Positions 1-64,000 are shown, numbered from the stretch's first letter. The stretch is 64,000 bases of DNA from Christensenellaceae bacterium (GCA_948677005.1 CAPPAP010000003.1:89532-153531); one strand, 5' to 3'. A program made the numbers and translations. The notes: generated by a model from the letters alone, not told the origin.

Positions 1-1291
1 TCCGCCAGCCCGTGCCAATCGCCTTGTCAATCAGTGCGGAAAGCTCCTTATTGCACAGCATAAGCCACCTGCGCTGTGTTATTCCGTTGGTCTTGTTCGT
101 AAATTTCTCGGGAAAGTAGCTGTAAGCGGTTTTAAAAAGGCTGTCCTTCAAAATTTCCGTGTGCAGCCGCGCCACGCCGTTAACCGATTTGCAAACGTAC
201 AGCGCAAGATTAGCCATAGAAAAGCAGTTGTAAGCGCACACCGCCATCTCCGCAATTTCCTCTTCGGCACAGCCAAGCGCAAGCAGCTCCTCCTTCTGCT
301 TCAAGTGTATTTTAACCAACAGCGCATAAATCTCCGGCAAAATTTTCTTTATAATATCCCCGCTCCAGCACTCCAACGCCTCGGGCAAAACCGTATGGTT
401 GGTATAGGAAAAGGTATTCTTCGCAATTTCAAGCGCGGCGGCAAAATCAACCTTGTGCTCCGCGGTAAGCAGTCTTACAAGCTCTGCAATCGCAAGCACG
501 GGGTGGGTATCGTTAAGCTGAATCGCGTTATATTGCGCAAACGCCTCAAAATTTTTTCCGTGCGCCTTAACGTGCTTATCCAAAAGCTCCCCGACCGACG
601 CCGCGGAAAAAAAGTACTCCTGCCTCAGCCGCAGAATTTTCCCCTCCTCGGTGTCGTCCGCGGGGTAAAGGTATTCGCTAATTTTTTTCGCCTCGTCGCC
701 GCCCTCCGCCTGCCACAGCCTAAGCTTGTTGGTGCGCTTGCCAAAGACGGGCATATCGTACGGCACGGCGGTAACGGACATATCCGCAAAGCTAACCGTC
801 CGCTTTTCGTCCTCGCGCCTTACCGACCACGGGTCGCCGAAGCGTTGCCAGTCATCGGGCAATTCCGTCTGAAACCCGTTTTTAAAAGCTTGCTTAAACA
901 GTCCGTATCTGTATCTTATGCCATAGCCGTGTAACGGCAGTCCAAGCCCCGCGGCGGAATCGAGAAAGCACGCCGCAAGCCTACCAAGCCCGCCGTTGCC
1001 AAGCGCCGCGTCCTCTATTTCCTCAAAAACGCTTATAGCTATGCCCTTCTTTGCAAGAATATCCGCCGTTTCCTCCAAAACGCCCAGCTCCAATAAATTA
1101 TTGTAAAAGCTGCGCCCGATTAAAAACTCCATCGAAAGGTAATAAGCATTCCTCGCGGCGGGCTTTTCAGCCTCCGCCATACCGCAGCGCATTGCAAGCG
1201 CCGAAATTTCGTTATATAAGCAAATTACGTCCCTATTTTCCAAATCAAGCCCGTTAAGGCCCGCAATAAATTTTTCCTTGTCCATAAGCAT
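1..1291 (-). CDS. glgP: alpha-glucan (glycogen/maltodextrin) phosphorylase, N-terminal ~430 codons; the 3-prime end lies beyond the window edge
   Basis: Absent from the ORF track because it has no in-window stop. My minus-strand translation from the ATG at 1289-1291 reads MLMDKEKF...YYLSMEFLIGR...EDAALGNGGLGRLAACFLDSAAGLGLPLHGYGIRYRYGLF...QLNDTHP, which are hallmark GT35 phosphorylase motifs. The start abuts the stop of the upstream ATPase (TAAATG). Confidence 0.85.
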   Translation of the reverse strand, partial: MLMDKEKFIAGLNGLDLENRDVICLYNEISALAMRCGMAEAEKPAARNAYYLSMEFLIGRSFYNNLLELGVLEETADILAKKGIAISVFEEIEDAALGNGGLGRLAACFLDSAAGLGLPLHGYGIRYRYGLFKQAFKNGFQTELPDDWQRFGDPWSVRREDEKRTVSFADMSVTAVPYDMPVFGKRTNKLRLWQAEGGDEAKKISEYLYPADDTEEGKILRLRQEYFFSAASVGELLDKHVKAHGKNFEAFAQYNAIQLNDTHPVLAIAELVRLLTAEHKVDFAAALEIAKNTFSYTNHTVLPEALECWSGDIIKKILPEIYALLVKIHLKQKEELLALGCAEEEIAEMAVCAYNCFSMANLALYVCKSVNGVARLHTEILKDSLFKTAYSYFPEKFTNKTNGITQRRWLMLCNKELSALIDKAIGTGWR

Positions 1292-3181
1292 TTAAATAAT
1301 TTTAATATCTCTTTCGGTTTCCACAACCCCTGTTTTCTCAAAATCGGGCGCAAGATAAATATCCCCGCAATACTCCCTATCTGCCGCAACGTAAATATCC
1401 CGTCCGCCCACACTGCACCTCAAAAATTTCTCCGCGCCGTAGCATACAAGTCCTTCAACCTTCGCCGCGATTCCGCTTTCCGCCACGGCAAGGTCGTACA
1501 CTCCGCACACCAGCTTAAATTTGGCGGTTAACGGCTTTTTAATGCCCAAAGCGGCAAAAATCTTCTGCACAGCCGTATCCGAAGCCTCAAAAAACGCACC
1601 CTCCGCCTCGAACCCGAACCTTACAGCCCTTTTACGCTTAATCCTGCCGTTGACCTCCTCGGTCACAACCGTCTTGCGCTTTACAAATCGGCAGTCTATT
1701 TCGTTTTCTGCGGGCATAGGCGCAACAACGCACTCACCGTCCGCCGTAAGCGTAATTTTTTTAAGGTCTATGCCAAAGCTTACCTCTTTTCCCGCCGCAG
1801 CGTCAAGGTTAACCGCATATAACCGCGTTCCGCCGATATTCAAAGCAACCAGCTTAACGCCGTTTATCTCCTCGCAATCGTCCGCCTTCGCCTTCAATTC
1901 CCCCGCGGGCGTTATCGCGTCGGCGGGCAACAGCAATTGATATTTGCCGTCCGCACATCTGCACGCCTCTGGCAAAGCAAGCTCCGCGCCCGCAAATTCA
2001 AGCCTTCCCCCCTTCACCTCGCAGTCAAGGTAGTTGTATTCGGGAATGCGCGGCAGCACCGACATCTCCGTGTCCTTGTCAAAAAGGTGCAGTCTTTCAA
2101 GCCTCAGCGCAACGTCAAGCACGTCGCCCGCCTTAATATCCCTGCCGCTCACGTCCTTAAATACAATACTCGCAGCTCCCTCGGCATACCCGCCCTCGGG
2201 CTTAATAGTGCCGTAAACAAGCGTCTCGTTGCCAAGCTCCTCCTTATGAGAAACCGCAACCTTAATAACCGCCCTGCCGTCCGCCTCCGCAATAGTAATA
2301 TCCTCCGCTCGCAAGCCTATATAAACGGGTGTTTTCCCGTCCAGATACTTCGGCTGCGCCTTGTACAGTGCCGAATATGGCACGGTTATGCGCACCCCGC
2401 AGTCGGCAAAGCTCATATTTACGTCGTCGCCCTCTCTTTTCAGCGTTCCCTCAAAAAAGTTCATCTGCGGCGTGCCTATAAAGCTCGCCACAAACCTGTT
2501 TTCGGGATAGTTGTAAAGATTTTTAGGCGTGTCTATCTGCTGAACAAAGCCGTTCTTCATTACGACAATGCGCGTGCCCATTGTCATTGCCTCAATCTGG
2601 TCATGCGTGACGTAAATAAACGTTGTCTGCAATCTGTTGTGCAGCTTGGAAATTTCCGCCCTCATCTGCGTGCGTAATTTAGCGTCGAGGTTGGAAAGCG
2701 GCTCGTCCAGAAGCATAACCTTCGGCTCGCGCACAATCGCTCTGCCCAACGCCACGCGCTGGCGCTGTCCGCCGGACATTTCCTTCGGCTTTTTGTTCAG
2801 ATATTCTGTAATTCCGAGTATATCCGCCGCCTCTACAACCCTTTTATGAATTTCCTCTCTGGGCAGCTTTTTCAGCCTCAGCCCAAAGGCAATATTGTCG
2901 TAAACGGTCATATGCGGATACAGCGCGTAGTTCTGGAATACCATCGCAATATCCCTGTCCTTCGGCTCCACGTCGTTCACAATCAAATCGCCTATTTTCA
3001 GCTCCCCCGCAGAAACGTCCTCCAACCCCGCAATCATTCGCAGCGTCGTCGATTTTCCGCAGCCCGAAGGACCTACGAATACGATAAATTCCTTGTCCTC
3101 TATGTGCATATTAAAGTCGTTTACCGCCTTCGTGCCGTTGGGATAAACCTTGTATATGTGTTTTAAACTTACCTCTGCCAT
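1292..3181 (-). CDS. sugar ABC transporter ATP-binding protein (MalK/MsmK/MsiK type) with a ~250-aa C-terminal extension
   Basis: Walker A GPSGCGKST, Q-loop, signature LSGGQRQR and Walker B LLDEPLS are present. A MalK-type regulatory domain ends near LHLFDKDTE at about aa 375. About 250 further residues of beta-rich sequence follow. Confidence 0.9.
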   Translation of the reverse strand: MAEVSLKHIYKVYPNGTKAVNDFNMHIEDKEFIVFVGPSGCGKSTTLRMIAGLEDVSAGELKIGDLIVNDVEPKDRDIAMVFQNYALYPHMTVYDNIAFGLRLKKLPREEIHKRVVEAADILGITEYLNKKPKEMSGGQRQRVALGRAIVREPKVMLLDEPLSNLDAKLRTQMRAEISKLHNRLQTTFIYVTHDQIEAMTMGTRIVVMKNGFVQQIDTPKNLYNYPENRFVASFIGTPQMNFFEGTLKREGDDVNMSFADCGVRITVPYSALYKAQPKYLDGKTPVYIGLRAEDITIAEADGRAVIKVAVSHKEELGNETLVYGTIKPEGGYAEGAASIVFKDVSGRDIKAGDVLDVALRLERLHLFDKDTEMSVLPRIPEYNYLDCEVKGGRLEFAGAELALPEACRCADGKYQLLLPADAITPAGELKAKADDCEEINGVKLVALNIGGTRLYAVNLDAAAGKEVSFGIDLKKITLTADGECVVAPMPAENEIDCRFVKRKTVVTEEVNGRIKRKRAVRFGFEAEGAFFEASDTAVQKIFAALGIKKPLTAKFKLVCGVYDLAVAESGIAAKVEGLVCYGAEKFLRCSVGGRDIYVAADREYCGDIYLAPDFEKTGVVETERDIKII

Positions 3182-3197
3182 ATAAATATCCTTTTTA

Positions 3198-4061
3198 TCA
3201 GCCCTTTACTGAGCCGCCCGTAATACCCTCTACATAGTATCTTTGCAGCCATATAAACAACGCCGTTATGGGAATGGAAACCACCACCGCGGCTGCGCAG
3301 AACACCGTAAAGTATTCGCTTGCCATAGTGGAATTGTCCAGCCACGACTTCATGCCCACCGCAACGGTAAACTTGTCGGGGTCGCCAAGCATTATGAACG
3401 AAGAGAACATATACTCGCCCCACGGCGCAATAAAGGCAGTAAGAATGGTGTAAATTATAATCGGCTTTGCAAGCGGCAGAATTATCTTCACAAAAATAGT
3501 GTGCCTGCTTGCTCCGTCTATCCTCGCCGCCTCGTCAAGCGATTTGGGTATGGTGTCGAAAAACCCCTTGCAGATATAGTACTGCATTGCAGAGCTCGCC
3601 GTATAAACAAGCATAAGCCCCAATAAATTCTGCGTCAGATTAATTTCCTTCAAAACAAAGTACACTGCCGTCATCGAAAGGAAGCCGGGGAACATTCCGA
3701 GTATCAGCATCAGGTTCATAAGCGGCTTGCGCATTTTAAAGCGCAGTCTTGACAGCGCGTAGCTTGTCATAAGCACAATAACCGTCTGAAAAACCGTAAC
3801 CACTACCGAAACAAGCATAGTATTGCCGTACCACGTCAAAAATTTTGTTTCGGTAAACAGCTTTATATAGTTATCGAACGACCACTGCTTGGGGAACAGA
3901 TAGTCCGCCGACATACCTACATGCTCTCCGCGGAAGGACAGAATAATCAGCATAAAAAACGGAACAAGCCATATAAGCGAAATTATAATAAGCACCGCAT
4001 ATATCAGCGCAAGCGAGGTCTTTTCCCAAAGCTTCTTGCTCCTGTACCTCTTGTTTTCCAT
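3198..4061 (-). CDS. carbohydrate ABC transporter permease (MalG-like)
   Basis: Six-TM profile with the EAA-type loop SLDEAARIDGASRHTIFVKIILPLAKP. Sits in an operon with a MalF-like permease and a MalK-like ATPase. Confidence 0.9.
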   Translation of the reverse strand: MENKRYRSKKLWEKTSLALIYAVLIIISLIWLVPFFMLIILSFRGEHVGMSADYLFPKQWSFDNYIKLFTETKFLTWYGNTMLVSVVVTVFQTVIVLMTSYALSRLRFKMRKPLMNLMLILGMFPGFLSMTAVYFVLKEINLTQNLLGLMLVYTASSAMQYYICKGFFDTIPKSLDEAARIDGASRHTIFVKIILPLAKPIIIYTILTAFIAPWGEYMFSSFIMLGDPDKFTVAVGMKSWLDNSTMASEYFTVFCAAAVVVSIPITALFIWLQRYYVEGITGGSVKG

Positions 4062-5569
4062 TACATGAATTCCTCCTCGTTTTTAACTGATTTGGAACGG
4101 TTGTAAAGTATAAGCGAAAGCACCGCCACAATCACAAACGTGAATATACCTATAACCGAGGCAATGCCGTACTGACTTTCGCTTACGGTCAGCTTATACA
4201 GCCATGTAATAAGCAGGTCGGTTCTGCCCGCGTACTGCATATCCAGCGACGACGGGTCGCCGCCCGTCAGCAAAAATATCACGTTGAAGTTATTTAAGTT
4301 GCCTATAAACTGTGTGATAAGATAGGGCGTAGTAACGTGCAGCATATACGGCAGGGTTATCTTCATATACGCCCGCACGGGTCCCGCGCCGTCAATGCGC
4401 GCAGACTCGTACAAATCCTCGGGGATATTCATAAGTATACCCGTGCATATCAGCATCGAATAAGGTATACCTATCCATATATTGACTATGATAATCGTCA
4501 CCCTCGCAACCGTGCCGTCCGTCAGAAAGGGAATAGCCTTGTCAATAACCCCCCATTTAATCAAAAGATTGTTTATAAGCCCTTGGTCTGCAAGCAATTG
4601 CGACATAAACATCAGCGAAACAAACTGCGGCACGGCAATGGTGATAACCAAAATCGTACGCCAAAGCTTTTTGCATTTAACGCCCTTTTTGTTTATCATA
4701 ATCGCTACAATCATACCGAGTATATAGTTGGTGAAGGTCGCAAAAAACGCCCACACTATCGTCCACAGCAGCACCTCGCCGAAGGTGTACGCAAACACCT
4801 TGCTGTTTGCCGAAATTCCTCCGCCGAGCAGCGTCACAAAATTATCCACGCCAACCCAGCCGAACAGCTCCTGCGGGGGCATATGCGCCTTGTCGTAATT
4901 GGTGAACGCTATGAACACCATAAAGAAGATAGGCAGAATTGTGAACACCACAAGCCCGAGCATCGGTATCGACAACAGCGATTTATGATAGTTTTCGTTC
5001 GCGTAAGAGCGCAAATCGTCCTTCGTCGTAGGCAGTGCAACGTGCGCTTCGGTAAACTGCTGTGAAAGCAGATTTGCCTTCACGTTCTGATACCACATAT
5101 ACACAAAGCCCGCCATAATGAATATTGTCAAAAGCGAATACAAAAGTATCAGCAGACTGTTGTCGTAAAATTTATAGGTGAACGCTCCAAGCGCGTCGTC
5201 CCATTCCTCAACGCACGCAACCTCGCCAAGACTGCCAAGCTTTGCAAGGTACTTCCAGCCGAAGAAAACCATATACAGAATGAACAGCGCCTCGAACACA
5301 AGGTATAAAATCCCGCGCAGGTACTGCCTTCTTGCAATCAACCCAAAGCCCATCACCGCAAACGAGGTGCGCGTTTTCCAGTCGCCGTCCTTCGCCGCTC
5401 TGCCGATATTCAAAAAAATTCCCGCAAAGGCAAGCCAAAGCTTGTAAAGCCTTTTCGGTATCGCCTTAAAGAACGCCGCAAAGCTTAAAGGCAGCCGTTT
5501 GAAAAACGCCTTAAAGTTAAACCAAAGCCTTTGCGGCGGCGACATTTTAAGATATTCCAAATCCACCAT
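4061..5569 (-). CDS. carbohydrate ABC transporter permease (MalF-like, long N-terminal region)
   Basis: Multi-TM protein with the EAA loop LYESARIDGAGPVRAYMKITLP. Its stop overlaps the start of the downstream permease. Confidence 0.9.
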   Translation of the reverse strand: MVDLEYLKMSPPQRLWFNFKAFFKRLPLSFAAFFKAIPKRLYKLWLAFAGIFLNIGRAAKDGDWKTRTSFAVMGFGLIARRQYLRGILYLVFEALFILYMVFFGWKYLAKLGSLGEVACVEEWDDALGAFTYKFYDNSLLILLYSLLTIFIMAGFVYMWYQNVKANLLSQQFTEAHVALPTTKDDLRSYANENYHKSLLSIPMLGLVVFTILPIFFMVFIAFTNYDKAHMPPQELFGWVGVDNFVTLLGGGISANSKVFAYTFGEVLLWTIVWAFFATFTNYILGMIVAIMINKKGVKCKKLWRTILVITIAVPQFVSLMFMSQLLADQGLINNLLIKWGVIDKAIPFLTDGTVARVTIIIVNIWIGIPYSMLICTGILMNIPEDLYESARIDGAGPVRAYMKITLPYMLHVTTPYLITQFIGNLNNFNVIFLLTGGDPSSLDMQYAGRTDLLITWLYKLTVSESQYGIASVIGIFTFVIVAVLSLILYNRSKSVKNEEEFM

Positions 5570-5583
5570 AACTTACCTTGAAA

Positions 5584-6858
5584 TTACGAAGCGCTTACAG
5601 TGCCCTTAATCTGCGCAACCATCTTTTTAAGCTGCGCGGCATAAGTAATTCTGCCGTCCGAGCCCGTTTCGTCCACCAAATCGTCGATTATATTCAGTCC
5701 GTAGTTCTTCAACGGCTCCCAGAAGTTAGAGGGCACCGCCGTCTGCTCCACCGCAAATACATTCTGCGCGTTCAGCGCCTTAAAGGTCGCGTCGTTCTTA
5801 ATAACGTCAGTATCCGCTGCATTCTTGTTGGTAGGCCCTATCAGATGCTTGTCAAAGCGGATTTTCTGCATAGCCTCGCCCGATAAAAACGCGGCAAGCC
5901 TGTGCGCCTCGCCAAGCTTATCGCCCGCGTGCGGGTTTACGCCCAACAGCTTATAGCCCTTAAAGGAGTAAAGCTGTTTCGTTTCGCCGTCCACGGTAAC
6001 GGTAGGCAGCTTGCAAACGCCGAAGTTTTCGCCAAGCGCCTGCTTAATGCTCTTCGCGTTCCATGTGCCGGAAACAGCCACCGCCATGCTCTTTGTGGTA
6101 AAGCCTGTAATAATCTTGCCGTTATCGGTCTGCTTGCCCGCAAACGCCTTGCTCGAGGTCAGCTTTTTAATCGCCTTCGAGGCCTTAACGCCGTTCTCGT
6201 TATCGAAGTCTATTTCGATATTCGTTTCAACATACTTGTCGTTGTATTCAACGCTGTAGCTTCCGCCGAAGGTGAAAAACCAGCCCGCCGTATACCAGGG
6301 CACGTCAAGCGCCCAGCCTATTTTTTTGTTCGCGCTCTCGCACGCGGCAATTATCTGTTCAAGCGAGCCCGCCTGCTCGTCGGATACAACCGACTTGTCG
6401 TAATACATAAAATATCCGTTGTCGGAAGCGTAAGGATACCCGTAAACCTTCTCCTCCTCGGTTCCCCATTTAACCGAGCCGGACTTAACCGACTCCTCGC
6501 TGTTGTCCGCCTTAACGCCGTCAAGATAGCTTCCGCCAACCCTCGCAAGCGCGCCAACGCGCAACAGCGGATAAAGCTGGTCGTTGGAATAGCAGTACAC
6601 GTCCGCCGCCGCAGTCGGGTCCTTGCCGACGTTGCTGAACGCCATATCCTCCTCGCCGATACCTATTTTAATGTTGTACTTTTTGTCGGGGTTAGCCTTT
6701 TTAAACTCCTCCGCCATCTGCGTAAAGGTCTCCTGCTGAGCGGCGGAAGCCCAAACCGTAAGCTCGATTCCGCTGTCCTTTGTGCAGGCAGCCATGCCCG
6801 TAACCGCGCTTGCCGCAAGCGCCCCGCATGCAAGCAATGCCAAAATACGTTTTTTCAT
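5584..6858 (-). CDS. extracellular solute-binding lipoprotein (maltodextrin/oligosaccharide type)
   Basis: Start chosen at MKKRILALLACGALAASAVTGMAAC (signal peptide plus lipobox), preceded by GAGGAGG. The length and W/Y-rich content fit a family-1 sugar-binding protein. The longer ORF-track start at 6897 lacks an RBS. Confidence 0.85.
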   Translation of the reverse strand: MKKRILALLACGALAASAVTGMAACTKDSGIELTVWASAAQQETFTQMAEEFKKANPDKKYNIKIGIGEEDMAFSNVGKDPTAAADVYCYSNDQLYPLLRVGALARVGGSYLDGVKADNSEESVKSGSVKWGTEEEKVYGYPYASDNGYFMYYDKSVVSDEQAGSLEQIIAACESANKKIGWALDVPWYTAGWFFTFGGSYSVEYNDKYVETNIEIDFDNENGVKASKAIKKLTSSKAFAGKQTDNGKIITGFTTKSMAVAVSGTWNAKSIKQALGENFGVCKLPTVTVDGETKQLYSFKGYKLLGVNPHAGDKLGEAHRLAAFLSGEAMQKIRFDKHLIGPTNKNAADTDVIKNDATFKALNAQNVFAVEQTAVPSNFWEPLKNYGLNIIDDLVDETGSDGRITYAAQLKKMVAQIKGTVSAS

Positions 6859-6877
6859 CAGAAATTCCTCCTGAAAA

Positions 6878-8581
6878 TTAATTTTTAATATTTTCAAAAA
6901 CGACCGCTCCGTCGTTTAAAATTTTTCCGTCCTTAAAATTCAGCGCAAATACGATATTTCCGTCAACGCCTAATTTTTTTGCCGCGCCCGTCATATTGAA
7001 GTACGCCGTAACGCTTCCGCCGTCCGTCTGCCTCACCATTTTCAGCAGTCCTTTTTCCGTCGTAACCGCCGCCCGCGCTCCCTTAAAGCGGCATCTGCCC
7101 CTTATCTCGATAACCGCCCTGAATTTTTCCGCATACTCCTCGGTCCGGTTGCGGAATTCCCAATCAAACGGCTGTCTGCAATCGGGGTCGCCGCCCCCGT
7201 CAAGCGGTATCTCCGTGCCGTAAAACACGCACGGCATATTCGGGAACATCACCGCCGCGCACAGCGCGCACAGCAGTCTGTCCTTGTTTCCGCCCGCAAG
7301 CCGCAAAAACCTCGGCGTGTCGTGGTTATCGAGAAAGCTCAGACTGTTCGCATTCGCATTCTCGGTATTCGCCATCAAAATCGCGTTCATGCGGTCCGCC
7401 GCAGTCCGCGCGTTCACCGTACCCCGCGCAAAGTAATCTACAAGCAGCTTTTGCAGCTTGTAATTCATCACCCCGTCCAGCTGGTCGCCCCTCAGCCAGT
7501 GCTCGTTGTCGTGCCAAATCTCGCCCAGAATAAGCGCCTCGGGATATTTCTCCTTAACCTCGCGCCTCAGCTGCCGCCACATCTCGTGTGAAATCTCGTC
7601 CGCAACGTCCAGCCGCAGTCCGTCAAACCCGATTTTTAAATATTCCAGCGCAATGTCCGTCAAATACCGCCTCACCGCGGCGTTGCCCGTATTCCACTTC
7701 GGCATATATGTGCAGTCCGCAAAGCATGCATAATTGCATTTCTCCGCAGACGGCCTCTCGCCGTCTATCAAAAACCAGTCGTAATACTTAGAATGCCTTC
7801 CCTTTTCTTCAACGTCCTTAAAAAATTCGTGACTGCAATCGCAATGGTTGAAAACGCAGTCCACAATAACCCTTACGCCGTGTCCGTGCGCAGCCTTCAA
7901 AAGCTTTGCAAGCTTTTCGCCGTCCCCGAACTGCGGGTCAACCGTAAGATAGTCCCTCACGTTGTACTTATGGTTGGACGCAGAAAGAAAAATCGGCGTC
8001 AAATACAGCGCGTTAAAGCCCGAATTTTTCAAATACGGAATTTTTTGCGCAATTCCGTCCAAATCCCCGCCCGTAAACGAATATCTGTCAATTTTCCCGT
8101 CCCATGCAGTGTTTATATACGCGTCGTCCTTTTCAAAGTCCCCGCGCGCGAATCTGTCCACAAAAATCTGATAGAACACCGCGCCGTCCGCCCATTCCAC
8201 AGCCTGCGGAACGTCGCACATATTGATAAATGGGAACTGAAAAAACGTATAATACGCAAGGTCGAAGCGGTATTCCTCCGCAAGCCCGTCCTCTGAAAAG
8301 TAATAGACCTTACCCTTCTGCACAAGTCTGAAAATATACGCAAACCTCGCGTCAGGCAAGGTTATTTCCGCGCGGTAATAGGCATATAGCCCGTCCGTTG
8401 CGCACCGCTCCATCGCCTTTGCTTGCCGCCGCTTTGTAAAGTCGTATTTGTTGTTGTAAAGTATTTCCACTTCGTCAAAGCGGTCGCCCCTTGCAGTCCT
8501 CAGCACCACCGCAAGCGTATCCGCCGCCACAGCGTAGGCATAACAGCTCTCGGGTCTGTGGAATATCGCGTATCTGTTCAT
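6878..8581 (-). CDS. intracellular GH13 enzyme (neopullulanase / cyclomaltodextrinase / maltogenic amylase type)
   Basis: N-terminal domain MNRYAIFHRPES...; GH13 regions VDCVFNHC, GFDGLRLDVADEI, ILGEIWHD and FLDNHDTPR. No signal peptide. Confidence 0.85.
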   Translation of the reverse strand: MNRYAIFHRPESCYAYAVAADTLAVVLRTARGDRFDEVEILYNNKYDFTKRRQAKAMERCATDGLYAYYRAEITLPDARFAYIFRLVQKGKVYYFSEDGLAEEYRFDLAYYTFFQFPFINMCDVPQAVEWADGAVFYQIFVDRFARGDFEKDDAYINTAWDGKIDRYSFTGGDLDGIAQKIPYLKNSGFNALYLTPIFLSASNHKYNVRDYLTVDPQFGDGEKLAKLLKAAHGHGVRVIVDCVFNHCDCSHEFFKDVEEKGRHSKYYDWFLIDGERPSAEKCNYACFADCTYMPKWNTGNAAVRRYLTDIALEYLKIGFDGLRLDVADEISHEMWRQLRREVKEKYPEALILGEIWHDNEHWLRGDQLDGVMNYKLQKLLVDYFARGTVNARTAADRMNAILMANTENANANSLSFLDNHDTPRFLRLAGGNKDRLLCALCAAVMFPNMPCVFYGTEIPLDGGGDPDCRQPFDWEFRNRTEEYAEKFRAVIEIRGRCRFKGARAAVTTEKGLLKMVRQTDGGSVTAYFNMTGAAKKLGVDGNIVFALNFKDGKILNDGAVVFENIKN

Positions 8582-8587
8582 ATCGCC

Positions 8588-9385
8588 CTACTTAACCCGC
8601 ACCGTATGCACGGTGCCCTGCACACGCTCCGTTGCCTTGTTAAAGCAGTCGAGTATCGCGTCCAGCCTCGACTGCGTGTTTGCGGGCACGTACAGCAGCT
8701 CCGCCTCGCCCAAGCCGTAAACCGCCTTCAAGGAGGAATGCACCGTCACGATATTCCCCTTCGGCAGTCCGCTCAAATCGTTGCCGTCCACAAAAACAAT
8801 GTTGTTCGACAGCTCTTTAATCTCATTTTTAAGCGTGGCGTTGTACATATCCACAAGCACAAGGGTAAAATTATCCTTGCCGAACCTCTTTTCCCCCTCG
8901 CCAAGAACGTAGCCGAAGTCCTGATAAATCTGAAAGAACAGCTCGTCGTTTATTTTTGCGTCCACCGAAATAAGCGGCACAAAATTTTCCTGTGCAAATC
9001 GGCGGAACTTCTCTTCCTCCATGCCCACGCATAAAATTGCGTCCGCCATATCCGCACGTGTGTTTTCGGAGGAGGTCTGAATAATAGGGCTGTAGCCAAG
9101 CCTTTCGAAGGTCTTGCAAAAAAGTCTTAAAAAATCGTAGCTTTCCGCCTTTTGCAGTATAGAGCTATGCTTTTCCGTCAAAATAATAACGTTTCTGCTC
9201 TTGCTCAGTGCAAACGACTGCGCCAGCCGCGAGGGCTGATAATTGTACAGATTGACTATCTGCAAAACCTTGCGTTTTGTGTCGGGAGTATATCTGTCCT
9301 CGTGTATTCCGTTGACTATATAAGAAACCGTCGCAACGGACACCTCCGCAAGCCTCGCCACGTCCTTTATCGTAATTCTTTCCAT
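8588..9385 (-). CDS. LacI-family transcriptional regulator
   Basis: N-terminal HTH MERITIKDVARLAEVSVATVSYIVNG followed by a periplasmic-binding-protein-like fold. ATG at 9383-9385 is preferred over the TTG at 9412. The RBS is weak, so the start is uncertain. Confidence 0.8.
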   Translation of the reverse strand: MERITIKDVARLAEVSVATVSYIVNGIHEDRYTPDTKRKVLQIVNLYNYQPSRLAQSFALSKSRNVIILTEKHSSILQKAESYDFLRLFCKTFERLGYSPIIQTSSENTRADMADAILCVGMEEEKFRRFAQENFVPLISVDAKINDELFFQIYQDFGYVLGEGEKRFGKDNFTLVLVDMYNATLKNEIKELSNNIVFVDGNDLSGLPKGNIVTVHSSLKAVYGLGEAELLYVPANTQSRLDAILDCFNKATERVQGTVHTVRVK

Positions 9386-9482
9386 GTGCAAAATTAATCC
9401 GTAAAAGGTCAAACAAGCTTCGGCGCGCCCCGCCTTGCGCTAACCCGCGCAAGGCGGGGCGTCCTCCGCCGCAAAATTTCAT

Positions 9483-10379
9483 TTAATCCATAGGCTCAAG
9501 ATAAACGGCCATATTCGCGCCAGAGGACATAAATTTGATATAAATTCTGAAATGCCTCTTCTTCTGCGACTTCCTGTAAGTCAGGCTCGGCACGCCCGCC
9601 AGCGAGGAGGTCAGATACGTTGCCGTAACGTTACTGCCGTTGCCGCTGCTTTCAAGCGTAATTTTCCGCCCGCTCACGTCAAGCGGAGCCGCCTGCACCT
9701 CGTCGCTGCCGCCGAGTCCCGCCGAATACACGGTAATCACGTCGCCGGGGCAAAGCTCGAACCAGCCGTTATAAAGCTGAACGGGTCTGTCATAGCCCAG
9801 CGTGTCCGCATTGCCCACGTCCGTGCCGCTTACGCGCAGCATAAGGGTTTCCTCCTCGTTCGTCGCCGCCCGCTTTACAGACATATAGTACTTGGGCAAA
9901 ACGGTCGTATCGCCGTCGGGCAGAACGGGGTCTCTGCGCTGCGACAGGTCCGCGCGCCAGTCCGCGTATAAATAGGTCGCCTCGGTTGCCGCGGGCACCT
10001 TGTCAAAGTAGGTTACGGTGGCGTCTACAATCGTCCACCAGCCGTTGAATTTATAGGGCGCGCCGTCCTTGTCAACCCTTTCGCTCGTCGGCACGGGCAA
10101 CGCCTCTCCCTCCGCAAGCGTGCATATATACGCGTTATCGGTATAAATTTCCCCGCACTGCTCGGGCGTCAGCTTCTCCGCGCCCGCCGCTATAACGTTC
10201 TCCGTTTTTGCGCCGTCCACGGTATAGGTGCCGGGCACCAGATAAACGTTGCCCGCCTCCCGCACTTCTTCCGTCTGCAACGGCACTTGCGGCCCGTTTG
10301 CCGCAGCCGTTGCGCTTAACGCGCCCGCACCGCCAAACGCAAGCAAGCCGGTAAGAGTTAAAGCCAAAATTCTTTTCAT
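9483..10379 (-). CDS. secreted protein of unknown function, co-directional with the extracellular amylase
   Basis: Signal peptide MKRILALTLTGLLAFGGAGALSATAAANG. I recognise no motifs. Its start lies 14 nt downstream of the amylase gene stop. Confidence 0.7.
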   Translation of the reverse strand: MKRILALTLTGLLAFGGAGALSATAAANGPQVPLQTEEVREAGNVYLVPGTYTVDGAKTENVIAAGAEKLTPEQCGEIYTDNAYICTLAEGEALPVPTSERVDKDGAPYKFNGWWTIVDATVTYFDKVPAATEATYLYADWRADLSQRRDPVLPDGDTTVLPKYYMSVKRAATNEEETLMLRVSGTDVGNADTLGYDRPVQLYNGWFELCPGDVITVYSAGLGGSDEVQAAPLDVSGRKITLESSGNGSNVTATYLTSSLAGVPSLTYRKSQKKRHFRIYIKFMSSGANMAVYLEPMD

Positions 10380-10392
10380 TTCAGTTCCCCCC

Positions 10393-13008
10393 TTATTTCA
10401 CCTTATAAATCTGAACGGACATCGCGGGCACCGCGCCTGCGCTCAAACCGCTTCCGTACAAAAGATGCGCCCCCGCGGGCAAAGCATATTCTGCCGCCGC
10501 CGCTTCGTTTGTCGCATTCACAAACACAAGCACCTCGCTGTCCGCGTCCGCAACCGAATAGCATATAATCGGTCCTTCAACGGTATGAGAAGTCAGCTTA
10601 CCCCTTGCAAGCACGGGATTTTCACGGCGAACGCTTATCAAAGCCTTGTAAAGACTGTAAATGGAGTTCGCGTCCGCGCTCTGCTCCGCAACGCCGTCAA
10701 GCTGTTCGTTGAGCGCGTCCCACGTCATCATATAGTTGTTAAAGCCCATCGGGTAATAGCAGTTAAAGCCGCTGTCGCCGCGCTCCTTAGACCACTTCAT
10801 AGGCTGACGGTACCATCTGTCCTCGTGTCCGGTGCCGTCGCCCGCGGGGTTATCCCTCTTGGTTCCGAACATACCCAGCTCGTCGCCGTTATAAATCCAG
10901 GTAATACCGGGCACCGTAAGGCACAGCCCGCCCCAAAGCTTTGCAAGCTTTTCCGATAAATTCCACGCCGCGCCGCCTAATTCCGCCGTCAAGGGCACTC
11001 CCGCGTCCGTGCTGTACAATTTATCGCGTGCGCGCTGAACGTCATGGTTGGACGTAAACACGCCGTCTATATAGTCCTTGCGGTACTGCGAGAAGCTGAA
11101 CTGCGCGGAATCGTACTGATTAAGCAGCTTCGGCGCGGACGTAGTCTTTCCCCTCGCAATTTCGTTTAAGCTGTACGTCGAGTCGTAATACCAGTTGAAG
11201 TTGAACTGCGAATCCATTCCGCCGTACAAGCCCGCAAGATAAGCGGGGTCGCCGTTGAAGTTCTCGCCCAAAAGCAGCGCGTTTGGATAGCTTGCTTTAA
11301 GCTTCGCGTTGAACTCCATAAAGAAATGCGCGTCCTTATTCATATCGAAGGAGTAAGCCCCGTCGTTAATCACCCAGTCGGAATGGTCGCGGCTCTCGTT
11401 CGCCATATAAATGTGCTTTACCGCGTCAAGACGGAAGCCGTCCAGACCGAAGCTCATCCAGTACAGCGCAACCTCCAAAATGGCGTCGCGTGTCGCCTGA
11501 TAGTCAAAGTTCAGCTCGGGCATAGAAGAGCCGAAGCTCGAATAATAGTAATACCCGTTGGAATCCTTAAACCACTGCGCCTTTGCCACGGGGTCGGTGA
11601 TAGACTGCACATATTCCTCGTTCTGCCAGGTGTAAAAATTTCTGTAATCGATTTCCTTTTGCGTTCCGTCGGGCAGCTCCACGGTTTCCTTTACAAGGTT
11701 CTGCGATTTTATAAACCACGGGTTAGAGGGCGAAGTATGGTTAAGCACAAAGTCAAGCAAAACCTTCATTCCCCTCTGGTGCGCCTTTGCCAAAAGCTCT
11801 CTGTAATCGGCAAGCGTGCCGAACCTCGGGTCAACCGAAAAGTAGTCCATTATGTCATAGCCGTGGTAAGAGTTAGACGTCTGGAAGGGCGTCAGCCAAA
11901 GCGTATCCACGCCCAAGCCGTCAAGGTAATCAAGCTTGTTGATAATACCCCTCAAATCCCCCATACCGTCGCCGTTGCCGTCCGCAAACGAGGCAATAAA
12001 AATCTGGTATCCTACGCTGTTATCCTCCCAGCCCTCCGCAACGGCTTGCAGAGGATAAACCTTGTTGTTGCCCTTGTTGGATATAACGTCGTATTTTGTG
12101 GTTGCCGAGCCGGGTTCAAGTCCCGCGTAAGGGTCGTTAACGGTCGCGTCCGCAAATTTCGGCGTGCCGCTGCCAACCTCGCCCTGACGTACAAACCAGT
12201 GATAGTCGCCCTTTTCTCTCTTCGCCTTTGCAAGCTCGATATAAACGTCGCCGCCGTCGTTCACCCAAAAGCCCGTGCCGTTTATACGGCTGTCCTGCGA
12301 ATAAAGCTGAATGCCAAGCCGCAAGGCCTCTTTAAAGCTAATTTCAAGCCCTTTGTTGTTCAGCGTCGCCTCGTTCCAGCCCGCGTCGTTATAGGTTGCG
12401 GTAAGGTCAATATCGTACACCGCGCCGGACTCGTCTATCTTCATGGGATAGAAAGCCCTTCCCTCGCCGCTGGTGGGGAAGTACTCCCAAGACCAAAGCC
12501 CCCAGTCGCCGTATACCGCAGAATCAATCTGCGTGGAATAATCGGGAGCCAGCGCGCTGTTTACGGTTCCCTGCTCCGCCGCAGAGTGCGCGCCTCTCAG
12601 ATAGTGGATATACAAGTGGTCCTTCTGACCCCATGTAAGATTTTTTTCGTAATTTATCGCAATTTCACTGCTTACTTCCGTTTTCCACTCCGCTTTAAGC
12701 GTCAAGTCGGACTTAACGGTATCAACAGCAAAATCCCACATCGCCGCGCCGTTATACCAGCCGATAAGCGTGTGCCCGTCCCATGCCGCAAGCGTGGGCT
12801 GAACGACGTTGCCGTCCTTTTTCACCTTCTGGCTTTCGGGCGCGGAAATGCCCGCCGCCTCCGCCTCGCTGCCCACAACAAAGCTTACGGTGTATTCGCT
12901 CGGCTCCTTCGGCTTCTTCTTGCACGCGGGTGCGGCAATGCCTATAAGCATAACAAGCGCAACCAGAATGCAAAGCAGGCTCTTTTTGCTCTTAAATATC
13001 TCCCTCAT
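10393..13008 (-). CDS. extracellular GH13 alpha-amylase-family lipoprotein with an N-terminal Flg_new repeat and a putative CBM41-like module
   Basis: Lipobox IAAPAC and one Listeria-Bacteroides repeat (YTVSFVVG...GWYNGAAMWDF...LTLKAEWK). A W-rich module (YIHYLRG...YGDWGLWSWEY) follows. GH13 regions are GVDTLWLTPF, DFVLNHTS, GFRLDAVKHI, LLGENF and FTSNHDVQR. Confidence 0.85.
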   Translation of the reverse strand: MREIFKSKKSLLCILVALVMLIGIAAPACKKKPKEPSEYTVSFVVGSEAEAAGISAPESQKVKKDGNVVQPTLAAWDGHTLIGWYNGAAMWDFAVDTVKSDLTLKAEWKTEVSSEIAINYEKNLTWGQKDHLYIHYLRGAHSAAEQGTVNSALAPDYSTQIDSAVYGDWGLWSWEYFPTSGEGRAFYPMKIDESGAVYDIDLTATYNDAGWNEATLNNKGLEISFKEALRLGIQLYSQDSRINGTGFWVNDGGDVYIELAKAKREKGDYHWFVRQGEVGSGTPKFADATVNDPYAGLEPGSATTKYDVISNKGNNKVYPLQAVAEGWEDNSVGYQIFIASFADGNGDGMGDLRGIINKLDYLDGLGVDTLWLTPFQTSNSYHGYDIMDYFSVDPRFGTLADYRELLAKAHQRGMKVLLDFVLNHTSPSNPWFIKSQNLVKETVELPDGTQKEIDYRNFYTWQNEEYVQSITDPVAKAQWFKDSNGYYYYSSFGSSMPELNFDYQATRDAILEVALYWMSFGLDGFRLDAVKHIYMANESRDHSDWVINDGAYSFDMNKDAHFFMEFNAKLKASYPNALLLGENFNGDPAYLAGLYGGMDSQFNFNWYYDSTYSLNEIARGKTTSAPKLLNQYDSAQFSFSQYRKDYIDGVFTSNHDVQRARDKLYSTDAGVPLTAELGGAAWNLSEKLAKLWGGLCLTVPGITWIYNGDELGMFGTKRDNPAGDGTGHEDRWYRQPMKWSKERGDSGFNCYYPMGFNNYMMTWDALNEQLDGVAEQSADANSIYSLYKALISVRRENPVLARGKLTSHTVEGPIICYSVADADSEVLVFVNATNEAAAAEYALPAGAHLLYGSGLSAGAVPAMSVQIYKVK

Positions 13009-13022
13009 AACATCCTCTTTTA

Positions 13023-13036
13023 ATTAACCGTTTAAC
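13023..13036. promoter_or_regulatory. candidate LacI-type operator (ATTAACCGTTTAAC) next to the RBS of the amylase gene
   Basis: Near-palindrome centred on CG. A 13-bp core TTAACCGTTTAAC is identical to the site at 14793-14805. Confidence 0.4.
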
Positions 13037-13137
13037 TTAAAAATTACTTCGGACTTTTTACAAAGCCCGAAAAATGTTTACTTCACCCAAGGCCCTGCGC
13101 TTTGGCAGAGCCTTAGGTTAGGTTTCAGCTATAAAGT

Positions 13138-14706
13138 TCAGACCTCGGGCTCCGTTGTTTCTGTGTTTTCGGGAACAGTCACGTCGGGCGTCTCGGGCTG
13201 GGGCGCGGGCTCGGGCTGAGGCTCGGGCTCGGGAGTTACCTCATCGGGCGCCGTCAGCGAGAAGGTGTAGTCAAGCTGATTATATTTTGCCGCGTCGGGA
13301 TTAAGCGTAAAGGTATAATAGCCCGTAACGCCGACGCCGATATTCGACGATGATGTCCATTCAAGCTGATAGGTCGTTTCCGTCGTAGCCGTGCCCTTAG
13401 TGCCTATCTTTGTACGGGGCAGCGCGCTCTCGGCAATTTCCACGTTCCACGCCATTCCCGCCATTGCAATCTTGAATTCCTGTCCCTTGGTCAGCTTAAC
13501 GGTTATCGTATAGCTGCCGTCCTCTTGCTGAACGAATGCATACTCGCCCGCCGCTTCCTTGTCGTCCGCAAGCGTCCAGTTGTTCATTGCACCTATAAGG
13601 TAATAAACCTCTTCAATCTCGCCGTCGTCTATTTCCTTGTCGCACACGCCGGAAATCGAAGGCTTGTCGCCCGTCATGTCAAGCGTAATGGTGTACATAC
13701 CGTGCTTTTCAACGGCAATGTTGTTGCCGCTGTTCTTGCTCAGCACTGCATCGCCCGCAGCAATATAATTGCCGTTGTACGCGCTCTTCCACCAGTCGTC
13801 CGTAGTAATGCCTACCAACGCAACCTGAAAGTTTCCAAGTCTGGGCAGCTCTGTGCTCGCCGTCTTGTAAATGCCCTCGGTTTCGGTCGGCATAAAGTAA
13901 ACAACGCTCTCCTGTCCGAACGTGCCCGCCTTATTCCAAAGCGAATCCTGACCGCCTATCATATAATAAGCGTCCTCTACAAGCACCTCGCAGCTTGCGT
14001 GGTCCTCTCCGCCCGCAACCGTAGCGGTAATGGTCGCCGCGCCGGGCTTTAACGCCTCTATGTACCCCGTCTCCTCGTTAACCGCAACAACAGTCGGGTT
14101 ATCGGACGACCACACAACCGTGCCGCCGCCTGCAACCGTAGCGGTAAGCTCGTGCTCGGTATTGCTTATGTCAAGCGTAAGCTCTGTTTCGGAAAGGGTT
14201 ACCTTAGAGGCAACAACCTCGTCCTCATATACCGCATAAATAGTAACCGCAGTCGCTGTTCCGCTGAATTTGTAATCTGTCGTAACCTTTACCCCGTCCG
14301 TTGCCGCCGTGTACCAGCCGACAAAGGTCTTTCCTGCGGGCGCGGTCGGCACAGGCAAAGCCGTAAGCTTGCCGTTAACCGTCGTCAGAGTCGCCGCTCC
14401 GTCAAGCGTGCCCTCTCCCGCGTTCAGCGTTACCGTATATTCGGTTACGGAAGGCGTGGGCGTCCTCGTATACGCGCACACGTCGCAGGTATCGTCGTCA
14501 CCCCATACGTGCGCGGCATAATCCTTCGTATAATCCTTGTCGCCGCTTTTAAGGTCGTCGCAAACCGCAACGTGCCAGTGTCCTTCCGCGTCGTGCGTCC
14601 AGTCCTTCGAATACTCGTGGCTGTGCTTACAGCCCGCAAGCGCACCGCCGCCCATCGCCAGCACCGTGGCGGTTACCGCAGCTACAAAAGCCTTTGATTT
14701 TTTCAT
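13138..14706 (-). CDS. surface lipoprotein: His/Cys-rich N-terminal module, Flg_new repeat, Big_2-like domain, two putative carbohydrate-binding modules and a Pro/Glu-rich tail. No catalytic motif was seen.
   Basis: Lipobox LAGC, then KHSHEYSKDWTHDAEGHWHVAVC...CDVC. Flg_new (YTVTLNAGEGT...GWYTAATDG...VTIYAVYE) and Big_2-like (VVWSSDNPTVVAVNE...ATITATV) follow. Two repeats of the type YY(M/L)IG..N.W....G.Y....L..G.EFK are present. The tail is PEPEPQPEPAPQPE. Confidence 0.85.
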   Translation of the reverse strand: MKKSKAFVAAVTATVLAMGGGALAGCKHSHEYSKDWTHDAEGHWHVAVCDDLKSGDKDYTKDYAAHVWGDDDTCDVCAYTRTPTPSVTEYTVTLNAGEGTLDGAATLTTVNGKLTALPVPTAPAGKTFVGWYTAATDGVKVTTDYKFSGTATAVTIYAVYEDEVVASKVTLSETELTLDISNTEHELTATVAGGGTVVWSSDNPTVVAVNEETGYIEALKPGAATITATVAGGEDHASCEVLVEDAYYMIGGQDSLWNKAGTFGQESVVYFMPTETEGIYKTASTELPRLGNFQVALVGITTDDWWKSAYNGNYIAAGDAVLSKNSGNNIAVEKHGMYTITLDMTGDKPSISGVCDKEIDDGEIEEVYYLIGAMNNWTLADDKEAAGEYAFVQQEDGSYTITVKLTKGQEFKIAMAGMAWNVEIAESALPRTKIGTKGTATTETTYQLEWTSSSNIGVGVTGYYTFTLNPDAAKYNQLDYTFSLTAPDEVTPEPEPQPEPAPQPETPDVTVPENTETTEPEV

Positions 14707-14791
14707 AAAACTTCCTCACTTATCCGTTTTTTTATATGTTTCCCGAAAAAACTTAATATTTTTTCACATATATCTGATTAATAAAAGCCTT

Positions 14792-14805
14792 GTTAACCGT
14801 TTAAC
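14792..14805. promoter_or_regulatory. candidate LacI-type operator (GTTAACCGTTTAAC) upstream of the 13138-14706 lipoprotein gene
   Basis: Same 13-bp core as 13024-13036. On the minus strand it lies between a CTGACT hexamer and TATTAAT, i.e. within a plausible promoter spacer. Confidence 0.4.
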
Positions 14806-14842
14806 CAAGTCAGAAAAACTAAATTGTCCCCGCCTTACGCAC

Positions 14843-14866
14843 TTCCAAAAACTAAACGTTTTGGAA
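14843..14866. promoter_or_regulatory. 24-bp dyad TTCCAAAAACT-AA-ACGTTTTGGAA: candidate recombinase crossover site or repressor operator
   Basis: Two 11-bp half-sites match 9 of 11 around a central AA. The right half is repeated exactly at 14960-14970, and an inverted CCAAAACGT lies at 14998-15006. Confidence 0.35.
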
Positions 14867-15071
14867 CGGGACAAATGTTAATGATTATCAAACTTTTTTA
14901 GTTATTAACAGCGTACCACACGCGGCGAATTTTGTCAATATTATTTTTTAAAAAAGTTTACGTTTTGGAAAATTTTTTGTTTTCCCCGTTATTGCACCCA
15001 AAACGTCAAGCATTTGTAATATAATTTTTTCAATAAAAAAAACGCGCTCACGCGCGCACAGGGTAGACATA

Positions 15072-15674
15072 ATGAATTACGCATATGCAAGGGTATCCTG
15101 CAAGGACCAGAGGTTAGAAAGACAGCTTGCCGCCTTCAAGGCTTGCGGAATAGCCTTCGACAAGGTTTTCAGCGACAAAAAAAGCGGCAAGGATTTCGAA
15201 AGAAAAAGCTACGAGCGGCTTATAAAAAAATTGCGGCAAGGCGACCTGCTCGTAATCAAATCGATAGACAGGCTCGGCAGAAATTACGACTGCATTCTAA
15301 GGGAATGGAAGCGCATAACAAAGGACATCGGCGCGGATATTTACGTGCTTGATATGCCCCTCCTCAACACCAAAAGCCATGCCCAAAGCCTTATCGGCAA
15401 ATTTATCGCGGACATAGTCCTTCAAATTCTGTCGTTCGTTGCAGAAAACGAGCGCATAAATATCCGCACCCGTCAGGCGGAGGGCATAAAGGCAGCCAAG
15501 GCGCGCGGCGTCAAATTCGGCAGACCCAAAATCACCTGTCCCGAAAATTTTGCGTCCGTTGCGGAAGCGTACATAAGCCGCAAAATCCGCATAACCGAGG
15601 CGCTTTCGCTCACCGCTATGAAGCCCTCGTCCTTCTACCGCTATATCAAGCAGTACGCCCGCGACCCCGTTTAA
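15072..15674 (+). CDS. small serine recombinase (resolvase/invertase family)
   Basis: N-terminal catalytic motif YARVSCKDQ...RQ, with DRLGRN and E-helix region. C-terminal HTH ITEALSLTAMKPSSFYRYIK. The 200-aa size is typical of Hin/Gin/resolvase-type enzymes. No transposase or phage genes are adjacent. Confidence 0.9.
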   Translation: MNYAYARVSCKDQRLERQLAAFKACGIAFDKVFSDKKSGKDFERKSYERLIKKLRQGDLLVIKSIDRLGRNYDCILREWKRITKDIGADIYVLDMPLLNTKSHAQSLIGKFIADIVLQILSFVAENERINIRTRQAEGIKAAKARGVKFGRPKITCPENFASVAEAYISRKIRITEALSLTAMKPSSFYRYIKQYARDPV

Positions 15675-15685
15675 CGCCAAAAAAT

Positions 15686-15720
15686 ACCCGCGGCGGGGCT
15701 TAATGCGCCCCGCCGCGGGT
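15686..15720. terminator. bidirectional rho-independent terminator between convergent genes
   Basis: ACCCGCGGCGGGGC-ttaatgc-GCCCCGCCGCGGGT, flanked by an A-run upstream and a T-run downstream. Confidence 0.8.
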
Positions 15721-15741
15721 TTTGTCAAACAATTTATTTAA

Positions 15742-18027
15742 TTATTCGGTTACGCGGTTAAGCTTATAGCTGTCGTTAAAGTGGTCTGCAAGCATAAGCT
15801 CGCCCCTCTCGTTTACAGATAAGGAAATTCCGAGGTTCTCTCCCGAAGCATGCGTCAGCGCAATACTTCCGTTTTCAAAATCGACTGCGTAGCCAAGCGT
15901 CTGCTGCTTTTGCTTGTCGTATTCGGGGGTATTGTCCTCCGTGGTCGGCGTTCTGGTCACAGCAACCGTTCCGCTCACCCCGTCGCCGCCCGCCGGCGCA
16001 AATTCCAGAGTGAATATATCCCCCTCTCTGTTCTGCACGCTGTATTTTCCGCTCAAAAGCCCCGCATAATCGGGCATTGCGCTTACGGTGAAGGTAAATT
16101 CACAGCTCACGTCCGCCGCCGCGTCCGAGGTAACGGTCACCTTATAGGTCCCCTCCGCCACCGCCTTAAAGGCAAAGCAGCTTACCCCGCCGAATACCGA
16201 CCTTTCTATAATTACGTTGTCGGCATTGCCGTAGGTCACGCTCGCCGTCTGCGTTTCGTCGGCATACTTGTTCACAACGCCCTTAAAGTACGCAATTCCG
16301 CCAATCGCCAGCGTCTTTTGCGTTCCCGCGGCAAACTTGCCCGTCGTCGCGTTGCCTATATTCGCCGTCATAGACGTGGGCTTAACCCCCTTAACGTTAA
16401 AGGTAATGGTCTTAAATGTGCCGGACGTCTTTATTTTCAGCGTCCACACCCCTCCGTTTTTCAGGGTTATTTTAATGGTATTGCCCGTACGGAAGGCGGC
16501 AAAGCCGTCGCAATACAGTATCGTTGTGCTGTTAACCTCTCCGCCGTAGTTTCCGACGTAATCGAAGTACATCGCGTCCTGCTCCATGCTCGCCGTCGTC
16601 GGCAGCATATCCGCAATTTCCACAACAATGGCGGGACTGTTTATATCGCAGTCAATAACCCCCTCGTCGCCAAGCTTTGCGCCGTTATATACAAGGTCAT
16701 AGGACTTTATTTTAAGCGCCTCGGGCGAATACGGGTTTGTTTTCGTCCTTTCGCCAATCGTCTGCGTTGCCGTATGGTCAGTCCTTATCGAATAATTCCC
16801 GCTCGGCGACGTGTGCCCGCTTCCGTCGGTTATAAAGGTGGGCGGTGCCCCCAGCGCATTCCCCGTATTGTCCTGCCAGCAATCCTGCACAAAGTTCACA
16901 TACTCAACCGTATAATCCTCGCTCAGCCTGAAGGTTACCTTCGTCTCGTAATAATCGCTTGTGTTGGATAAAAATACAAGGCCGGAAAAGCTGAACGAAT
17001 ACTCCCTCTTGTCGGGGTCTGCCTTCTCCGTCAAATCCTTGTTAGTGCATTCCTTAGCCGCCTTATGCAGCTCGGTAAGCAGATTTTCGGGCCCGAAAAT
17101 ACTCAGCCTGTTATACCAAATTCTGAACGGCGTTCCGTTCATCATGCCCGTCTGAATACCGTTGTTCGGTATAATTTTCCCGCCCTGCAGCTGCACGCAG
17201 CTTATCTGCGAGTCATATATGCTGTAATGGTATTCGTTATCGGGGTTTTCGTTTGTTTCGTGAATATACGTGTAATTATCGCCGAACTCGTAAACGTAAT
17301 CGTACACCTTATAGCGGCTTGACTGCTCGCTCCAAACCTCGTGCGTGCCCGCGGCAATCTTACCTTTAAACGCATATCCCGCCGCAATCGCGCCCTGTAC
17401 CGTGCTTATATCTATATTGTCCACGTCCACCGTAAACGAAGCGGCTATACTCCCCATAGCTACGGTTACGGTGTATTTTCCAAGCTCGTTAAAAACGTCG
17501 GTAACAATATTCCCGTCCACGCCTTCAACCTTAACAGTAAAATTTTTCAGGCTCGTTGTTTCGGTGACGTAAAGCTGTCCCTGCGCGTTTTCGTAGGTGC
17601 ATTTAACCGTCAGCCCGCTGAACAATACGTCCTCGCCCAGACTGAATTTCTTTTTCACGTTATTGGTATTCAGCTCTATTTTTCTTAAAATACTGTCAAA
17701 ATCGCTGACGTAAATGGTATAAACCTCTTTTTTGCCGCCCCAGCTTACGGTTATCTGATAGTCGTCAGGCACGTTCATATCCATACCCGCCTCCTGTCTT
17801 ATTACCGCCTCCTCGGTCACGTCCTTCTCGGGCTTGCCGCTGAAAATCGCATAAACCCTGAAGTCCTCGCCCGTCTCGAACTCGTCGCCGATTTTAAATT
17901 CCGTCCTCGGATTTTCCAGCCTCAGCCCTTCCGCCTTAACCGAGCAAGCGGTCAGCCCCGCCGCCATGCAGGCGGCGCAGGTCAGGGCAAGCATAACAAT
18001 CAAAATACTGCGTAAAGTCTTTTTCAT
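15742..18027 (-). CDS. surface lipoprotein of unknown function (beta-rich, Ig-like repeats likely); last gene of the MoxR/vWA block
   Basis: Signal peptide plus lipobox LTAC. I recognise no catalytic motifs. Its start lies 11 nt downstream of the stop of the preceding lipoprotein gene. Confidence 0.75.
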   Translation of the reverse strand: MKKTLRSILIVMLALTCAACMAAGLTACSVKAEGLRLENPRTEFKIGDEFETGEDFRVYAIFSGKPEKDVTEEAVIRQEAGMDMNVPDDYQITVSWGGKKEVYTIYVSDFDSILRKIELNTNNVKKKFSLGEDVLFSGLTVKCTYENAQGQLYVTETTSLKNFTVKVEGVDGNIVTDVFNELGKYTVTVAMGSIAASFTVDVDNIDISTVQGAIAAGYAFKGKIAAGTHEVWSEQSSRYKVYDYVYEFGDNYTYIHETNENPDNEYHYSIYDSQISCVQLQGGKIIPNNGIQTGMMNGTPFRIWYNRLSIFGPENLLTELHKAAKECTNKDLTEKADPDKREYSFSFSGLVFLSNTSDYYETKVTFRLSEDYTVEYVNFVQDCWQDNTGNALGAPPTFITDGSGHTSPSGNYSIRTDHTATQTIGERTKTNPYSPEALKIKSYDLVYNGAKLGDEGVIDCDINSPAIVVEIADMLPTTASMEQDAMYFDYVGNYGGEVNSTTILYCDGFAAFRTGNTIKITLKNGGVWTLKIKTSGTFKTITFNVKGVKPTSMTANIGNATTGKFAAGTQKTLAIGGIAYFKGVVNKYADETQTASVTYGNADNVIIERSVFGGVSCFAFKAVAEGTYKVTVTSDAAADVSCEFTFTVSAMPDYAGLLSGKYSVQNREGDIFTLEFAPAGGDGVSGTVAVTRTPTTEDNTPEYDKQKQQTLGYAVDFENGSIALTHASGENLGISLSVNERGELMLADHFNDSYKLNRVTE

Positions 18028-18037
18028 AATTTACCTT

Positions 18038-19474
18038 TTAAACGTTTTCTGAATAATACCCGCACGCAAACAGCCAAAGCGCGTCCTGCTTTGCAAAGTA
18101 TCCCATATCCTCGGGCGTGCCCTCCGCAGTGCCCGCGCTGTCGGTGTAAAGCGAATGCTTGCTTGCAAACATCTGCAAAAATTCCTTAAGCTCCTGCGTC
18201 ACATAGCAAACGCCGTCCGTGTTCGTCTTTCCGTTATAATCGGTGCGTATAAACAGCGTATAATCGAAGGTCGCATACTTATTTTCTTCCTCAACCCAGC
18301 ATTTCGCCAGCTGCAAATAATTAAAGCAAACATCCGGCAAGCCCACTTCATTCGCTTCGTAAAGCGAGGTCACGCTGTAGCAAGGCACCTTTTTCCTAAT
18401 CACACAGCACAGTATCGGTCCGAAGCCCGCGCCGTACTCGTAAGGGTCGTCTGCGTAAAGCTGTTCGTCATAGCGGTGATAGAAGCCCGTGTCCTCGCAA
18501 TACGCATAGTTCGCCATATCGAATACCTTTGTACCCAAATCTGCGTAAACAAAGGTCTCGTTCGCCTGCTTTTCCGCCGCCTTTATCTTCGCTTCCTTGG
18601 CGCGGATAACTCTCACGTCCGAATAATCGCTTTCGTATTCGCCCTCGTAGGTAATCGCAAAATCGATATAAACGGGGTAATCCGTATTTTTGCAATCCGC
18701 TGTTACCGCAATGGTAAACGAGTTGCCCACCTCGGACTTATCCACCTTGCACTCGTAGCGGAAGTTCTTCGTAAACCCGCCCGAAAGCGCAAAGCCTCCG
18801 CCGTCAAGCGTCTGCGGATTGTATTTATACGCATGGCTGCCGGAATAGGTAATAAGCACGGGATTAATTTCGTCCTCGTATGCGTTCACCCACGAGGTAA
18901 CGGAATAATATCCGGACATTGTCGGCGTGTATTCATAATAAACCTTTTCGCCGTCATAGCCGATATTTGCGCGATATGTGCCGTCGTATTTAAGCACGTA
19001 GCAGCCTTCGCTCAGGTAAAGCCCCTTGCCGTCGCCGCTTTCGGGCTTCCTTATCGTGGTCAGCAGTATCATAACCTTGCGGCTTTCGTCCGTCGCCTTG
19101 TACGCGCTCGGATTATAGGTGTAGTTAGAAGGCAAGCCTTCCAGATAAACGCCGTAATCCCCGTCCAGCTCGCCCGCGTCCGCCTTTCCGTTCGCGCCCA
19201 GCGGCACCCTCTTCACGTTACTGTCGTTCCGCCATACAACGTTTATATCCCTGTCGCCCGGCTCGAACAGCTTATTGTTCAGATATACCGATACGGTATA
19301 ATGATTATTATCCGGCTCCTCGGGCTTATCGGGGTTATCGGGGTTATCCGGCTCGTTGATTGAAGGCGGCGGCTTGGGCTTTCCGTTGGTAACAAAGCTC
19401 CCCAGCCCGCAGCCGGAAAAAAGCGTAACCGTACACAGTGCGGCAATCATCAAGGTCAATAATTTCTTCCTCAT
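18038..19474 (-). CDS. lipoprotein of unknown function
   Basis: Start chosen at MRKKLLTLMIAALCTVTLFSGC (lipobox), preceded by AGGAGG. It overlaps the stop of the upstream vWA gene by 4 nt. A Pro/Asp/Asn-rich linker (PDNPDNPDKPEEPDNN) precedes a globular region. Confidence 0.75.
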   Translation of the reverse strand: MRKKLLTLMIAALCTVTLFSGCGLGSFVTNGKPKPPPSINEPDNPDNPDKPEEPDNNHYTVSVYLNNKLFEPGDRDINVVWRNDSNVKRVPLGANGKADAGELDGDYGVYLEGLPSNYTYNPSAYKATDESRKVMILLTTIRKPESGDGKGLYLSEGCYVLKYDGTYRANIGYDGEKVYYEYTPTMSGYYSVTSWVNAYEDEINPVLITYSGSHAYKYNPQTLDGGGFALSGGFTKNFRYECKVDKSEVGNSFTIAVTADCKNTDYPVYIDFAITYEGEYESDYSDVRVIRAKEAKIKAAEKQANETFVYADLGTKVFDMANYAYCEDTGFYHRYDEQLYADDPYEYGAGFGPILCCVIRKKVPCYSVTSLYEANEVGLPDVCFNYLQLAKCWVEEENKYATFDYTLFIRTDYNGKTNTDGVCYVTQELKEFLQMFASKHSLYTDSAGTAEGTPEDMGYFAKQDALWLFACGYYSENV

Positions 19475-22164
19475 TTCCGCCTCCTGAATATTCCGCCGAA
19501 GAAGGAGGTAACGTCCTTCCATTTAAGCTGTCTTATAATAATATCCGCCATAAGCAGCACCGCGCACACAATCATAAGCGGCAGTGTAAAGCTGAAGGTA
19601 AACGTAGAGTATTCCGAATCGGTATTTTCAAGCTTGTCAATCTCGTCAAGCTCCAAAATTCTTCCGTTACTGCTAAGCAGCCTGTACAGATAAGAGCGGC
19701 TGTAAGTGGTAAAGCTGTCGTATTCGGCGTAATAGGATACCGAAAATTCCTTATCCGCCTCATAAACAAGCCCGTTCCTTTCGTATACAAGGTGCAGTCT
19801 GTAAACACCGGGCGCGTCTGTCGCAAAGCTCGCAAAATACTCGCTGGAATCATACGCAAGCGTCTTTTCGGTCACAAGCCCGTTCGGGTCTGTCAGCGTC
19901 GCCTTGAAGGAGGTACTGCTCGACAGCGAGGTCGGCGTCTGCACGCTTACCGTGGTAGCGTTGCCCTTTCCGCTCACCTCTACAATAAACGGCGTTGTAA
20001 CCCGCTCTGTCGGCAGCGCCGCGTCGGGTATATTCGCAAGGAATTTTCCCCCCTCGGTGCCCGCCGACCAGCCGCCCGCCCAGTCGGACGCTATGTCGGA
20101 CATAAACGAAACAACCTTGCCCCTTCCGCCGCCGTTCCAGTACGCATAAAGCGGAACGTCGAACGAGGTAATGTTGTCGCGGTAGTATTTCGCAGTCAGA
20201 ACAACCGTCGACTTCGTCTTTGCCGCGTTGTACCAAAAGCCGTCAACCGCGCCCAAATCTCCCACGCCGCGCAAAGCCTCGTCGTCGGGCTTGCGCACGC
20301 TCACGCCGTAAAGCTTGTCGGGCTCGTCTATGCGCACCTGCTTCTGCTCCTCGCCTATATCCTTCATAATCACGTCGATTTCACTCTCGTGCTTTATGTT
20401 CTTATAAAAGGCGTCGCCGCTCTCGTTGCCGTTATATATCATTTCGCTCAAAAACGCGCCGTCCTCCGCCTGCGGATAAATCCCCAAAGCAGATACGGTA
20501 ATGCGCTCTCTGCACATTTCAACCGTGCGCAGCTTCGCCGCCGACTTATCCGCAGCTGAGCAAAGCCCGTCCGATATAACTATAACCTGTCTGTCCTGAT
20601 ACCTTGTCGGCAGCTTGGAATAGGTATGCTCCAACGCCCCCGCAAGACTTGTGCCGTTTTCAGGCTGCTTGGCGTCTATCTTTTCTATAACAACCTTTCT
20701 CGCCGTCAGATGCGTCGCGGGCATAAACTCGTCTATCACGCGCGAAAAGCCGACAACCATAACGGTGTCGCTGTTGTTCAGCACGTTCAAAAGCTCCACC
20801 GCCGCCCTCTTGGCAACGCTCATTCGGCTGCTGAAATCCATACTCAGCGAAATATCCAGCACAATCGCAACCAGCCTTTTATACTGGTCGTAGTTGCCCA
20901 CCCTCACGGGCAGCAAATCGGACAGCCTTTTCAAAACGGAGTTCGCCTCGTCGGGGTCGTCCTCCTGTATAAAGGTGTTGCCGTAGGTCGTCAGCGTCTT
21001 TCCGTAATCGTTTACAAGGGTTGTAAGGCTCGTCATAAACGCATTGCTTGCCCTTACCGTGCGCACGTCGAAGTTGCTTAAAACAATTTCGTCATAGCCG
21101 CACATATCCTCCACCGTCACGGGCACCTGCTTCACGTCGCTTATATAGCTTACGTCCTTCTCGCCGTAAATTCTTCTGCCCGCCGCCAAATCCGCAGCCG
21201 AGCCGCCCAAAAACAGCACCTTGCGCTCGTTGGTCACCTTCTGCGTAAAATAGCAAACGTTGTTATACGGCGAAAAATCTCCGTCCGGCTCCGCCGCCTC
21301 AACCTTCAGCTCGTAATCGAAGGTGCCCTCCTCATCGGTGTAAAGCGGCAGCGTAACCACGTTCAGCCCGCTGTAAAAGCTTACGGGCTTCTTTTCCGCA
21401 AGCACGCCGTTTTTATACAGCGTAACATATCCGTCCGTGCGCTCCAAAGTCTTTCCGTCAACGTCAACGCCGCAGTTCGCGCGTATAAGCACGCTTACCT
21501 CCTCCTCCTTATTCAGGTAGGTAGACTGCGTAGCCTCGGCGGAATCAATCTGCAATTCCCTCGCGTCCTCGGTCATGTTGTCGTCCACGTAAACGGCGTC
21601 CACATAAACGCCGCCGTCGTTCAGCGCGCTTATTACCTTTACAATATTGTTGGAGGAAACCGTCTCAACGCCGTCCGTCACTACGACAATGCGCTTTATA
21701 ACCCCGTCGTCGAATATATTTCCCGCATACCGCAGGGCAGAGCCTATATCGGTCGCGCTTCTGTCAACCTTGTCTGCCTTGCTTATGTCGGGCACGCTCT
21801 CGCCAAGCTCCGACAACAGCTGATAGTTTCTGGCAAAGCATATTACGCCCATTTTTGAATTTTTGGGCAGTCTTTTCGCAACTCCTTCAACCTTTTCCTG
21901 AACGTCCTCTATGTTATGCTCCGCGGAATAGGATATATCCGCCAGAACGTAAACCTGAGTATCGGTAACAACCTTTTCAAACGCCATTCCGCTAATCGCA
22001 AGCGTAATGCATATGCATATGACGATATGCAAAGAAACCGAGGTAATGTTATGAAAATTCGCGTTGTCCCTTTTAACGGTGATAAAAAACGGCACAAGCA
22101 CAACCGCAATAAGCGGCAGTGCGATAAACAACAGCCAGGGATTATCGAAGCTGATATTGCTCAT
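19471..22164 (-). CDS. membrane-anchored protein with two vWA domains (BatB-like)
   Basis: N-terminal double-TM segment FDNPWLLFIALPLIAVVLVPFFI. vWA MIDAS-type starts VYVLADISYSAE and LVAIVLDISLSMD. A C-terminal TM is present. Confidence 0.8.
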   Translation of the reverse strand: MSNISFDNPWLLFIALPLIAVVLVPFFITVKRDNANFHNITSVSLHIVICICITLAISGMAFEKVVTDTQVYVLADISYSAEHNIEDVQEKVEGVAKRLPKNSKMGVICFARNYQLLSELGESVPDISKADKVDRSATDIGSALRYAGNIFDDGVIKRIVVVTDGVETVSSNNIVKVISALNDGGVYVDAVYVDDNMTEDARELQIDSAEATQSTYLNKEEEVSVLIRANCGVDVDGKTLERTDGYVTLYKNGVLAEKKPVSFYSGLNVVTLPLYTDEEGTFDYELKVEAAEPDGDFSPYNNVCYFTQKVTNERKVLFLGGSAADLAAGRRIYGEKDVSYISDVKQVPVTVEDMCGYDEIVLSNFDVRTVRASNAFMTSLTTLVNDYGKTLTTYGNTFIQEDDPDEANSVLKRLSDLLPVRVGNYDQYKRLVAIVLDISLSMDFSSRMSVAKRAAVELLNVLNNSDTVMVVGFSRVIDEFMPATHLTARKVVIEKIDAKQPENGTSLAGALEHTYSKLPTRYQDRQVIVISDGLCSAADKSAAKLRTVEMCRERITVSALGIYPQAEDGAFLSEMIYNGNESGDAFYKNIKHESEIDVIMKDIGEEQKQVRIDEPDKLYGVSVRKPDDEALRGVGDLGAVDGFWYNAAKTKSTVVLTAKYYRDNITSFDVPLYAYWNGGGRGKVVSFMSDIASDWAGGWSAGTEGGKFLANIPDAALPTERVTTPFIVEVSGKGNATTVSVQTPTSLSSSTSFKATLTDPNGLVTEKTLAYDSSEYFASFATDAPGVYRLHLVYERNGLVYEADKEFSVSYYAEYDSFTTYSRSYLYRLLSSNGRILELDEIDKLENTDSEYSTFTFSFTLPLMIVCAVLLMADIIIRQLKWKDVTSFFGGIFRRRK

Positions 22165-24031
22165 AGCAGTATACCCCCCAATCCGCCAGCAACAGAACGG
22201 CTATCGCTATAAAAAAGAACAGCAGCTCATCGTAAAACCCGTCGGAATATTCAAATTCCCTTTCCCCGCTCAAAAACAGCGAGCCCCCTCCCTCGGAACG
22301 GCTCTCCTCCTCGGGCACGCACGCAAACGAGCACAGCACGGTATCCTCCGCGCCGTAAAGCTTAACGGTTATAGTATAGGTGCCCGTTTCTGTCAGCTGT
22401 ACGCTGCAAATATCGTTGCCCATGGTATCCAAAGTAGTGCTCTTGCCGGAAGGGCTCTGCACCACAATGCTCTCGCAGTTGGGCACAACGTTCACGTTCA
22501 TAACGTCCCCGCAGCGGTACGCAGTGTCGTCTATAACCGCGGGGAAAAGATAATTCATAAGATTTCTTACAAGTATAAGAAAATCGTCCGTCAGTCCTAA
22601 GCTCGAATCGCCTATACGGAACGCGAAAACCACCTGTCTGTCGCTGTTTTCGTTAAGCCCCGCAGAAATCAGCGCGTCGCCGTTCTGGGTCATAAGCGTA
22701 TAAAACCCGCGCGGCACGCCGTACTTCGCATATTTTCTAACGGCAATATCCCTGCCGGAAACGTCCTGCATAAGCAGCTTTTCCTGTGCGGAGCCGCCCT
22801 TGTTGTACTGCGGCACAAAGTAGCTTGCGGGCCCTTCGGTATCCCTCGGCTCCTCATAGTCCCTGAATGTCACGCCGGAGCCCTTTCCGCTTCCGTCAAC
22901 CGCGTCGATAAGCCACACCGCCGCATTTTTGGGCAGCGTCGCGGGCGCAAATCCGTTGAAAACGTACAGCCCGTAGCCCTTAACCGCCTCGGTATCGTAA
23001 TCCCTTGTGCTCATCATTTCAACGGACGCCTTGCCCGCGCCGGAAATTGCGTTCTTTATATAAATTCTGTCCTGCAAATCGCTTACGATAAGCACCCTTC
23101 TCGACTGGGTTTTCGCCTCGTCGTACAAAACCACGGTATTGTCCTCGCCAAGCGCGTCCGCGTCCGCAATTTTAAGCTGTAAGCTCGCATACCGCGCAAG
23201 CTCCGCGTCTATTTCAAACTCCGTCGGCTCGCCCTGCCTTGCGTTCACCTTTGCCTCAGCCGCCTTAACGGGCTCGCCGCCCAGCTCAGCGGTATAATAC
23301 AGCTCCACCGTCAAGTCCGCGTCGCCGCTGTAAGAAATAACCTTACCCGTGCCCGCCACGCCGTTAACGGTGCGCCTGTACCCGTATTCGGCAAAAGCGT
23401 AGTTGCTTTCCCCCGCAGATACGTCTATAAGCTGCATATTGCCTACCTCGTACGGCTTGTCGGATACAAGATAAATGACCGCCGAGCGGTTGTTATCGAA
23501 GTATTCCTGCGCAATTCCCATCGCGGAAGAGCATTCCGCCACGCTCCAGCCCGCGCTCAGCGCGTCCACGTTCGCCTTAGCCTGCTCCTTGTCGGTCACG
23601 CCCTCGAACGCCACGCCCGCGGTATCCCTTACAAATACAAGCGAGTACGAGCTTCCGCTTAAAGACCCGTCTATAATTTCGTTAATCCGCTGCTGCGCCC
23701 TTTCAAAGCGTGTAGACCCGTCCTGCTGCATATTCATGCTTGCCGAGCCGTCAAGGATAAAATAAATATCGTTTGCCGAAGCGGGCATGGTAAACACGGG
23801 GTGCGCAATAAGCAGCGACACCGCCGCAACCGCCAAAATCTGCAATATAAGCGTAACTATACCCGTCAGCTTTGATACGGGCTTTCTTTTTTTAAGGAAT
23901 TTCTCACTCAGCTCCCACAAATAAGTGGAGGCTATTGTCTGTTCGGTGTATTTGGACTTGATTATGTAAATTAAAATGAGTACGGGTATACCCAAAAGTC
24001 CCAGTAAGCCGAGAGGAAAATAAAAACTCAC
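22142..24031 (-). CDS. BatA-like membrane protein with a vWA domain
   Basis: Aerotolerance-regulator-type N-terminal double-TM MSFYFPLGLLGLLGIPVLILIYIIKSK. vWA start IYFILDGSASMN. A C-terminal TM is present. It overlaps the neighbouring genes. Confidence 0.8.
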   Translation of the reverse strand: MSFYFPLGLLGLLGIPVLILIYIIKSKYTEQTIASTYLWELSEKFLKKRKPVSKLTGIVTLILQILAVAAVSLLIAHPVFTMPASANDIYFILDGSASMNMQQDGSTRFERAQQRINEIIDGSLSGSSYSLVFVRDTAGVAFEGVTDKEQAKANVDALSAGWSVAECSSAMGIAQEYFDNNRSAVIYLVSDKPYEVGNMQLIDVSAGESNYAFAEYGYRRTVNGVAGTGKVISYSGDADLTVELYYTAELGGEPVKAAEAKVNARQGEPTEFEIDAELARYASLQLKIADADALGEDNTVVLYDEAKTQSRRVLIVSDLQDRIYIKNAISGAGKASVEMMSTRDYDTEAVKGYGLYVFNGFAPATLPKNAAVWLIDAVDGSGKGSGVTFRDYEEPRDTEGPASYFVPQYNKGGSAQEKLLMQDVSGRDIAVRKYAKYGVPRGFYTLMTQNGDALISAGLNENSDRQVVFAFRIGDSSLGLTDDFLILVRNLMNYLFPAVIDDTAYRCGDVMNVNVVPNCESIVVQSPSGKSTTLDTMGNDICSVQLTETGTYTITVKLYGAEDTVLCSFACVPEEESRSEGGGSLFLSGEREFEYSDGFYDELLFFFIAIAVLLLADWGVYCYEQYQLR

Positions 24032-24912
24032 TTCATCACCCCCAGCTGCGTCAGCTGTTCAAAGAAAAACTCGTCCACGGGCTTGTCGTCACTAACAAGC
24101 GCGTATTCCGCGCCCCTCGCGTTGCAGTAATTCCGCAATCTGTCCTGAACGTACTTAACCGCCTCGCGATACGCCTTTATAATGTCCCTGTTAATGTTCT
24201 TGCGATAGCTCTTTTCGGGGCTTTCACTGTCGTAAAAAATGTTTTTGCCGCGCACCTTAGGGTTTATTTCCTCTGCGGAAAGCACCTGCACGCACATAAG
24301 GTCGCGCTTTTTGTCGGCAAGATAGTCTATCGCGCTTTCGTAATCGTTATCTGTCAAAAAATCGGAAATTATCACCGACATTCCGTCGCCGTAGCCCACG
24401 CGGGTCGGCAGTATTCCCTCGGAAATAAAGCACCCGCCGCCGAATTCTATGTCGTTCAGCTTGGTAATTTCCGCAAAATACCTCTCTCTGCCGGAAATGC
24501 AGGAAATAACCTCGTTCACCTCGCTGTCGCGGATAGTGTATACCGAAACTCTGTCCAGCTCGGTTACGGACAGGTACGCAAGCGTCGCGGCAATCTGCAA
24601 CGCCGTTTCCGCCTTTTTTCCGTCGCCGTAGGCCATTGATTGGCTTATGTCGATATAAATTTTGGTATGAAGCTGTCTTTCGTCCAGATAAAGCTTTAAA
24701 TAAAGCGTCTCGAAGCGGGCGTAAGCGTTCCAGTCAATTTTGGTTATGTCGTCGCCGGGGATATAATTTCTGTAATCGGCAAATTCGCAGGACGACCCGA
24801 ACGTTCTGCTCTTATGATTTCCGCCGAAAAGACCGGCTATATTGTTTTTGAGTACCGTTTGCAGCATTTCCACGCGCTGCAAAAATACCTCGTTGATTGC
24901 AAGCTTGCCCAT
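24028..24912 (-). CDS. DUF58-family protein (MoxR partner)
   Basis: Motif FADYRNYIPGDDITKIDWNAYAR is typical of DUF58. Located immediately downstream of MoxR. Confidence 0.85.
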   Translation of the reverse strand: MGKLAINEVFLQRVEMLQTVLKNNIAGLFGGNHKSRTFGSSCEFADYRNYIPGDDITKIDWNAYARFETLYLKLYLDERQLHTKIYIDISQSMAYGDGKKAETALQIAATLAYLSVTELDRVSVYTIRDSEVNEVISCISGRERYFAEITKLNDIEFGGGCFISEGILPTRVGYGDGMSVIISDFLTDNDYESAIDYLADKKRDLMCVQVLSAEEINPKVRGKNIFYDSESPEKSYRKNINRDIIKAYREAVKYVQDRLRNYCNARGAEYALVSDDKPVDEFFFEQLTQLGVMK

Positions 24913-24937
24913 TAATCTGCCCTTTTAAATTTCAAAA

Positions 24938-26074
24938 TCAGTTCTTTTTTCCGAATTTCTTCTTCTTTTTAACGTCGCCGCTTTCCGCCGCAACGCCGTC
25001 CGCAACCGCGCTCTCCGCGTCCACAGTATCCGTCACAACCGCCGCGGGCTTTTCCGCGTCCGCGTCCAGCTTGCCCGTGCCCTTTTCCTTTGCGTTTTCC
25101 GCAATAAGCCTTGCAATAACGTCGTCCACGGTCAGCCTTTCGTTTATAGCCGTGTAATTTATCTTCATTCTGTGTCTTAAAACGGGATAGGCAAGCGCGT
25201 CTATATCCCCGTATGCAACGTTATACCTTCCGTCAATCAGCGCGCGGACCTTCGCCGCCGTAATCAGCGCCTGACCCGCGCGCGGCGAGCAGCCGTATTT
25301 AACGTACTTTTTCGCCGTCTCCCCGCTGTCGCCAAGCTCGGGGTGAGTGCGCGCCACAAGCCTCATTGCATAATAAAGCACGTCGGGCGCCACGGGCACG
25401 GTCTTTGCCAGCTCGCGCATTTCAAGAATGGTCGCTCCGTCCACAACCGAGTCCGCCGTCTCCTCCATGGTAATCTGCGTCATGCTTACAATGTCCGCAA
25501 GCTCCTTGACGGAGGGGAAGCCCACAAGCAGCTTAAACATAAAACGGTCCATCTGCGCCTCGGGCAACGGATAGGTACCGTCCTGCTCTATGGGGTTCTG
25601 CGTAGCAAGCACAAAAAACGGCTCGGCAATGGAATAGGTCTTGTTTGCAACGGTCACTCTGTGCTCCTGCATAACCTCCAGCATCGCCGACTGTGTTTTG
25701 GGCGTCGCGCGGTTAATTTCGTCCGCAAGCACAAGGTTCGCAAAAATAGGCCCCTTCTGAAAGACCGTATTCATTCTGCCGTCCGCGTCCTTTTCTATAA
25801 TGTTCGTGCCCGTCACGTCGGAGGGCATAAGGTCGGGAGTAAACTGAATACGCGAAAACGGCAGCTTTAACGTCTTGCCCAATGTGCGCACAAGCCTTGT
25901 CTTGCCAACGCCGGGCACGCCCTCCAAAAGCACGTTGCCGCCCGCAATAATAGCGATTATCACGTTATTGACAATGTCGTCCTGACCAACTAAGTCTTTT
26001 TTGATTTCTTCCTTGATTTTTGCAACCGAGCGGCTGAAATTTTCCGCCTGCGCCTTGTTATCCATATTTCGCAA
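24938..26074 (-). CDS. MoxR-family AAA+ ATPase with a low-complexity Ala/Asp/Lys-rich C-terminal tail
   Basis: Walker A GVPGVGKT, Walker B LADEINRA and the MoxR signature ATQNPIEQDGTYPLPEAQMDRF. Confidence 0.9.
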   Translation of the reverse strand: MRNMDNKAQAENFSRSVAKIKEEIKKDLVGQDDIVNNVIIAIIAGGNVLLEGVPGVGKTRLVRTLGKTLKLPFSRIQFTPDLMPSDVTGTNIIEKDADGRMNTVFQKGPIFANLVLADEINRATPKTQSAMLEVMQEHRVTVANKTYSIAEPFFVLATQNPIEQDGTYPLPEAQMDRFMFKLLVGFPSVKELADIVSMTQITMEETADSVVDGATILEMRELAKTVPVAPDVLYYAMRLVARTHPELGDSGETAKKYVKYGCSPRAGQALITAAKVRALIDGRYNVAYGDIDALAYPVLRHRMKINYTAINERLTVDDVIARLIAENAKEKGTGKLDADAEKPAAVVTDTVDAESAVADGVAAESGDVKKKKKFGKKN

Positions 26075-26082
26075 CCTCTTTC

Positions 26083-27171
26083 TTATTCTTTATTACTTAA
26101 ATCGGCAAAGTAGGTAACAATTATGTACTCCCACTCTTCTCTCGATATAGTTCCTTCTTCGAATGCGGCCTGCACGCGCTGATAGTACTCCTCGCGTATC
26201 TCGCCTACCTTGACGTATCCCTTGTCGGGGTCGTAAAACGGAACGTCGTTCACGTCCAGCTCCCAGCCGGAATCCCCGCCCGGCTCATCGGGGTTGTCGG
26301 GGTCCTCCTCTCCGCCGGAGGGGTCGCTGTCGTCGCCGTCCCCTTCACCGTCGGGCTTTTGCAAAGAAAATATCTCGTAAAGCTTGTTAATAACGTACGC
26401 CTCTTCTTCGGAGTTAAGCGTTTTCTGTTCCTCGCTTATGTCCCTGCCGTTCGCGTCCTTCACCACGTTTCTTATGTTGGAAACGGTGTTCTGCACAAAG
26501 GTAAAAAGACCGCTCTGCGACACGCCGTCGGCAAGCACTCCGCGCAAGCCCTCCAATTCCAGCAGCATACCGGTTTTTGTAACCGTATCCGCCTTTTTTG
26601 AAGCTCTTACGTAATTAATCAGCTCGTCAAGCGCCGCCCACTCCCAGTCGGTTACGGGGCGCTTCGGCTCCTCGGGCGGCTCGTCGGTGTTATTCGCCGC
26701 ATACACGGGCGGCACGAATTTCGCCGCAATCGGCGCCGCAATCACGCCCGTCAGGGCAACAACCCCGCACAAAACGGTCGCCGCAACGTTTTTAAACGGC
26801 AAAGCCTTAACCGAAAGCTTTCCAAGCTCCGCGCTCGCGTTTCCGCGCTGCAAATCCAGCATAGCCCCGCCGTGCCCGCCGAACATATACGCCGTCTGCA
26901 CTCTTTCCTCAAGCTTCAGCTCGCTATCCAGCCTCTTCGCGATTTTTTTGTCGTCCGTACGCAGAATAACAAAGGCTATTCCCCCGCCGACGGCAAACCC
27001 GCCCAAGGCAATAAGTATATAAAACAGCCAAAGCAGCTTTATGCCGAAAAGCTTACACGGCACAAGCACTGCGTTCACGGCTATAAATGCCGCCGCAAGC
27101 CCGCAGACAATGCACTTTATAAGTATTTCCAGCCATACCCTTCTTTTGAATTTTTTAAAATTTTCGTCCAT
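26083..27171 (-). CDS. membrane protein with an acidic Asp/Glu/Pro-rich C-terminal region, unknown function
   Basis: Start chosen at MDENFKKF. Three predicted TM segments, then DGEGDGDDSDPSGGEEDPDNPDEPGGD. Immediately upstream of moxR. Confidence 0.7.
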   Translation of the reverse strand: MDENFKKFKRRVWLEILIKCIVCGLAAAFIAVNAVLVPCKLFGIKLLWLFYILIALGGFAVGGGIAFVILRTDDKKIAKRLDSELKLEERVQTAYMFGGHGGAMLDLQRGNASAELGKLSVKALPFKNVAATVLCGVVALTGVIAAPIAAKFVPPVYAANNTDEPPEEPKRPVTDWEWAALDELINYVRASKKADTVTKTGMLLELEGLRGVLADGVSQSGLFTFVQNTVSNIRNVVKDANGRDISEEQKTLNSEEEAYVINKLYEIFSLQKPDGEGDGDDSDPSGGEEDPDNPDEPGGDSGWELDVNDVPFYDPDKGYVKVGEIREEYYQRVQAAFEEGTISREEWEYIIVTYFADLSNKE

Positions 27172-27271
27172 TTTATGCCGTTCCGTCAATTTACTTAAAA
27201 CATACGCACAGCCATTCCGCATTTCCGCGGAATAGCCTGCGCCTCGATGTCTTTTTATTTTTGCTTATCGC

Positions 27272-30200
27272 TTACACCTTGTTCAAAGGACCGCTGCCGT
27301 AGCCTTCAGCCTGCAAATTAAGCACGTTACCCTCGATTGTAAAGGTACCCTTTATCCAGTTATTGTCATCGGCATAAGAATATGTGCCGTTGTTTTCAGT
27401 AACGGTAATTTCACAGCCGTAACTGTCGCCCAATGCAGAAAGGTTATTATAACTGAATTTGCCTTTCGTAAGACTGCCGTTCAGCTCAATAGTCATTTCC
27501 AGCTTGTCAGCGTTCTCGGTTGTAATAACGCCGCGGTAAACGAAAAACTGTTCAAGCACTATCCCCTCGCCGAAGACTGCGCTGTCAAGCACCGCATTTC
27601 CGCTTGCGTCAAACGTCAGCGTAATCGTTTCGTTGTTGCAGGTGAATACAAAGCCGCCTTCGGTCGCCTCGGCAAAAGCGTCAAAGCTTTGATTGCCCGC
27701 AACAAAGGTAACGGTACCGTCCGTTTTAAGGCTAAGCTGTAATTTGTGCACAGCGTCGTCCACAGTAGCCGTTCCCGTATAGCTGCCCGCCTGCGCTTCG
27801 GTAAACACAACGCACCTTGTCAGCGCCTTGTCGCCGAAAAGCATCGTCTCGCCAAGCGTAAGCTCAACGGTCACTCCCGTAGCCTTTTCATAGGTGTAAA
27901 CGTCGCCGTCTATCGCAACAAGCGTGTATGCTCCGTCGCCGAAGTCCACGGCAAACGCCGTAAGGTCAAGCAGCTTTGCTTCGCCGTCTGTATAATTGTA
28001 CTTGCCAATCAGCTCCTCCGCAACGGTCAGCTTAACCGTAAACTTTGTAGTATCTCTCAAGCTGCTGCAAATTATGATATCCCCCGCATTTGCGGTAAAG
28101 ACCGTGTTAAGCTCAAGCGTGCTGTCGTTCAGCATAACCATACCGCCCGCCGTCACCATATAGGTGCCCGCCTTTTCGAATACAAAGTAAGTATCGCTGC
28201 TCGATAAGTCGGAAGTATACTCGCCGTTCACGGTAACTATTTTAAGCGGGTTGTTAGCCGCTCCCGCCCTGTACTCGTAATGGAAGCTTATCGTCTGCTC
28301 CTCGTCGGAAACTATTCCGAAGTAGAAATTTTTCGCCGCGTTCCAATCGAGTCTGTACTCGGTACTGCTTATGCGCTTTGCCGCAATCATGCCCGTTTCA
28401 AGCCATATGTAGAACAGCTTACCCGCCTTTATGGTCAGCCGGTTGCCGTCCGTGTCGGCTATATGCAGATTTTTAGAACCGCTTACAACCGTGCTTACAT
28501 CGAAGGGCCTTACGCCCTTATTGGTTTTGCCTTCGACAAAGTTAAGCGTCTCCGCATTCTCCGTAAAGTCGGGCGTATTGTCAATACTCACTCTTACGGG
28601 GATTATAGGGTTACTCGTATAATCGCTGTAATCTCTGCTGCAATAAACCTTTATCACCGTGCTCTCGCCCGCCGCAAGTCTTATAGCCGTAAGGCTGAGG
28701 GGCACGCACGAGGTACCGCTCATCGTATAACCGTATTTAACGCCCTTGTACTCGTAGCAAAAGCCGAACGTAAGCCCGCTCGCATATACCGTATCCAGCG
28801 TAAACAGCAAGTCGTTGTCCGCAGGCGCCGTAACCTTAATCCATACGGGCTTGTCGTCAAGATAGTCTACGTCGGTCACTCCAATACCGACTTCGAGGGG
28901 ATTATTCTGCGTTCCCTCGGCATATTCAAACTTATAATCAACCGTGCCGCCCTCTGCAAGCTCAATATCGAAGCCCACGCTAAGCTGAGTAGCCGTCAGC
29001 GTAAGCTTTTTGCCCGTATACGCTTCACCCATGCACTTTAAGGTAAAGTCCGCGCCGCCCTCGAAGGTCAGTCCGATTACGTCCTCGGTAAAAGCCTTGG
29101 TATATTTGTAAGAACCGCTTTCGGTAATGCTTCCCGCGCCGTTTACAAGCGTAAGCTCTGCGGGCTCGGGTGCGTTTACATCCCTTATTTCCAACCTTAC
29201 AGCCGAAACATTACGCTGGGGATTAAAGGTAATAATTATCTTATCGCCCGCTCTCAACTCAACCTTATAAGGCAACCCTTCTATATATTCCGCAAGCGTC
29301 AGTCCGGTTTTTTCACCTAATTCATACTTCAACGCAGTGGGAACAAAACCTACATTCTTTCCGTCAACGGTACTGATTAAGGTATATATATCCGCGTTGC
29401 CGGTAGGTTCCGATATGGTTATATTTGTAATTTTAAAGCCATACACCCCGTCGGCGGGTGCGGTAAACTCGGCATAATACTTCGTATTTCTTACCGCATT
29501 AAATATATAGCCTCCGGTTCCCACCTCATACGGATTCTCCTCGGTTCCGTAAACAATCACCCTTTCAACCTTAAAGCCAACGCTTTCAGGCTTCGACGAA
29601 GGATAAGCAACGCCGATAATCGTGCCCGCGGTAAGCTGTACCGTTTCGCCAAACACAACCAAATTAGCAGTATTTTCAAGATTGCTTTCCGTCAGATTGT
29701 AATAAATCTGCAACCCCTTTTGGTTGGAGCTGAATATATATCCGCTTGTTTTGGGCACTCTGTAATAGTAATAGCCCTTTTTGAAATCGGCAGCAGCAAT
29801 CGTCTGCTCCGCTCCGTCCGCGGGGAAGTCATGTATTTCAGGCACATATTTCGTCAAGGTGTCAACAAGCCTGTATTCAATCACTTCTTGGTCCTTGCCG
29901 TTAACCTTAATAACATCGACAACAACGTTTGTGCGCACCTCTATCGAAAGATTATCCCCTTCGCCGACAAGCGTCAGGTCAAAATACTTATAGCCCTGCC
30001 CTCTTACATAAATCTTCAAGCTGTATTTATTTTCCGCTTTGTTATAAGCGGTCATTGTTGCACTGCTTCCGTTAAAATACTGAAAATTCGTCCCCGTACG
30101 CTTATAGGAATATATCTCGCCCAAATATTCGACGTATAAATCCAGCGGCAGGGTTTCGGGCACCTCGTCGGGCGCCTCGCCCGTACGCGTGTACTCCGCA

Positions 30201-32095
30201 GCCGTGCCGCCGCCGTATATAACTCTTACCCCGCAAACCGTGTCGTTATCGTCAAGTATGGGATAAATAGTCAGCGGGTTGCCGTACATAAGCATATTTT
30301 TAGCGGCGTTAAAGCTCGACCCGCCGGAATTAAGCACGTATTTGGTCGTATCGTTAACAAGTCCGTTACCGTTCGGATAAATATACAAGATATTCACACC
30401 GCCCACAGCCGCGTCCGCAGGCTTATACGTTCCGCTCATTTCTTCAAGCGTAACGGGTCTTTGAGGCACAACCTTCATATAGCTCACGCCCGCAATCTCA
30501 AAGGTGTTCGGCGCGGTAAGCTTACCCGTCAATTCAATGTTGTTGTAGGTAAAGAAAATCGCATTGCTTTTGCCGCCTATGTATGTAAACGCACAATCAA
30601 CGCCGTTCCAGTTTATAATTCTGTTTGCGGAATTGAGATTAAGCGATTTAACGCCGTTGGTATATTCGCCGTCCTCCCAGCCTGCGGGCAACGGCTCGTC
30701 AATGCTTACCTCAACGGTAATATTTATTTTTGCGGTATCGCTGACGCCATCGCCGCGGCAAAGCGTCACAACTATTATCTGCCCCGCAGTCATATCGAAG
30801 TATTTTTCTTCCGCGTCACAGCCCGCACCGAAGTAAACCCCTTCGCCGTCCAAATCGGTGGTAAAACGGCACTTTGCGGAAGCGCCTATACCAAGCGAAA
30901 GCTTATATCTTCCGGCAGTCGCCGCCTTAAATGCATATTTCAGTTCCTGCTCATTGCCGAACGCCTCGCCGCTCGCCGCGCCAATCTCAAGCTTTGTATA
31001 TGCGTATACCCACTTTGCATAAAGCGTCGTCGCTTTGGTAATCGTTTCCGAAAACTCGAACCACTGCGTAAGCTCCGCGTCCGTATACCAGCCGCCGAAG
31101 TAAAAACCGTTCGCTTCGGGCTCCGTGGGCGCCTTTGCGCGCGTGCCTACTCTCACGGTCTGCGTATCGGGCGCAGTGCCGTGTCCGCCCATATCGAAGC
31201 TTACCTCCACCGTCCATTTTGCATAAACGGTCACGTGCCCCGTAACGGGCTTGTCAAAATCGAAGGCATATGTACAGCTGCTGTTTGAATACCAGCCCCC
31301 GAAGGTATATCCGCTCTCTGCGGGCGGCTCGGGCTCGACTGCCTTCTCTCCCTCTTCTATTTTCTGCCTTTCGGGCGCTACGCCTATTCCCTGAGTGTCA
31401 AAGGTGACAATCCGCCTTTCGTCCTTCTCCCACTTCGCGTAAAGCGTTATATTGCTTGTAACCGGCGTATTAAAGTCAAACGGCTCCGTGCATTCCTCGT
31501 CGGTATGCCAGCCCCTGAAAAACCACCCGTCGATTTCGGGGTCCTCGGGCTTGGTCGCCGTGCCGCCCACCTCGAGCTTCTGGCTCTCGGGCGTCTTGCC
31601 GTGCCCCTTCAAATTAAAGGTAACAACGGGTCTGTTGTCCTTCTCCCACTTCGCATACACGGTCACCGCCGCCGATACGGTTGCGTCAAAATCGAAGGGC
31701 ACGGTGCATTCCGTATCCTTAAACCAGCCGCCGAACAGATATTCCCCGCTCTCGTCTGTCAAATCGGACGGCTTAACCGCCTTGCCTCCGCTGTAAACAA
31801 TCTGCGCTTCGGGAGCGGTCCCGTGTCCCTTCACGTCAAAGGTCACCGCATAATTTTCTCTTCCGCACACGTCGCACTTGCCGTCGGCGCCCTCCGCACT
31901 TGTGGCGTTGTTCAAAACGTCAATGTGCGCGCCCTCGTCCTTCTTGTCGCCGCACTCGCATTCCGACCGATGCATTGCTGCGTCCGATTGCCAAGTGTAG
32001 GTATGCTGATGTTTCTTTGCGCAACCGGCAGCCGCAACAACAGTTGTTGCCGATACCGCCGTAAGCAAGAAAATGAGCAATGACTTCCTTTTCAT
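27272..32095 (-). CDS. giant (1607 aa) surface lipoprotein: His/Cys-rich N-terminal module, four Flg_new repeats and a long beta-rich region with three PPC-like modules
   Basis: Lipobox AAGC, then AKKHQHTYTWQSDAAMHRSECEC...CDVC. Four repeats have the form V.F...G.G..P..Q.....A..P......F.GW......C...FDF...V....T.YAKWE. Three later modules start with G...NP[YL][EK] and contain TAPAD. Confidence 0.85.
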   Translation of the reverse strand: MKRKSLLIFLLTAVSATTVVAAAGCAKKHQHTYTWQSDAAMHRSECECGDKKDEGAHIDVLNNATSAEGADGKCDVCGRENYAVTFDVKGHGTAPEAQIVYSGGKAVKPSDLTDESGEYLFGGWFKDTECTVPFDFDATVSAAVTVYAKWEKDNRPVVTFNLKGHGKTPESQKLEVGGTATKPEDPEIDGWFFRGWHTDEECTEPFDFNTPVTSNITLYAKWEKDERRIVTFDTQGIGVAPERQKIEEGEKAVEPEPPAESGYTFGGWYSNSSCTYAFDFDKPVTGHVTVYAKWTVEVSFDMGGHGTAPDTQTVRVGTRAKAPTEPEANGFYFGGWYTDAELTQWFEFSETITKATTLYAKWVYAYTKLEIGAASGEAFGNEQELKYAFKAATAGRYKLSLGIGASAKCRFTTDLDGEGVYFGAGCDAEEKYFDMTAGQIIVVTLCRGDGVSDTAKINITVEVSIDEPLPAGWEDGEYTNGVKSLNLNSANRIINWNGVDCAFTYIGGKSNAIFFTYNNIELTGKLTAPNTFEIAGVSYMKVVPQRPVTLEEMSGTYKPADAAVGGVNILYIYPNGNGLVNDTTKYVLNSGGSSFNAAKNMLMYGNPLTIYPILDDNDTVCGVRVIYGGGTAAEYTRTGEAPDEVPETLPLDLYVEYLGEIYSYKRTGTNFQYFNGSSATMTAYNKAENKYSLKIYVRGQGYKYFDLTLVGEGDNLSIEVRTNVVVDVIKVNGKDQEVIEYRLVDTLTKYVPEIHDFPADGAEQTIAAADFKKGYYYYRVPKTSGYIFSSNQKGLQIYYNLTESNLENTANLVVFGETVQLTAGTIIGVAYPSSKPESVGFKVERVIVYGTEENPYEVGTGGYIFNAVRNTKYYAEFTAPADGVYGFKITNITISEPTGNADIYTLISTVDGKNVGFVPTALKYELGEKTGLTLAEYIEGLPYKVELRAGDKIIITFNPQRNVSAVRLEIRDVNAPEPAELTLVNGAGSITESGSYKYTKAFTEDVIGLTFEGGADFTLKCMGEAYTGKKLTLTATQLSVGFDIELAEGGTVDYKFEYAEGTQNNPLEVGIGVTDVDYLDDKPVWIKVTAPADNDLLFTLDTVYASGLTFGFCYEYKGVKYGYTMSGTSCVPLSLTAIRLAAGESTVIKVYCSRDYSDYTSNPIIPVRVSIDNTPDFTENAETLNFVEGKTNKGVRPFDVSTVVSGSKNLHIADTDGNRLTIKAGKLFYIWLETGMIAAKRISSTEYRLDWNAAKNFYFGIVSDEEQTISFHYEYRAGAANNPLKIVTVNGEYTSDLSSSDTYFVFEKAGTYMVTAGGMVMLNDSTLELNTVFTANAGDIIICSSLRDTTKFTVKLTVAEELIGKYNYTDGEAKLLDLTAFAVDFGDGAYTLVAIDGDVYTYEKATGVTVELTLGETMLFGDKALTRCVVFTEAQAGSYTGTATVDDAVHKLQLSLKTDGTVTFVAGNQSFDAFAEATEGGFVFTCNNETITLTFDASGNAVLDSAVFGEGIVLEQFFVYRGVITTENADKLEMTIELNGSLTKGKFSYNNLSALGDSYGCEITVTENNGTYSYADDNNWIKGTFTIEGNVLNLQAEGYGSGPLNKV

Positions 32096-32368
32096 ACCTG
32101 TCTCCTTAAAGCTTTATTTGGTTAAACGGGCAAAACCCGCAAAATTTCTTTTTTCAGTTAAGTTTTTTCAATGCAGGTACCTGCATTGCGGGACTGTAAA
32201 AAACAGTCCTCCGTACGGATTTTATGATTGAATATATTTTATCACCAGCCGCCGTTCAGCCCCAGCCGTACGCCCCGTCAATAAAATATTCAATTTTTAT
32301 ACAATTATAACCAATTTGAATGAATATCAAATAAATTTATGCAAAACTCATTATTTAGTATAGTAGTA

Positions 32369-32397
32369 ATATTAGCACAATAATAATATACTGTCAA
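32369..32397 (-). promoter_or_regulatory. sigma-A-type promoter TTGACA-17-TAATAT for the giant lipoprotein gene
   Basis: Read on the minus strand inside an extremely AT-rich island. It implies a leader of about 270 nt. Confidence 0.45.
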
Positions 32398-32488
32398 ATA
32401 TTTTTCACAAAAAACTCACATAAAAATGAATAAATTTTAAATTATAAAATTCAAATTTGCATAATTATAAATTATTGCACAAAAATAT

Positions 32489-32526
32489 AACCCGCCCCCG
32501 ACGGCTGTGTGTCGTCGGGGGCGGGT
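32489..32526 (-). terminator. rho-independent terminator downstream of the HD-domain gene
   Basis: AACCCGCCCCCGACG-gctgtgtgt-CGTCGGGGGCGGGTT. On the minus strand it is followed by a T/A-rich tract. Confidence 0.75.
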
Positions 32527-32548
32527 TAACGCTGCCGCAAAACAAATT

Positions 32549-33790
32549 TTACTCAAAATAATCTATGTAATGCCACTTATCATTCAGCCCGTCCTCGGGG
32601 AACAGATACCTGAACGCTTCCAAAAAATAATCGTCCGTCATGCTCGCAATAAAATCTACGGCAATGTCGTCAGGACTTGCAAGGTCGTATTTATCCAAAT
32701 CGTACAAATCAACCTCCGCATTCTTGTCCTTACTTCTCTCGCGGTAGGCAGAGCCGTAAATTTTATGAAAAATATGCCCCCCGAATATCAGCGAAGAGGT
32801 ATTCCTCTCCTTCACGTCCTTTAAAAATTTAAGGTACATTTTTTCCATCATCGGCTTCACAACCGCGTCGTACTGCGCCGTCACCCTTTCAATCTGATAA
32901 ATTTTCCGGTTGTTCTCCTGCTGGCATTCCTTAAGCGCCCCGAACACGTCCCCGCTCACCGAAAGATAGGGCTTATCCATGCTGTTTGCCACAACGTCCG
33001 CAATGACGTTGAAAATAATGTCGGAGTTGCTTTTGCCTATAACGCTGTCGCCGAACTCCGCCTCTATTCCCAGCCTCGCCGCGTCCTGTCTGTCCTTGCC
33101 GAGGTAGGCAATCATATCGCTTATGCGCACCACGCACCCCTCCAAGGTCGACGGGTGAAGTCCGCCTATCACGCTTTGGTCGGCATAGCACTTTTCAAAC
33201 ACGGCGTTAAAGTCCTCGTATGCCTTAAAGGCTGCGGCAGGCTCGTATTTCTCGTTCACCTTTTCGCCGCAGTGGCACAAAATCCCGTCCGCCGTCTGCA
33301 TGGTCAGATTACAGCCCGAAAGTATCTGCAGCACCCTCACGCTGTGCACGTTATGGTTGAAAAACCTTCCCGTACCCGCATGGTACAGCTCGTTCAAAAA
33401 ATGCTCGCCCTTGTGCCCGAAGGGCGTGTGCCCTATGTCGTGCCCGATTGCAATCGCCTCAATCAAATCGAGGTTCAGCCGCAACGCCCTGCCTATCGTC
33501 CTCGCAATGCGCGAAACCAGCTGAACGTGCGCCGCCCGCCTCGTTATATCGTCGTTTTTAAAGAATGAAAACACCTGCGTCTTGTCGCTGCCGCGATTAA
33601 AAAACGGACTGTGTATAATCTTGTCCGCGTCAACCGAAAACTGCGACCGCAGCACCTCGCCGTCGTATCGGGAGGAGCGGTATCTTCTCACCGCCTGCGC
33701 GTTTCTGCAAGCGTACGGCGAATACAAGCTCTCCGTCCCCTCGGCAATCTCCTTTAATTTTTTCGTCTGCTCGTCCGTATAAGCCTTCAT
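32549..33790 (-). CDS. dGTP triphosphohydrolase-like HD-domain protein
   Basis: HD motif IGHDIGHTPFGHKGEH with the preceding RAAHVQLVSRIARTIG; typical Dgt-like length. The ATG at 33788-33790 is preferred as the start (see the leaderless promoter feature). Confidence 0.8.
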   Translation of the reverse strand: MKAYTDEQTKKLKEIAEGTESLYSPYACRNAQAVRRYRSSRYDGEVLRSQFSVDADKIIHSPFFNRGSDKTQVFSFFKNDDITRRAAHVQLVSRIARTIGRALRLNLDLIEAIAIGHDIGHTPFGHKGEHFLNELYHAGTGRFFNHNVHSVRVLQILSGCNLTMQTADGILCHCGEKVNEKYEPAAAFKAYEDFNAVFEKCYADQSVIGGLHPSTLEGCVVRISDMIAYLGKDRQDAARLGIEAEFGDSVIGKSNSDIIFNVIADVVANSMDKPYLSVSGDVFGALKECQQENNRKIYQIERVTAQYDAVVKPMMEKMYLKFLKDVKERNTSSLIFGGHIFHKIYGSAYRERSKDKNAEVDLYDLDKYDLASPDDIAVDFIASMTDDYFLEAFRYLFPEDGLNDKWHYIDYFE

Positions 33791-33797
33791 ATGTAAA

Positions 33798-33826
33798 ATT
33801 ATACCATTCCCCGCCTCAAAAGTCAA
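33798..33826 (-). promoter_or_regulatory. consensus promoter TTGACT-17-TATAAT ending 7 nt before the ATG of the HD gene (leaderless mRNA predicted)
   Basis: Minus strand reads TTGACT tttgaggcggggaatgg TATAAT tttacat ATG. The TTG start used by the ORF track at 33826 is the first base of the -35 hexamer. Confidence 0.6.
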
Positions 33827-33996
33827 CTCTCCTCCGCCCCTCTCTTTCTACCCCCTGCCATCTGCGGTTCAAGCCTTCGCCATACCCTCTGCCTCCGGCG
33901 GGGGGACTAAAGGGGGTGGCTTCCGTACCCCCGCGTCCCATTCACACCCCGCCCGCCCCCTACAAAATAAGCTTTGGTAAATTTTTCCTTTTTCTA

Positions 33997-34025
33997 TGTA
34001 CAAACCCAAATAAATATGCTACAAT
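33997..34025 (+). promoter_or_regulatory. candidate promoter TGTACA-17-TGcTACAAT (extended -10) for the SDR gene
   Basis: Read directly from the sequence. The -35 hexamer is weak. Confidence 0.4.
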
Positions 34026-34062
34026 GTGCCCATAATATATTTGATAAGGAGATTTCTGTTTT

Positions 34063-34863
34063 ATGGAAATGAAGGATTTCAGACTTGACGGAAAAATCGC
34101 GCTCGTCACGGGCGCGTCGTACGGAATAGGCTTTTCAATAGCAGCGGGCCTCGCCAAGGCAGGCGCGACAATCGTTTTCAACGATATTAACGCCGAGCTT
34201 GTGGAAAAGGGCCTCGCCGCCTACAAGGCAGAGGGGATAAAGGCGCACGGCTACGTCTGCGACGTCACCGACGAGGACGGCGTAAACGCAATGGTCGCAA
34301 AAATCGAAAAAGAGGTCGGCGTCATAGATATTCTCGTCAACAACGCGGGCATAATAAAGCGCATACCAATGTGCGAAATGACTGCGGCTCAGTTCAGACA
34401 GGTTATCGACATAGACTTAAACGGTCCGTTTATCGTGTCAAAGGCGGTAATTCCCTCCATGATTAAAAAGGGTCACGGCAAAATAATCAATATCTGCTCC
34501 ATGATGTCGGAGCTCGGCCGCGAAACCGTCTCGGCATACGCCGCGGCAAAGGGCGGACTTAAAATGCTTACGCGAAACATCTGCTCGGAATACGGCGAAT
34601 ACAACATTCAGTGCAACGGCATAGGTCCCGGCTATATCGCCACCCCGCAAACCGCGCCCCTACGCGAAAGACAGCCCGACGGCAGCCGCCACCCCTTCGA
34701 CAGCTTCATCGTCGCCAAAACCCCCGCGGGCAGATGGTTAGAGGCGGACGAGCTCGCAGGCCCCGCGGTATTCCTTGCCTCCGACGCGTCCAACGCAGTC
34801 AACGGACACATTCTGTACGTCGACGGAGGCATACTTGCCTACATCGGCAAACAGCCCAAATAA
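34063..34863 (+). CDS. SDR-family oxidoreductase, gluconate 5-dehydrogenase / KduD-like
   Basis: GKIALVTGASYGIGFSIA Rossmann motif, NNAG, and catalytic S...YAAAKGG. The N-terminus resembles the Gno/IdnO group. Confidence 0.8.
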   Translation: MEMKDFRLDGKIALVTGASYGIGFSIAAGLAKAGATIVFNDINAELVEKGLAAYKAEGIKAHGYVCDVTDEDGVNAMVAKIEKEVGVIDILVNNAGIIKRIPMCEMTAAQFRQVIDIDLNGPFIVSKAVIPSMIKKGHGKIINICSMMSELGRETVSAYAAAKGGLKMLTRNICSEYGEYNIQCNGIGPGYIATPQTAPLRERQPDGSRHPFDSFIVAKTPAGRWLEADELAGPAVFLASDASNAVNGHILYVDGGILAYIGKQPK

Positions 34864-34929
34864 TTATCTATAATAACGCCCCCCGACGGCAAAAAACCGT
34901 CGGGGGGCTTATTTTTTCTTCCACGTCCG

Positions 34930-35631
34930 CTACCATACCTTTACCGACCAGTACACGGGCGGCGTATTCAAAACCGCAATATACAGCCCCATTGCCAGCG
35001 TATCCAAAACGATTGCAACGCCCAAGGTACAGCATATTGCCTTTGCAATTCTAAAATCCACCTTATTTTGCAGCAGCTTAATCACGGGCTTATAAACAAA
35101 CCTGAAAATCAGGTACGCCCCTCCGCCGTACGCAAGCGACGGCACAAGCCCCGCATACTGCGTAACCTGCAAAGGGAAATCGGAATAATCCCACAGCTCC
35201 ACGCCGAAGCACCTCTCCCACATATTCCCCACGGCAAGCTCGCCGGCAAATACCGCCCCGCATATCAGCGAAATACACAATAAATTAGACAGTACGGCAG
35301 TCCTCTTGTTTTCCTTTTTAAAAGCCTTATGCCCGAAAAACGCAATACTGTCGGGGTCGCCCAGCAAAATCTGAAAGGCAAACGGTATCAGCGCATACGG
35401 CGAAATAAACGGCAAAAGGTGAAAACGGCAGTCCCATATCCCCTGCGTAAACAGCCTTGCCAGATTTTCCGCAAGCCACCCGACAAATGCCGTGCCTATG
35501 CCGAAAAGGTACAAATACGCAAGCTCTACGCCGAAGATTTTCACCCGCTTTTTTTCGTTAACAGGCACATATATAGGGCGCAAAGCCATTTGCTCAAGCT
35601 CGCGCGTCAACAGCCGCATACTATTAATCAT
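34930..35631 (-). CDS. integral membrane protein (DUF1113 / putative type-IV ABC-transporter-like), function unknown
   Basis: Multi-TM protein with the motif GTAFVGWLAENL. The family assignment is weak. Confidence 0.55.
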   Translation of the reverse strand: MINSMRLLTRELEQMALRPIYVPVNEKKRVKIFGVELAYLYLFGIGTAFVGWLAENLARLFTQGIWDCRFHLLPFISPYALIPFAFQILLGDPDSIAFFGHKAFKKENKRTAVLSNLLCISLICGAVFAGELAVGNMWERCFGVELWDYSDFPLQVTQYAGLVPSLAYGGGAYLIFRFVYKPVIKLLQNKVDFRIAKAICCTLGVAIVLDTLAMGLYIAVLNTPPVYWSVKVW

Positions 35632-36250
35632 TTCCCTTAAATTCCGCTCCTCTTTTATTTATCGAGCCTTGCAACGGCAAAAGATGCTTTAAAACCGCCG
35701 TCAGCGAAATCATTCCGCACCCAAGCGCCGCCGCAAACAAGCCGCACAAGCACAAAACAACCGCCGACAAAACCGCAAACAAGCTGTAAACAATAATGCT
35801 CCTCACGCGGTTACTGCTCAGCCTTATCAAAGAAAACGCTATATACAGCGCGGCAAGCAGTACAAGCCCCCAATACGTCACGGGAATAAGCCCCAGCATA
35901 ACCCCGAACGAGGTCGCAATGCACTTCCCCCCGCGCATACGGTTGAATATCCCCGCCGCATGCCCCAAAACGGGCGCAAGCATAACAAACGCAAACAAAA
36001 TGCTGTTTGTATCCGTAAAAAACGCCGCAAGCAACACGGGTACAAGCCCCTTTAAAACGTCTAACGCCAGACATAAACAGCCCACTCCCGCACCGCAGTG
36101 CCTAAACACGTTAAACGCACCCGGATTTCCGTCGTCGGAAAGTCCGCAAATATCCTTACCCGTTATCAGCCTCGGGACAAAGCTGCAAAACATTATCCCG
36201 CCCGCAAGCAAGCCCCCCGCAATAAGCGCTATCCAAAGCAACGCGTCCAT
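35624..36250 (-). CDS. plsY: glycerol-3-phosphate acyltransferase PlsY-like
   Basis: N-terminal TM, then DDGNPGAFNVFRHCG...DVLKG, corresponding to the PlsY GSGN.GATN...D..KG motifs in slightly divergent form. Confidence 0.75.
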   Translation of the reverse strand: MDALLWIALIAGGLLAGGIMFCSFVPRLITGKDICGLSDDGNPGAFNVFRHCGAGVGCLCLALDVLKGLVPVLLAAFFTDTNSILFAFVMLAPVLGHAAGIFNRMRGGKCIATSFGVMLGLIPVTYWGLVLLAALYIAFSLIRLSSNRVRSIIVYSLFAVLSAVVLCLCGLFAAALGCGMISLTAVLKHLLPLQGSINKRGAEFKGND

Positions 36251-37358
36251 TTTGCTCCTCCTCGATTTTTTCCGTAATTAACTCCGCCGCCCGCGGATTG
36301 ATAAAAATTCGCTGTAAATCAAGCATATTGCGGGTGCAATCGCCGTCCGCAAGCAGTTCTTGCGCCGCCCTTACGGCGCTCCTTACCGTCCTCGTCCTTA
36401 CCGCAAGCCCCCTCCTTGCAAAATATTTTGCGTTTGCGGTTTCGCAACCGGGAATGGCTTTAAGGTGAATAACAGGCACACACAAGACCGCCGCCTCCGT
36501 GCTCGAAAGCCCGCCGGGCTTGGTCATAACAACGTCCGCCGCCTTAAAATATAAATGAATAGCCTCGGTATATCCCACAATCAAAAACCTGTTGCCGCCG
36601 CCGAAGCGCTTTAAAAGCTTTGCTTCAAGCGCCTTGTTCCTTGCGGGGAAAACGGCGACAACGCAATCCCCGTCCAAGACCTTATCAAGCGCTTTGCATA
36701 AATTCAAAAGCCTTCCGCACCCCGCGCCGCCCGCCGCAACGGCTACGATTTTTTTGTCCTTCGGCAGTCCAAGCGCAGTCCGCGCCCCGTCATGCGTAAG
36801 CTCCGCGCAAAATTTTTCTCTCACGGGTATGCCCGTGCGGTAAATTATCCGCCGCGGTATCCCGCTTTTTTCAAGCTGACCCGCCGCCTCTCCGTCGGGC
36901 ACAAACCACCCGTCCAGCACGCAGTCCTTATAGAACGGAATAGCCGTATAATCGGTCAGAACGCCGTACACCCGCACCCCGCAGTCCCATTCTCTGCGCA
37001 CGGCAGTCATCGCCTCCATGGCAAATAGGTGCGTGCATATCACGCAGTCAAAGCCGTTTGACGCTATGTAGCGGTACAGCTTTTCCGCGTATTTCGCATT
37101 CGAGTAATATATCGGCGAAGGCAACCCCGCGCGGTCGTACAGCCCGCCCAAGGCATACGCCGCGCCAAACAGCAACGGCGCCCTCTTTATCACCGCGGAA
37201 TACACCTCCGCCGCCCGCCTTGCCGCCCTCTCGCTTTTAAAGCTCAAAACGTCCCTTATTTCGCATTCGGTATTTTTACCCTTCAAATTGTCATAAACGG
37301 CCTTTGCGGCGCTGTTGTGCCCCTCGCCCGTGCCGCAGCTTAAAATAAGAATTTTCAT
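36156..37358 (-). CDS. GT28-family diacylglycerol glycosyltransferase (MGDG synthase / UgtP-like)
   Basis: N-terminus MKILILSCGTGEGHNSAAKAV and the C-terminal GT-B region KPGGLSSTEA. The 3-prime 95 nt overlap plsY. Confidence 0.8.
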   Translation of the reverse strand: MKILILSCGTGEGHNSAAKAVYDNLKGKNTECEIRDVLSFKSERAARRAAEVYSAVIKRAPLLFGAAYALGGLYDRAGLPSPIYYSNAKYAEKLYRYIASNGFDCVICTHLFAMEAMTAVRREWDCGVRVYGVLTDYTAIPFYKDCVLDGWFVPDGEAAGQLEKSGIPRRIIYRTGIPVREKFCAELTHDGARTALGLPKDKKIVAVAAGGAGCGRLLNLCKALDKVLDGDCVVAVFPARNKALEAKLLKRFGGGNRFLIVGYTEAIHLYFKAADVVMTKPGGLSSTEAAVLCVPVIHLKAIPGCETANAKYFARRGLAVRTRTVRSAVRAAQELLADGDCTRNMLDLQRIFINPRAAELITEKIEEEQNGRVALDSAYCGGLACGRDNVLQLCPEADNG

Positions 37359-37553
37359 AATATAACACCCTCCGCAAGCACGGCGCCCTCCGTCCGCCCG
37401 CAGTCAAAATCATTAATTTTACCCTTATTTTACCAACCGTATGTAACTCAATCGTATCCGTTTTGTTAAACTTTTGTAAAACCCGCCCCCCTCAAACCAA
37501 TCCACGATACCGCCCCTAAACCCAAAAGCCTAACGCACCCTCCGAAAATCAGA

Positions 37554-37583
37554 CAAAAAAAAGGAAGGCGCTTTAAGCCTTCC
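37554..37583 (-). terminator. rho-independent terminator after the histidine kinase gene
   Basis: Minus strand reads GGAAGGC-ttaaagc-GCCTTCC followed by TTTTTTTT. Confidence 0.8.
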
Positions 37584-37599
37584 TTAAATATGTCCTTAA

Positions 37600-38667
37600 T
37601 CACCGCCGCTCGTTTTCGCACGGCTCCGCGTCCAGCGTTATACAAAACGCCGAGCCTTTTCCAACCTCGCTTTCAACCGAAATCTCACCGCCCGTAACGT
37701 CGATTATCTTTTTTACGAGCGCAAGCCCCAGTCCGTTGCCCTCCTGCGAGTGCGAGGTATCCCCCTGATAAAACTTTTCAAAAATATGCTCCTTGGTTTC
37801 GCGCGTCATGCCGCAGCCGGTGTCCGCCACCCTTACAACCACGCGCCCGCCTTCGCGCTTTAAAGCTACGCAAATTTTACCCCCCGCCGGCGTAAATTTA
37901 ACCGCGTTGGAAAGCAGATTATTCCACACCGTATCGAGGTGCGACGGCAACGACCGTATTCTCACGCCCTCCTCTATTTCGCAGTCCAAGGCAATGCCCT
38001 TGTCCTCAATCAAATCATCGAAGCCTATAACAGCCTGCGCCAGCGCTTCCGAAAGGTCAAACTCCTTGAATTCGGGCTCCAATTCGTTGTTTTCAAGCTT
38101 GTTCAACTGCAAAACGTTGCCTATCAATGCAGAAATTCTCTTCGTCGCGGCAGAAAGCGTCTGCGCATACCTCACGCGCGCCGCCTCGTCCAAATCCGAT
38201 TGCTGTAAATAGCTTGCGCAGTTCTGAATAACCAAAAGCGGGGATTTAATCTCGTGCGAAACGTTGGAAATAAAATCCGTATGCAACACCTCGGTTTTAG
38301 AAAGCTGCGCCGCCATCTTATTCAGATTTTCCATTATATAATCGTATTCGTTATAGCTTTTAAAGGAATGTTCTATATCGAACCTCACGGAAAAATCGCC
38401 CTTTGCAACCTTATCGGTGGCGTCGAGTATGCGGTTAACGGGCTTCTCAACCATAAACTTTCTGTGCACCCAGTTTGCCACGGTGGTTATTACCGAAAGC
38501 AGACAAATAGTACCGAACATCGACCAGAAAACCACGTCCCCGTTCTCTCCGTATCCATCCTCCACCGCGCGGTAAATCATCACCGCAGCCATAACCGCAA
38601 CCGCGTTAATTACAAAAAACAGAATTATGCTTACTACCGAGTTTTTGTAAAGCTTTTTCTTTTTCAT
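37600..38667 (-). CDS. sensor histidine kinase
   Basis: Two N-terminal TM segments, H-box SNVSHEIKSPL, N-box NLLSNAVKF and G-boxes DTGCGM and GNGLGLALVK. Confidence 0.9.
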   Translation of the reverse strand: MKKKKLYKNSVVSIILFFVINAVAVMAAVMIYRAVEDGYGENGDVVFWSMFGTICLLSVITTVANWVHRKFMVEKPVNRILDATDKVAKGDFSVRFDIEHSFKSYNEYDYIMENLNKMAAQLSKTEVLHTDFISNVSHEIKSPLLVIQNCASYLQQSDLDEAARVRYAQTLSAATKRISALIGNVLQLNKLENNELEPEFKEFDLSEALAQAVIGFDDLIEDKGIALDCEIEEGVRIRSLPSHLDTVWNNLLSNAVKFTPAGGKICVALKREGGRVVVRVADTGCGMTRETKEHIFEKFYQGDTSHSQEGNGLGLALVKKIIDVTGGEISVESEVGKGSAFCITLDAEPCENERR

Positions 38668-39335
38668 TTTATAACCGCCTTATACCCCAGCCCGTGCACG
38701 GTAACAATCTCGAAGCCGTCGCACGCCGCCGTCTTTTCGCGCAGTCTTACGATATACACGTCCACCGTGCGGCTCGTTGCCGAGCTGTCGTAATCCCAGA
38801 ACTCTTCCATCAGCTGCGACCGCGTAAAAATACGCTTGGGAAAGGAAAGCAATTTAAAAAGAATATCGAATTCGCGTACGGTAAGCGCAATTTCTTCGCC
38901 GTTGCATACCGCCGTATGCTCGTCCTTGTTCATACGCAGATTTCCCGCCACAAGCTCGCGGCTGCGCTCGATATTCGCCCTGCGCAGAAGCGCGCCCACC
39001 CGCAAAAGCAGTAAATCGCAGTCGAACGGCTTCACAACGTAATCGTCTATGCCAAGCCTGTACCCAAGCTGCTTGCTGGGCTTGTCGTCCAGCGCCGTCA
39101 TAAACAGTATGGGTATCTGCTTGTCATAATTCCTCACCCGCCGCGCCAGCTCGAAGCCGTCCATTTCGGGCATCATTACGTCCGTGATAATCATATCGAA
39201 CGTCCCGCTCTCCACAGCCTCCAACGCCTGCACGCCGTTGAATTTACCGCACGCCTCGTACCCGCCCAAAGACAGCGCGTTGCATACAATCGAATTTATC
39301 GCCTTATCGTCGTCCACAACAAGAATTTTAACCAT
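38664..39335 (-). CDS. OmpR-family response regulator
   Basis: Start chosen at MVKILVVDDD with GAGGG upstream. Receiver residues DMIITDVMMPEMDG are present. The winged-helix C-terminus is LTVREFDILFKL...VDVYIVRLREK. Confidence 0.9.
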   Translation of the reverse strand: MVKILVVDDDKAINSIVCNALSLGGYEACGKFNGVQALEAVESGTFDMIITDVMMPEMDGFELARRVRNYDKQIPILFMTALDDKPSKQLGYRLGIDDYVVKPFDCDLLLLRVGALLRRANIERSRELVAGNLRMNKDEHTAVCNGEEIALTVREFDILFKLLSFPKRIFTRSQLMEEFWDYDSSATSRTVDVYIVRLREKTAACDGFEIVTVHGLGYKAVIK

Positions 39336-39423
39336 AGCACCGCCCTCAACAGCCCAAAATAATATATTTCGGCACAATATTATCATACAATTGTTAAAAT
39401 TTTGTTACAAAACGGTAAAATCT

Positions 39424-39465
39424 CCCCGCATATACTCACGCATCTACCCCGCATATGCTCACGCA
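39424..39465. repeat. 19-bp direct repeat CCCCGCATAT(A/G)CTCACGCA x2, with 23-bp spacing, upstream of the response-regulator promoter
   Basis: The copies at 39424-39442 and 39447-39465 differ at one base. Confidence 0.7.
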
Positions 39466-39499
39466 CCCCCACAAAAAAACACCCCCTCACGCTCGCCGT

Positions 39500-39523
39500 A
39501 AAAAAAAGGGGGGCACCCCCCCT
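39500..39523 (-). terminator. rho-independent terminator after degV
   Basis: Minus strand reads GGGGGGG-tg-CCCCCC followed by TTTTTTTT. Confidence 0.75.
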
Positions 39524-39542
39524 TATAACTGTTCCGCAATAC

Positions 39543-40397
39543 TCACTCCGCAAAAAACGCAACTGCAATTCCCCCCGGCCCTATATGCGTGCCGATTGTG
39601 CTTCCTATCATATGCACGGGTATACAGTCGGTCTTGCCCTTCCACAGCCTTTCGCTGTCGGCAATATATTTTTCCAAAAACGCCTCCGACAGTCCGGAAT
39701 ACGCCAGCGAATACGGCATGGAAAAATCTATTCCCCCGCAGCTCTGCACAAGCTGATTCAACAGGTTGTTGCCCTTTTTCGAGCCCATGGCCTTCCCCAC
39801 AAGCTTAACCTCTCCCTTCACAACCGAAACAACGGGCTTAATGGACAAAACCTCGCCCGCAATCGCCGTCACAGACGAAATTCTCCCGCCCTTTCTAAGG
39901 TATTTAAGGGTATCCAAAACAGCCAAAAGCTGAATTTTCTTTTTCTTTTCGTCAAGCATACCCGCAATTTCGCACGCGGTCAACCTATTCTCCTTCACAA
40001 GCCTCAGCGCGTATTCGAACAGTATCCTCTCACCAATGCACGCGTTAAGGCTGTCAACAACAAACACCCTTCCCGCAAATTTTTTCGCCGCCTTCTGCGC
40101 GCAGCCGAACGTTCCCGACAGTTTTGAAGAAATAGTAACCGCCACCACCTCGCTCCCGTCCGCCGTCAGCTTTTTAAACGCCTCCTCGAAGCGGAATTCG
40201 TTTATCTGGCTTGTCTGCGGCAGCTCGCTGCTTTCAATCAGCTTTTCGAAGAATTTCCCGTGCGATAGATTAACCCCGTCCAAAAATTCCTCTTTACCGA
40301 AGCGTATCTGCATAGGCACAAGCTCCACGCCCAGCTCGTCCGCCTCCGTCTGCTCTATATCCGATGCCGAATCAATAAGTAATTTAATCATTTTCAA
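39543..40397 (-). CDS. DegV-family fatty-acid-binding protein
   Basis: MKMIKLLIDSASDI... with a TSQ motif and the typical ~280-aa length. Confidence 0.85.
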   Translation of the reverse strand: MKMIKLLIDSASDIEQTEADELGVELVPMQIRFGKEEFLDGVNLSHGKFFEKLIESSELPQTSQINEFRFEEAFKKLTADGSEVVAVTISSKLSGTFGCAQKAAKKFAGRVFVVDSLNACIGERILFEYALRLVKENRLTACEIAGMLDEKKKKIQLLAVLDTLKYLRKGGRISSVTAIAGEVLSIKPVVSVVKGEVKLVGKAMGSKKGNNLLNQLVQSCGGIDFSMPYSLAYSGLSEAFLEKYIADSERLWKGKTDCIPVHMIGSTIGTHIGPGGIAVAFFAE

Positions 40398-40842
40398 TAT
40401 CCTTTTTCAATAATTTTTCATAATAGTTCCGCATGTTGTCTGCAATTTTATTAAGCGAAATATAAAAAGCCGCCCTTTCCTCCTCCGTAAAATCCAAACA
40501 ACACTCCGCCTCGGCAGCGGCAGTCTCTCTGTCGATAAATTCGGCAAGCCTTCTGCCCTCCGCCGTCAGCCTCACAACCGAATTTCTCACGTTTGCGCCG
40601 TACTCCGCAAACCCCTTTTCCTTCAACAGTCCCAACGCGCGCGAAATTGCCGCCTTGTCCTCCAAGGTATGCCTTACAAGCTCGCTCGCAGTCAGTCCGT
40701 CACTGCTGCAATTCAAAAAATAAACGCACAGAACATGCACGGCCTTCAAGCCGTATTCCCGTATCTCGAACGCCTTTATTTTTTGTATCAGCTTGTTTAT
40801 TTTCAGTACAGAAACGGTAAACCTCTCAAAAACTCTCTCCAA
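40384..40842 (-). CDS. MarR-family transcriptional regulator (start uncertain)
   Basis: Winged-helix region LTASELVRHTLEDKAAISRALGLLKEKGFA. The frame has no internal ATG. The TTG at 40842, preceded by GGGAGG, is preferred over the TTG at 40878, which lies inside an operator palindrome. Confidence 0.75.
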   Translation of the reverse strand: MERVFERFTVSVLKINKLIQKIKAFEIREYGLKAVHVLCVYFLNCSSDGLTASELVRHTLEDKAAISRALGLLKEKGFAEYGANVRNSVVRLTAEGRRLAEFIDRETAAAEAECCLDFTEEERAAFYISLNKIADNMRNYYEKLLKKDIEND

Positions 40843-40865
40843 AGCTCCCCTCCCGCATACATTTA

Positions 40866-40879
40866 GTTGATTAATCAAC
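40866..40879. promoter_or_regulatory. MarR-type operator, perfect palindrome GTTGATTAATCAAC (box 1)
   Basis: Lies just downstream of the -10 of the predicted marR promoter. Confidence 0.6.
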
Positions 40880-40888
40880 CAATTACAT

Positions 40889-40916
40889 AATATACCCTCT
40901 CCGCCCCGCTTGTCAA
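40889..40916 (-). promoter_or_regulatory. promoter TTGACA-16-TATATT for marR-degV
   Basis: Read on the minus strand, bracketed by the two palindromic boxes. Confidence 0.5.
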
Positions 40917-40918
40917 CC

Positions 40919-40944
40919 GTTTTAGTTGATTAATCAACTAAAAC
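40919..40944. promoter_or_regulatory. MarR-type operator, perfect 26-bp palindrome GTTTTAGTTGATTAATCAACTAAAAC (box 2)
   Basis: Contains the same 18-bp core TTTAGTTGATTAATCAAC as box 1. It abuts the -35 hexamer. Confidence 0.6.
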
Positions 40945-41025
40945 TCGGATTTTTTTCGCCCCCCCCTTAGCAAAACTGAAAACAGCTTACAAATAATGAT
41001 ATTTACTGTCATTTTATCCCTTTCA

Positions 41026-41054
41026 TTGACTATTATATAATAAGGTGATATAAT
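41026..41054 (+). promoter_or_regulatory. consensus sigma-A promoter TTGACT-17-TATAAT for the pectate-lyase lipoprotein gene
   Basis: Both hexamers and the 17-nt spacing were read directly from the sequence. Confidence 0.65.
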
Positions 41055-41079
41055 TAAGATAATTTCGGTTAAAGCATTT

Positions 41080-41170
41080 TTACGGCGGACGTCCGCCGTA
41101 AGCGTTACACGGGGTAACGCTTATCGTTTTTTTATTTTTGATATGATTTGTCGGGCTTTTGCCCGATTTT
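41080..41170 (+). promoter_or_regulatory. structured leader with three hairpins, two followed by U-tracts (candidate attenuator)
   Basis: 41080-41101 is the perfect palindrome TTACGGCGGACGTCCGCCGTAA. 41102-41120 is GCGTTAC-acggg-GTAACGC, followed by a T-rich tract. 41151-41166 is TCGGGC-tttt-GCCCGA, followed by TTTT and then AAGGAGG. Confidence 0.5.
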
Positions 41171-41181
41171 AAGGAGGAAAA

Positions 41182-44100
41182 ATGACAAAATCAGCAAAAA
41201 TCAAAAGGCTTTCTGCGGCAGTCGCCGCTATGGCCTTGGGCGCGGTATTCGCCGTATCCGCAGGCGGGTGCGCACATACGCACACGTTCTCAAACGAATG
41301 GCAAACCGACCAAACCCATCACTGGCACGCGGCAACCTGCACGCACAGCGGCGAGGTTTCCGGCAAGGCTGTCCACGACTTCGGCAATACGGACGTCTGC
41401 GGCGTATGCCGTTACGACAGAAGCACGGGCACAACCCCGCCAAACCCCACCGACCCCACGCCCCCGCCCGATACAACCGACCCCACCGACCCGTCCGACC
41501 CCGCAGCCAAAAAATACACGGTCGCATTCGATTCCAACGGCGGCACGGCAATCGACGCACAGTCTGTCGAGGACGGCAAAACGGCGTTCGCCCCCGTCGC
41601 CCCCAAACGGGCGGGCTATCAGTTTGCGGGCTGGTACCTCAACAATGCCGTTTTCAGCTTCGATACCCCCGTCACCAAAAATATAACGCTTGTCGCCAAA
41701 TGGGAAAAGCTGGACGCAAAAATCAAGGACTACGGCGGCTATGACGAAAGCCTTTACATAGAATGGTCCGACGGCGACCCCTCGCAGTCGCAGGTTCAGT
41801 ACAAGCCGCACGGCGCAAGCGCATGGACCTCGGCAGACGCCGAGCTTATCCGTCCCAAATCGGGTGAAAGCAACGTCGCCCGCGCAGACGTTCTCGGACT
41901 TACCCAAGGCAATTACGATATCAAAGTCACCGCCTCTGACAAAAGCGAGCTTTCAATCGAAAATATCGCCGTCACCGCCTACGACCGTTCGGGCTATGCG
42001 CACTTCAACCATACCGAGGGCGTCGGCGCGTACTACGATGACGGTACCGTAAAGGACAACACTCTCGTTATCTACGTCACGGACGAGAATAAAAACACCG
42101 TCGACTACGGCTATGTAAACGGTCAAAGGGTAGATTTAACCCCCTACCTCTATCAGGGCAACACGGGCATCGGCTGGATACTCAACAACCGCGCATACAG
42201 CGCCCAGATAAACAACTTCGGCATAACCAAGCTTTGCAACACCTACGGCGCTGTCGCCGTACGCTTTATCGGCACGGTCAACGCCGAAAAGGGCGCCTCC
42301 AAGGAAGACGCCAAATACAGCTTAATCGACGGACTTACCGCCCACAACTCGACTGAAAACGGCGGTACCGTAGGCGACAACGGCAGAATGGCGCGCATAA
42401 TAAGCGCCAAAAACCTCACGTTAGAGGGCGTCGGCGAGGACGCAACCGTCTACGGCTGGGGCTTCCACCTCGTCAACAACGATATAAATTACAAAACCAC
42501 GGGCGCGGGCTCCAATTTCGAGGTAAGAAATCTCACCTTCGAACACTATCCCGAGGACGCAATCGGTATGGAGGGCAACGTGCAGGAGCCGTTAAGCCAA
42601 TACACCAAAGCCCCCGTACAGCGCTGTTGGGTTCACAATAACACCTTCCTCCCCGGCTATTGCGGCGACCCCGCCGAAAGCGACAAGGCGGAAGGCGACG
42701 GCAGCTGCGACTTCAAGCGCGGCGAGTATTTCACCCTCTCCTACAACTATTTTACAGACTGCCACAAAACCAACCTCATAGGCGCGTCCACAAGCAACCT
42801 GCAATACAACGTCACAATGCACCACAATTGGTGGAACAACTGCGGCTCGCGCGTGCCCTATGTCCGCAACTCCAACGTCCATTTTTACAATAATTACGTC
42901 ACCACCGCGGACGACGGCTCCAACGACTACGTACACGACGCAGACGGCACCTCGTTCATCTTCAGCGAAAGCAATTATTACTTCAACTGCAAGCAGATTA
43001 CAAGGGGCGGAATTGTCAAATCGTGGGCAAACACCCTCTACGGCTGTTGGGGCAACAGCGGCACCTTCAAGGCAACCGAAACCCGCAACGAAGCGGTTTC
43101 CAACAGCTGCAAATACCGCGACGGCAAGGATTTATCGCACTTCGAATGCGACCCGACAATGTTCTACTACAACACGCAAACGGGCGAAAGCGACTGCCTG
43201 CTTGACGATTCGATAACCGCAAGGCTAAGGGTCATGCAATTTGCGGGCGTTGCGGGCTGGTACGAAAACAACCCCAAAAAGCAATCCTCCATGCCCTTCA
43301 AGGCAAACCCGATACGGAATATCCCGACCACGGCCGTACCCGTACCCGACAGCGGCGAGCTGGCAATAAAAATGCCGGAGGACAAAAACGGCGCAACGGT
43401 CAGCGGAGTACTCTTCGCCAACCTCACGGGCATACCCGTCAAGGGCGTTTCGGTCAAGGGCAAGGGCCAGATAATCTCCTTCACGCTGGCAGCCGAGGCA
43501 GAGGTATCCTTCAAGGCGGAAGCGGCAAGCCCCGACTACCTTGCAGAGATAATCGACGCAAACGGAGCAGTCCACGCAAGCAAGGTCGGCGCCGCCTCCG
43601 TAGTACTCCCCGCGGGCACGTACAGCATATCCTCGGGCACGGGCACCCGCACGGGCTCCAACGCCAAGGAGGTAACAGTTTCCTCCCTCACGTTCAGGTC
43701 AACGTCCGCGTCCGCGCAAGCCAAGATAGATAATCTTAACGCGGCGATAGACGCCCTTCCCTCAACAATAACGGCGGAAAGCGGCGCGCTTATAAACGCG
43801 GCAAAAACGGCCCTGTCCGCGCTTAACGCAACCGAGCTTGAAAATTACAAAACGCAGTACGCCGACCGCTGGACAAAATACCAAAACGCGCTTACAGCCT
43901 ACTCTCTTGCGCAGATTGCCGACGTCGAGGCAAAAATAGACGCAATAGGCGCCGTCGGCGAAAATTCCTACCCCGCAATTACCGCGGCACGCGCCGCCTA
44001 CGACGCACTCACGCCCGAGCAAAAGCAAAGCGTGCAGAATTATACCAAGCTTACCGCGGCGGAAGCGGCATGGGCGAATATCGCAGTCACCTCTGTAACA

Positions 44101-44856
44101 AACGCAATCTCCGCGCTTACCGACGTTTCAGGCTGGACTGCGGAAAACGGCAAGCAAGCCGTAACCGCACAAATCTCGGCATATCAGTCCGTCAAAAACG
44201 CATACGATGCCTTAACCTCCGCACAGCAAAGCGAGGTTACCAACCGCGACAAGCTTGCAAACGGACTTGAAAAGCTCGCCGCAATTCTTGCAGAAATAGA
44301 AACCGCCGAAAAGGAAGCCGCCGCCCTTGCGGAGTTCGAGGCAACCCTAAACAACGTAACCGACGCAACCGCCTTATCCAAGGCAGAATGCAAGGCAATT
44401 ATCGATTTGTATGCAAAGCTCTCCCCCGCAAAGCAGGCGGAATATGCGGAAAACGCAACCTATAAGGCTGTGCTTGAAAAGTATACCGAATACGCAAGCC
44501 TGTCGGTAGTCGCAATATTCACAAGCGACAACCCCGCCCTTGCAACAGACGCAGGCTTTACGGTCAGCGGCAAATACAACAGCAAGGCAAGCTTTGAATA
44601 CAACGGCACAACCTATAAAGGCCCGTTAAAGCTCGAATCCGCCACAACCGTCAGCTTCACAAACGCAATAGCCAATAAAATAACAATCAAAATCGGCACT
44701 GCGGGCGGACAAATCAAGCTTGACGGAACAGCCTACAAGGACGAAGATAACGATGGACTTATCGTAATCGACAGCCTTGCCGCGGGCGACCATCAAATAA
44801 CCAAGGCCAGCGGCGACCCCAACCTATGCTATATAGAGTTAGAACCCGCCGTCTGA
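41182..44856 (+). CDS. surface lipoprotein: His/Cys-rich N-terminal module, Flg_new repeat, PL1 pectate lyase catalytic domain, beta-sandwich modules and helical repeats
   Basis: Lipobox AGGC, then AHTHTFSNEWQTDQTHHWHAATC...CGVC. Flg_new is YTVAFDSNGG...GWYLNN...LVAKWE. PL1 motifs are DGSCDFKRG..FTLSYNYF.DCHKTNLIG....NVTMHHNWW..C.SRVPYVRNSNVHFYNNY. Four helical repeats have the form A..AY.ALT..Q...V.N...L. Confidence 0.85.
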   Translation: MTKSAKIKRLSAAVAAMALGAVFAVSAGGCAHTHTFSNEWQTDQTHHWHAATCTHSGEVSGKAVHDFGNTDVCGVCRYDRSTGTTPPNPTDPTPPPDTTDPTDPSDPAAKKYTVAFDSNGGTAIDAQSVEDGKTAFAPVAPKRAGYQFAGWYLNNAVFSFDTPVTKNITLVAKWEKLDAKIKDYGGYDESLYIEWSDGDPSQSQVQYKPHGASAWTSADAELIRPKSGESNVARADVLGLTQGNYDIKVTASDKSELSIENIAVTAYDRSGYAHFNHTEGVGAYYDDGTVKDNTLVIYVTDENKNTVDYGYVNGQRVDLTPYLYQGNTGIGWILNNRAYSAQINNFGITKLCNTYGAVAVRFIGTVNAEKGASKEDAKYSLIDGLTAHNSTENGGTVGDNGRMARIISAKNLTLEGVGEDATVYGWGFHLVNNDINYKTTGAGSNFEVRNLTFEHYPEDAIGMEGNVQEPLSQYTKAPVQRCWVHNNTFLPGYCGDPAESDKAEGDGSCDFKRGEYFTLSYNYFTDCHKTNLIGASTSNLQYNVTMHHNWWNNCGSRVPYVRNSNVHFYNNYVTTADDGSNDYVHDADGTSFIFSESNYYFNCKQITRGGIVKSWANTLYGCWGNSGTFKATETRNEAVSNSCKYRDGKDLSHFECDPTMFYYNTQTGESDCLLDDSITARLRVMQFAGVAGWYENNPKKQSSMPFKANPIRNIPTTAVPVPDSGELAIKMPEDKNGATVSGVLFANLTGIPVKGVSVKGKGQIISFTLAAEAEVSFKAEAASPDYLAEIIDANGAVHASKVGAASVVLPAGTYSISSGTGTRTGSNAKEVTVSSLTFRSTSASAQAKIDNLNAAIDALPSTITAESGALINAAKTALSALNATELENYKTQYADRWTKYQNALTAYSLAQIADVEAKIDAIGAVGENSYPAITAARAAYDALTPEQKQSVQNYTKLTAAEAAWANIAVTSVTNAISALTDVSGWTAENGKQAVTAQISAYQSVKNAYDALTSAQQSEVTNRDKLANGLEKLAAILAEIETAEKEAAALAEFEATLNNVTDATALSKAECKAIIDLYAKLSPAKQAEYAENATYKAVLEKYTEYASLSVVAIFTSDNPALATDAGFTVSGKYNSKASFEYNGTTYKGPLKLESATTVSFTNAIANKITIKIGTAGGQIKLDGTAYKDEDNDGLIVIDSLAAGDHQITKASGDPNLCYIELEPAV

Positions 44857-44884
44857 CACCTCTTACCACAGCAACATAGCAAAA

Positions 44885-44914
44885 CCCCGCCGTGCGCTTA
44901 TGCGCACGGCGGGG
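44885..44914. terminator. bidirectional terminator between convergent lipoprotein genes
   Basis: CCCCGCCGTGCGC-ttat-GCGCACGGCGGGG, flanked by AAAA and TTAGTTTTTT. Confidence 0.85.
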
Positions 44915-44947
44915 TTAGTTTTTTACTTCACACCGATTTAAATTATA

Positions 44948-47497
44948 TTATACGGTTATGTCCCATACGTCCGCATAAGTAACCTTACCGTTCACCTTCC
45001 CGAAAATCACCTCAAGCTTGTTGTAATTTGCCGCCTCCGCCTCTGTCAGCACTCTGCCGACCGTCAAAGCCGTCACCGCTCCGTCGCCCGTGTTGTTATA
45101 TTCGGTAAACTGCGCGGTTTTCGGGTCGCCGTTGCCCATGCTCACATACCTTCCGCCCGCGTTTGTCGATGCGTTTTTGGAGATATGTCCGCCCAGACGG
45201 CAATTCATTACCATAACGGCCGCGTCCGCGCCCCAGGCTCTGCCAATCGCCGTCTTTCCGACGGGCACGCCCGCCTCTGCCGAAAAATCACAGTCGTCGA
45301 ATATAGCGCCGTAGGTCACCTTATCGGTTGCCGAGCCCTTGTTCAGCCCCTTAAACGCCGTCACATACCCGCCGTTGCTTCCGTTGGCAACAACCTTAAT
45401 CTCGCATTGATAGAAGTAAGTCGTATTATTCGTTCCGAAAATGAAGTCAACCGAGCCGGAAATAAGGCAGTTTTTAAAAATCTGTCGGCCCGTAAACAGC
45501 TCCAAGGTATCCTGAAAGCCCAGCAGTGCGCTGTCCTCTATAACAACCTTGTCTGCCTGAATCAGCATCGCAAGCGCGCGCTTGTCGTTGCTCGCCGCGC
45601 CGTTGTACGAGGCCAAGGTGTTGTATTTGTTGGAAACGGTCACCCCGCGCATTTCAAAGCCGACAGCCGTATCCCTCACGTTCAGCGTCGCTGTCGAATC
45701 GGTCGTATGCACAAATCCGCCCTCGTCCGCCACGCCGTAAAGCGAGTCGTACTCTATTTTCGTCCTGTCTTGTCCCGCGCCTATTAACGTCACGTTAGGC
45801 ACGGTAATTTCAAGCTTTTCCCAATAGGTTCCCTCGGCAATATAAACCTTCTTCTCCGCGCCGTCCTTTATGCCCGCGCCGTTCAAAAAGTCCACAGCCT
45901 GCTGAATTGTCTTAAAGCGGTACGCTCCCGCGGAATTTTTAGTACCGATTGTCGCGGTAGAAAATTCGGGGTTAACCGCAACAATCACCTCGTCTGCGGT
46001 CGCAAGCTCCGCACCCTTTTCCGCAACGTAAATATTAAAGCCCTTCGCCTTCGTCAGCCCGTTAGCGGTGTATGCAACCTTTACAGCCTTCTTGCCGGTT
46101 GTCGCAGTGCTGTTTCCGGTAATTTCCGCCTGTGCTTCGTCAAGGCTGAAAACCTTCGTCTTATCGCCAAGCTTCCCCGTCGCCTTTATCGAAAGTCCGT
46201 CCGCGGAAAAGGCTCCGTCCTTGAAATAGAACTGCCTTACCGCGTGGTTTGCGTAAACGCCGTTGCCCGCCGCCGAGTTTTTGTTTTCCTTAACAACCCT
46301 GTTAAAGCCGACGGTCAAGTCCTCGAAGGAGTAAACGTTAACGTTGTATTTTGTCGTGAAGGTCGTTTCCGCACTGCCGAGATTCCCGTCGACGGTGTAG
46401 GTTACGCCTATCTCATATGTTCCGGGCGTCATCGCGTCGTACTTCGAGGTGTCAAGCACAAGCTTTTCCGCCTTCACGGGCGAAATTCTCCCCGTCTCCG
46501 CATGCGTCGCGGTTACGGCAATGCCCGTGCAGTCAAGCTGCTGTCCCACAATATAATCCACCGTGCCCGTGTTCGCCATATTAATCGCGTTTATAGGCGT
46601 GTTGGAAACGGTATTCGTAAATTTCGCGTAAAATATATCAGAGGTTCCGCTCTTACGCTTAATCGTGTACGTGCCCGCAGTCGCAAGCTGCAACGTCACC
46701 CTTTCTATGTTACTGCTGCCGCCCATAGCCTGATAATTTATATCCTGAGTGCTCCCGTCCGGCTTTGTAAGCACAACGGTCTGCATGGCGGGCGCCTCGG
46801 CAGAGCCAACCCCTCCGGAGCCGTTCTGCACGTAAAACATCAGCGTACCCGCGGCGGAAATTTTCACCGTAAGCGCCGACGAGCTGTCACCCAGCTTAAC
46901 CGAGTTAACAGTCACATAAGCGGGGTCAACGCAAACGCCGTTCTCGTAAAGCCCCGTTTTAATTCTTCCGCGAACCTCCGTGCCCGCCGCTATCGAAAAC
47001 ACGCCGTCCGTCCAGCCGTCGGCATATTTGGTTGTGGAAAGCTTAGCCGCGTCAAATTCGTAAGCGGTTTCTATGTTGCCCTCCTCCAACGCCTCGCCGT
47101 TGCCTGTGTTCGCAATAACCTTCGGCGCGGGAACAGCCTCCGCAACGCCCTGCTCGTCGTCGTATACCGCAACCGAGGGGTTGTCGTTCACGTCGTCCGC
47201 GTCGGGCTTGACGTAATCCTTATGCGTCAGCTCGGGCTTCGGGTCGGGCTTTTCCTCACCCTTTACGTAATGGCAAACGTCGCACTCGCTGTCGCCGCCC
47301 CATACGTGCTCTCCGTATGCGCTTTTCTCGTCTGTGTGTTCGCAGGTCGCCGCGTGCCAGTGGTGCGTCGCACTCTTCTCCCACTGTTCGTCAAAGGTGT
47401 GCTTGTGCGCGCACCCCGCAGTGCCCAAACCCGCCGCTACAGAAACGGCGCTCAGCGTAATCGCGGCAACCGCCTTCATAAGCCTTGAATTTTTCAT
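44948..47497 (-). CDS. surface lipoprotein: His/Cys-rich N-terminal module, beta-sandwich and Ig-like modules, and a C-terminal CE8 pectin methylesterase
   Basis: Start chosen at MKNSRLMKAV after GGGAGGAAG. Lipobox TAGC, then AHKHTFDEQWEKSATHHWHAATC...CDVC. CE8 motifs are TIQQAVD, GFQDTLE, GSVDFIFG and IGRAWG. Confidence 0.85.
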   Translation of the reverse strand: MKNSRLMKAVAAITLSAVSVAAGLGTAGCAHKHTFDEQWEKSATHHWHAATCEHTDEKSAYGEHVWGGDSECDVCHYVKGEEKPDPKPELTHKDYVKPDADDVNDNPSVAVYDDEQGVAEAVPAPKVIANTGNGEALEEGNIETAYEFDAAKLSTTKYADGWTDGVFSIAAGTEVRGRIKTGLYENGVCVDPAYVTVNSVKLGDSSSALTVKISAAGTLMFYVQNGSGGVGSAEAPAMQTVVLTKPDGSTQDINYQAMGGSSNIERVTLQLATAGTYTIKRKSGTSDIFYAKFTNTVSNTPINAINMANTGTVDYIVGQQLDCTGIAVTATHAETGRISPVKAEKLVLDTSKYDAMTPGTYEIGVTYTVDGNLGSAETTFTTKYNVNVYSFEDLTVGFNRVVKENKNSAAGNGVYANHAVRQFYFKDGAFSADGLSIKATGKLGDKTKVFSLDEAQAEITGNSTATTGKKAVKVAYTANGLTKAKGFNIYVAEKGAELATADEVIVAVNPEFSTATIGTKNSAGAYRFKTIQQAVDFLNGAGIKDGAEKKVYIAEGTYWEKLEITVPNVTLIGAGQDRTKIEYDSLYGVADEGGFVHTTDSTATLNVRDTAVGFEMRGVTVSNKYNTLASYNGAASNDKRALAMLIQADKVVIEDSALLGFQDTLELFTGRQIFKNCLISGSVDFIFGTNNTTYFYQCEIKVVANGSNGGYVTAFKGLNKGSATDKVTYGAIFDDCDFSAEAGVPVGKTAIGRAWGADAAVMVMNCRLGGHISKNASTNAGGRYVSMGNGDPKTAQFTEYNNTGDGAVTALTVGRVLTEAEAANYNKLEVIFGKVNGKVTYADVWDITV

Positions 47498-47526
47498 TCT
47501 TCCTCCCAAAAACTAATTTAAATATC

Positions 47527-47553
47527 TGCCGCGGACGCTTTGCGCCCGCGGCA
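47527..47553 (-). terminator. hairpin between the two tandem lipoprotein genes (probably a partial terminator)
   Basis: TGCCGCGG...CCGCGGCA stem. I found no convincing promoter between it and the downstream start at 47497. Confidence 0.5.
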
Positions 47554-47591
47554 AGAAAAGTATTCAAGCTTTATTCACATTAATTTTTTAA

Positions 47592-49385
47592 TTAAACCTG
47601 CGCAGGAACAATTACGGCACGGTAAAGCGCCATTTCAGAGTTGGCGCCTCTCGAAATGCGGTAAGTCCCCGCCGCGCCAAACTCAATTACAACCTTATAA
47701 ACGCTTCCATCGGCAACAGCCCCGCCGCTCGTTGTAGTTGCGCCTGCTACGCCACCGGTTACAACAGCCCATTTCAAGGCTTGATTTCCGCTGACATAGA
47801 ATGTAACGGTACCCGCCTCAGCAAGCACAATATCAACATAACCGGAGGAATTCAATTTAACACCGCTGGCAAAGTTTTTACCATCGACAACACCCGCAGT
47901 TGACTTATATCCGCTTCCGCTTACAGCCCAACCGTTTGTGCTGTATCCGTCCAAGCTCTCAATTTTTCCGTCAAAATCAATGGTATACGATGTTTTAAGC
48001 GCGTCCGCCTCAACCTTAGTGGTTTCAAAGGTTACAGTCAGCTTTGTTGTTGCGTCTTCGTAGGTATAAATATAATTACCTTCCTGTGCGTTTTCCGCAG
48101 TACGAGTATAGCTTCTGTCACCAAGCAAAGGCAATACGATATCCTGCACGTGTCCGCAACTTCTTGTGCATGTCGCGGTAAACTTGCCCGTTGCTTCAGC
48201 CGTAGGCAGACTTACCTGCACGGGAGTAACATCCGTGTAATCATGACCAAGCGCATTAATTACAATATCCGCCTTCTTATAAACTAACGTAGTACCGTCC
48301 TCTTTATAGAACCTGCCGTAATTTGTCTTGTAATGCTTGGGATTTCCCGCATTTACACAATCAGCGACTTTTGCAGCTACTTCCGTGCTTGTTTCTTCAA
48401 AATTCTTATAAACTACCGCAATATAGAACGCTCCCGCCTTACCGGTAGAACTGTAAGCATAATAATCACCGGCCGCCGATACGTCAAACATAGCAACGCC
48501 TACAAAATTCCCCTCGGGCACGCCCAAGTTCTGCTCTGTCCCGACAGCGTTTGCCGAGCTGTCTATCATTGACAGTTTCGCCTCTGCCCCGCCGGAAGTG
48601 GAATGTGCGTAAATTATAATTTTAGCCGCCGCCTTGGTTGTAATTTTCAAGCCCTTATTTATTGCGCCGTCGTTAACGCTTCCCGCATCAAGATTTATAC
48701 GGTTCCTCGTTACAACTTCCGTGCCGTTATAAGTAATAACCTTTCCTCCGCTGGACGCAACCTTCAAGGTGCCTACCGAAGCAATGCCGGAGCCCGCGAT
48801 AAGTTCACCGGGGTCTCTCGCGTCATTAATAGCAACGTCGCCCAAATCAACAGTCACATTATCTTGCTCCACAGGCGGCGTAACCGTGCCGTCCTTGGTT
48901 ACTGTAACCGTGCAGGTATCCGTCTTGTTTCCGTCCGCGGTCTTAACGGTAATCACCGCCGTGCCCTCTGCAACCGCCGTAACCTTGCCGTTCTCAACCG
49001 TGGCAATGCTCGGCTTGTCGCTCGACCAGCTAACCGCCTTGTTCGTCGCGTCCGCAGGCGCAACCGTCGCGGTCAGCGTCTCGTTCGCGCCCTCTTTAAG
49101 GGTCAGCGTCTTTTTATTCAGCGTAACGCCCGTAACCGCAACCACGGACGAGCCCGAAGAGGTCCAATGACAAACCTTGCACTCGTTGCCCTCCATATCG
49201 TGCGGCGTTGTGTCGGAATGCTCGTCACAGCCCGTGCAAAGCTGATAATGCCCCGTTGCACCGTCCGCCTTGTAATCGCCCCAGCTGTGCTTGTGTCCGC
49301 AAGCCGTTAAAGAAACGCATCCCGCCGCCGCAACCGCGCCTACGGTAAGCGTGGCAATAGCCCTTAAAATTTTCTTGTTTTTCAT
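47592..49385 (-). CDS. surface lipoprotein: His/Cys-rich N-terminal module, Big_2 domain and beta-sandwich modules; function unknown
   Basis: Start chosen at MKNKKIL after GGAGG. Lipobox LTAC, then GHKHSWGDYKADGATGHYQLCTGC...CKVC. Big_2 is VTLNKKTLTLKEG...AVSWSSDKPSIATVENGKVTAVAEGTAVITV. Confidence 0.85.
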   Translation of the reverse strand: MKNKKILRAIATLTVGAVAAAGCVSLTACGHKHSWGDYKADGATGHYQLCTGCDEHSDTTPHDMEGNECKVCHWTSSGSSVVAVTGVTLNKKTLTLKEGANETLTATVAPADATNKAVSWSSDKPSIATVENGKVTAVAEGTAVITVKTADGNKTDTCTVTVTKDGTVTPPVEQDNVTVDLGDVAINDARDPGELIAGSGIASVGTLKVASSGGKVITYNGTEVVTRNRINLDAGSVNDGAINKGLKITTKAAAKIIIYAHSTSGGAEAKLSMIDSSANAVGTEQNLGVPEGNFVGVAMFDVSAAGDYYAYSSTGKAGAFYIAVVYKNFEETSTEVAAKVADCVNAGNPKHYKTNYGRFYKEDGTTLVYKKADIVINALGHDYTDVTPVQVSLPTAEATGKFTATCTRSCGHVQDIVLPLLGDRSYTRTAENAQEGNYIYTYEDATTKLTVTFETTKVEADALKTSYTIDFDGKIESLDGYSTNGWAVSGSGYKSTAGVVDGKNFASGVKLNSSGYVDIVLAEAGTVTFYVSGNQALKWAVVTGGVAGATTTSGGAVADGSVYKVVIEFGAAGTYRISRGANSEMALYRAVIVPAQV

Positions 49386-49518
49386 TTTTCCTCCAAAAAA
49401 ACATTTTTTACAGAGCAATTAAGAGTTTTTAAGAGAAATGCGTTATTTAGCATTTCTCTGCCGCGGATATAAAAAATATCCGCGCGGCTTAACCGCTACC
49501 ATATTTGTTACCTCATTA

Positions 49519-49547
49519 ATTATATAACTCCCTCCCCCAAATTTCAA
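49519..49547 (-). promoter_or_regulatory. promoter TTGAAA-17-TATAAT for the 47592-49385 lipoprotein gene
   Basis: Read on the minus strand. The leader then contains hairpins at 49459-49488 and 49431-49458. Confidence 0.55.
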
Positions 49548-49760
49548 GAACTTTTTTGAAATTTATTTACCTTTTTTTACAATTTTTTTCGTTTTTTGGT
49601 TAAATTTTGATTGACATTTGCAAAATTCCGCCTCGGACGCCTGCAAACCGCACTATCGACAACCCATCGCGGCTTGTAATTTTTACAGTTTTTTTTACAA
49701 AAATTGAAGGAATTTGCTAATCTTTACAACATTTCTGTAATAAATATTTTAAATAAACCT

Positions 49761-49789
49761 TTGACCTCCCGCCAAAGTTGTTATATAAT
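49761..49789 (+). promoter_or_regulatory. promoter TTGACC-17-TATAAT for nfeD-flotillin
   Basis: Read directly from the sequence, about 35 nt upstream of the AAGGAG RBS. Confidence 0.6.
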
Positions 49790-49825
49790 AAAACCACGGT
49801 TGCAATCCAAGGAGTAACAGTATAA

Positions 49826-50401
49826 ATGAAAGAATGGTTTTTAAATTTACAGTGGTTCGAGCACGTCTACCTCTGGCTCGGCGTAGTTTCCACGCTGTTT
49901 TTAATCGTGCAGATAATTTTAATGTGCGTGTCGTCCTTCGGCGGCGACGTCGACCTTGACGGCGACGGAGAAATCGACGTAGACGTAGATTCGGGCGTTT
50001 CAATCTTCACCACAAAAAGCATAACGGCCTTTTTCGCTGTCGGCAGCTGGACGGGACTTTTGGTCTGCTCGCTCGCCTCCGCAAAACTGCAATGGCTTTC
50101 CATAATAATCGCAATAATCGCCGGCGTAATCGCGGCGGGCGCAGTCGTTCTGTTAATGCGCGCTATCATGAAGCTGCAATCCAACGGCATACTGCAAACG
50201 GAAAAGCTCGTCGGCAAACGCGCCGTCGTCTACGTTGCAATTCCCGCAGAGCGCGGCGGCAGGGGCAAAATCACCCTTGACGCGCAGGGCAAATTTATGG
50301 AGCTCGACGCCGTAACCGAGGAAAGCGAAAAGCTCGTCTGCGACACCGCGGTCGAGATAACCGCCACCGAGGGCGAGTGCGCAGTGGTCAAAAGGGTATA
50401 A
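49826..50401 (+). CDS. NfeD-family membrane protein
   Basis: N-terminal TM segments, an acidic loop and a C-terminal OB-like beta domain (GKRAVVYVAIP...GKITLD...). Located immediately upstream of a flotillin gene. Confidence 0.75.
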   Translation: MKEWFLNLQWFEHVYLWLGVVSTLFLIVQIILMCVSSFGGDVDLDGDGEIDVDVDSGVSIFTTKSITAFFAVGSWTGLLVCSLASAKLQWLSIIIAIIAGVIAAGAVVLLMRAIMKLQSNGILQTEKLVGKRAVVYVAIPAERGGRGKITLDAQGKFMELDAVTEESEKLVCDTAVEITATEGECAVVKRV

Positions 50402-50472
50402 CCCGCACCTCCCGCGCATACCTATGCGCCAACAAAACAAAAAATCAATAAATATATAAAGGAGCAAAAAAG

Positions 50473-51951
50473 ATGTTCAATTTACTCGCAATGGAGGGCG
50501 CGGCTCTCACCATAACCGTAATAGTAATCGTGGTTGTGGTGCTTGTAGCGTTTTCCCTGTTGCTTATGGTACTCACAAGGTACAAAAAATGCCCTTCCGA
50601 CAAGGTCATGGTCATTTACGGTAAAATTTCCCGTAACAAAGACGGCACTGCCCGCAGCGCAAAGTGTATCCACGGCGGCGCGGCGTTCATCGTCCCGCTC
50701 GTGCAGTCCTACACCTTCCTCGATTTGACCCCGCTTTCGATAGCCGTTGACCTTAAAAACGCGCTTTCCAAGCAGAATATCCGTATCGACGTCCCCTCGG
50801 TATTCACGGTAGGCATTTCCACCGACCCCGCAATCATGCAGAACGCGGCGGAGCGCCTCCTCGGCTTACAGCTCAAACAAATATCCGAGCTTGCTAAGGA
50901 CGTAATCTTCGGTCAGCTCCGTTTAGTTATCGCAACAATGGAAATCGAAGAAATCAACACCGACCGCGACAAATTCCTCGAAGCGATTTCGCGCAACGTC
51001 GAGGGCGAGCTTAAAAAGCTCGGCTTAAAGCTTATCAACGTAAACATGACCGACATCTCGGACGAAAGCGGCTACATAGTCGCGCTCGGTAAGGAAGCGG
51101 CGGCAAAGGCAATCAACGACGCAAAAATTTCCGTCGCGGAAGAAAACCGCAAGGGCGCAATAGGCGAGGCTAACGCGCAAATGCAGCAGCGTATCAACGT
51201 TGCCGAGGCGGAGAGCCGCGCAATCGAGGGCGAAAACAAGGCAAAGGCAGACATCGCCGCGTCCCGCGCACTTTTAAGACAGCGCGAGGCAGAGGCTATG
51301 AAGCTTGCCGTATCCGCGGAAAACGTTCAGGCGGCGCAGGCAAGAGAACAAAGCTATGCGGCTGAACAGCAGGCGGAAATTGCGCGTGCTTCGAGAGAGC
51401 GCGCCACGCAGGAAGCGGACGTAATCGTTGCCAGCGAAATAGAAAAACGCAGAATAGAAATCGAAGCCGACGCAGAAGCGGAAAGAATCCGCCGCCATGC
51501 CCGCGGTGAGGCGGACGCTATATTTGCAAAACGCGAGGCGGAAGCGCGCGGCGTTCTGGAAACGCTTTCAAAACAAGCCGAAGGTATGCAAAAGCTCGTT
51601 GCCGCGGCAGGCAGCGCGGACGAAGCTGTGCGCCTGCTTATTGCCGACAAGCTCGAAGAGCTGGTGGCAACTCAGGTCGAGGCTATCAAAAACCTCAAAA
51701 TCGACAAAATCACCGTCTGGGACGGAGGTTCGGCAGGCGCGGACGGTAAAACCACCACCGCAAACTTCCTTTCGGGAATGCTTAAATCCCTTCCCCCTCT
51801 CAACGATTTGTACGCAATGGCGGGTTTGAAAATGCCCGAAATCGTAGCCCCTACCGAGCTTAACGGAACAGCTGTTCCCGCAGAGGTCGCACCTCTCGCA
51901 GAGGTCGCACCTCCCGCAGAGAAAAGCGCACCCAAAAAGAAAAAAGCATAA
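50473..51951 (+). CDS. floT: flotillin-like SPFH/band-7 protein (FloT/YuaG type)
   Basis: N-terminal TM and an SPFH domain. A long Ala/Glu-rich coiled-coil follows (AEAE...EAERIRR...). Paired with NfeD. Confidence 0.85.
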   Translation: MFNLLAMEGAALTITVIVIVVVVLVAFSLLLMVLTRYKKCPSDKVMVIYGKISRNKDGTARSAKCIHGGAAFIVPLVQSYTFLDLTPLSIAVDLKNALSKQNIRIDVPSVFTVGISTDPAIMQNAAERLLGLQLKQISELAKDVIFGQLRLVIATMEIEEINTDRDKFLEAISRNVEGELKKLGLKLINVNMTDISDESGYIVALGKEAAAKAINDAKISVAEENRKGAIGEANAQMQQRINVAEAESRAIEGENKAKADIAASRALLRQREAEAMKLAVSAENVQAAQAREQSYAAEQQAEIARASRERATQEADVIVASEIEKRRIEIEADAEAERIRRHARGEADAIFAKREAEARGVLETLSKQAEGMQKLVAAAGSADEAVRLLIADKLEELVATQVEAIKNLKIDKITVWDGGSAGADGKTTTANFLSGMLKSLPPLNDLYAMAGLKMPEIVAPTELNGTAVPAEVAPLAEVAPPAEKSAPKKKKA

Positions 51952-51973
51952 CATAATGTAAAAAGCATAAAAA

Positions 51974-52003
51974 GCCGCCCGCGGTCAACCGACCGCGGGC
52001 GGC
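51974..52003. terminator. bidirectional terminator
   Basis: GCCGCCCGCGGTC-aacc-GACCGCGGGCGGC, flanked by A-rich sequence upstream and T-rich sequence downstream. Confidence 0.8.
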
Positions 52004-52037
52004 TTACTTTATTCAATTCCGCTTATGTATTCAATAC

Positions 52038-52907
52038 TCACTTTTTCACGGTAACAAGCTTTACAAGCCCCGCCTCTATAAGCTGCTCGGTTGTCTGCAA
52101 CGCATATTCCGACTTATCGGTAACGTGCGCCTTGCCCGCCTCCAAGCCAAGCGCTTCTGCGGACATCGCCACAAGCTCCAACGCCTGTCTTGCGTGCACG
52201 TCCTTCTTTATGCGGAATAATGCCGGCGTCGCCGCATGCACGGGCTTGTCGGAAACGTCCTCAACCTCGATATTCTTCACCTCGCCGACGTTTAAGGGAA
52301 AGTAAACGCACAGCGTCCTTCCGCGTATCGCAAGCTTAACGAACAACGCTCTGCCCTTGTAAATCTTCTCCTGCCGCCATGCAGACGAGCTGCGCGTACC
52401 CTTGTAGGACAGCGCCGCGTCCTTAATCATTGCATACCACTCCTTTACGGTATCACTCGACTGAATAAGCCTCGCCGTAAAGCTTCTGTTATATCTTTGA
52501 TTATTTTCAAGCTTCGGCGCAGAGGAAATTGCGGCAAGCCTTGCCTCTCTCTCCTCTTCGGACTCGTTGTCCTCAACGTCGTCCTCTTCCTCCTCAACGT
52601 CCTCCTCGGCAACGGCGCACGCCACAGCCTCCTCGCCGCCGTCATTCTTTTCCGGCTTACCTTCCTCGGCAACAGCCTCCGCCGCCTCAGGCTCCCCGAC
52701 CTGCACCGCCTCAACAGTCACAGGGCAAGCCTCAGCATCCTCGACCGCCGCAGCCTCAACAGCCTCGGGCGTTTCCGCCTTGTTTTTAATCGCGGGCAGA
52801 ATGCAAGCCAAAAGCACAATTCCGAACACAGCCGCAGCCACCACCAGCCCGATAGCAAGCCCCGCCGCAACGGAGGCTGTCGTATCAACGGCAAGCAAAA
52901 CGTTCAT
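52038..52907 (-). CDS. membrane-anchored protein with an acidic linker and a conserved-looking C-terminal domain; function unknown
   Basis: Start chosen at MNVLLAV after GGAGG. One TM segment, then an Ala/Glu/Asp-rich linker. The ~150-aa C-terminal domain (NQRYNRSFTARLIQS...) is not one I recognise. Confidence 0.7.
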   Translation of the reverse strand: MNVLLAVDTTASVAAGLAIGLVVAAAVFGIVLLACILPAIKNKAETPEAVEAAAVEDAEACPVTVEAVQVGEPEAAEAVAEEGKPEKNDGGEEAVACAVAEEDVEEEEDDVEDNESEEEREARLAAISSAPKLENNQRYNRSFTARLIQSSDTVKEWYAMIKDAALSYKGTRSSSAWRQEKIYKGRALFVKLAIRGRTLCVYFPLNVGEVKNIEVEDVSDKPVHAATPALFRIKKDVHARQALELVAMSAEALGLEAGKAHVTDKSEYALQTTEQLIEAGLVKLVTVKK

Positions 52908-52940
52908 TTTTTCCTCCAAATCCATAGACTTTCGGTTTTT

Positions 52941-52968
52941 ATTATATCACAAACCGCGCAGTTGTCAA
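52941..52968 (-). promoter_or_regulatory. promoter TTGACA-16-TATAAT for the 52038-52907 gene
   Basis: Read on the minus strand. The -35 hexamer overlaps copy 1 of a 23-bp direct repeat. Confidence 0.55.
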
Positions 52969-53028
52969 CGCCGAATTAAAATTTCAGCCCACCAACGCAG
53001 CCCGCCGAAACAGCAAACCAACGCCGAA

Positions 53029-55521
53029 TTAAAATTTCAGCTGCTGTCCGCCAGCGGGATATTCCGTCTTATGCTTCAACGCAACCACTCTGGCAACGCC
53101 TTCAAGCCCCTTAATAATTTTTCCCTTTGAAACGCGGTTCTCAATCGTAACCGTTTCGGTATCCAGCTCGGTCACCGCCTTGTCCCCGCCTATAACGGCA
53201 AGCTTGTAGGGCACCGTAACATAATCGGCAAACAAAATTTCTCCCTTGCCCTTTATGTCGGCAATCATCACGCCCTTGCCGCCTCTGCCGTGCGGGTCAA
53301 TAAGCGAGGCAATAACGCGCTTAAAGCCGCCTAACGTGGTCACTACGATAATTTCTCCCTCGCCGTTCTGCTGGGTTGCAAACACAACCTCGTCGCCCGC
53401 GTTCAGCGCAATTCCCTTCACGCCTCCCGCGCCTCTGCCCTGCACGGGCACGTCGTCCTTGCCCGCGTTAAGACACAGCGCGTTTTTGGTAACGAACAGC
53501 ATTGTGGAATACTCGTCCTCGTCGTAATTTTCCACGTTTATAACCTCGTCCCCCTCCTTCAATTTAATCGCGGGGAACAGCTTTTTGCCCGAATAATATT
53601 CGCTCCACTCCGAGCGCTTTACAACGCCGCCCTTAGTAAAGAACAGCAAGCCCTTGCCGTCCCCGCCGTCCGTCCGCGCGGCAACGGCAAAAATTTTTAC
53701 GGGATATTCGCCCTTCTGCACGCCGTCCGCAACGCTTTCAAGCTTGACCCCCGCAGAGCGGTATTCAACGGGCTCGCAGTCCTCAAGCGGCAGCTTCAAG
53801 CAGTTGCCGAGGTTGGTAAAGCAGTACAAAATATCGCTTTGCCCCCCGAATATCACCTGCCTATGCAATTGCGAAGGGCTTGCCGTGGCAGAGGTTTTCT
53901 TCTTCGAGGGCGCGACAAAATCCTCCTGTTCCAAAAATTTCAACGTGTTCGCCGCGGTAATGCACACCGCCCAGCTTTCCACAAGCCGCTTTATGTCGTT
54001 GCGCTTTACGTTTATCTTGTCCTCGCTCTCTACAATCCTTGTCTTGCGCTCGCACTTGTATTTTTGCTTTATTGCAAGCATCTCTTTCTTTACAATATCG
54101 AATTGCAGATTTCTGTCCGCAATAATTCTTTTAAGCTCCGCAATGCGCTTTTTCAACGCTTCAAGCTCTTGTTCGAGCTTTGTCACCTCAAGCTTGGCAA
54201 GCCTTGCAAGTCTTAAATCGAGTATAGCCTGCGCCTGCTTCTCGGACAGAGCAAACCTTTCCATAAGCCTGCGCCTCGCGTCAGCGGTGCTTTCCGAGGT
54301 TTTTATAATTTTAACAACCTCGTCCACGTTGTGCACGCCTATAATCAAGCCCTCTAAAATGTGGCACCGCGCCTCCGCCTCCTTCAATTCGAAGCGGCAC
54401 CGCCTCAAAACCACCTTCTGCTGATATTGCGTATAATATCTTATAATATCCAGCAACCCAAGCTGTCTGGGCTTTCCTCCCGCAATCGCAACCATGTTTA
54501 TGCCGAAGGTGCACTCCAAATCGGTGTATTTAAGCAGTAATTTAATAATCGCGTCAACGTCCGCGTCCTTCTTCACGGTTATAACCGCGCGCATGCCCTG
54601 TCGGTCGCTCTCGTCCACAATCTCGGCAATGCCGGCAAGCAATTCCTTCTTATCCTCGCGCAAAAGCATAATCTTGCGCAACAAATCCGCCTTGTTGGTC
54701 TGATATGGCAGTTCTGAAATTATAATCTGCTTTTTGCCGTTTTCTGCTTGCTCAACCGCATATCTCGCGCGCATGGTTATTCTGCCCTTGCCCGTTTCAT
54801 ACGCTTGTTTCAGCTCGTTTGCGATTATATATCCGCCCGTGGAAAAGTCGGGACCCTGAATAATTTTCATCATTTCCCCAAGGGATATGCGGGGGTTATC
54901 GATAAACGCACAGCACCCGTCGATAACTTCGCCGAGGTTGTGCGTGGGTATATTCGTGGCAAGTCCCACGGCAATTCCGTTCGCGCCGTTTACAAGCAAA
55001 TTCGGGTAATGCCCCGGCAAAAGGTCGGGCTCTAAAAGGCTGTCGTCAAAGTTAAAGGAAAAGGGCACCGTCTCCTTGTCCAAATCCTTTAAAAGCTCCA
55101 TTGCAAGCGGTTCAAGCCTCGCCTCGGTATAACGCATCGCCGCCGCAGGGTCGCCGTCTACCGAGCCGAAGTTACCGTGCCCGTCCACAAGCGTCATTCG
55201 CATATTAAAGCCCTGCGCCATTCTTACCATCGCGTCGTAAACCGAGCTGTCGCCGTGCGGGTGATACTTACCCATACAGTCGCCGACGATTCGCGCAGAC
55301 TTTTTATGCGGCTTGTCGGGGGTAAGCCCCATCTCGTGCATGGTGTACAAAATGCGCCTCTGCACGGGCTTTAAGCCGTCCTCAACGCGCGGCAGAGCTC
55401 TGTCTAAAATTACGAACTCCGCATACGGCAGCATAGATTCGGGCATTACGTCCTCAATCGGCTTGATATATATGTTGCCCTGCGGTATCGAGGTCTGTAT
55501 ACCGTTAGTTTTTTTAGCCAT
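53029..55521 (-). CDS. parC: DNA topoisomerase IV subunit A (type IIA topoisomerase A subunit)
   Basis: Carries [12 protein letters not shown], the Q form typical of ParC; GyrA usually has KPVHRR. Also GKYHPHGD and the active-site region [10 protein letters not shown]. No GyrA-box QRRGGKG occurs in the first CTD blade. Confidence 0.75.
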
Positions 55522-57602
55522 CAGTCAACCTCCTCCGCACTCTCGCCCTTAAAGCGGACTTTTTCTATAAATCCGTCAACCTTGTTAAAGTTGGCGTTCT
55601 TGTTCAAAAAGTCCTTTCTTCCGTCTACTCTGTCGCCCATAAGCATATCAATCACGTCGGCCGCCTCCGCCGCGTCGTCTATGGTCACCTGAATAAGGTT
55701 TCTCGTCGCGGGGTCCATGGTCGTCTCCCAAAGCTGTTCGGCGTCCATTTCGCCCAAGCCCTTATAACGCTGCAAGGAATACCCCTTGCCCACCTTCTTT
55801 ATTTTTTCGTCAAGCTCCTTATCGTCGTAGGCGTATTCCACAACGTCATTTTTATACACCTTGTACAGCGGAGGCATACCTATATACACGCAGCCCGCAT
55901 TAACCAAATCGCGCATATACTTGAAGAAAAACGTTAAAAGAATACAGCGGATATGCATACCGTCCTGGTCTGCATCGGATAAAATTATCACCTTTTTATA
56001 CTTAGCTTTCTCTATATCGAAAGAGCGGTTAAAGCCCGCGCCTATGGCGGAAATAAGCGTCTTTATCTCCTCGTTCTGCAACGCCTGCAAGGCCGATTTT
56101 TTCTGCACGTTCAGGGGCTTTCCGCGCAATGGCAAAATGGACTGATACTGTCTTACGCGCGCCTGCTTAGCCGTACCGCCCGCGCTGTCGCCCTCAACTA
56201 TAAAAAGCTCGTTCATTTCGGGGTTTCTGCCCGAGCACGCCGCAAGCTTTCCCACTAAATTAAGTCCGTCGTTTTCCGAAGCAGCCTTTGCAACGTCGCG
56301 CTCGGCGCGGTGCTTAATTCTGTCGTCTGCGGCAAATTTCGCCTTCTGCGCAATTTTATCGAATACGGGCTTGAACGCCTTATCCTTTAAAAGCTGTGCA
56401 AGCCCCTCTATAACGGTCTGCTCCACCACGGGCTTCACCTCGGGGTTCCCAAGCTTTGTTTTGGTCTGCCCCTCGAACTGCACTCCCGTCATTTTAACGG
56501 TTAAAACGGCGGTCAGCCCCTCTTTTATATCGTCCGCGATAAAAGCCGCGTCCTTCACCTTTAAAACGCCGTTGTTGCGCGCGAAATCGTTGATAATTTT
56601 CAGCAGTCCGTTATGGAAGCCCGTTTCGTGATACCCGCCCTCTATGGTGGAAATATTGTTCACAAACGAAAACAAGCTCTCCGTATCGTCCTTCGTGTGC
56701 GACAGCGCAAATTCAATCTTTATTTTGCCGAGCGGCGCGCCCTTAAGCTGAATGTCCTTTATTGCCGAATAGTACAGCGGCGCGGCATACAGCGCGTTTT
56801 TATCGCCGTTTAAATATTTAACGAAGTCAATAAGTCCGCCGTCGTATTTATAGCTTACCGGCTCCCGCGCGGGTTGGGGTATTTTAACGGTATTAACGTT
56901 GCCGTTCTCGTCCTCTTCGCCCTCCTCGTAGGTATAAAGCTGACGTTCGTCAAACAAATTTATCTTCACGCCCTTGTTCAAAAAGGCAAGCTCCTTCAAT
57001 CTCTTCTGAATGGTGTCGTAATTCCATTCCACGGTCTCAAAAACCTCTTTGTCGGGCAAAAACCGCACAAACGTGCCCCTTTCCTTCGTCCTCTCACCCG
57101 TATCGCAAAGTGGCGCCGTGGGCGTTCCGCAAACCCACTTTTTTCTTTCCTTGTCGTAATAGCTTTTAAAGCCCATTTTAAAGACGGTGCCGCGGTACAC
57201 CTCAACGTTCAGCCATTCGGACAAAGCGTTGGTGACCGAAGCGCCCACACCGTGCAGTCCGCCCGAAAATGCATAGTTTTCGTTATCGAACTTACCGCCC
57301 GCATGCAGCTTTGTGAATATAATTTCCACGCCGCTCATTTTCACCTTGGAATTAACGTCCGTGGGCATGCCTCTGCCGTTGTCGCGTACGGAAACCGAGC
57401 CGTCCTTCCACAGCTTTACGGTAATTTCGTCGGCATAGCCGTTCGCCGCCTCGTCGATTGAGTTATCGACAATTTCCCATAAAATATGGTGCAACCCTTT
57501 TACGCCCGTCGAGCCGATATACATACCGGGGCGGATACGAACCGCTTCCAGCCCCTCTAAAATTTTTAAATCGTCCGCATTATAGCTTTTCTTTTCTGCC
57601 AT
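55521..57602 (-). CDS. parE: DNA topoisomerase IV subunit B (type IIA topoisomerase B subunit)
   Basis: Start chosen at [11 protein letters not shown] after AAGG. GHKL ATPase motifs are [15 protein letters not shown] and [16 protein letters not shown] motifs are EGDSAGG and DADQDG. The stop overlaps the parC start. Confidence 0.8.
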
Positions 57603-57659
57603 ATAACTACCTTTTTCCCTTCTGCCCGCCGCCGACATATAGTTAGCGCATACTATCAA

Positions 57660-57688
57660 ATTATACCATATATTGTAAAAAAAGTAAA
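57660..57688 (-). promoter_or_regulatory. promoter TTTACT-17-TGgTATAAT (extended -10) for parE-parC
   Basis: Read on the minus strand. Confidence 0.55.
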
Positions 57689-57741
57689 GCGTCCGCGCAA
57701 AATGTCCGTACATTTTGTCCGTACATTTTGCGCAAATCAAA

Positions 57742-57776
57742 AGCGCGCGGGCGGATAAAATATCCGCCCGCGCGCT
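57742..57776 (-). terminator. rho-independent terminator after ligA
   Basis: AGCGCGCGGGCGGATA-aaa-TATCCGCCCGCGCGCT. On the minus strand it is followed by TTTTGATTT. Confidence 0.8.
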
Positions 57777-57795
57777 TTAAAATACGCCGCATTCC

Positions 57796-59745
<1,950 letters not shown>

Positions 59746-59763
59746 TTACCCCGTTTTTTGTTT

Positions 59764-62121
59764 TTAAATAATTTCAAGCGGTGCAAGCGCCGCCGAAAGC
59801 TCCTTAACGCCCTGTCCGTCAAAGGCAACGTTTATCACCTTGCCGTCGTTTTTAACGGCAACAACCATACCCACGCCGAATTTCGGGTGCCGCACACGCA
59901 TACCTACGCTATACCTCGCGCCGCCGTTTCCGCCGGAGCCGCCCGCATTCCCAAAGCCGCCAACGCCCTTTGCCGCGCCGCTCCCGCCCCAAACGGGCTT
60001 AAAGCTGCTCTTTTCGGCATATGCGCCTTGCTCGCCGTCATATGCGGAATACAACGCCCTTCCCGCGCTCTTCTCGTCTGCGTTATAGCCGCTTCCTCCG
60101 CGGTACGCCCCAGAATATCCCGCGTTTACGCCCCCGCCAAAGCCTCCGCTCCCGCCGTAACGTCCCGCGCCGTACCTATTGCCATACTCGCCAAAGCCTC
60201 CGCCCGCATACGCCGCCGCGCCCAGCTCGGGCGCAAGCTCCTTAATAAACTTCGACGCGGCGGTCAAATCCCTTCGTCCGTATAAATACCTCGATTTCGA
60301 GCGGGTAAGATACAGCCTTTCCCTCGCGCGGGTAATGGCAACGTACATCAGCCTGCGCTCCTCCTCGGTGCTCTTTTCGTCGCTTTCCGCGCGTGAAGAG
60401 GGCATTATCCCCTCTTCCAGCCCGCAAATAAACACGTTTTTAAATTCAAGCCCCTTCACCGCGTGTATGGTCGCAAGCGTAACGTAATCGCCCCCGTCCA
60501 TTTCGTCCAAATCAGAGGCTAAGGTAACCGAATTAAGATATTCGTCAAGGGTCGCCGTCGGGTTCAGCCTTGCAAACTCGTCCACGGACGCGATAAATTC
60601 GTCAAGGTTGGCAAGCTTACCGTCCCCCTCGTCCGTGCCATCGTCGTAGGCAGCGCGCAAATCGGCAAGCGCGATAACCTCCCGCACAAGCCGGTTTACG
60701 GGCGTTTCTATCGCCGACAGAATAAACCCCTTTATAAGACTGCCGAAGTCCTTAAGCTTCTCCTTCACCCCGCGCGCAAGCGGCAAGCTGTCGCAGTCCA
60801 CGCACGCGTCGTATAACGACAGCCCCGCCCCCTGCGAATAGCCGTACATAACCTCGATGGTCTTTCCGCCTATCCCGCGCTTTGGCACGTTTATAATTCT
60901 CTCCGCCGCCTCATCGTCGAACGGGTTGGAAATAAGCCGCAAATATGCAAGAATATCCTTAATCTCCCGCCTTTCGAAGAACTTAAAGCCCCCGAAAACC
61001 TTGTACGGAATGCCGTATTTGGTGAACTCCTGCTCGTACGCGCGCGTCAGCGCGTTTATGCGCATAAGCACGGCAAAATCGGAATATTTCCCTCCCCGCG
61101 CCACCGCGGCGGAAATTTCCCGCGCAGTATACAGCGCCTCGCCCGCCTCCTCGTCGGCCTGATAATATTCGGGCTTTACGCCCTCGCCCGCGTCCGTCCA
61201 AAGCTGCTTTCCTCGGCGGTTTATGTTGTTTTTTATAATGCAGTTTGCAAGCTTCAAAATAGAGCCCGTCGAGCGGTAATTGCGTTCCAGCTTGTATATC
61301 TTCGCGTCGGGATAGTCGCCGTCAAACCTCAAAATATTCTCTATTTCCGCGCCGCGCCAGCCGTAAATTGACTGGTCGTCGTCTCCGACCGCAAAAATAT
61401 TGCCGTGCTTGCCCGCCAACAGCTTTATAATGTTGTACTGAACGGCGTTCGTGTCCTGAAACTCGTCCACAAGTATGTATTTAAACTTGTCGGAAAGATA
61501 TTCCAAAGCCTCGCCGTCGCTTCTCAGCAGCCGCAGAGTGTGCAACAGCAAATCATCGAAGTCCAAAGCGTTGTTCTGCCTCAAATGCCTGTTATACCTC
61601 TCGTAAATGCAAACAACGTCCTCCATTCCGCGCTCGTGCTTAAATTTTCTGCCGTATTGGTCGGGGTCAAGCCCAAGCATTTTCGCGTTTGCAATGTGGT
61701 ATTTTGCATTTTTAAGCAGCTTGTCGTCGTCGAAATCAAGCTCCTGAAAGCATTTTTTAATTACGTTCGCGCGCTCGGTCTCGCTGTAAATAGAAAAGTT
61801 GGACTTAAAGCCCGCCTTTTCCGCAAACTGCCGCAGAATTTTAACGCACATAGAGTGAATTGTGCAAATCCACCTTGTATCGCCGTCCTCGCCAAGCATT
61901 TTGTTCAGCCTTTCCTTCATTTCTCCCGCGGCCTTGTTGGTGAAGGTGATTGCAAGAATTTGCGAAAGCTTAGCCTTCCCCTCCCGCAGAATATAAGCTA
62001 TGCGCGAGGTTAAAACCCTCGTTTTTCCGCTCCCCGCGCCCGCCAATACAAGCACCGCGCCCTCGGTATCGGTTACGGGCTTCCGCTGTTCCTCGTTCAG
62101 TTTATCAAGTATTTCGTCCAT
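59764..62121 (-). CDS. pcrA: ATP-dependent DNA helicase PcrA/UvrD with a Gly/Tyr/Arg-rich insert before the C-terminal domain
   Basis: Start chosen at MDEILDKLNEEQ. Helicase motifs are AGAGSGKT, TFTNKAAGEM, VDEFQDTN and VTLATIHAVKGLEF. The pcrA-ligA gene order fits. Confidence 0.9.
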   Translation of the reverse strand: MDEILDKLNEEQRKPVTDTEGAVLVLAGAGSGKTRVLTSRIAYILREGKAKLSQILAITFTNKAAGEMKERLNKMLGEDGDTRWICTIHSMCVKILRQFAEKAGFKSNFSIYSETERANVIKKCFQELDFDDDKLLKNAKYHIANAKMLGLDPDQYGRKFKHERGMEDVVCIYERYNRHLRQNNALDFDDLLLHTLRLLRSDGEALEYLSDKFKYILVDEFQDTNAVQYNIIKLLAGKHGNIFAVGDDDQSIYGWRGAEIENILRFDGDYPDAKIYKLERNYRSTGSILKLANCIIKNNINRRGKQLWTDAGEGVKPEYYQADEEAGEALYTAREISAAVARGGKYSDFAVLMRINALTRAYEQEFTKYGIPYKVFGGFKFFERREIKDILAYLRLISNPFDDEAAERIINVPKRGIGGKTIEVMYGYSQGAGLSLYDACVDCDSLPLARGVKEKLKDFGSLIKGFILSAIETPVNRLVREVIALADLRAAYDDGTDEGDGKLANLDEFIASVDEFARLNPTATLDEYLNSVTLASDLDEMDGGDYVTLATIHAVKGLEFKNVFICGLEEGIMPSSRAESDEKSTEEERRLMYVAITRARERLYLTRSKSRYLYGRRDLTAASKFIKELAPELGAAAYAGGGFGEYGNRYGAGRYGGSGGFGGGVNAGYSGAYRGGSGYNADEKSAGRALYSAYDGEQGAYAEKSSFKPVWGGSGAAKGVGGFGNAGGSGGNGGARYSVGMRVRHPKFGVGMVVAVKNDGKVINVAFDGQGVKELSAALAPLEII

Positions 62122-62236
62122 ATATACGATTATACCACGCCCGCGCAAAAAATACAATTCTTACCGCAATATTGCGCCGATTAAATTACCCGCCGCCCAA
62201 GGCTGAACGCGCCTCGGGCGGCGGGCTTTAAAAAAA

Positions 62237-62614
62237 TCAAAGCTTCAATTCCTTTTCCTTTTTATAGCGGTTTAACGCGGCAAGATATTTTGCGGAAAGC
62301 TCCAGCGTATACCTCTGCTTTTCCTCGTAGGAAAGCTTTTCATAAGCCTCCCTGTCGGTCAGCCTGCCTATCGCGTCGGAAACCTCTCCCTCCGCGTCCA
62401 GCAGCGCCTTCACCCGCAGATAAAACTCGTCCTCCCGCCGTCCGCGCACCTCGCTCTGCACGCGTTCCGCTATCGAGCTTTTTATTCTCATTTCGCTAAG
62501 CCCGCTGTTCAGCGCCTCAACGGTGTGCTCGTCTATGTTCCTTTTACAGTCAGCCCAAAAGCTGCCCTTCATTCTCTTTTTCGCCGCCCGCGCCATCAAA
62601 ATCAAGTCTTCCAT
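62237..62614 (-). CDS. small hypothetical protein (125 aa)
   Basis: Start chosen at MEDLILMARAAKK with AAAGGGG upstream. Predicted helical and charged. I recognise no motif. Confidence 0.6.
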   Translation of the reverse strand: MEDLILMARAAKKRMKGSFWADCKRNIDEHTVEALNSGLSEMRIKSSIAERVQSEVRGRREDEFYLRVKALLDAEGEVSDAIGRLTDREAYEKLSYEEKQRYTLELSAKYLAALNRYKKEKELKL

Positions 62615-62749
62615 AAAAAAGCCCCTTTCGCAAAATTCCAATTCAAAAGCCCCGCAGGTCCTGCCGCAGCAAAGTCCCCGCCGCAAGCCACGTCACGGCA
62701 ACGCGCCCGCCACGTCAAAAACCGACCGCAACCGACATATTCCGCAATC

Positions 62750-62778
62750 AAAAAGGCCCGTCCGACGCTCCGTCGGGC
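62750..62778 (-). terminator. rho-independent terminator after rpsU
   Basis: CCGACG-ctc-CGTCGG stem extended by flanking G-C pairs. On the minus strand it is followed by CCTTTTTGATT. Confidence 0.6.
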
Positions 62779-62791
62779 AGACCTCTTTAGT

Positions 62792-62968
62792 TTAATTCTT
62801 ATTTCTTTTTCTTGCGGCCTCGCGCTTTTTGCGGCGCTTCACTGCGGGGGACTCGTAAAACTCATGCTTGCGCATATCTCCGATTATACCGTCGCGCGAG
62901 CATTTTCTCTTAAAGCGTCTTAAAGCGCTCTCGACAGACTCGTTTTCACCGACCTTAATGGTTGACAT
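62792..62968 (-). CDS. rpsU: 30S ribosomal protein S21
   Basis: Absent from the ORF track because it is under 60 aa. My translation is [58 protein letters not shown], a classic bS21 sequence. Confidence 0.9.
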
Positions 62969-63025
62969 TCCTTTTCACCGTCCCTTGCCAAAGCCTTATT
63001 CGCGCCCCTTTCGGCACGCTAATAA

Positions 63026-63054
63026 AGTATAGCAAACCGCAAAAAATAAGTCAA
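63026..63054 (-). promoter_or_regulatory. promoter TTGACT-17-TATACT for rpsU
   Basis: Read on the minus strand. Confidence 0.55.
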
Positions 63055-63131
63055 TGAATTTTCCGCCGTAAATTCAACTTATCGCCCTTAATTTGCAAAA
63101 GTCCTCAAAAATTCCCAAAAGCCTGCAAAAA

Positions 63132-64000
63132 TCAGCCTTCTCCCATCTTTTTCAGCGCCTTCTCAGCCGACTCGTTCCCCTGCGCCGCCGCTTTTTTATA
63201 CCAGTCTATCGCGCGGTAGCGGTTTGACTTCACACCCTGACCCTGCTCGTAGCAATAGCCAAGGCTGTACTGCGCGTACGCATTGCCCTTGTCCGCGCCT
63301 ATGCGGTAATATTCCACAGCCTTTTCATAGCTCTGGTCAACGCCCCTGCCGTAATAATAGCAGTCGCCCAGCTTAGCAATCGCGCTTGCGTTGCCGTTGC
63401 CGAACGCCTTTATATACAGCTCGAACGCCTTTTTATAATTCTGAGAAACTCCCTCGCCCTTTTCATAGCAATAGCCAAGGCTGTACTGCGCGTACGCATT
63501 GCCCTTGTCCGCGCCTATGCGGTAATATTCCACAGCCTTTTCATAGCTCTGGTCAACGCCCCTGCCGTAATAATAGCAGTCGCCCAGCTTAGCAATCGCG
63601 CTTGCGTTGCCGTTGCCGAACGCCTTTATATACAGCTCGAACGCCTTTTTATAATTCTGAGAAACTCCCTCGCCCTTTTCATAGCAATAGCCAAGGCTGT
63701 ACTGCGCATATGCGTAATCATCGTCCGCCGCCTTCTGATACCACTCGCACGCCTTTATGTAATCCTTCGTCACGCCGTTGCCGTAGTAATAGCAGTCGCC
63801 CATCTTAGACGCAGCCCTCGTATTGCCGTGCTCCGCAGCCTTTTCAAACCATTTTAACGCGTCGGCATAGCTTTTCGCCACGCCGGTGCCGTAATAATAG
63901 CAGTCGCCCACGGCGCACTCGCCGCTCGAATTCCCGTTCTCCGCCGATTTTTTGTACAGCTCGAACGCCTTTTTATAATTCTGCGGCACGCCGTTGCCCT
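63132..64000 (-). CDS. Sel1-like repeat (SLR/TPR-like) protein; the 5-prime end lies beyond the window edge
   Basis: Repeating 36-aa units of the form A..W(Y/F)(K/E)KAA..G...A...LG.CY..G.GV..(D/N)..KA. The frame stays open to position 64000. Confidence 0.85.
   Translation of the reverse strand, partial: GNGVPQNYKKAFELYKKSAENGNSSGECAVGDCYYYGTGVAKSYADALKWFEKAAEHGNTRAASKMGDCYYYGNGVTKDYIKACEWYQKAADDDYAYAQYSLGYCYEKGEGVSQNYKKAFELYIKAFGNGNASAIAKLGDCYYYGRGVDQSYEKAVEYYRIGADKGNAYAQYSLGYCYEKGEGVSQNYKKAFELYIKAFGNGNASAIAKLGDCYYYGRGVDQSYEKAVEYYRIGADKGNAYAQYSLGYCYEQGQGVKSNRYRAIDWYKKAAAQGNESAEKALKKMGEG
63250..63707. repeat. perfect 216-bp tandem duplication (2 full copies plus 26 bp) inside the Sel1-repeat gene
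   Basis: 63250-63465 and 63466-63681 are identical by eye, and identity continues for about 26 bp into a third unit. Each unit encodes 72 aa, i.e. two Sel1 repeats. Confidence 0.85.

Follow-up and report, generated by a model that had tools for sequence, protein, structure and literature searches.

A conserved His/Cys-rich repeat beside the cell anchor of five Christensenellaceae lipoproteins, a probable zinc-stabilised stalk unit

Within the 64,000-nucleotide stretch of DNA analysed here (the window), five ORFs (P1-P5) encode lipoproteins in which a signal peptide and lipobox cysteine are followed by a His/Cys-rich module of 44-53 residues. The module is one unit of a repeat of ~48 residues whose family is large, widespread in gut Firmicutes and missing from the domain databases, and it is most likely a further example of a barely characterised, anchor-proximal stalk module of the zinc type. 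We consider it probable that the unit serves as a zinc-stabilised spacer between anchor and cargo.

A common His/Cys module after the lipobox of these proteins had been described in an earlier note on this DNA; translation and an HMM trained on outside sequences (the external HMM, below) confirmed it, and translation returned the same ORF and module coordinates. All five N-termini have a basic n-region, a hydrophobic core and a lipobox (xxGC or TAC), and a motif check found no twin-arginine motif in any of the five signal peptides. The features are as follows.

13138-14706 (-), P1 ORF; module at 14476-14631
14470..14706 (-), P1 signal peptide, lipo-Cys26 and one repeat unit with a Cx[DE] knuckle and a long loop (external HMM, E = 2.6e-10)
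13138..14469 (-), P1 short PT linker, Flg_new, Big_2 and weak SusE/F-like modules (Pfam: Flg_new, 7.2e-8; Big_2, 1.6e-9; SusF_SusE, 4.7e-4, below the Pfam cut-off)
27272-32095 (-), P2 ORF; module at 31865-32023
31862..32095 (-), P2 signal peptide, lipo-Cys25, AKK spacer and one repeat unit of the CxC-knuckle subtype (external HMM, E = 7.6e-6)
27272..31861 (-), P2 four Flg_new repeats, then ~1,200 residues (Pfam: Flg_new, E = 2.9e-57, four stretches)
41182-44856 (+), P3 ORF; module at 41269-41409
41182..41268 (+), P3 lipoprotein signal peptide, residues 1-29, ending ...VSAGG before Cys30 (translation, lipobox found)
41269..41415 (+), P3 lipo-Cys30 and one His/Cys repeat unit with H32, H34, W40, H47, W48, C53, H55, H65, C73, C76 and Y78 (external HMM, E = 5.1e-15; AF2 pLDDT 93)
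41416..41514 (+), P3 Pro/Thr/Asp-rich linker, residues 79-111, sequence DRSTGTTPPNPTDPTPPPDTTDPTDPSDPAAKK
41515..44856 (+), P3 spacer and cargo (Pfam: Flg_new, the InlB B-repeat, residues 112-173, E = 3.3e-16; PL1 pectate lyase, residues 405-598, E = 1.3e-15; CBM77, residues 1110-1218, E = 7.3e-22)
44948-47497 (-), P4 ORF; module at 47273-47413
47267..47497 (-), P4 signal peptide (residues 1-28), lipo-Cys29 and one repeat unit to Tyr77 (external HMM, E = 3.2e-13)
44948..47266 (-), P4 charged, Pro-rich linker (translation), Big_3 Ig-like domains and CE8 pectinesterase cargo (Pfam: Pectinesterase, E = 6e-30; Big_3, E = 4.4e-6)
47592-49385 (-), P5 ORF; module at 49170-49301
49164..49385 (-), P5 signal peptide, lipo-Cys and one divergent repeat unit of the CxxC-knuckle subtype (external HMM, E = 0.017; AF2 pLDDT 83.5)
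47592..49163 (-), P5 Ser-rich linker, Big_2 Ig-like domain and the rest of the cargo (Pfam: Big_2, E = 5.2e-15)

By Pfam, the architecture in the window runs from the lipo-Cys through repeat, linker and B-repeat or Ig-like domains to a CAZyme; the cargo of P5 beyond Big_2 and the ~1,200 residues of P2 C-terminal to its Flg_new repeats are without a Pfam match. The HxH motif, which the note had placed immediately after the cysteine, is present (P2 included) but stands behind a spacer of one residue (A, K or G) in P1, P3, P4 and P5 and of three (AKK) in P2. Other lipoproteins of the window lack the module, as the note had said: the SBP at 5584-6858, the GH13 protein at 10393-13008, and the ORFs at 15742-18027 and 18038-19474.

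Pairwise identity among the five modules is 28-50%, and an HMM built from them matches only these five in a six-frame translation of the window. As a control we built the external HMM from 66 repeats of unrelated proteins, all from outside the window; it likewise matches exactly P1-P5 (E-values as listed, from 5.1e-15 for P3 to 0.017 for P5), and the next-best window segment scores 0.38. That an outside-trained model picks exactly these five indicates that their likeness reflects homology rather than chance or composition. Neither Pfam nor NCBIfam has a model for the repeat, and Pfam returns nothing for the window modules at E<=10, so to that extent the note was right. Its statement that the module could not be assigned does not hold, however: a family profile (71 sequences) run against PDB sequences matches one chain only, that of the IgA protease from Thomasclavelia ramosa (E = 1.5e-9), in the domains called ZBD1/ZBD2 (PMC12237041) or CTD2/CTD4 (PMC12415215; UniProt Q9AES2, PDB 9QA6 sequence). 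The repeat thus has a described relative, in a domain that is itself predicted only (PMC12237041, PMC12415215).

The family comprises 4,348 50%-identity cluster representatives at E<=1e-3 and 1,318 at E<=1e-10. The top 150 relatives contain 3-22 matched stretches per protein; units are contiguous, 47-50 residues each with 0-9 residues between neighbours, and across the family copy number ranges from 1 to 23, the highest being in tandem arrays. The consensus of the ~48-residue unit is H-x-H-T-[FY]-x3-W-x2-D-x3-H-W-H-x3-C-x-H-x9-H-x7-C-x-x-C-G-Y. Over 1,056 family copies, H18 is conserved in 100%, H5 in 95%, C24 in 94% and H36 in 84%; in the same alignment, C44 and C47 are found in 100% and H3 in 97% of aligned copies. 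The aromatics [YF]7, W11 and W19 are conserved too (85%, 87% and 92%). Ligands swap at the second knuckle position (CxH 60%, CxC 12%, CxxC 10%, Cx3-4C 7%, CxxH 4%, Cx[DE] 3.6%), and the ligand is missing in fewer than 3% of copies. P1, in which C-x-[HC] had been reported absent, has C-D-D, the minority Cx[DE] form. Each of the five window copies retains at least eight candidate ligands, P1 with Asp at one position, and strain variants of P1-P5 differ at non-ligand residues only, keeping every His and Cys. The proposal that the conserved pattern looks like metal ligands is thus borne out by the alignment, and the conserved residues appear sufficient for predicted tetrahedral sites of about two His and two Cys each. 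The lipo-Cys, which had been counted as the first ligand, is not one: 98% of the copies have no residue in its column, which puts it outside the domain.

Family-wide, repeats adjoin whichever anchor the protein carries. A lipobox lies just upstream of the first copy in at least 108 of the 150 top relatives and in at least 61 of 92 ORFs in genome loci, both samples being biased (the first towards top-scoring multi-copy proteins, the second towards copies with the HWHAATCE motif). In proteins that are not lipoproteins the array lies 45-200 residues before a sortase-type or TM segment with a basic tail, while in some it follows an N-terminal signal-anchor, in others it adjoins apparent SLH repeats (by eye), and in relative P0125 it adjoins a Pfam-confirmed dockerin. 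The idea of a portable module, membrane-proximal in P1-P5, is therefore supported; its definition by position after the lipobox is not, given the tandem arrays, the gaps of 0 to >100 residues and the sortase/TM, SLH and dockerin neighbours. The repeat is non-catalytic and lies between cell anchor and functional domain, in the window proteins and in the family-wide survey alike.

AF2 models of the module suggest a common fold. In P3 the strands span module residues 7-13, 17-22 and 30-35, and P5 has the same three-strand topology (6-13, 17-23, 28-32), so that the unit is predicted to be a three-stranded, antiparallel up-and-down beta-sheet followed by a CxxC knuckle. A Foldseek search of the PDB with the module returned no resembling solved fold (best E 4.6, no ribbon). 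The modelled unit is nearly without a hydrophobic core and would be stabilised by two tetrahedral zinc sites, one (site A) at the end that faces the membrane (H3, H5, C24 and H26, or C22/C27/D26) and the other (site B) at the distal end (H18, H36, C44, C47). We infer this two-site arrangement from the modelled strand topology and from a weak tendency for H5 to be missing from copies that also lack C24 or the second knuckle ligand (ratio about 5).

Homology, conservation, a predicted fold and a place beside anchors are thus what the analysis shows, whereas zinc occupancy, the two sites and the spacer role are inferred. On this reading, the mature N-terminus of these Sec/SPase II lipoproteins would place one unit directly on the lipid anchor of a monoderm gut anaerobe. 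Since the number of strands is odd, the chain would enter at one end and leave at the other, making a single unit a short rigid pedestal, and tandem units would form a rod. The unit, the Pro/Thr linker and the B-repeat or Ig-like spacers would together lift pectin- or starch-active cargo off the membrane and through the wall. Zinc would replace disulfide cross-links, which are unworkable in an anoxic, reducing habitat. The signal peptides are of the Sec type and have no twin-arginine, which suits a metal taken up spontaneously after export better than a cofactor put together in the cytoplasm.

Several observations sit uneasily with a stalk. Each window protein carries just one unit, whose length, scaled from ZBD1 (110 A per 129 residues), would be roughly 3-4 nm; this adds little reach relative to the linkers and Ig-like domains behind it. 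The GH13 lipoprotein does without the repeat, and conserved and probably exposed aromatics could mean a binding surface rather than a passive spacer.

A bolder extension, to which we give a decidedly small chance, is that in strictly anaerobic gut Bacillota the repeat serves surface proteins with lipid or sortase anchors as their principal stalk across the envelope, a zinc-dependent stand-in for disulfide- or isopeptide-stabilised stalks. Site A being only 2-4 residues away from the lipid, whole sets of polysaccharide-degrading enzymes would then depend on extracellular zinc for their posture and stability. Fibre breakdown by Christensenellales and their relatives would in turn respond directly to dietary zinc or to zinc sequestration by the host (calprotectin).

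The repeat may instead be a binding module, its surface aromatics F/Y7, W11 and W19 contacting a cell-wall polymer (peptidoglycan or a secondary wall glycan), a shared protein partner or a polysaccharide substrate; binding to a wall polymer would retain the proteins in the wall. The strong conservation of these aromatics on a sheet with little core, the constant proximity to an envelope anchor and the later finding that the InlB B-repeat and similar periscope-type domains bind (PMC12415215) all make this conceivable. However, packing around the metal sites may be all that the aromatics do in a domain of this size, the range of copy number is typical of length-setting spacers, no CBM, LysM, SLH or CW-binding family resembles the repeat by Pfam or Foldseek, and catalysis by the IgA protease does not need its ZBDs, for which no partner is reported. 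We therefore regard binding as possible though unlikely.

It is improbable that the repeat handles metal at the surface, capturing, buffering or sensing zinc or another metal or responding to redox state, by analogy with the Pht lipoproteins or the Zn-dependent self-association of Aap/SasG. Eight to nine potential ligands per ~48 residues, lipid-anchored at the surface and often in many copies, would suit such a role, and regulation by environmental zinc has been raised as possible (PMC12415215); yet complete tetrahedral Cys/His sets are typical of tight structural sites rather than exchangeable ones (an argument made in PMC12415215), the repeat is fused to unrelated enzymes rather than to metal transporters, genes for metal uptake are absent from its neighbourhood in the window, neither Strep_his_triad nor G5 is matched in Pfam, and Sec export excludes Fe-S and other cytoplasmically assembled cofactors.

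Still harder to credit is a sorting, retention or processing signal after Cys+1, read by the lipoprotein maturation or export machinery as in the Bacteroidota export signal. The module does begin 1-3 residues past the lipo-Cys in five of nine window lipoproteins, and in the genome loci the lipobox-to-repeat gap is 0-3 residues in 37 of 61 lipoprotein ORFs and 0-1 in 21, but elsewhere it exceeds 100 residues, and such variable spacing argues against a signal read by position. Tandem copies lie far from the cysteine, others stand beside C-terminal anchors in proteins without a lipobox, and a folded domain of ~48 residues is much larger than known sorting motifs. The host belongs to a Christensenella-like lineage of Bacillota, which is expected to be monoderm, with no outer-membrane sorting step. 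Of the roles floated in the earlier note (sorting, docking, redox or metal sensing), nothing found here favours any over a spacer with structural zinc. Finally, a likeness of the five N-termini through chance or His/Cys-rich, low-complexity composition has virtually no prospect of being right: the segments are short and their identity modest, but the reading is refuted by the external HMM and by a family search that returned thousands of homologues, and the AF2 model is confident.

Other known systems resemble the proposed zinc-stabilised spacer in part. Membership of the Bacteroidota-type export signals (fixed +2 to +5, diderm host) was rejected on the variable gap, the copies away from the lipobox and the Bacillota host, and that of Rieske, Fe-S or redox centres (CxH...CxxH, Tat) on the CxH...H...CxxC pattern and the Sec/SPase II signal peptides. 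The pneumococcal PhtA/B/D/E likewise stand at the surface, begin with a lipobox-type N-terminus and repeat a His-rich motif that binds zinc, but their HxxHxH motif is without Cys and in another fold, and they serve zinc acquisition, whereas the window repeat combines HxH with essential Cys and is fused to enzymes; with no Strep_his_triad match, the streptococcal histidine triad was rejected. Zinc ribbons (TFIIS C-terminal domain, RPB9) are also small three-stranded sheets with a CxxC knuckle, and ZBD1 subdomain I has a distant resemblance to TFIIS (PMC12237041). However, ribbons use two CxxC knuckles per zinc, while the window repeat draws on HxH, H and CxH and points to two sites, and it is extracellular and tandem. 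In one multi-repeat relative the summed Zn_ribbon_RPB9 score in Pfam lies just above the cut-off with no individual domain; a classical ribbon (Zn_ribbon_RPB9, TFIIS_C) was rejected, as the modules have no Pfam match at E<=10 and no Foldseek ribbon. Periscope or stalk repeats (SasG/Aap G5-E, InlB B-repeat, Big Ig-like) also stand in variable tandem number between anchor and functional domain, and G5 is likewise a single-layer beta-sheet with little hydrophobic core. They match the window repeat in neither sequence nor fold, and rely on extended sheet packing rather than putative intradomain Cys/His metal sites; in Aap, zinc mediates intermolecular dimerisation through His and acidic ligands. 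Membership of G5 or SasG/Aap was rejected, there being no Pfam G5 match in the window proteins or in 10 relatives.

The closest relative is the IgA protease. The profile match covers chain residues 1073-1130 (by our conversion, UniProt H1102-Y1159) and 906-941, and the five-sequence profile also finds the protein (E = 0.011). Its ZBDs were predicted in 2025 to be rod-like "periscope" domains clasped by Zn(His2Cys2) (PMC12237041, PMC12415215), and isolated CTD2 is a folded, fully extended rod in SAXS, a shape shared with stalk repeats (PMC12415215). Differences include the spacing from H36 to CxxC, which is 6-9 residues in the window units and about 21 in the protease, so that "subdomain III" is reduced to the knuckle in this short form. 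The window units are single N-terminal copies on a lipid anchor, whereas the ZBDs are C-terminal, before a sortase motif (ZBD2 directly precedes the SPQTG anchor), and the cargo is a protease rather than CAZymes. Both share the pattern H-x-H...W...HW-x-x-C...H...CxxC; P2, with its CxC knuckle like that of ZBD2, reads HRSECECGDKKDEGAH and closely mirrors HWHECNCGDKKDEAAH of the protease. The three strands and knuckle described for ZBD subdomain II (PMC12237041) recur in our AF2 models, so that for both a three-stranded sheet with Cys/His clasps and zinc is predicted, neither having a solved structural relative. Both are non-catalytic and lie beside a cell anchor, and the Flg_new/B-repeat and Ig-like domains that accompany the repeat in the window proteins are the same set as in the protease tail, CTD1-4.

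Five lipoproteins of the window, P1 to P5, each carry one copy of a His/Cys-rich unit of about 48 residues (HxH...W...HWH...C-x-H...H...CxxC, positions numbered H3 to C47) after the signal peptide and lipobox cysteine. All five reading frames transcribed in the earlier note are present and the translations agree. With their cargo according to Pfam, they are:

P1, 13138-14706, minus strand, 522 aa: Flg_new, Big_2 and a weak SusE/F-like match
P2, 27272-32095, minus strand, 1607 aa: four Flg_new domains, then ~1,200 aa without a Pfam match
P3, 41182-44856, plus strand, 1224 aa: Flg_new, PL1 pectate lyase and CBM77
P4, 44948-47497, minus strand, 849 aa: Big_3 and CE8 pectinesterase
P5, 47592-49385, minus strand, 597 aa: Big_2, then a region without a Pfam match

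All five N-termini open with a basic n-region, which leads through a hydrophobic core to a lipobox and its terminal cysteine, and no twin-arginine motif occurs in any of the five signal peptides. The repeat is followed by Pro/Thr linkers and then by Flg_new (InlB B-repeat) or Ig-like domains. An HMM built from the five modules matched only those five in a six-frame translation of the window; this test is circular, and a second HMM was built from 66 repeat units of unrelated proteins from outside the window. It recovered exactly the same five (E values of 5.1e-15, 3.2e-13, 2.6e-10, 7.6e-6 and 0.017), with the next-best window segment at E 0.38. This recovery shows the five N-termini to be homologous and refutes chance similarity, which we rejected. 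As had been claimed, the module is missing from four further lipoproteins of the window, namely an ABC solute-binding protein, a GH13 amylase and two proteins without a Pfam match.

P1 lies in a starch/maltodextrin utilization cluster (1292-14706, minus strand). Its ABC ATPase is MalK-type and, at 629 aa, unusually long; the two permeases and the LacI-type regulator are probable assignments, judged from sequence only. The cluster also encodes a solute-binding lipoprotein, a cytoplasmic GH13 enzyme with Alpha-amylase_N, a secreted protein of 298 aa and a GH13 lipoprotein that carries a single Flg_new repeat, in addition to P1 itself with its SusE/F-like modules. On the opposite strand, a lone serine recombinase (15072-15674, plus strand; Pfam Resolvase, E 1.6e-25) sits in the gap that separates P1 from the following lipoprotein gene and may mark a rearrangement or an invertible or mobile segment. 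Neither of the two lipoproteins at 15742-19474 (minus strand; 761 and 478 aa) has a Pfam match or the His/Cys repeat; in the second, a linker rich in Pro, Asp and Asn comes straight after the lipobox. A Bat/MoxR-type operon (19471-27222, minus strand) also lies between lipoprotein genes:

24938-26074, minus strand: MoxR AAA_3 ATPase
24028-24912, minus strand: probable DUF58 protein
22142-24031, minus strand: BatA-N and VWA protein
19471-22164, minus strand: large VWA membrane protein

No Pfam-A or NCBIfam model falls on the repeat in the whole P1-P5 proteins, in the isolated segments (E<=10) or in 10 multi-repeat relatives that include proteins of 7-12 copies, and only one of the 200 cluster members of P1-P5 examined is a named entry ('Ig domain-containing protein'). 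With short profiles, two word-indexed homologue searches gave 4 matches and 1 match, fragments only. When the five-sequence profile was run exhaustively with HMMER against 1.84 billion cluster representatives, 4,348 proteins matched at E<=1e-3, including 1,318 at E<=1e-10 and 169 at E<=1e-30. The best 150 of these contain 3-22 matched stretches per protein, and in the relatives inspected the units are contiguous, 47-50 aa long and separated by 0-9 residues, as in a 395-aa lipoprotein in which HEHTFATEWSNNATAHWHAATCEHTDEMADYAEHSYTDGVCVCGYE recurs seven times. The window module is therefore a single unit from a large family of tandem repeats and is not peculiar to this genome. The module described in the earlier note is thus a real, under-annotated feature, with the outside HMM finding exactly the five and neither database having a model for it.

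Against all PDB chains, the five-sequence profile gave one relevant match, the Thomasclavelia ramosa IgA protease (9qa6_A, E 0.011), which was the sole chain matched by a 71-sequence profile (E 1.5e-9). The matched chain residues, 1073-1130 and 906-941, correspond to UniProt H1102-Y1159 and 935-970 (chain n = UniProt n+29, our conversion from the published construct), and fall in the regions named ZBD2 and ZBD1 (PMC12237041) or CTD4 and CTD2 (PMC12415215). The window module almost certainly belongs to this ZBD family, and the opinion that no named domain could be assigned to it no longer stands, the domain in the protease itself being a predicted one. The repeat is not categorically new; its family was first recognised in 2025, from one IgA protease, and our literature search found no account of it besides the IgA protease papers. 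In the otherwise unassigned P5 cargo (48100-48240, minus strand; aa ~395-440 of the 608-aa frame), the stretch ALGHDYTDVTPVQVSLPTAEATGKFTATCTRSCGHVQDIV is similar to an element of the family's long form, 'subdomain III' (H-x-[YW]...PTCTxxG...CxxCG), which is common in relatives such as the database protein P0121 and in the IgA protease; with the five-module HMM the P5 stretch scores only E 150.

We assessed conservation in 1,056 aligned copies from 150 mutually distant top relatives. H18 is conserved in 100% of these, H5 in 95%, C24 in 94%, W19 in 92%, W11 in 87%, [YF]7 in 85%, H36 in 84% and D14 in 75%; H3 is found in 97% of aligned copies and C44 and C47 in 100%. The column of the lipobox cysteine is a gap in 98% of the 1,056 copies: this residue is an anchor and lies outside the repeat domain; it was therefore rejected as a metal ligand and does not belong in the ligand pattern, where the earlier note had placed it. 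The remaining pattern is conserved in the family, and P1, said to lack C-x-[HC], has a CxD variant at this position. The second ligand beside C24 forms CxH in 60% of copies, CxC in 12%, CxxC in 10%, Cx3-4C in 7%, CxxH in 4% and Cx[DE] in 3.6%, and is missing in <3%; loop length varies together with this knuckle subtype. P3 and P4 are CxH, P2 is CxC, P5 is CxxC and P1 is CxD. A metal site would predict such a pattern, in which the position is always filled and His, Cys and Asp replace one another. Among strain variants of P1-P5 (15 listed members per 90% cluster), changes are at non-ligand positions only.

AlphaFold2 predicts the P3 module, modelled with 71 family sequences, at a mean pLDDT of 93; its strands span module residues 7-13, 17-22 and 30-35, and the CxxC segment after them is non-regular. 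P5, the most divergent copy, is predicted to have the same topology (pLDDT 83.5). A Foldseek search of the model against 350,542 PDB chains found nothing significant (best E 4.6), and the top entries, polo-box, eRF1 and XPA, were discarded at a probability <0.1. This result agrees with both structural papers (PMC12237041, PMC12415215), in which no PDBeFold relative was reported (PMC12415215) and the ZBD subdomains are, by prediction, three-stranded antiparallel sheets clasped at their interfaces by putative zinc sites of two His and two Cys (PMC12237041). In an up-down-up sheet, the segments before strand 1 (H3, H5) and after strand 2 (C24, H26) would meet at one end; H18, where strand 2 starts, and H36, where strand 3 ends, would lie at the opposite end, beside the CxxC knuckle. 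This topology suggests a site A of H3, H5, C24 and H26 (or the substitutes of H26), and a site B of H18, H36, C44 and C47, each with about two His and two Cys, matching the published description (PMC12237041, PMC12415215). Co-absence of H5 with C24 and with the second knuckle ligand (ratios of ~5), a hint that extends to H3, agrees with this but is weak and confounded by long-form units and truncated alignments, so we infer the two sites rather than assign them.

The repeat probably binds zinc. This is the most plausible metal because the ligand sets would form complete Cys/His tetrahedra, and because Sec export of unfolded proteins excludes cofactors assembled in the cytoplasm; Fe-S and Rieske centres were rejected on the latter ground, as the signals are Sec-type without a twin-arginine motif. 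The original guess of a zinc mini-domain close to the membrane appears correct.

Of the 150 top relatives, at least 108 have a lipobox upstream of the first copy, as do at least 61 of the 92 ORFs that bear the repeat in 80 genome loci; in 37 of these 61 ORFs, 0-3 residues separate the cysteine from the first His. The single-copy state of the window proteins is also the commonest one in the genome loci (48 of 92 ORFs). Where relatives have no lipobox, a C-terminal PxTG-type motif or a hydrophobic helix with a basic tail lies 45-200 residues beyond the array; in others the repeats come after an N-terminal signal-anchor (the D-Ala-D-Ala carboxypeptidases) or are next to a dockerin or to repeats that look SLH-like by eye. 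Across these contexts, therefore, the repeat tends to occupy the anchored end of the protein, N- or C-terminal alike. One subgroup (P0027, P0140 and P0146) has a signal-anchor helix and then 5-10 repeats, followed in P0027 by a Peptidase_S11 D-Ala-D-Ala carboxypeptidase domain (Pfam) and in the other two by similar C-terminal sequences; here a stalk would fix how far a cell-wall enzyme stands from the membrane.

Two ENA metagenome contigs match the window at 99.99% identity, and P1-P5 each occur on 57-126 public contigs. A genome scan (one genome per species) with 10 consensus-like units and the motif HWHAATCE, whose taxonomic sample is biased to that subtype, gave 297 confirmed stretches. Hosts in the Bacillota are Christensenellaceae, Oscillospiraceae, Ruminococcus, Roseburia, Coprococcus, Agathobacter and uncultured Bacilli/Mollicutes-like lineages, with a few Treponema outside this phylum; the sources stated in record titles are gut, faecal or ruminal. 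In two Treponema/Treponemataceae MAG loci, the repeat follows the lipobox in gut spirochaetes (e.g. ...VTGCKDPEPAHEH). That diderm MAGs outside the Bacillota have it suggests that it spread horizontally in the gut habitat, though MAG contamination is possible. A 6.1-kb locus of the uncultured Christensenella sp. MGBC140398 MAG is 92-94% identical to the window over ~4.7 kb. In this MAG (L003, 1400-2827, compared with window 47583-48863), the flanks have 92-94% nucleotide identity, the middle of the P5 homologue's cargo has no blastn alignment, and the gene is longer (a 656-aa open segment vs 608), suggesting that the cargo diverged fast or was swapped as a cassette with the N-terminal repeat kept.

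Christensenellales are strict anaerobes, and extracellular disulfides are therefore unreliable; Bacillota of this kind are monoderm, so a lipoprotein must extend across the wall to reach pectin or starch. In the reading with the best support, the repeat is a beta unit that lacks a core and is clasped by metal, and it acts as a rigid pedestal or part of a stalk to separate anchor and cargo; we lean towards such a spacer role as its main function. Its weakness in the window proteins is that a single unit adds just a few nanometres. A binding function for the conserved aromatics is unlikely. Buffering or sensing of metal by the repeat is improbable, and Pht-like zinc acquisition was considered and rejected. 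It is most improbable that the repeat is a lipoprotein sorting signal, a reading we rejected because the spacing from cysteine to repeat varies and the repeat is found in non-lipoprotein contexts too. For the spacer role, there is a parallel in the IgA protease: isolated CTD2 is a folded, fully extended rod in SAXS, and 'an uncharacterized periscope domain fold' has been proposed to hold the protease off the cell surface (PMC12415215). The consistent anchor-adjacent placement of the repeat is new supporting evidence for this idea.

About 4,300 clusters carry the repeat, mostly large surface proteins of poorly cultured gut Clostridia and Bacilli, while it is unnamed in domain databases and its published account is confined to two copies in one IgA protease, based on prediction. 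To this our analysis adds the family size, the tandem-repeat nature, the ligand-swap subtypes and the systematic anchor-adjacent placement, chiefly at lipoprotein N-termini. Recognition of the family would better annotate many 'hypothetical' lipoproteins, explain the recurrent HxH...CxxC N-termini of Christensenellales CAZyme lipoproteins and show the border between anchor or stalk and cargo for expression constructs; the repeat would also offer a compact extracellular Zn(Cys/His) fold, zinc being predicted, for structural and mechanical study. The window proteins use the module set of IgA protease CTD1-CTD4 in mirror order: in the protease, ZBD2 stands immediately before the SPQTG anchor, whereas the window units are short-form and adjacent to the lipobox.
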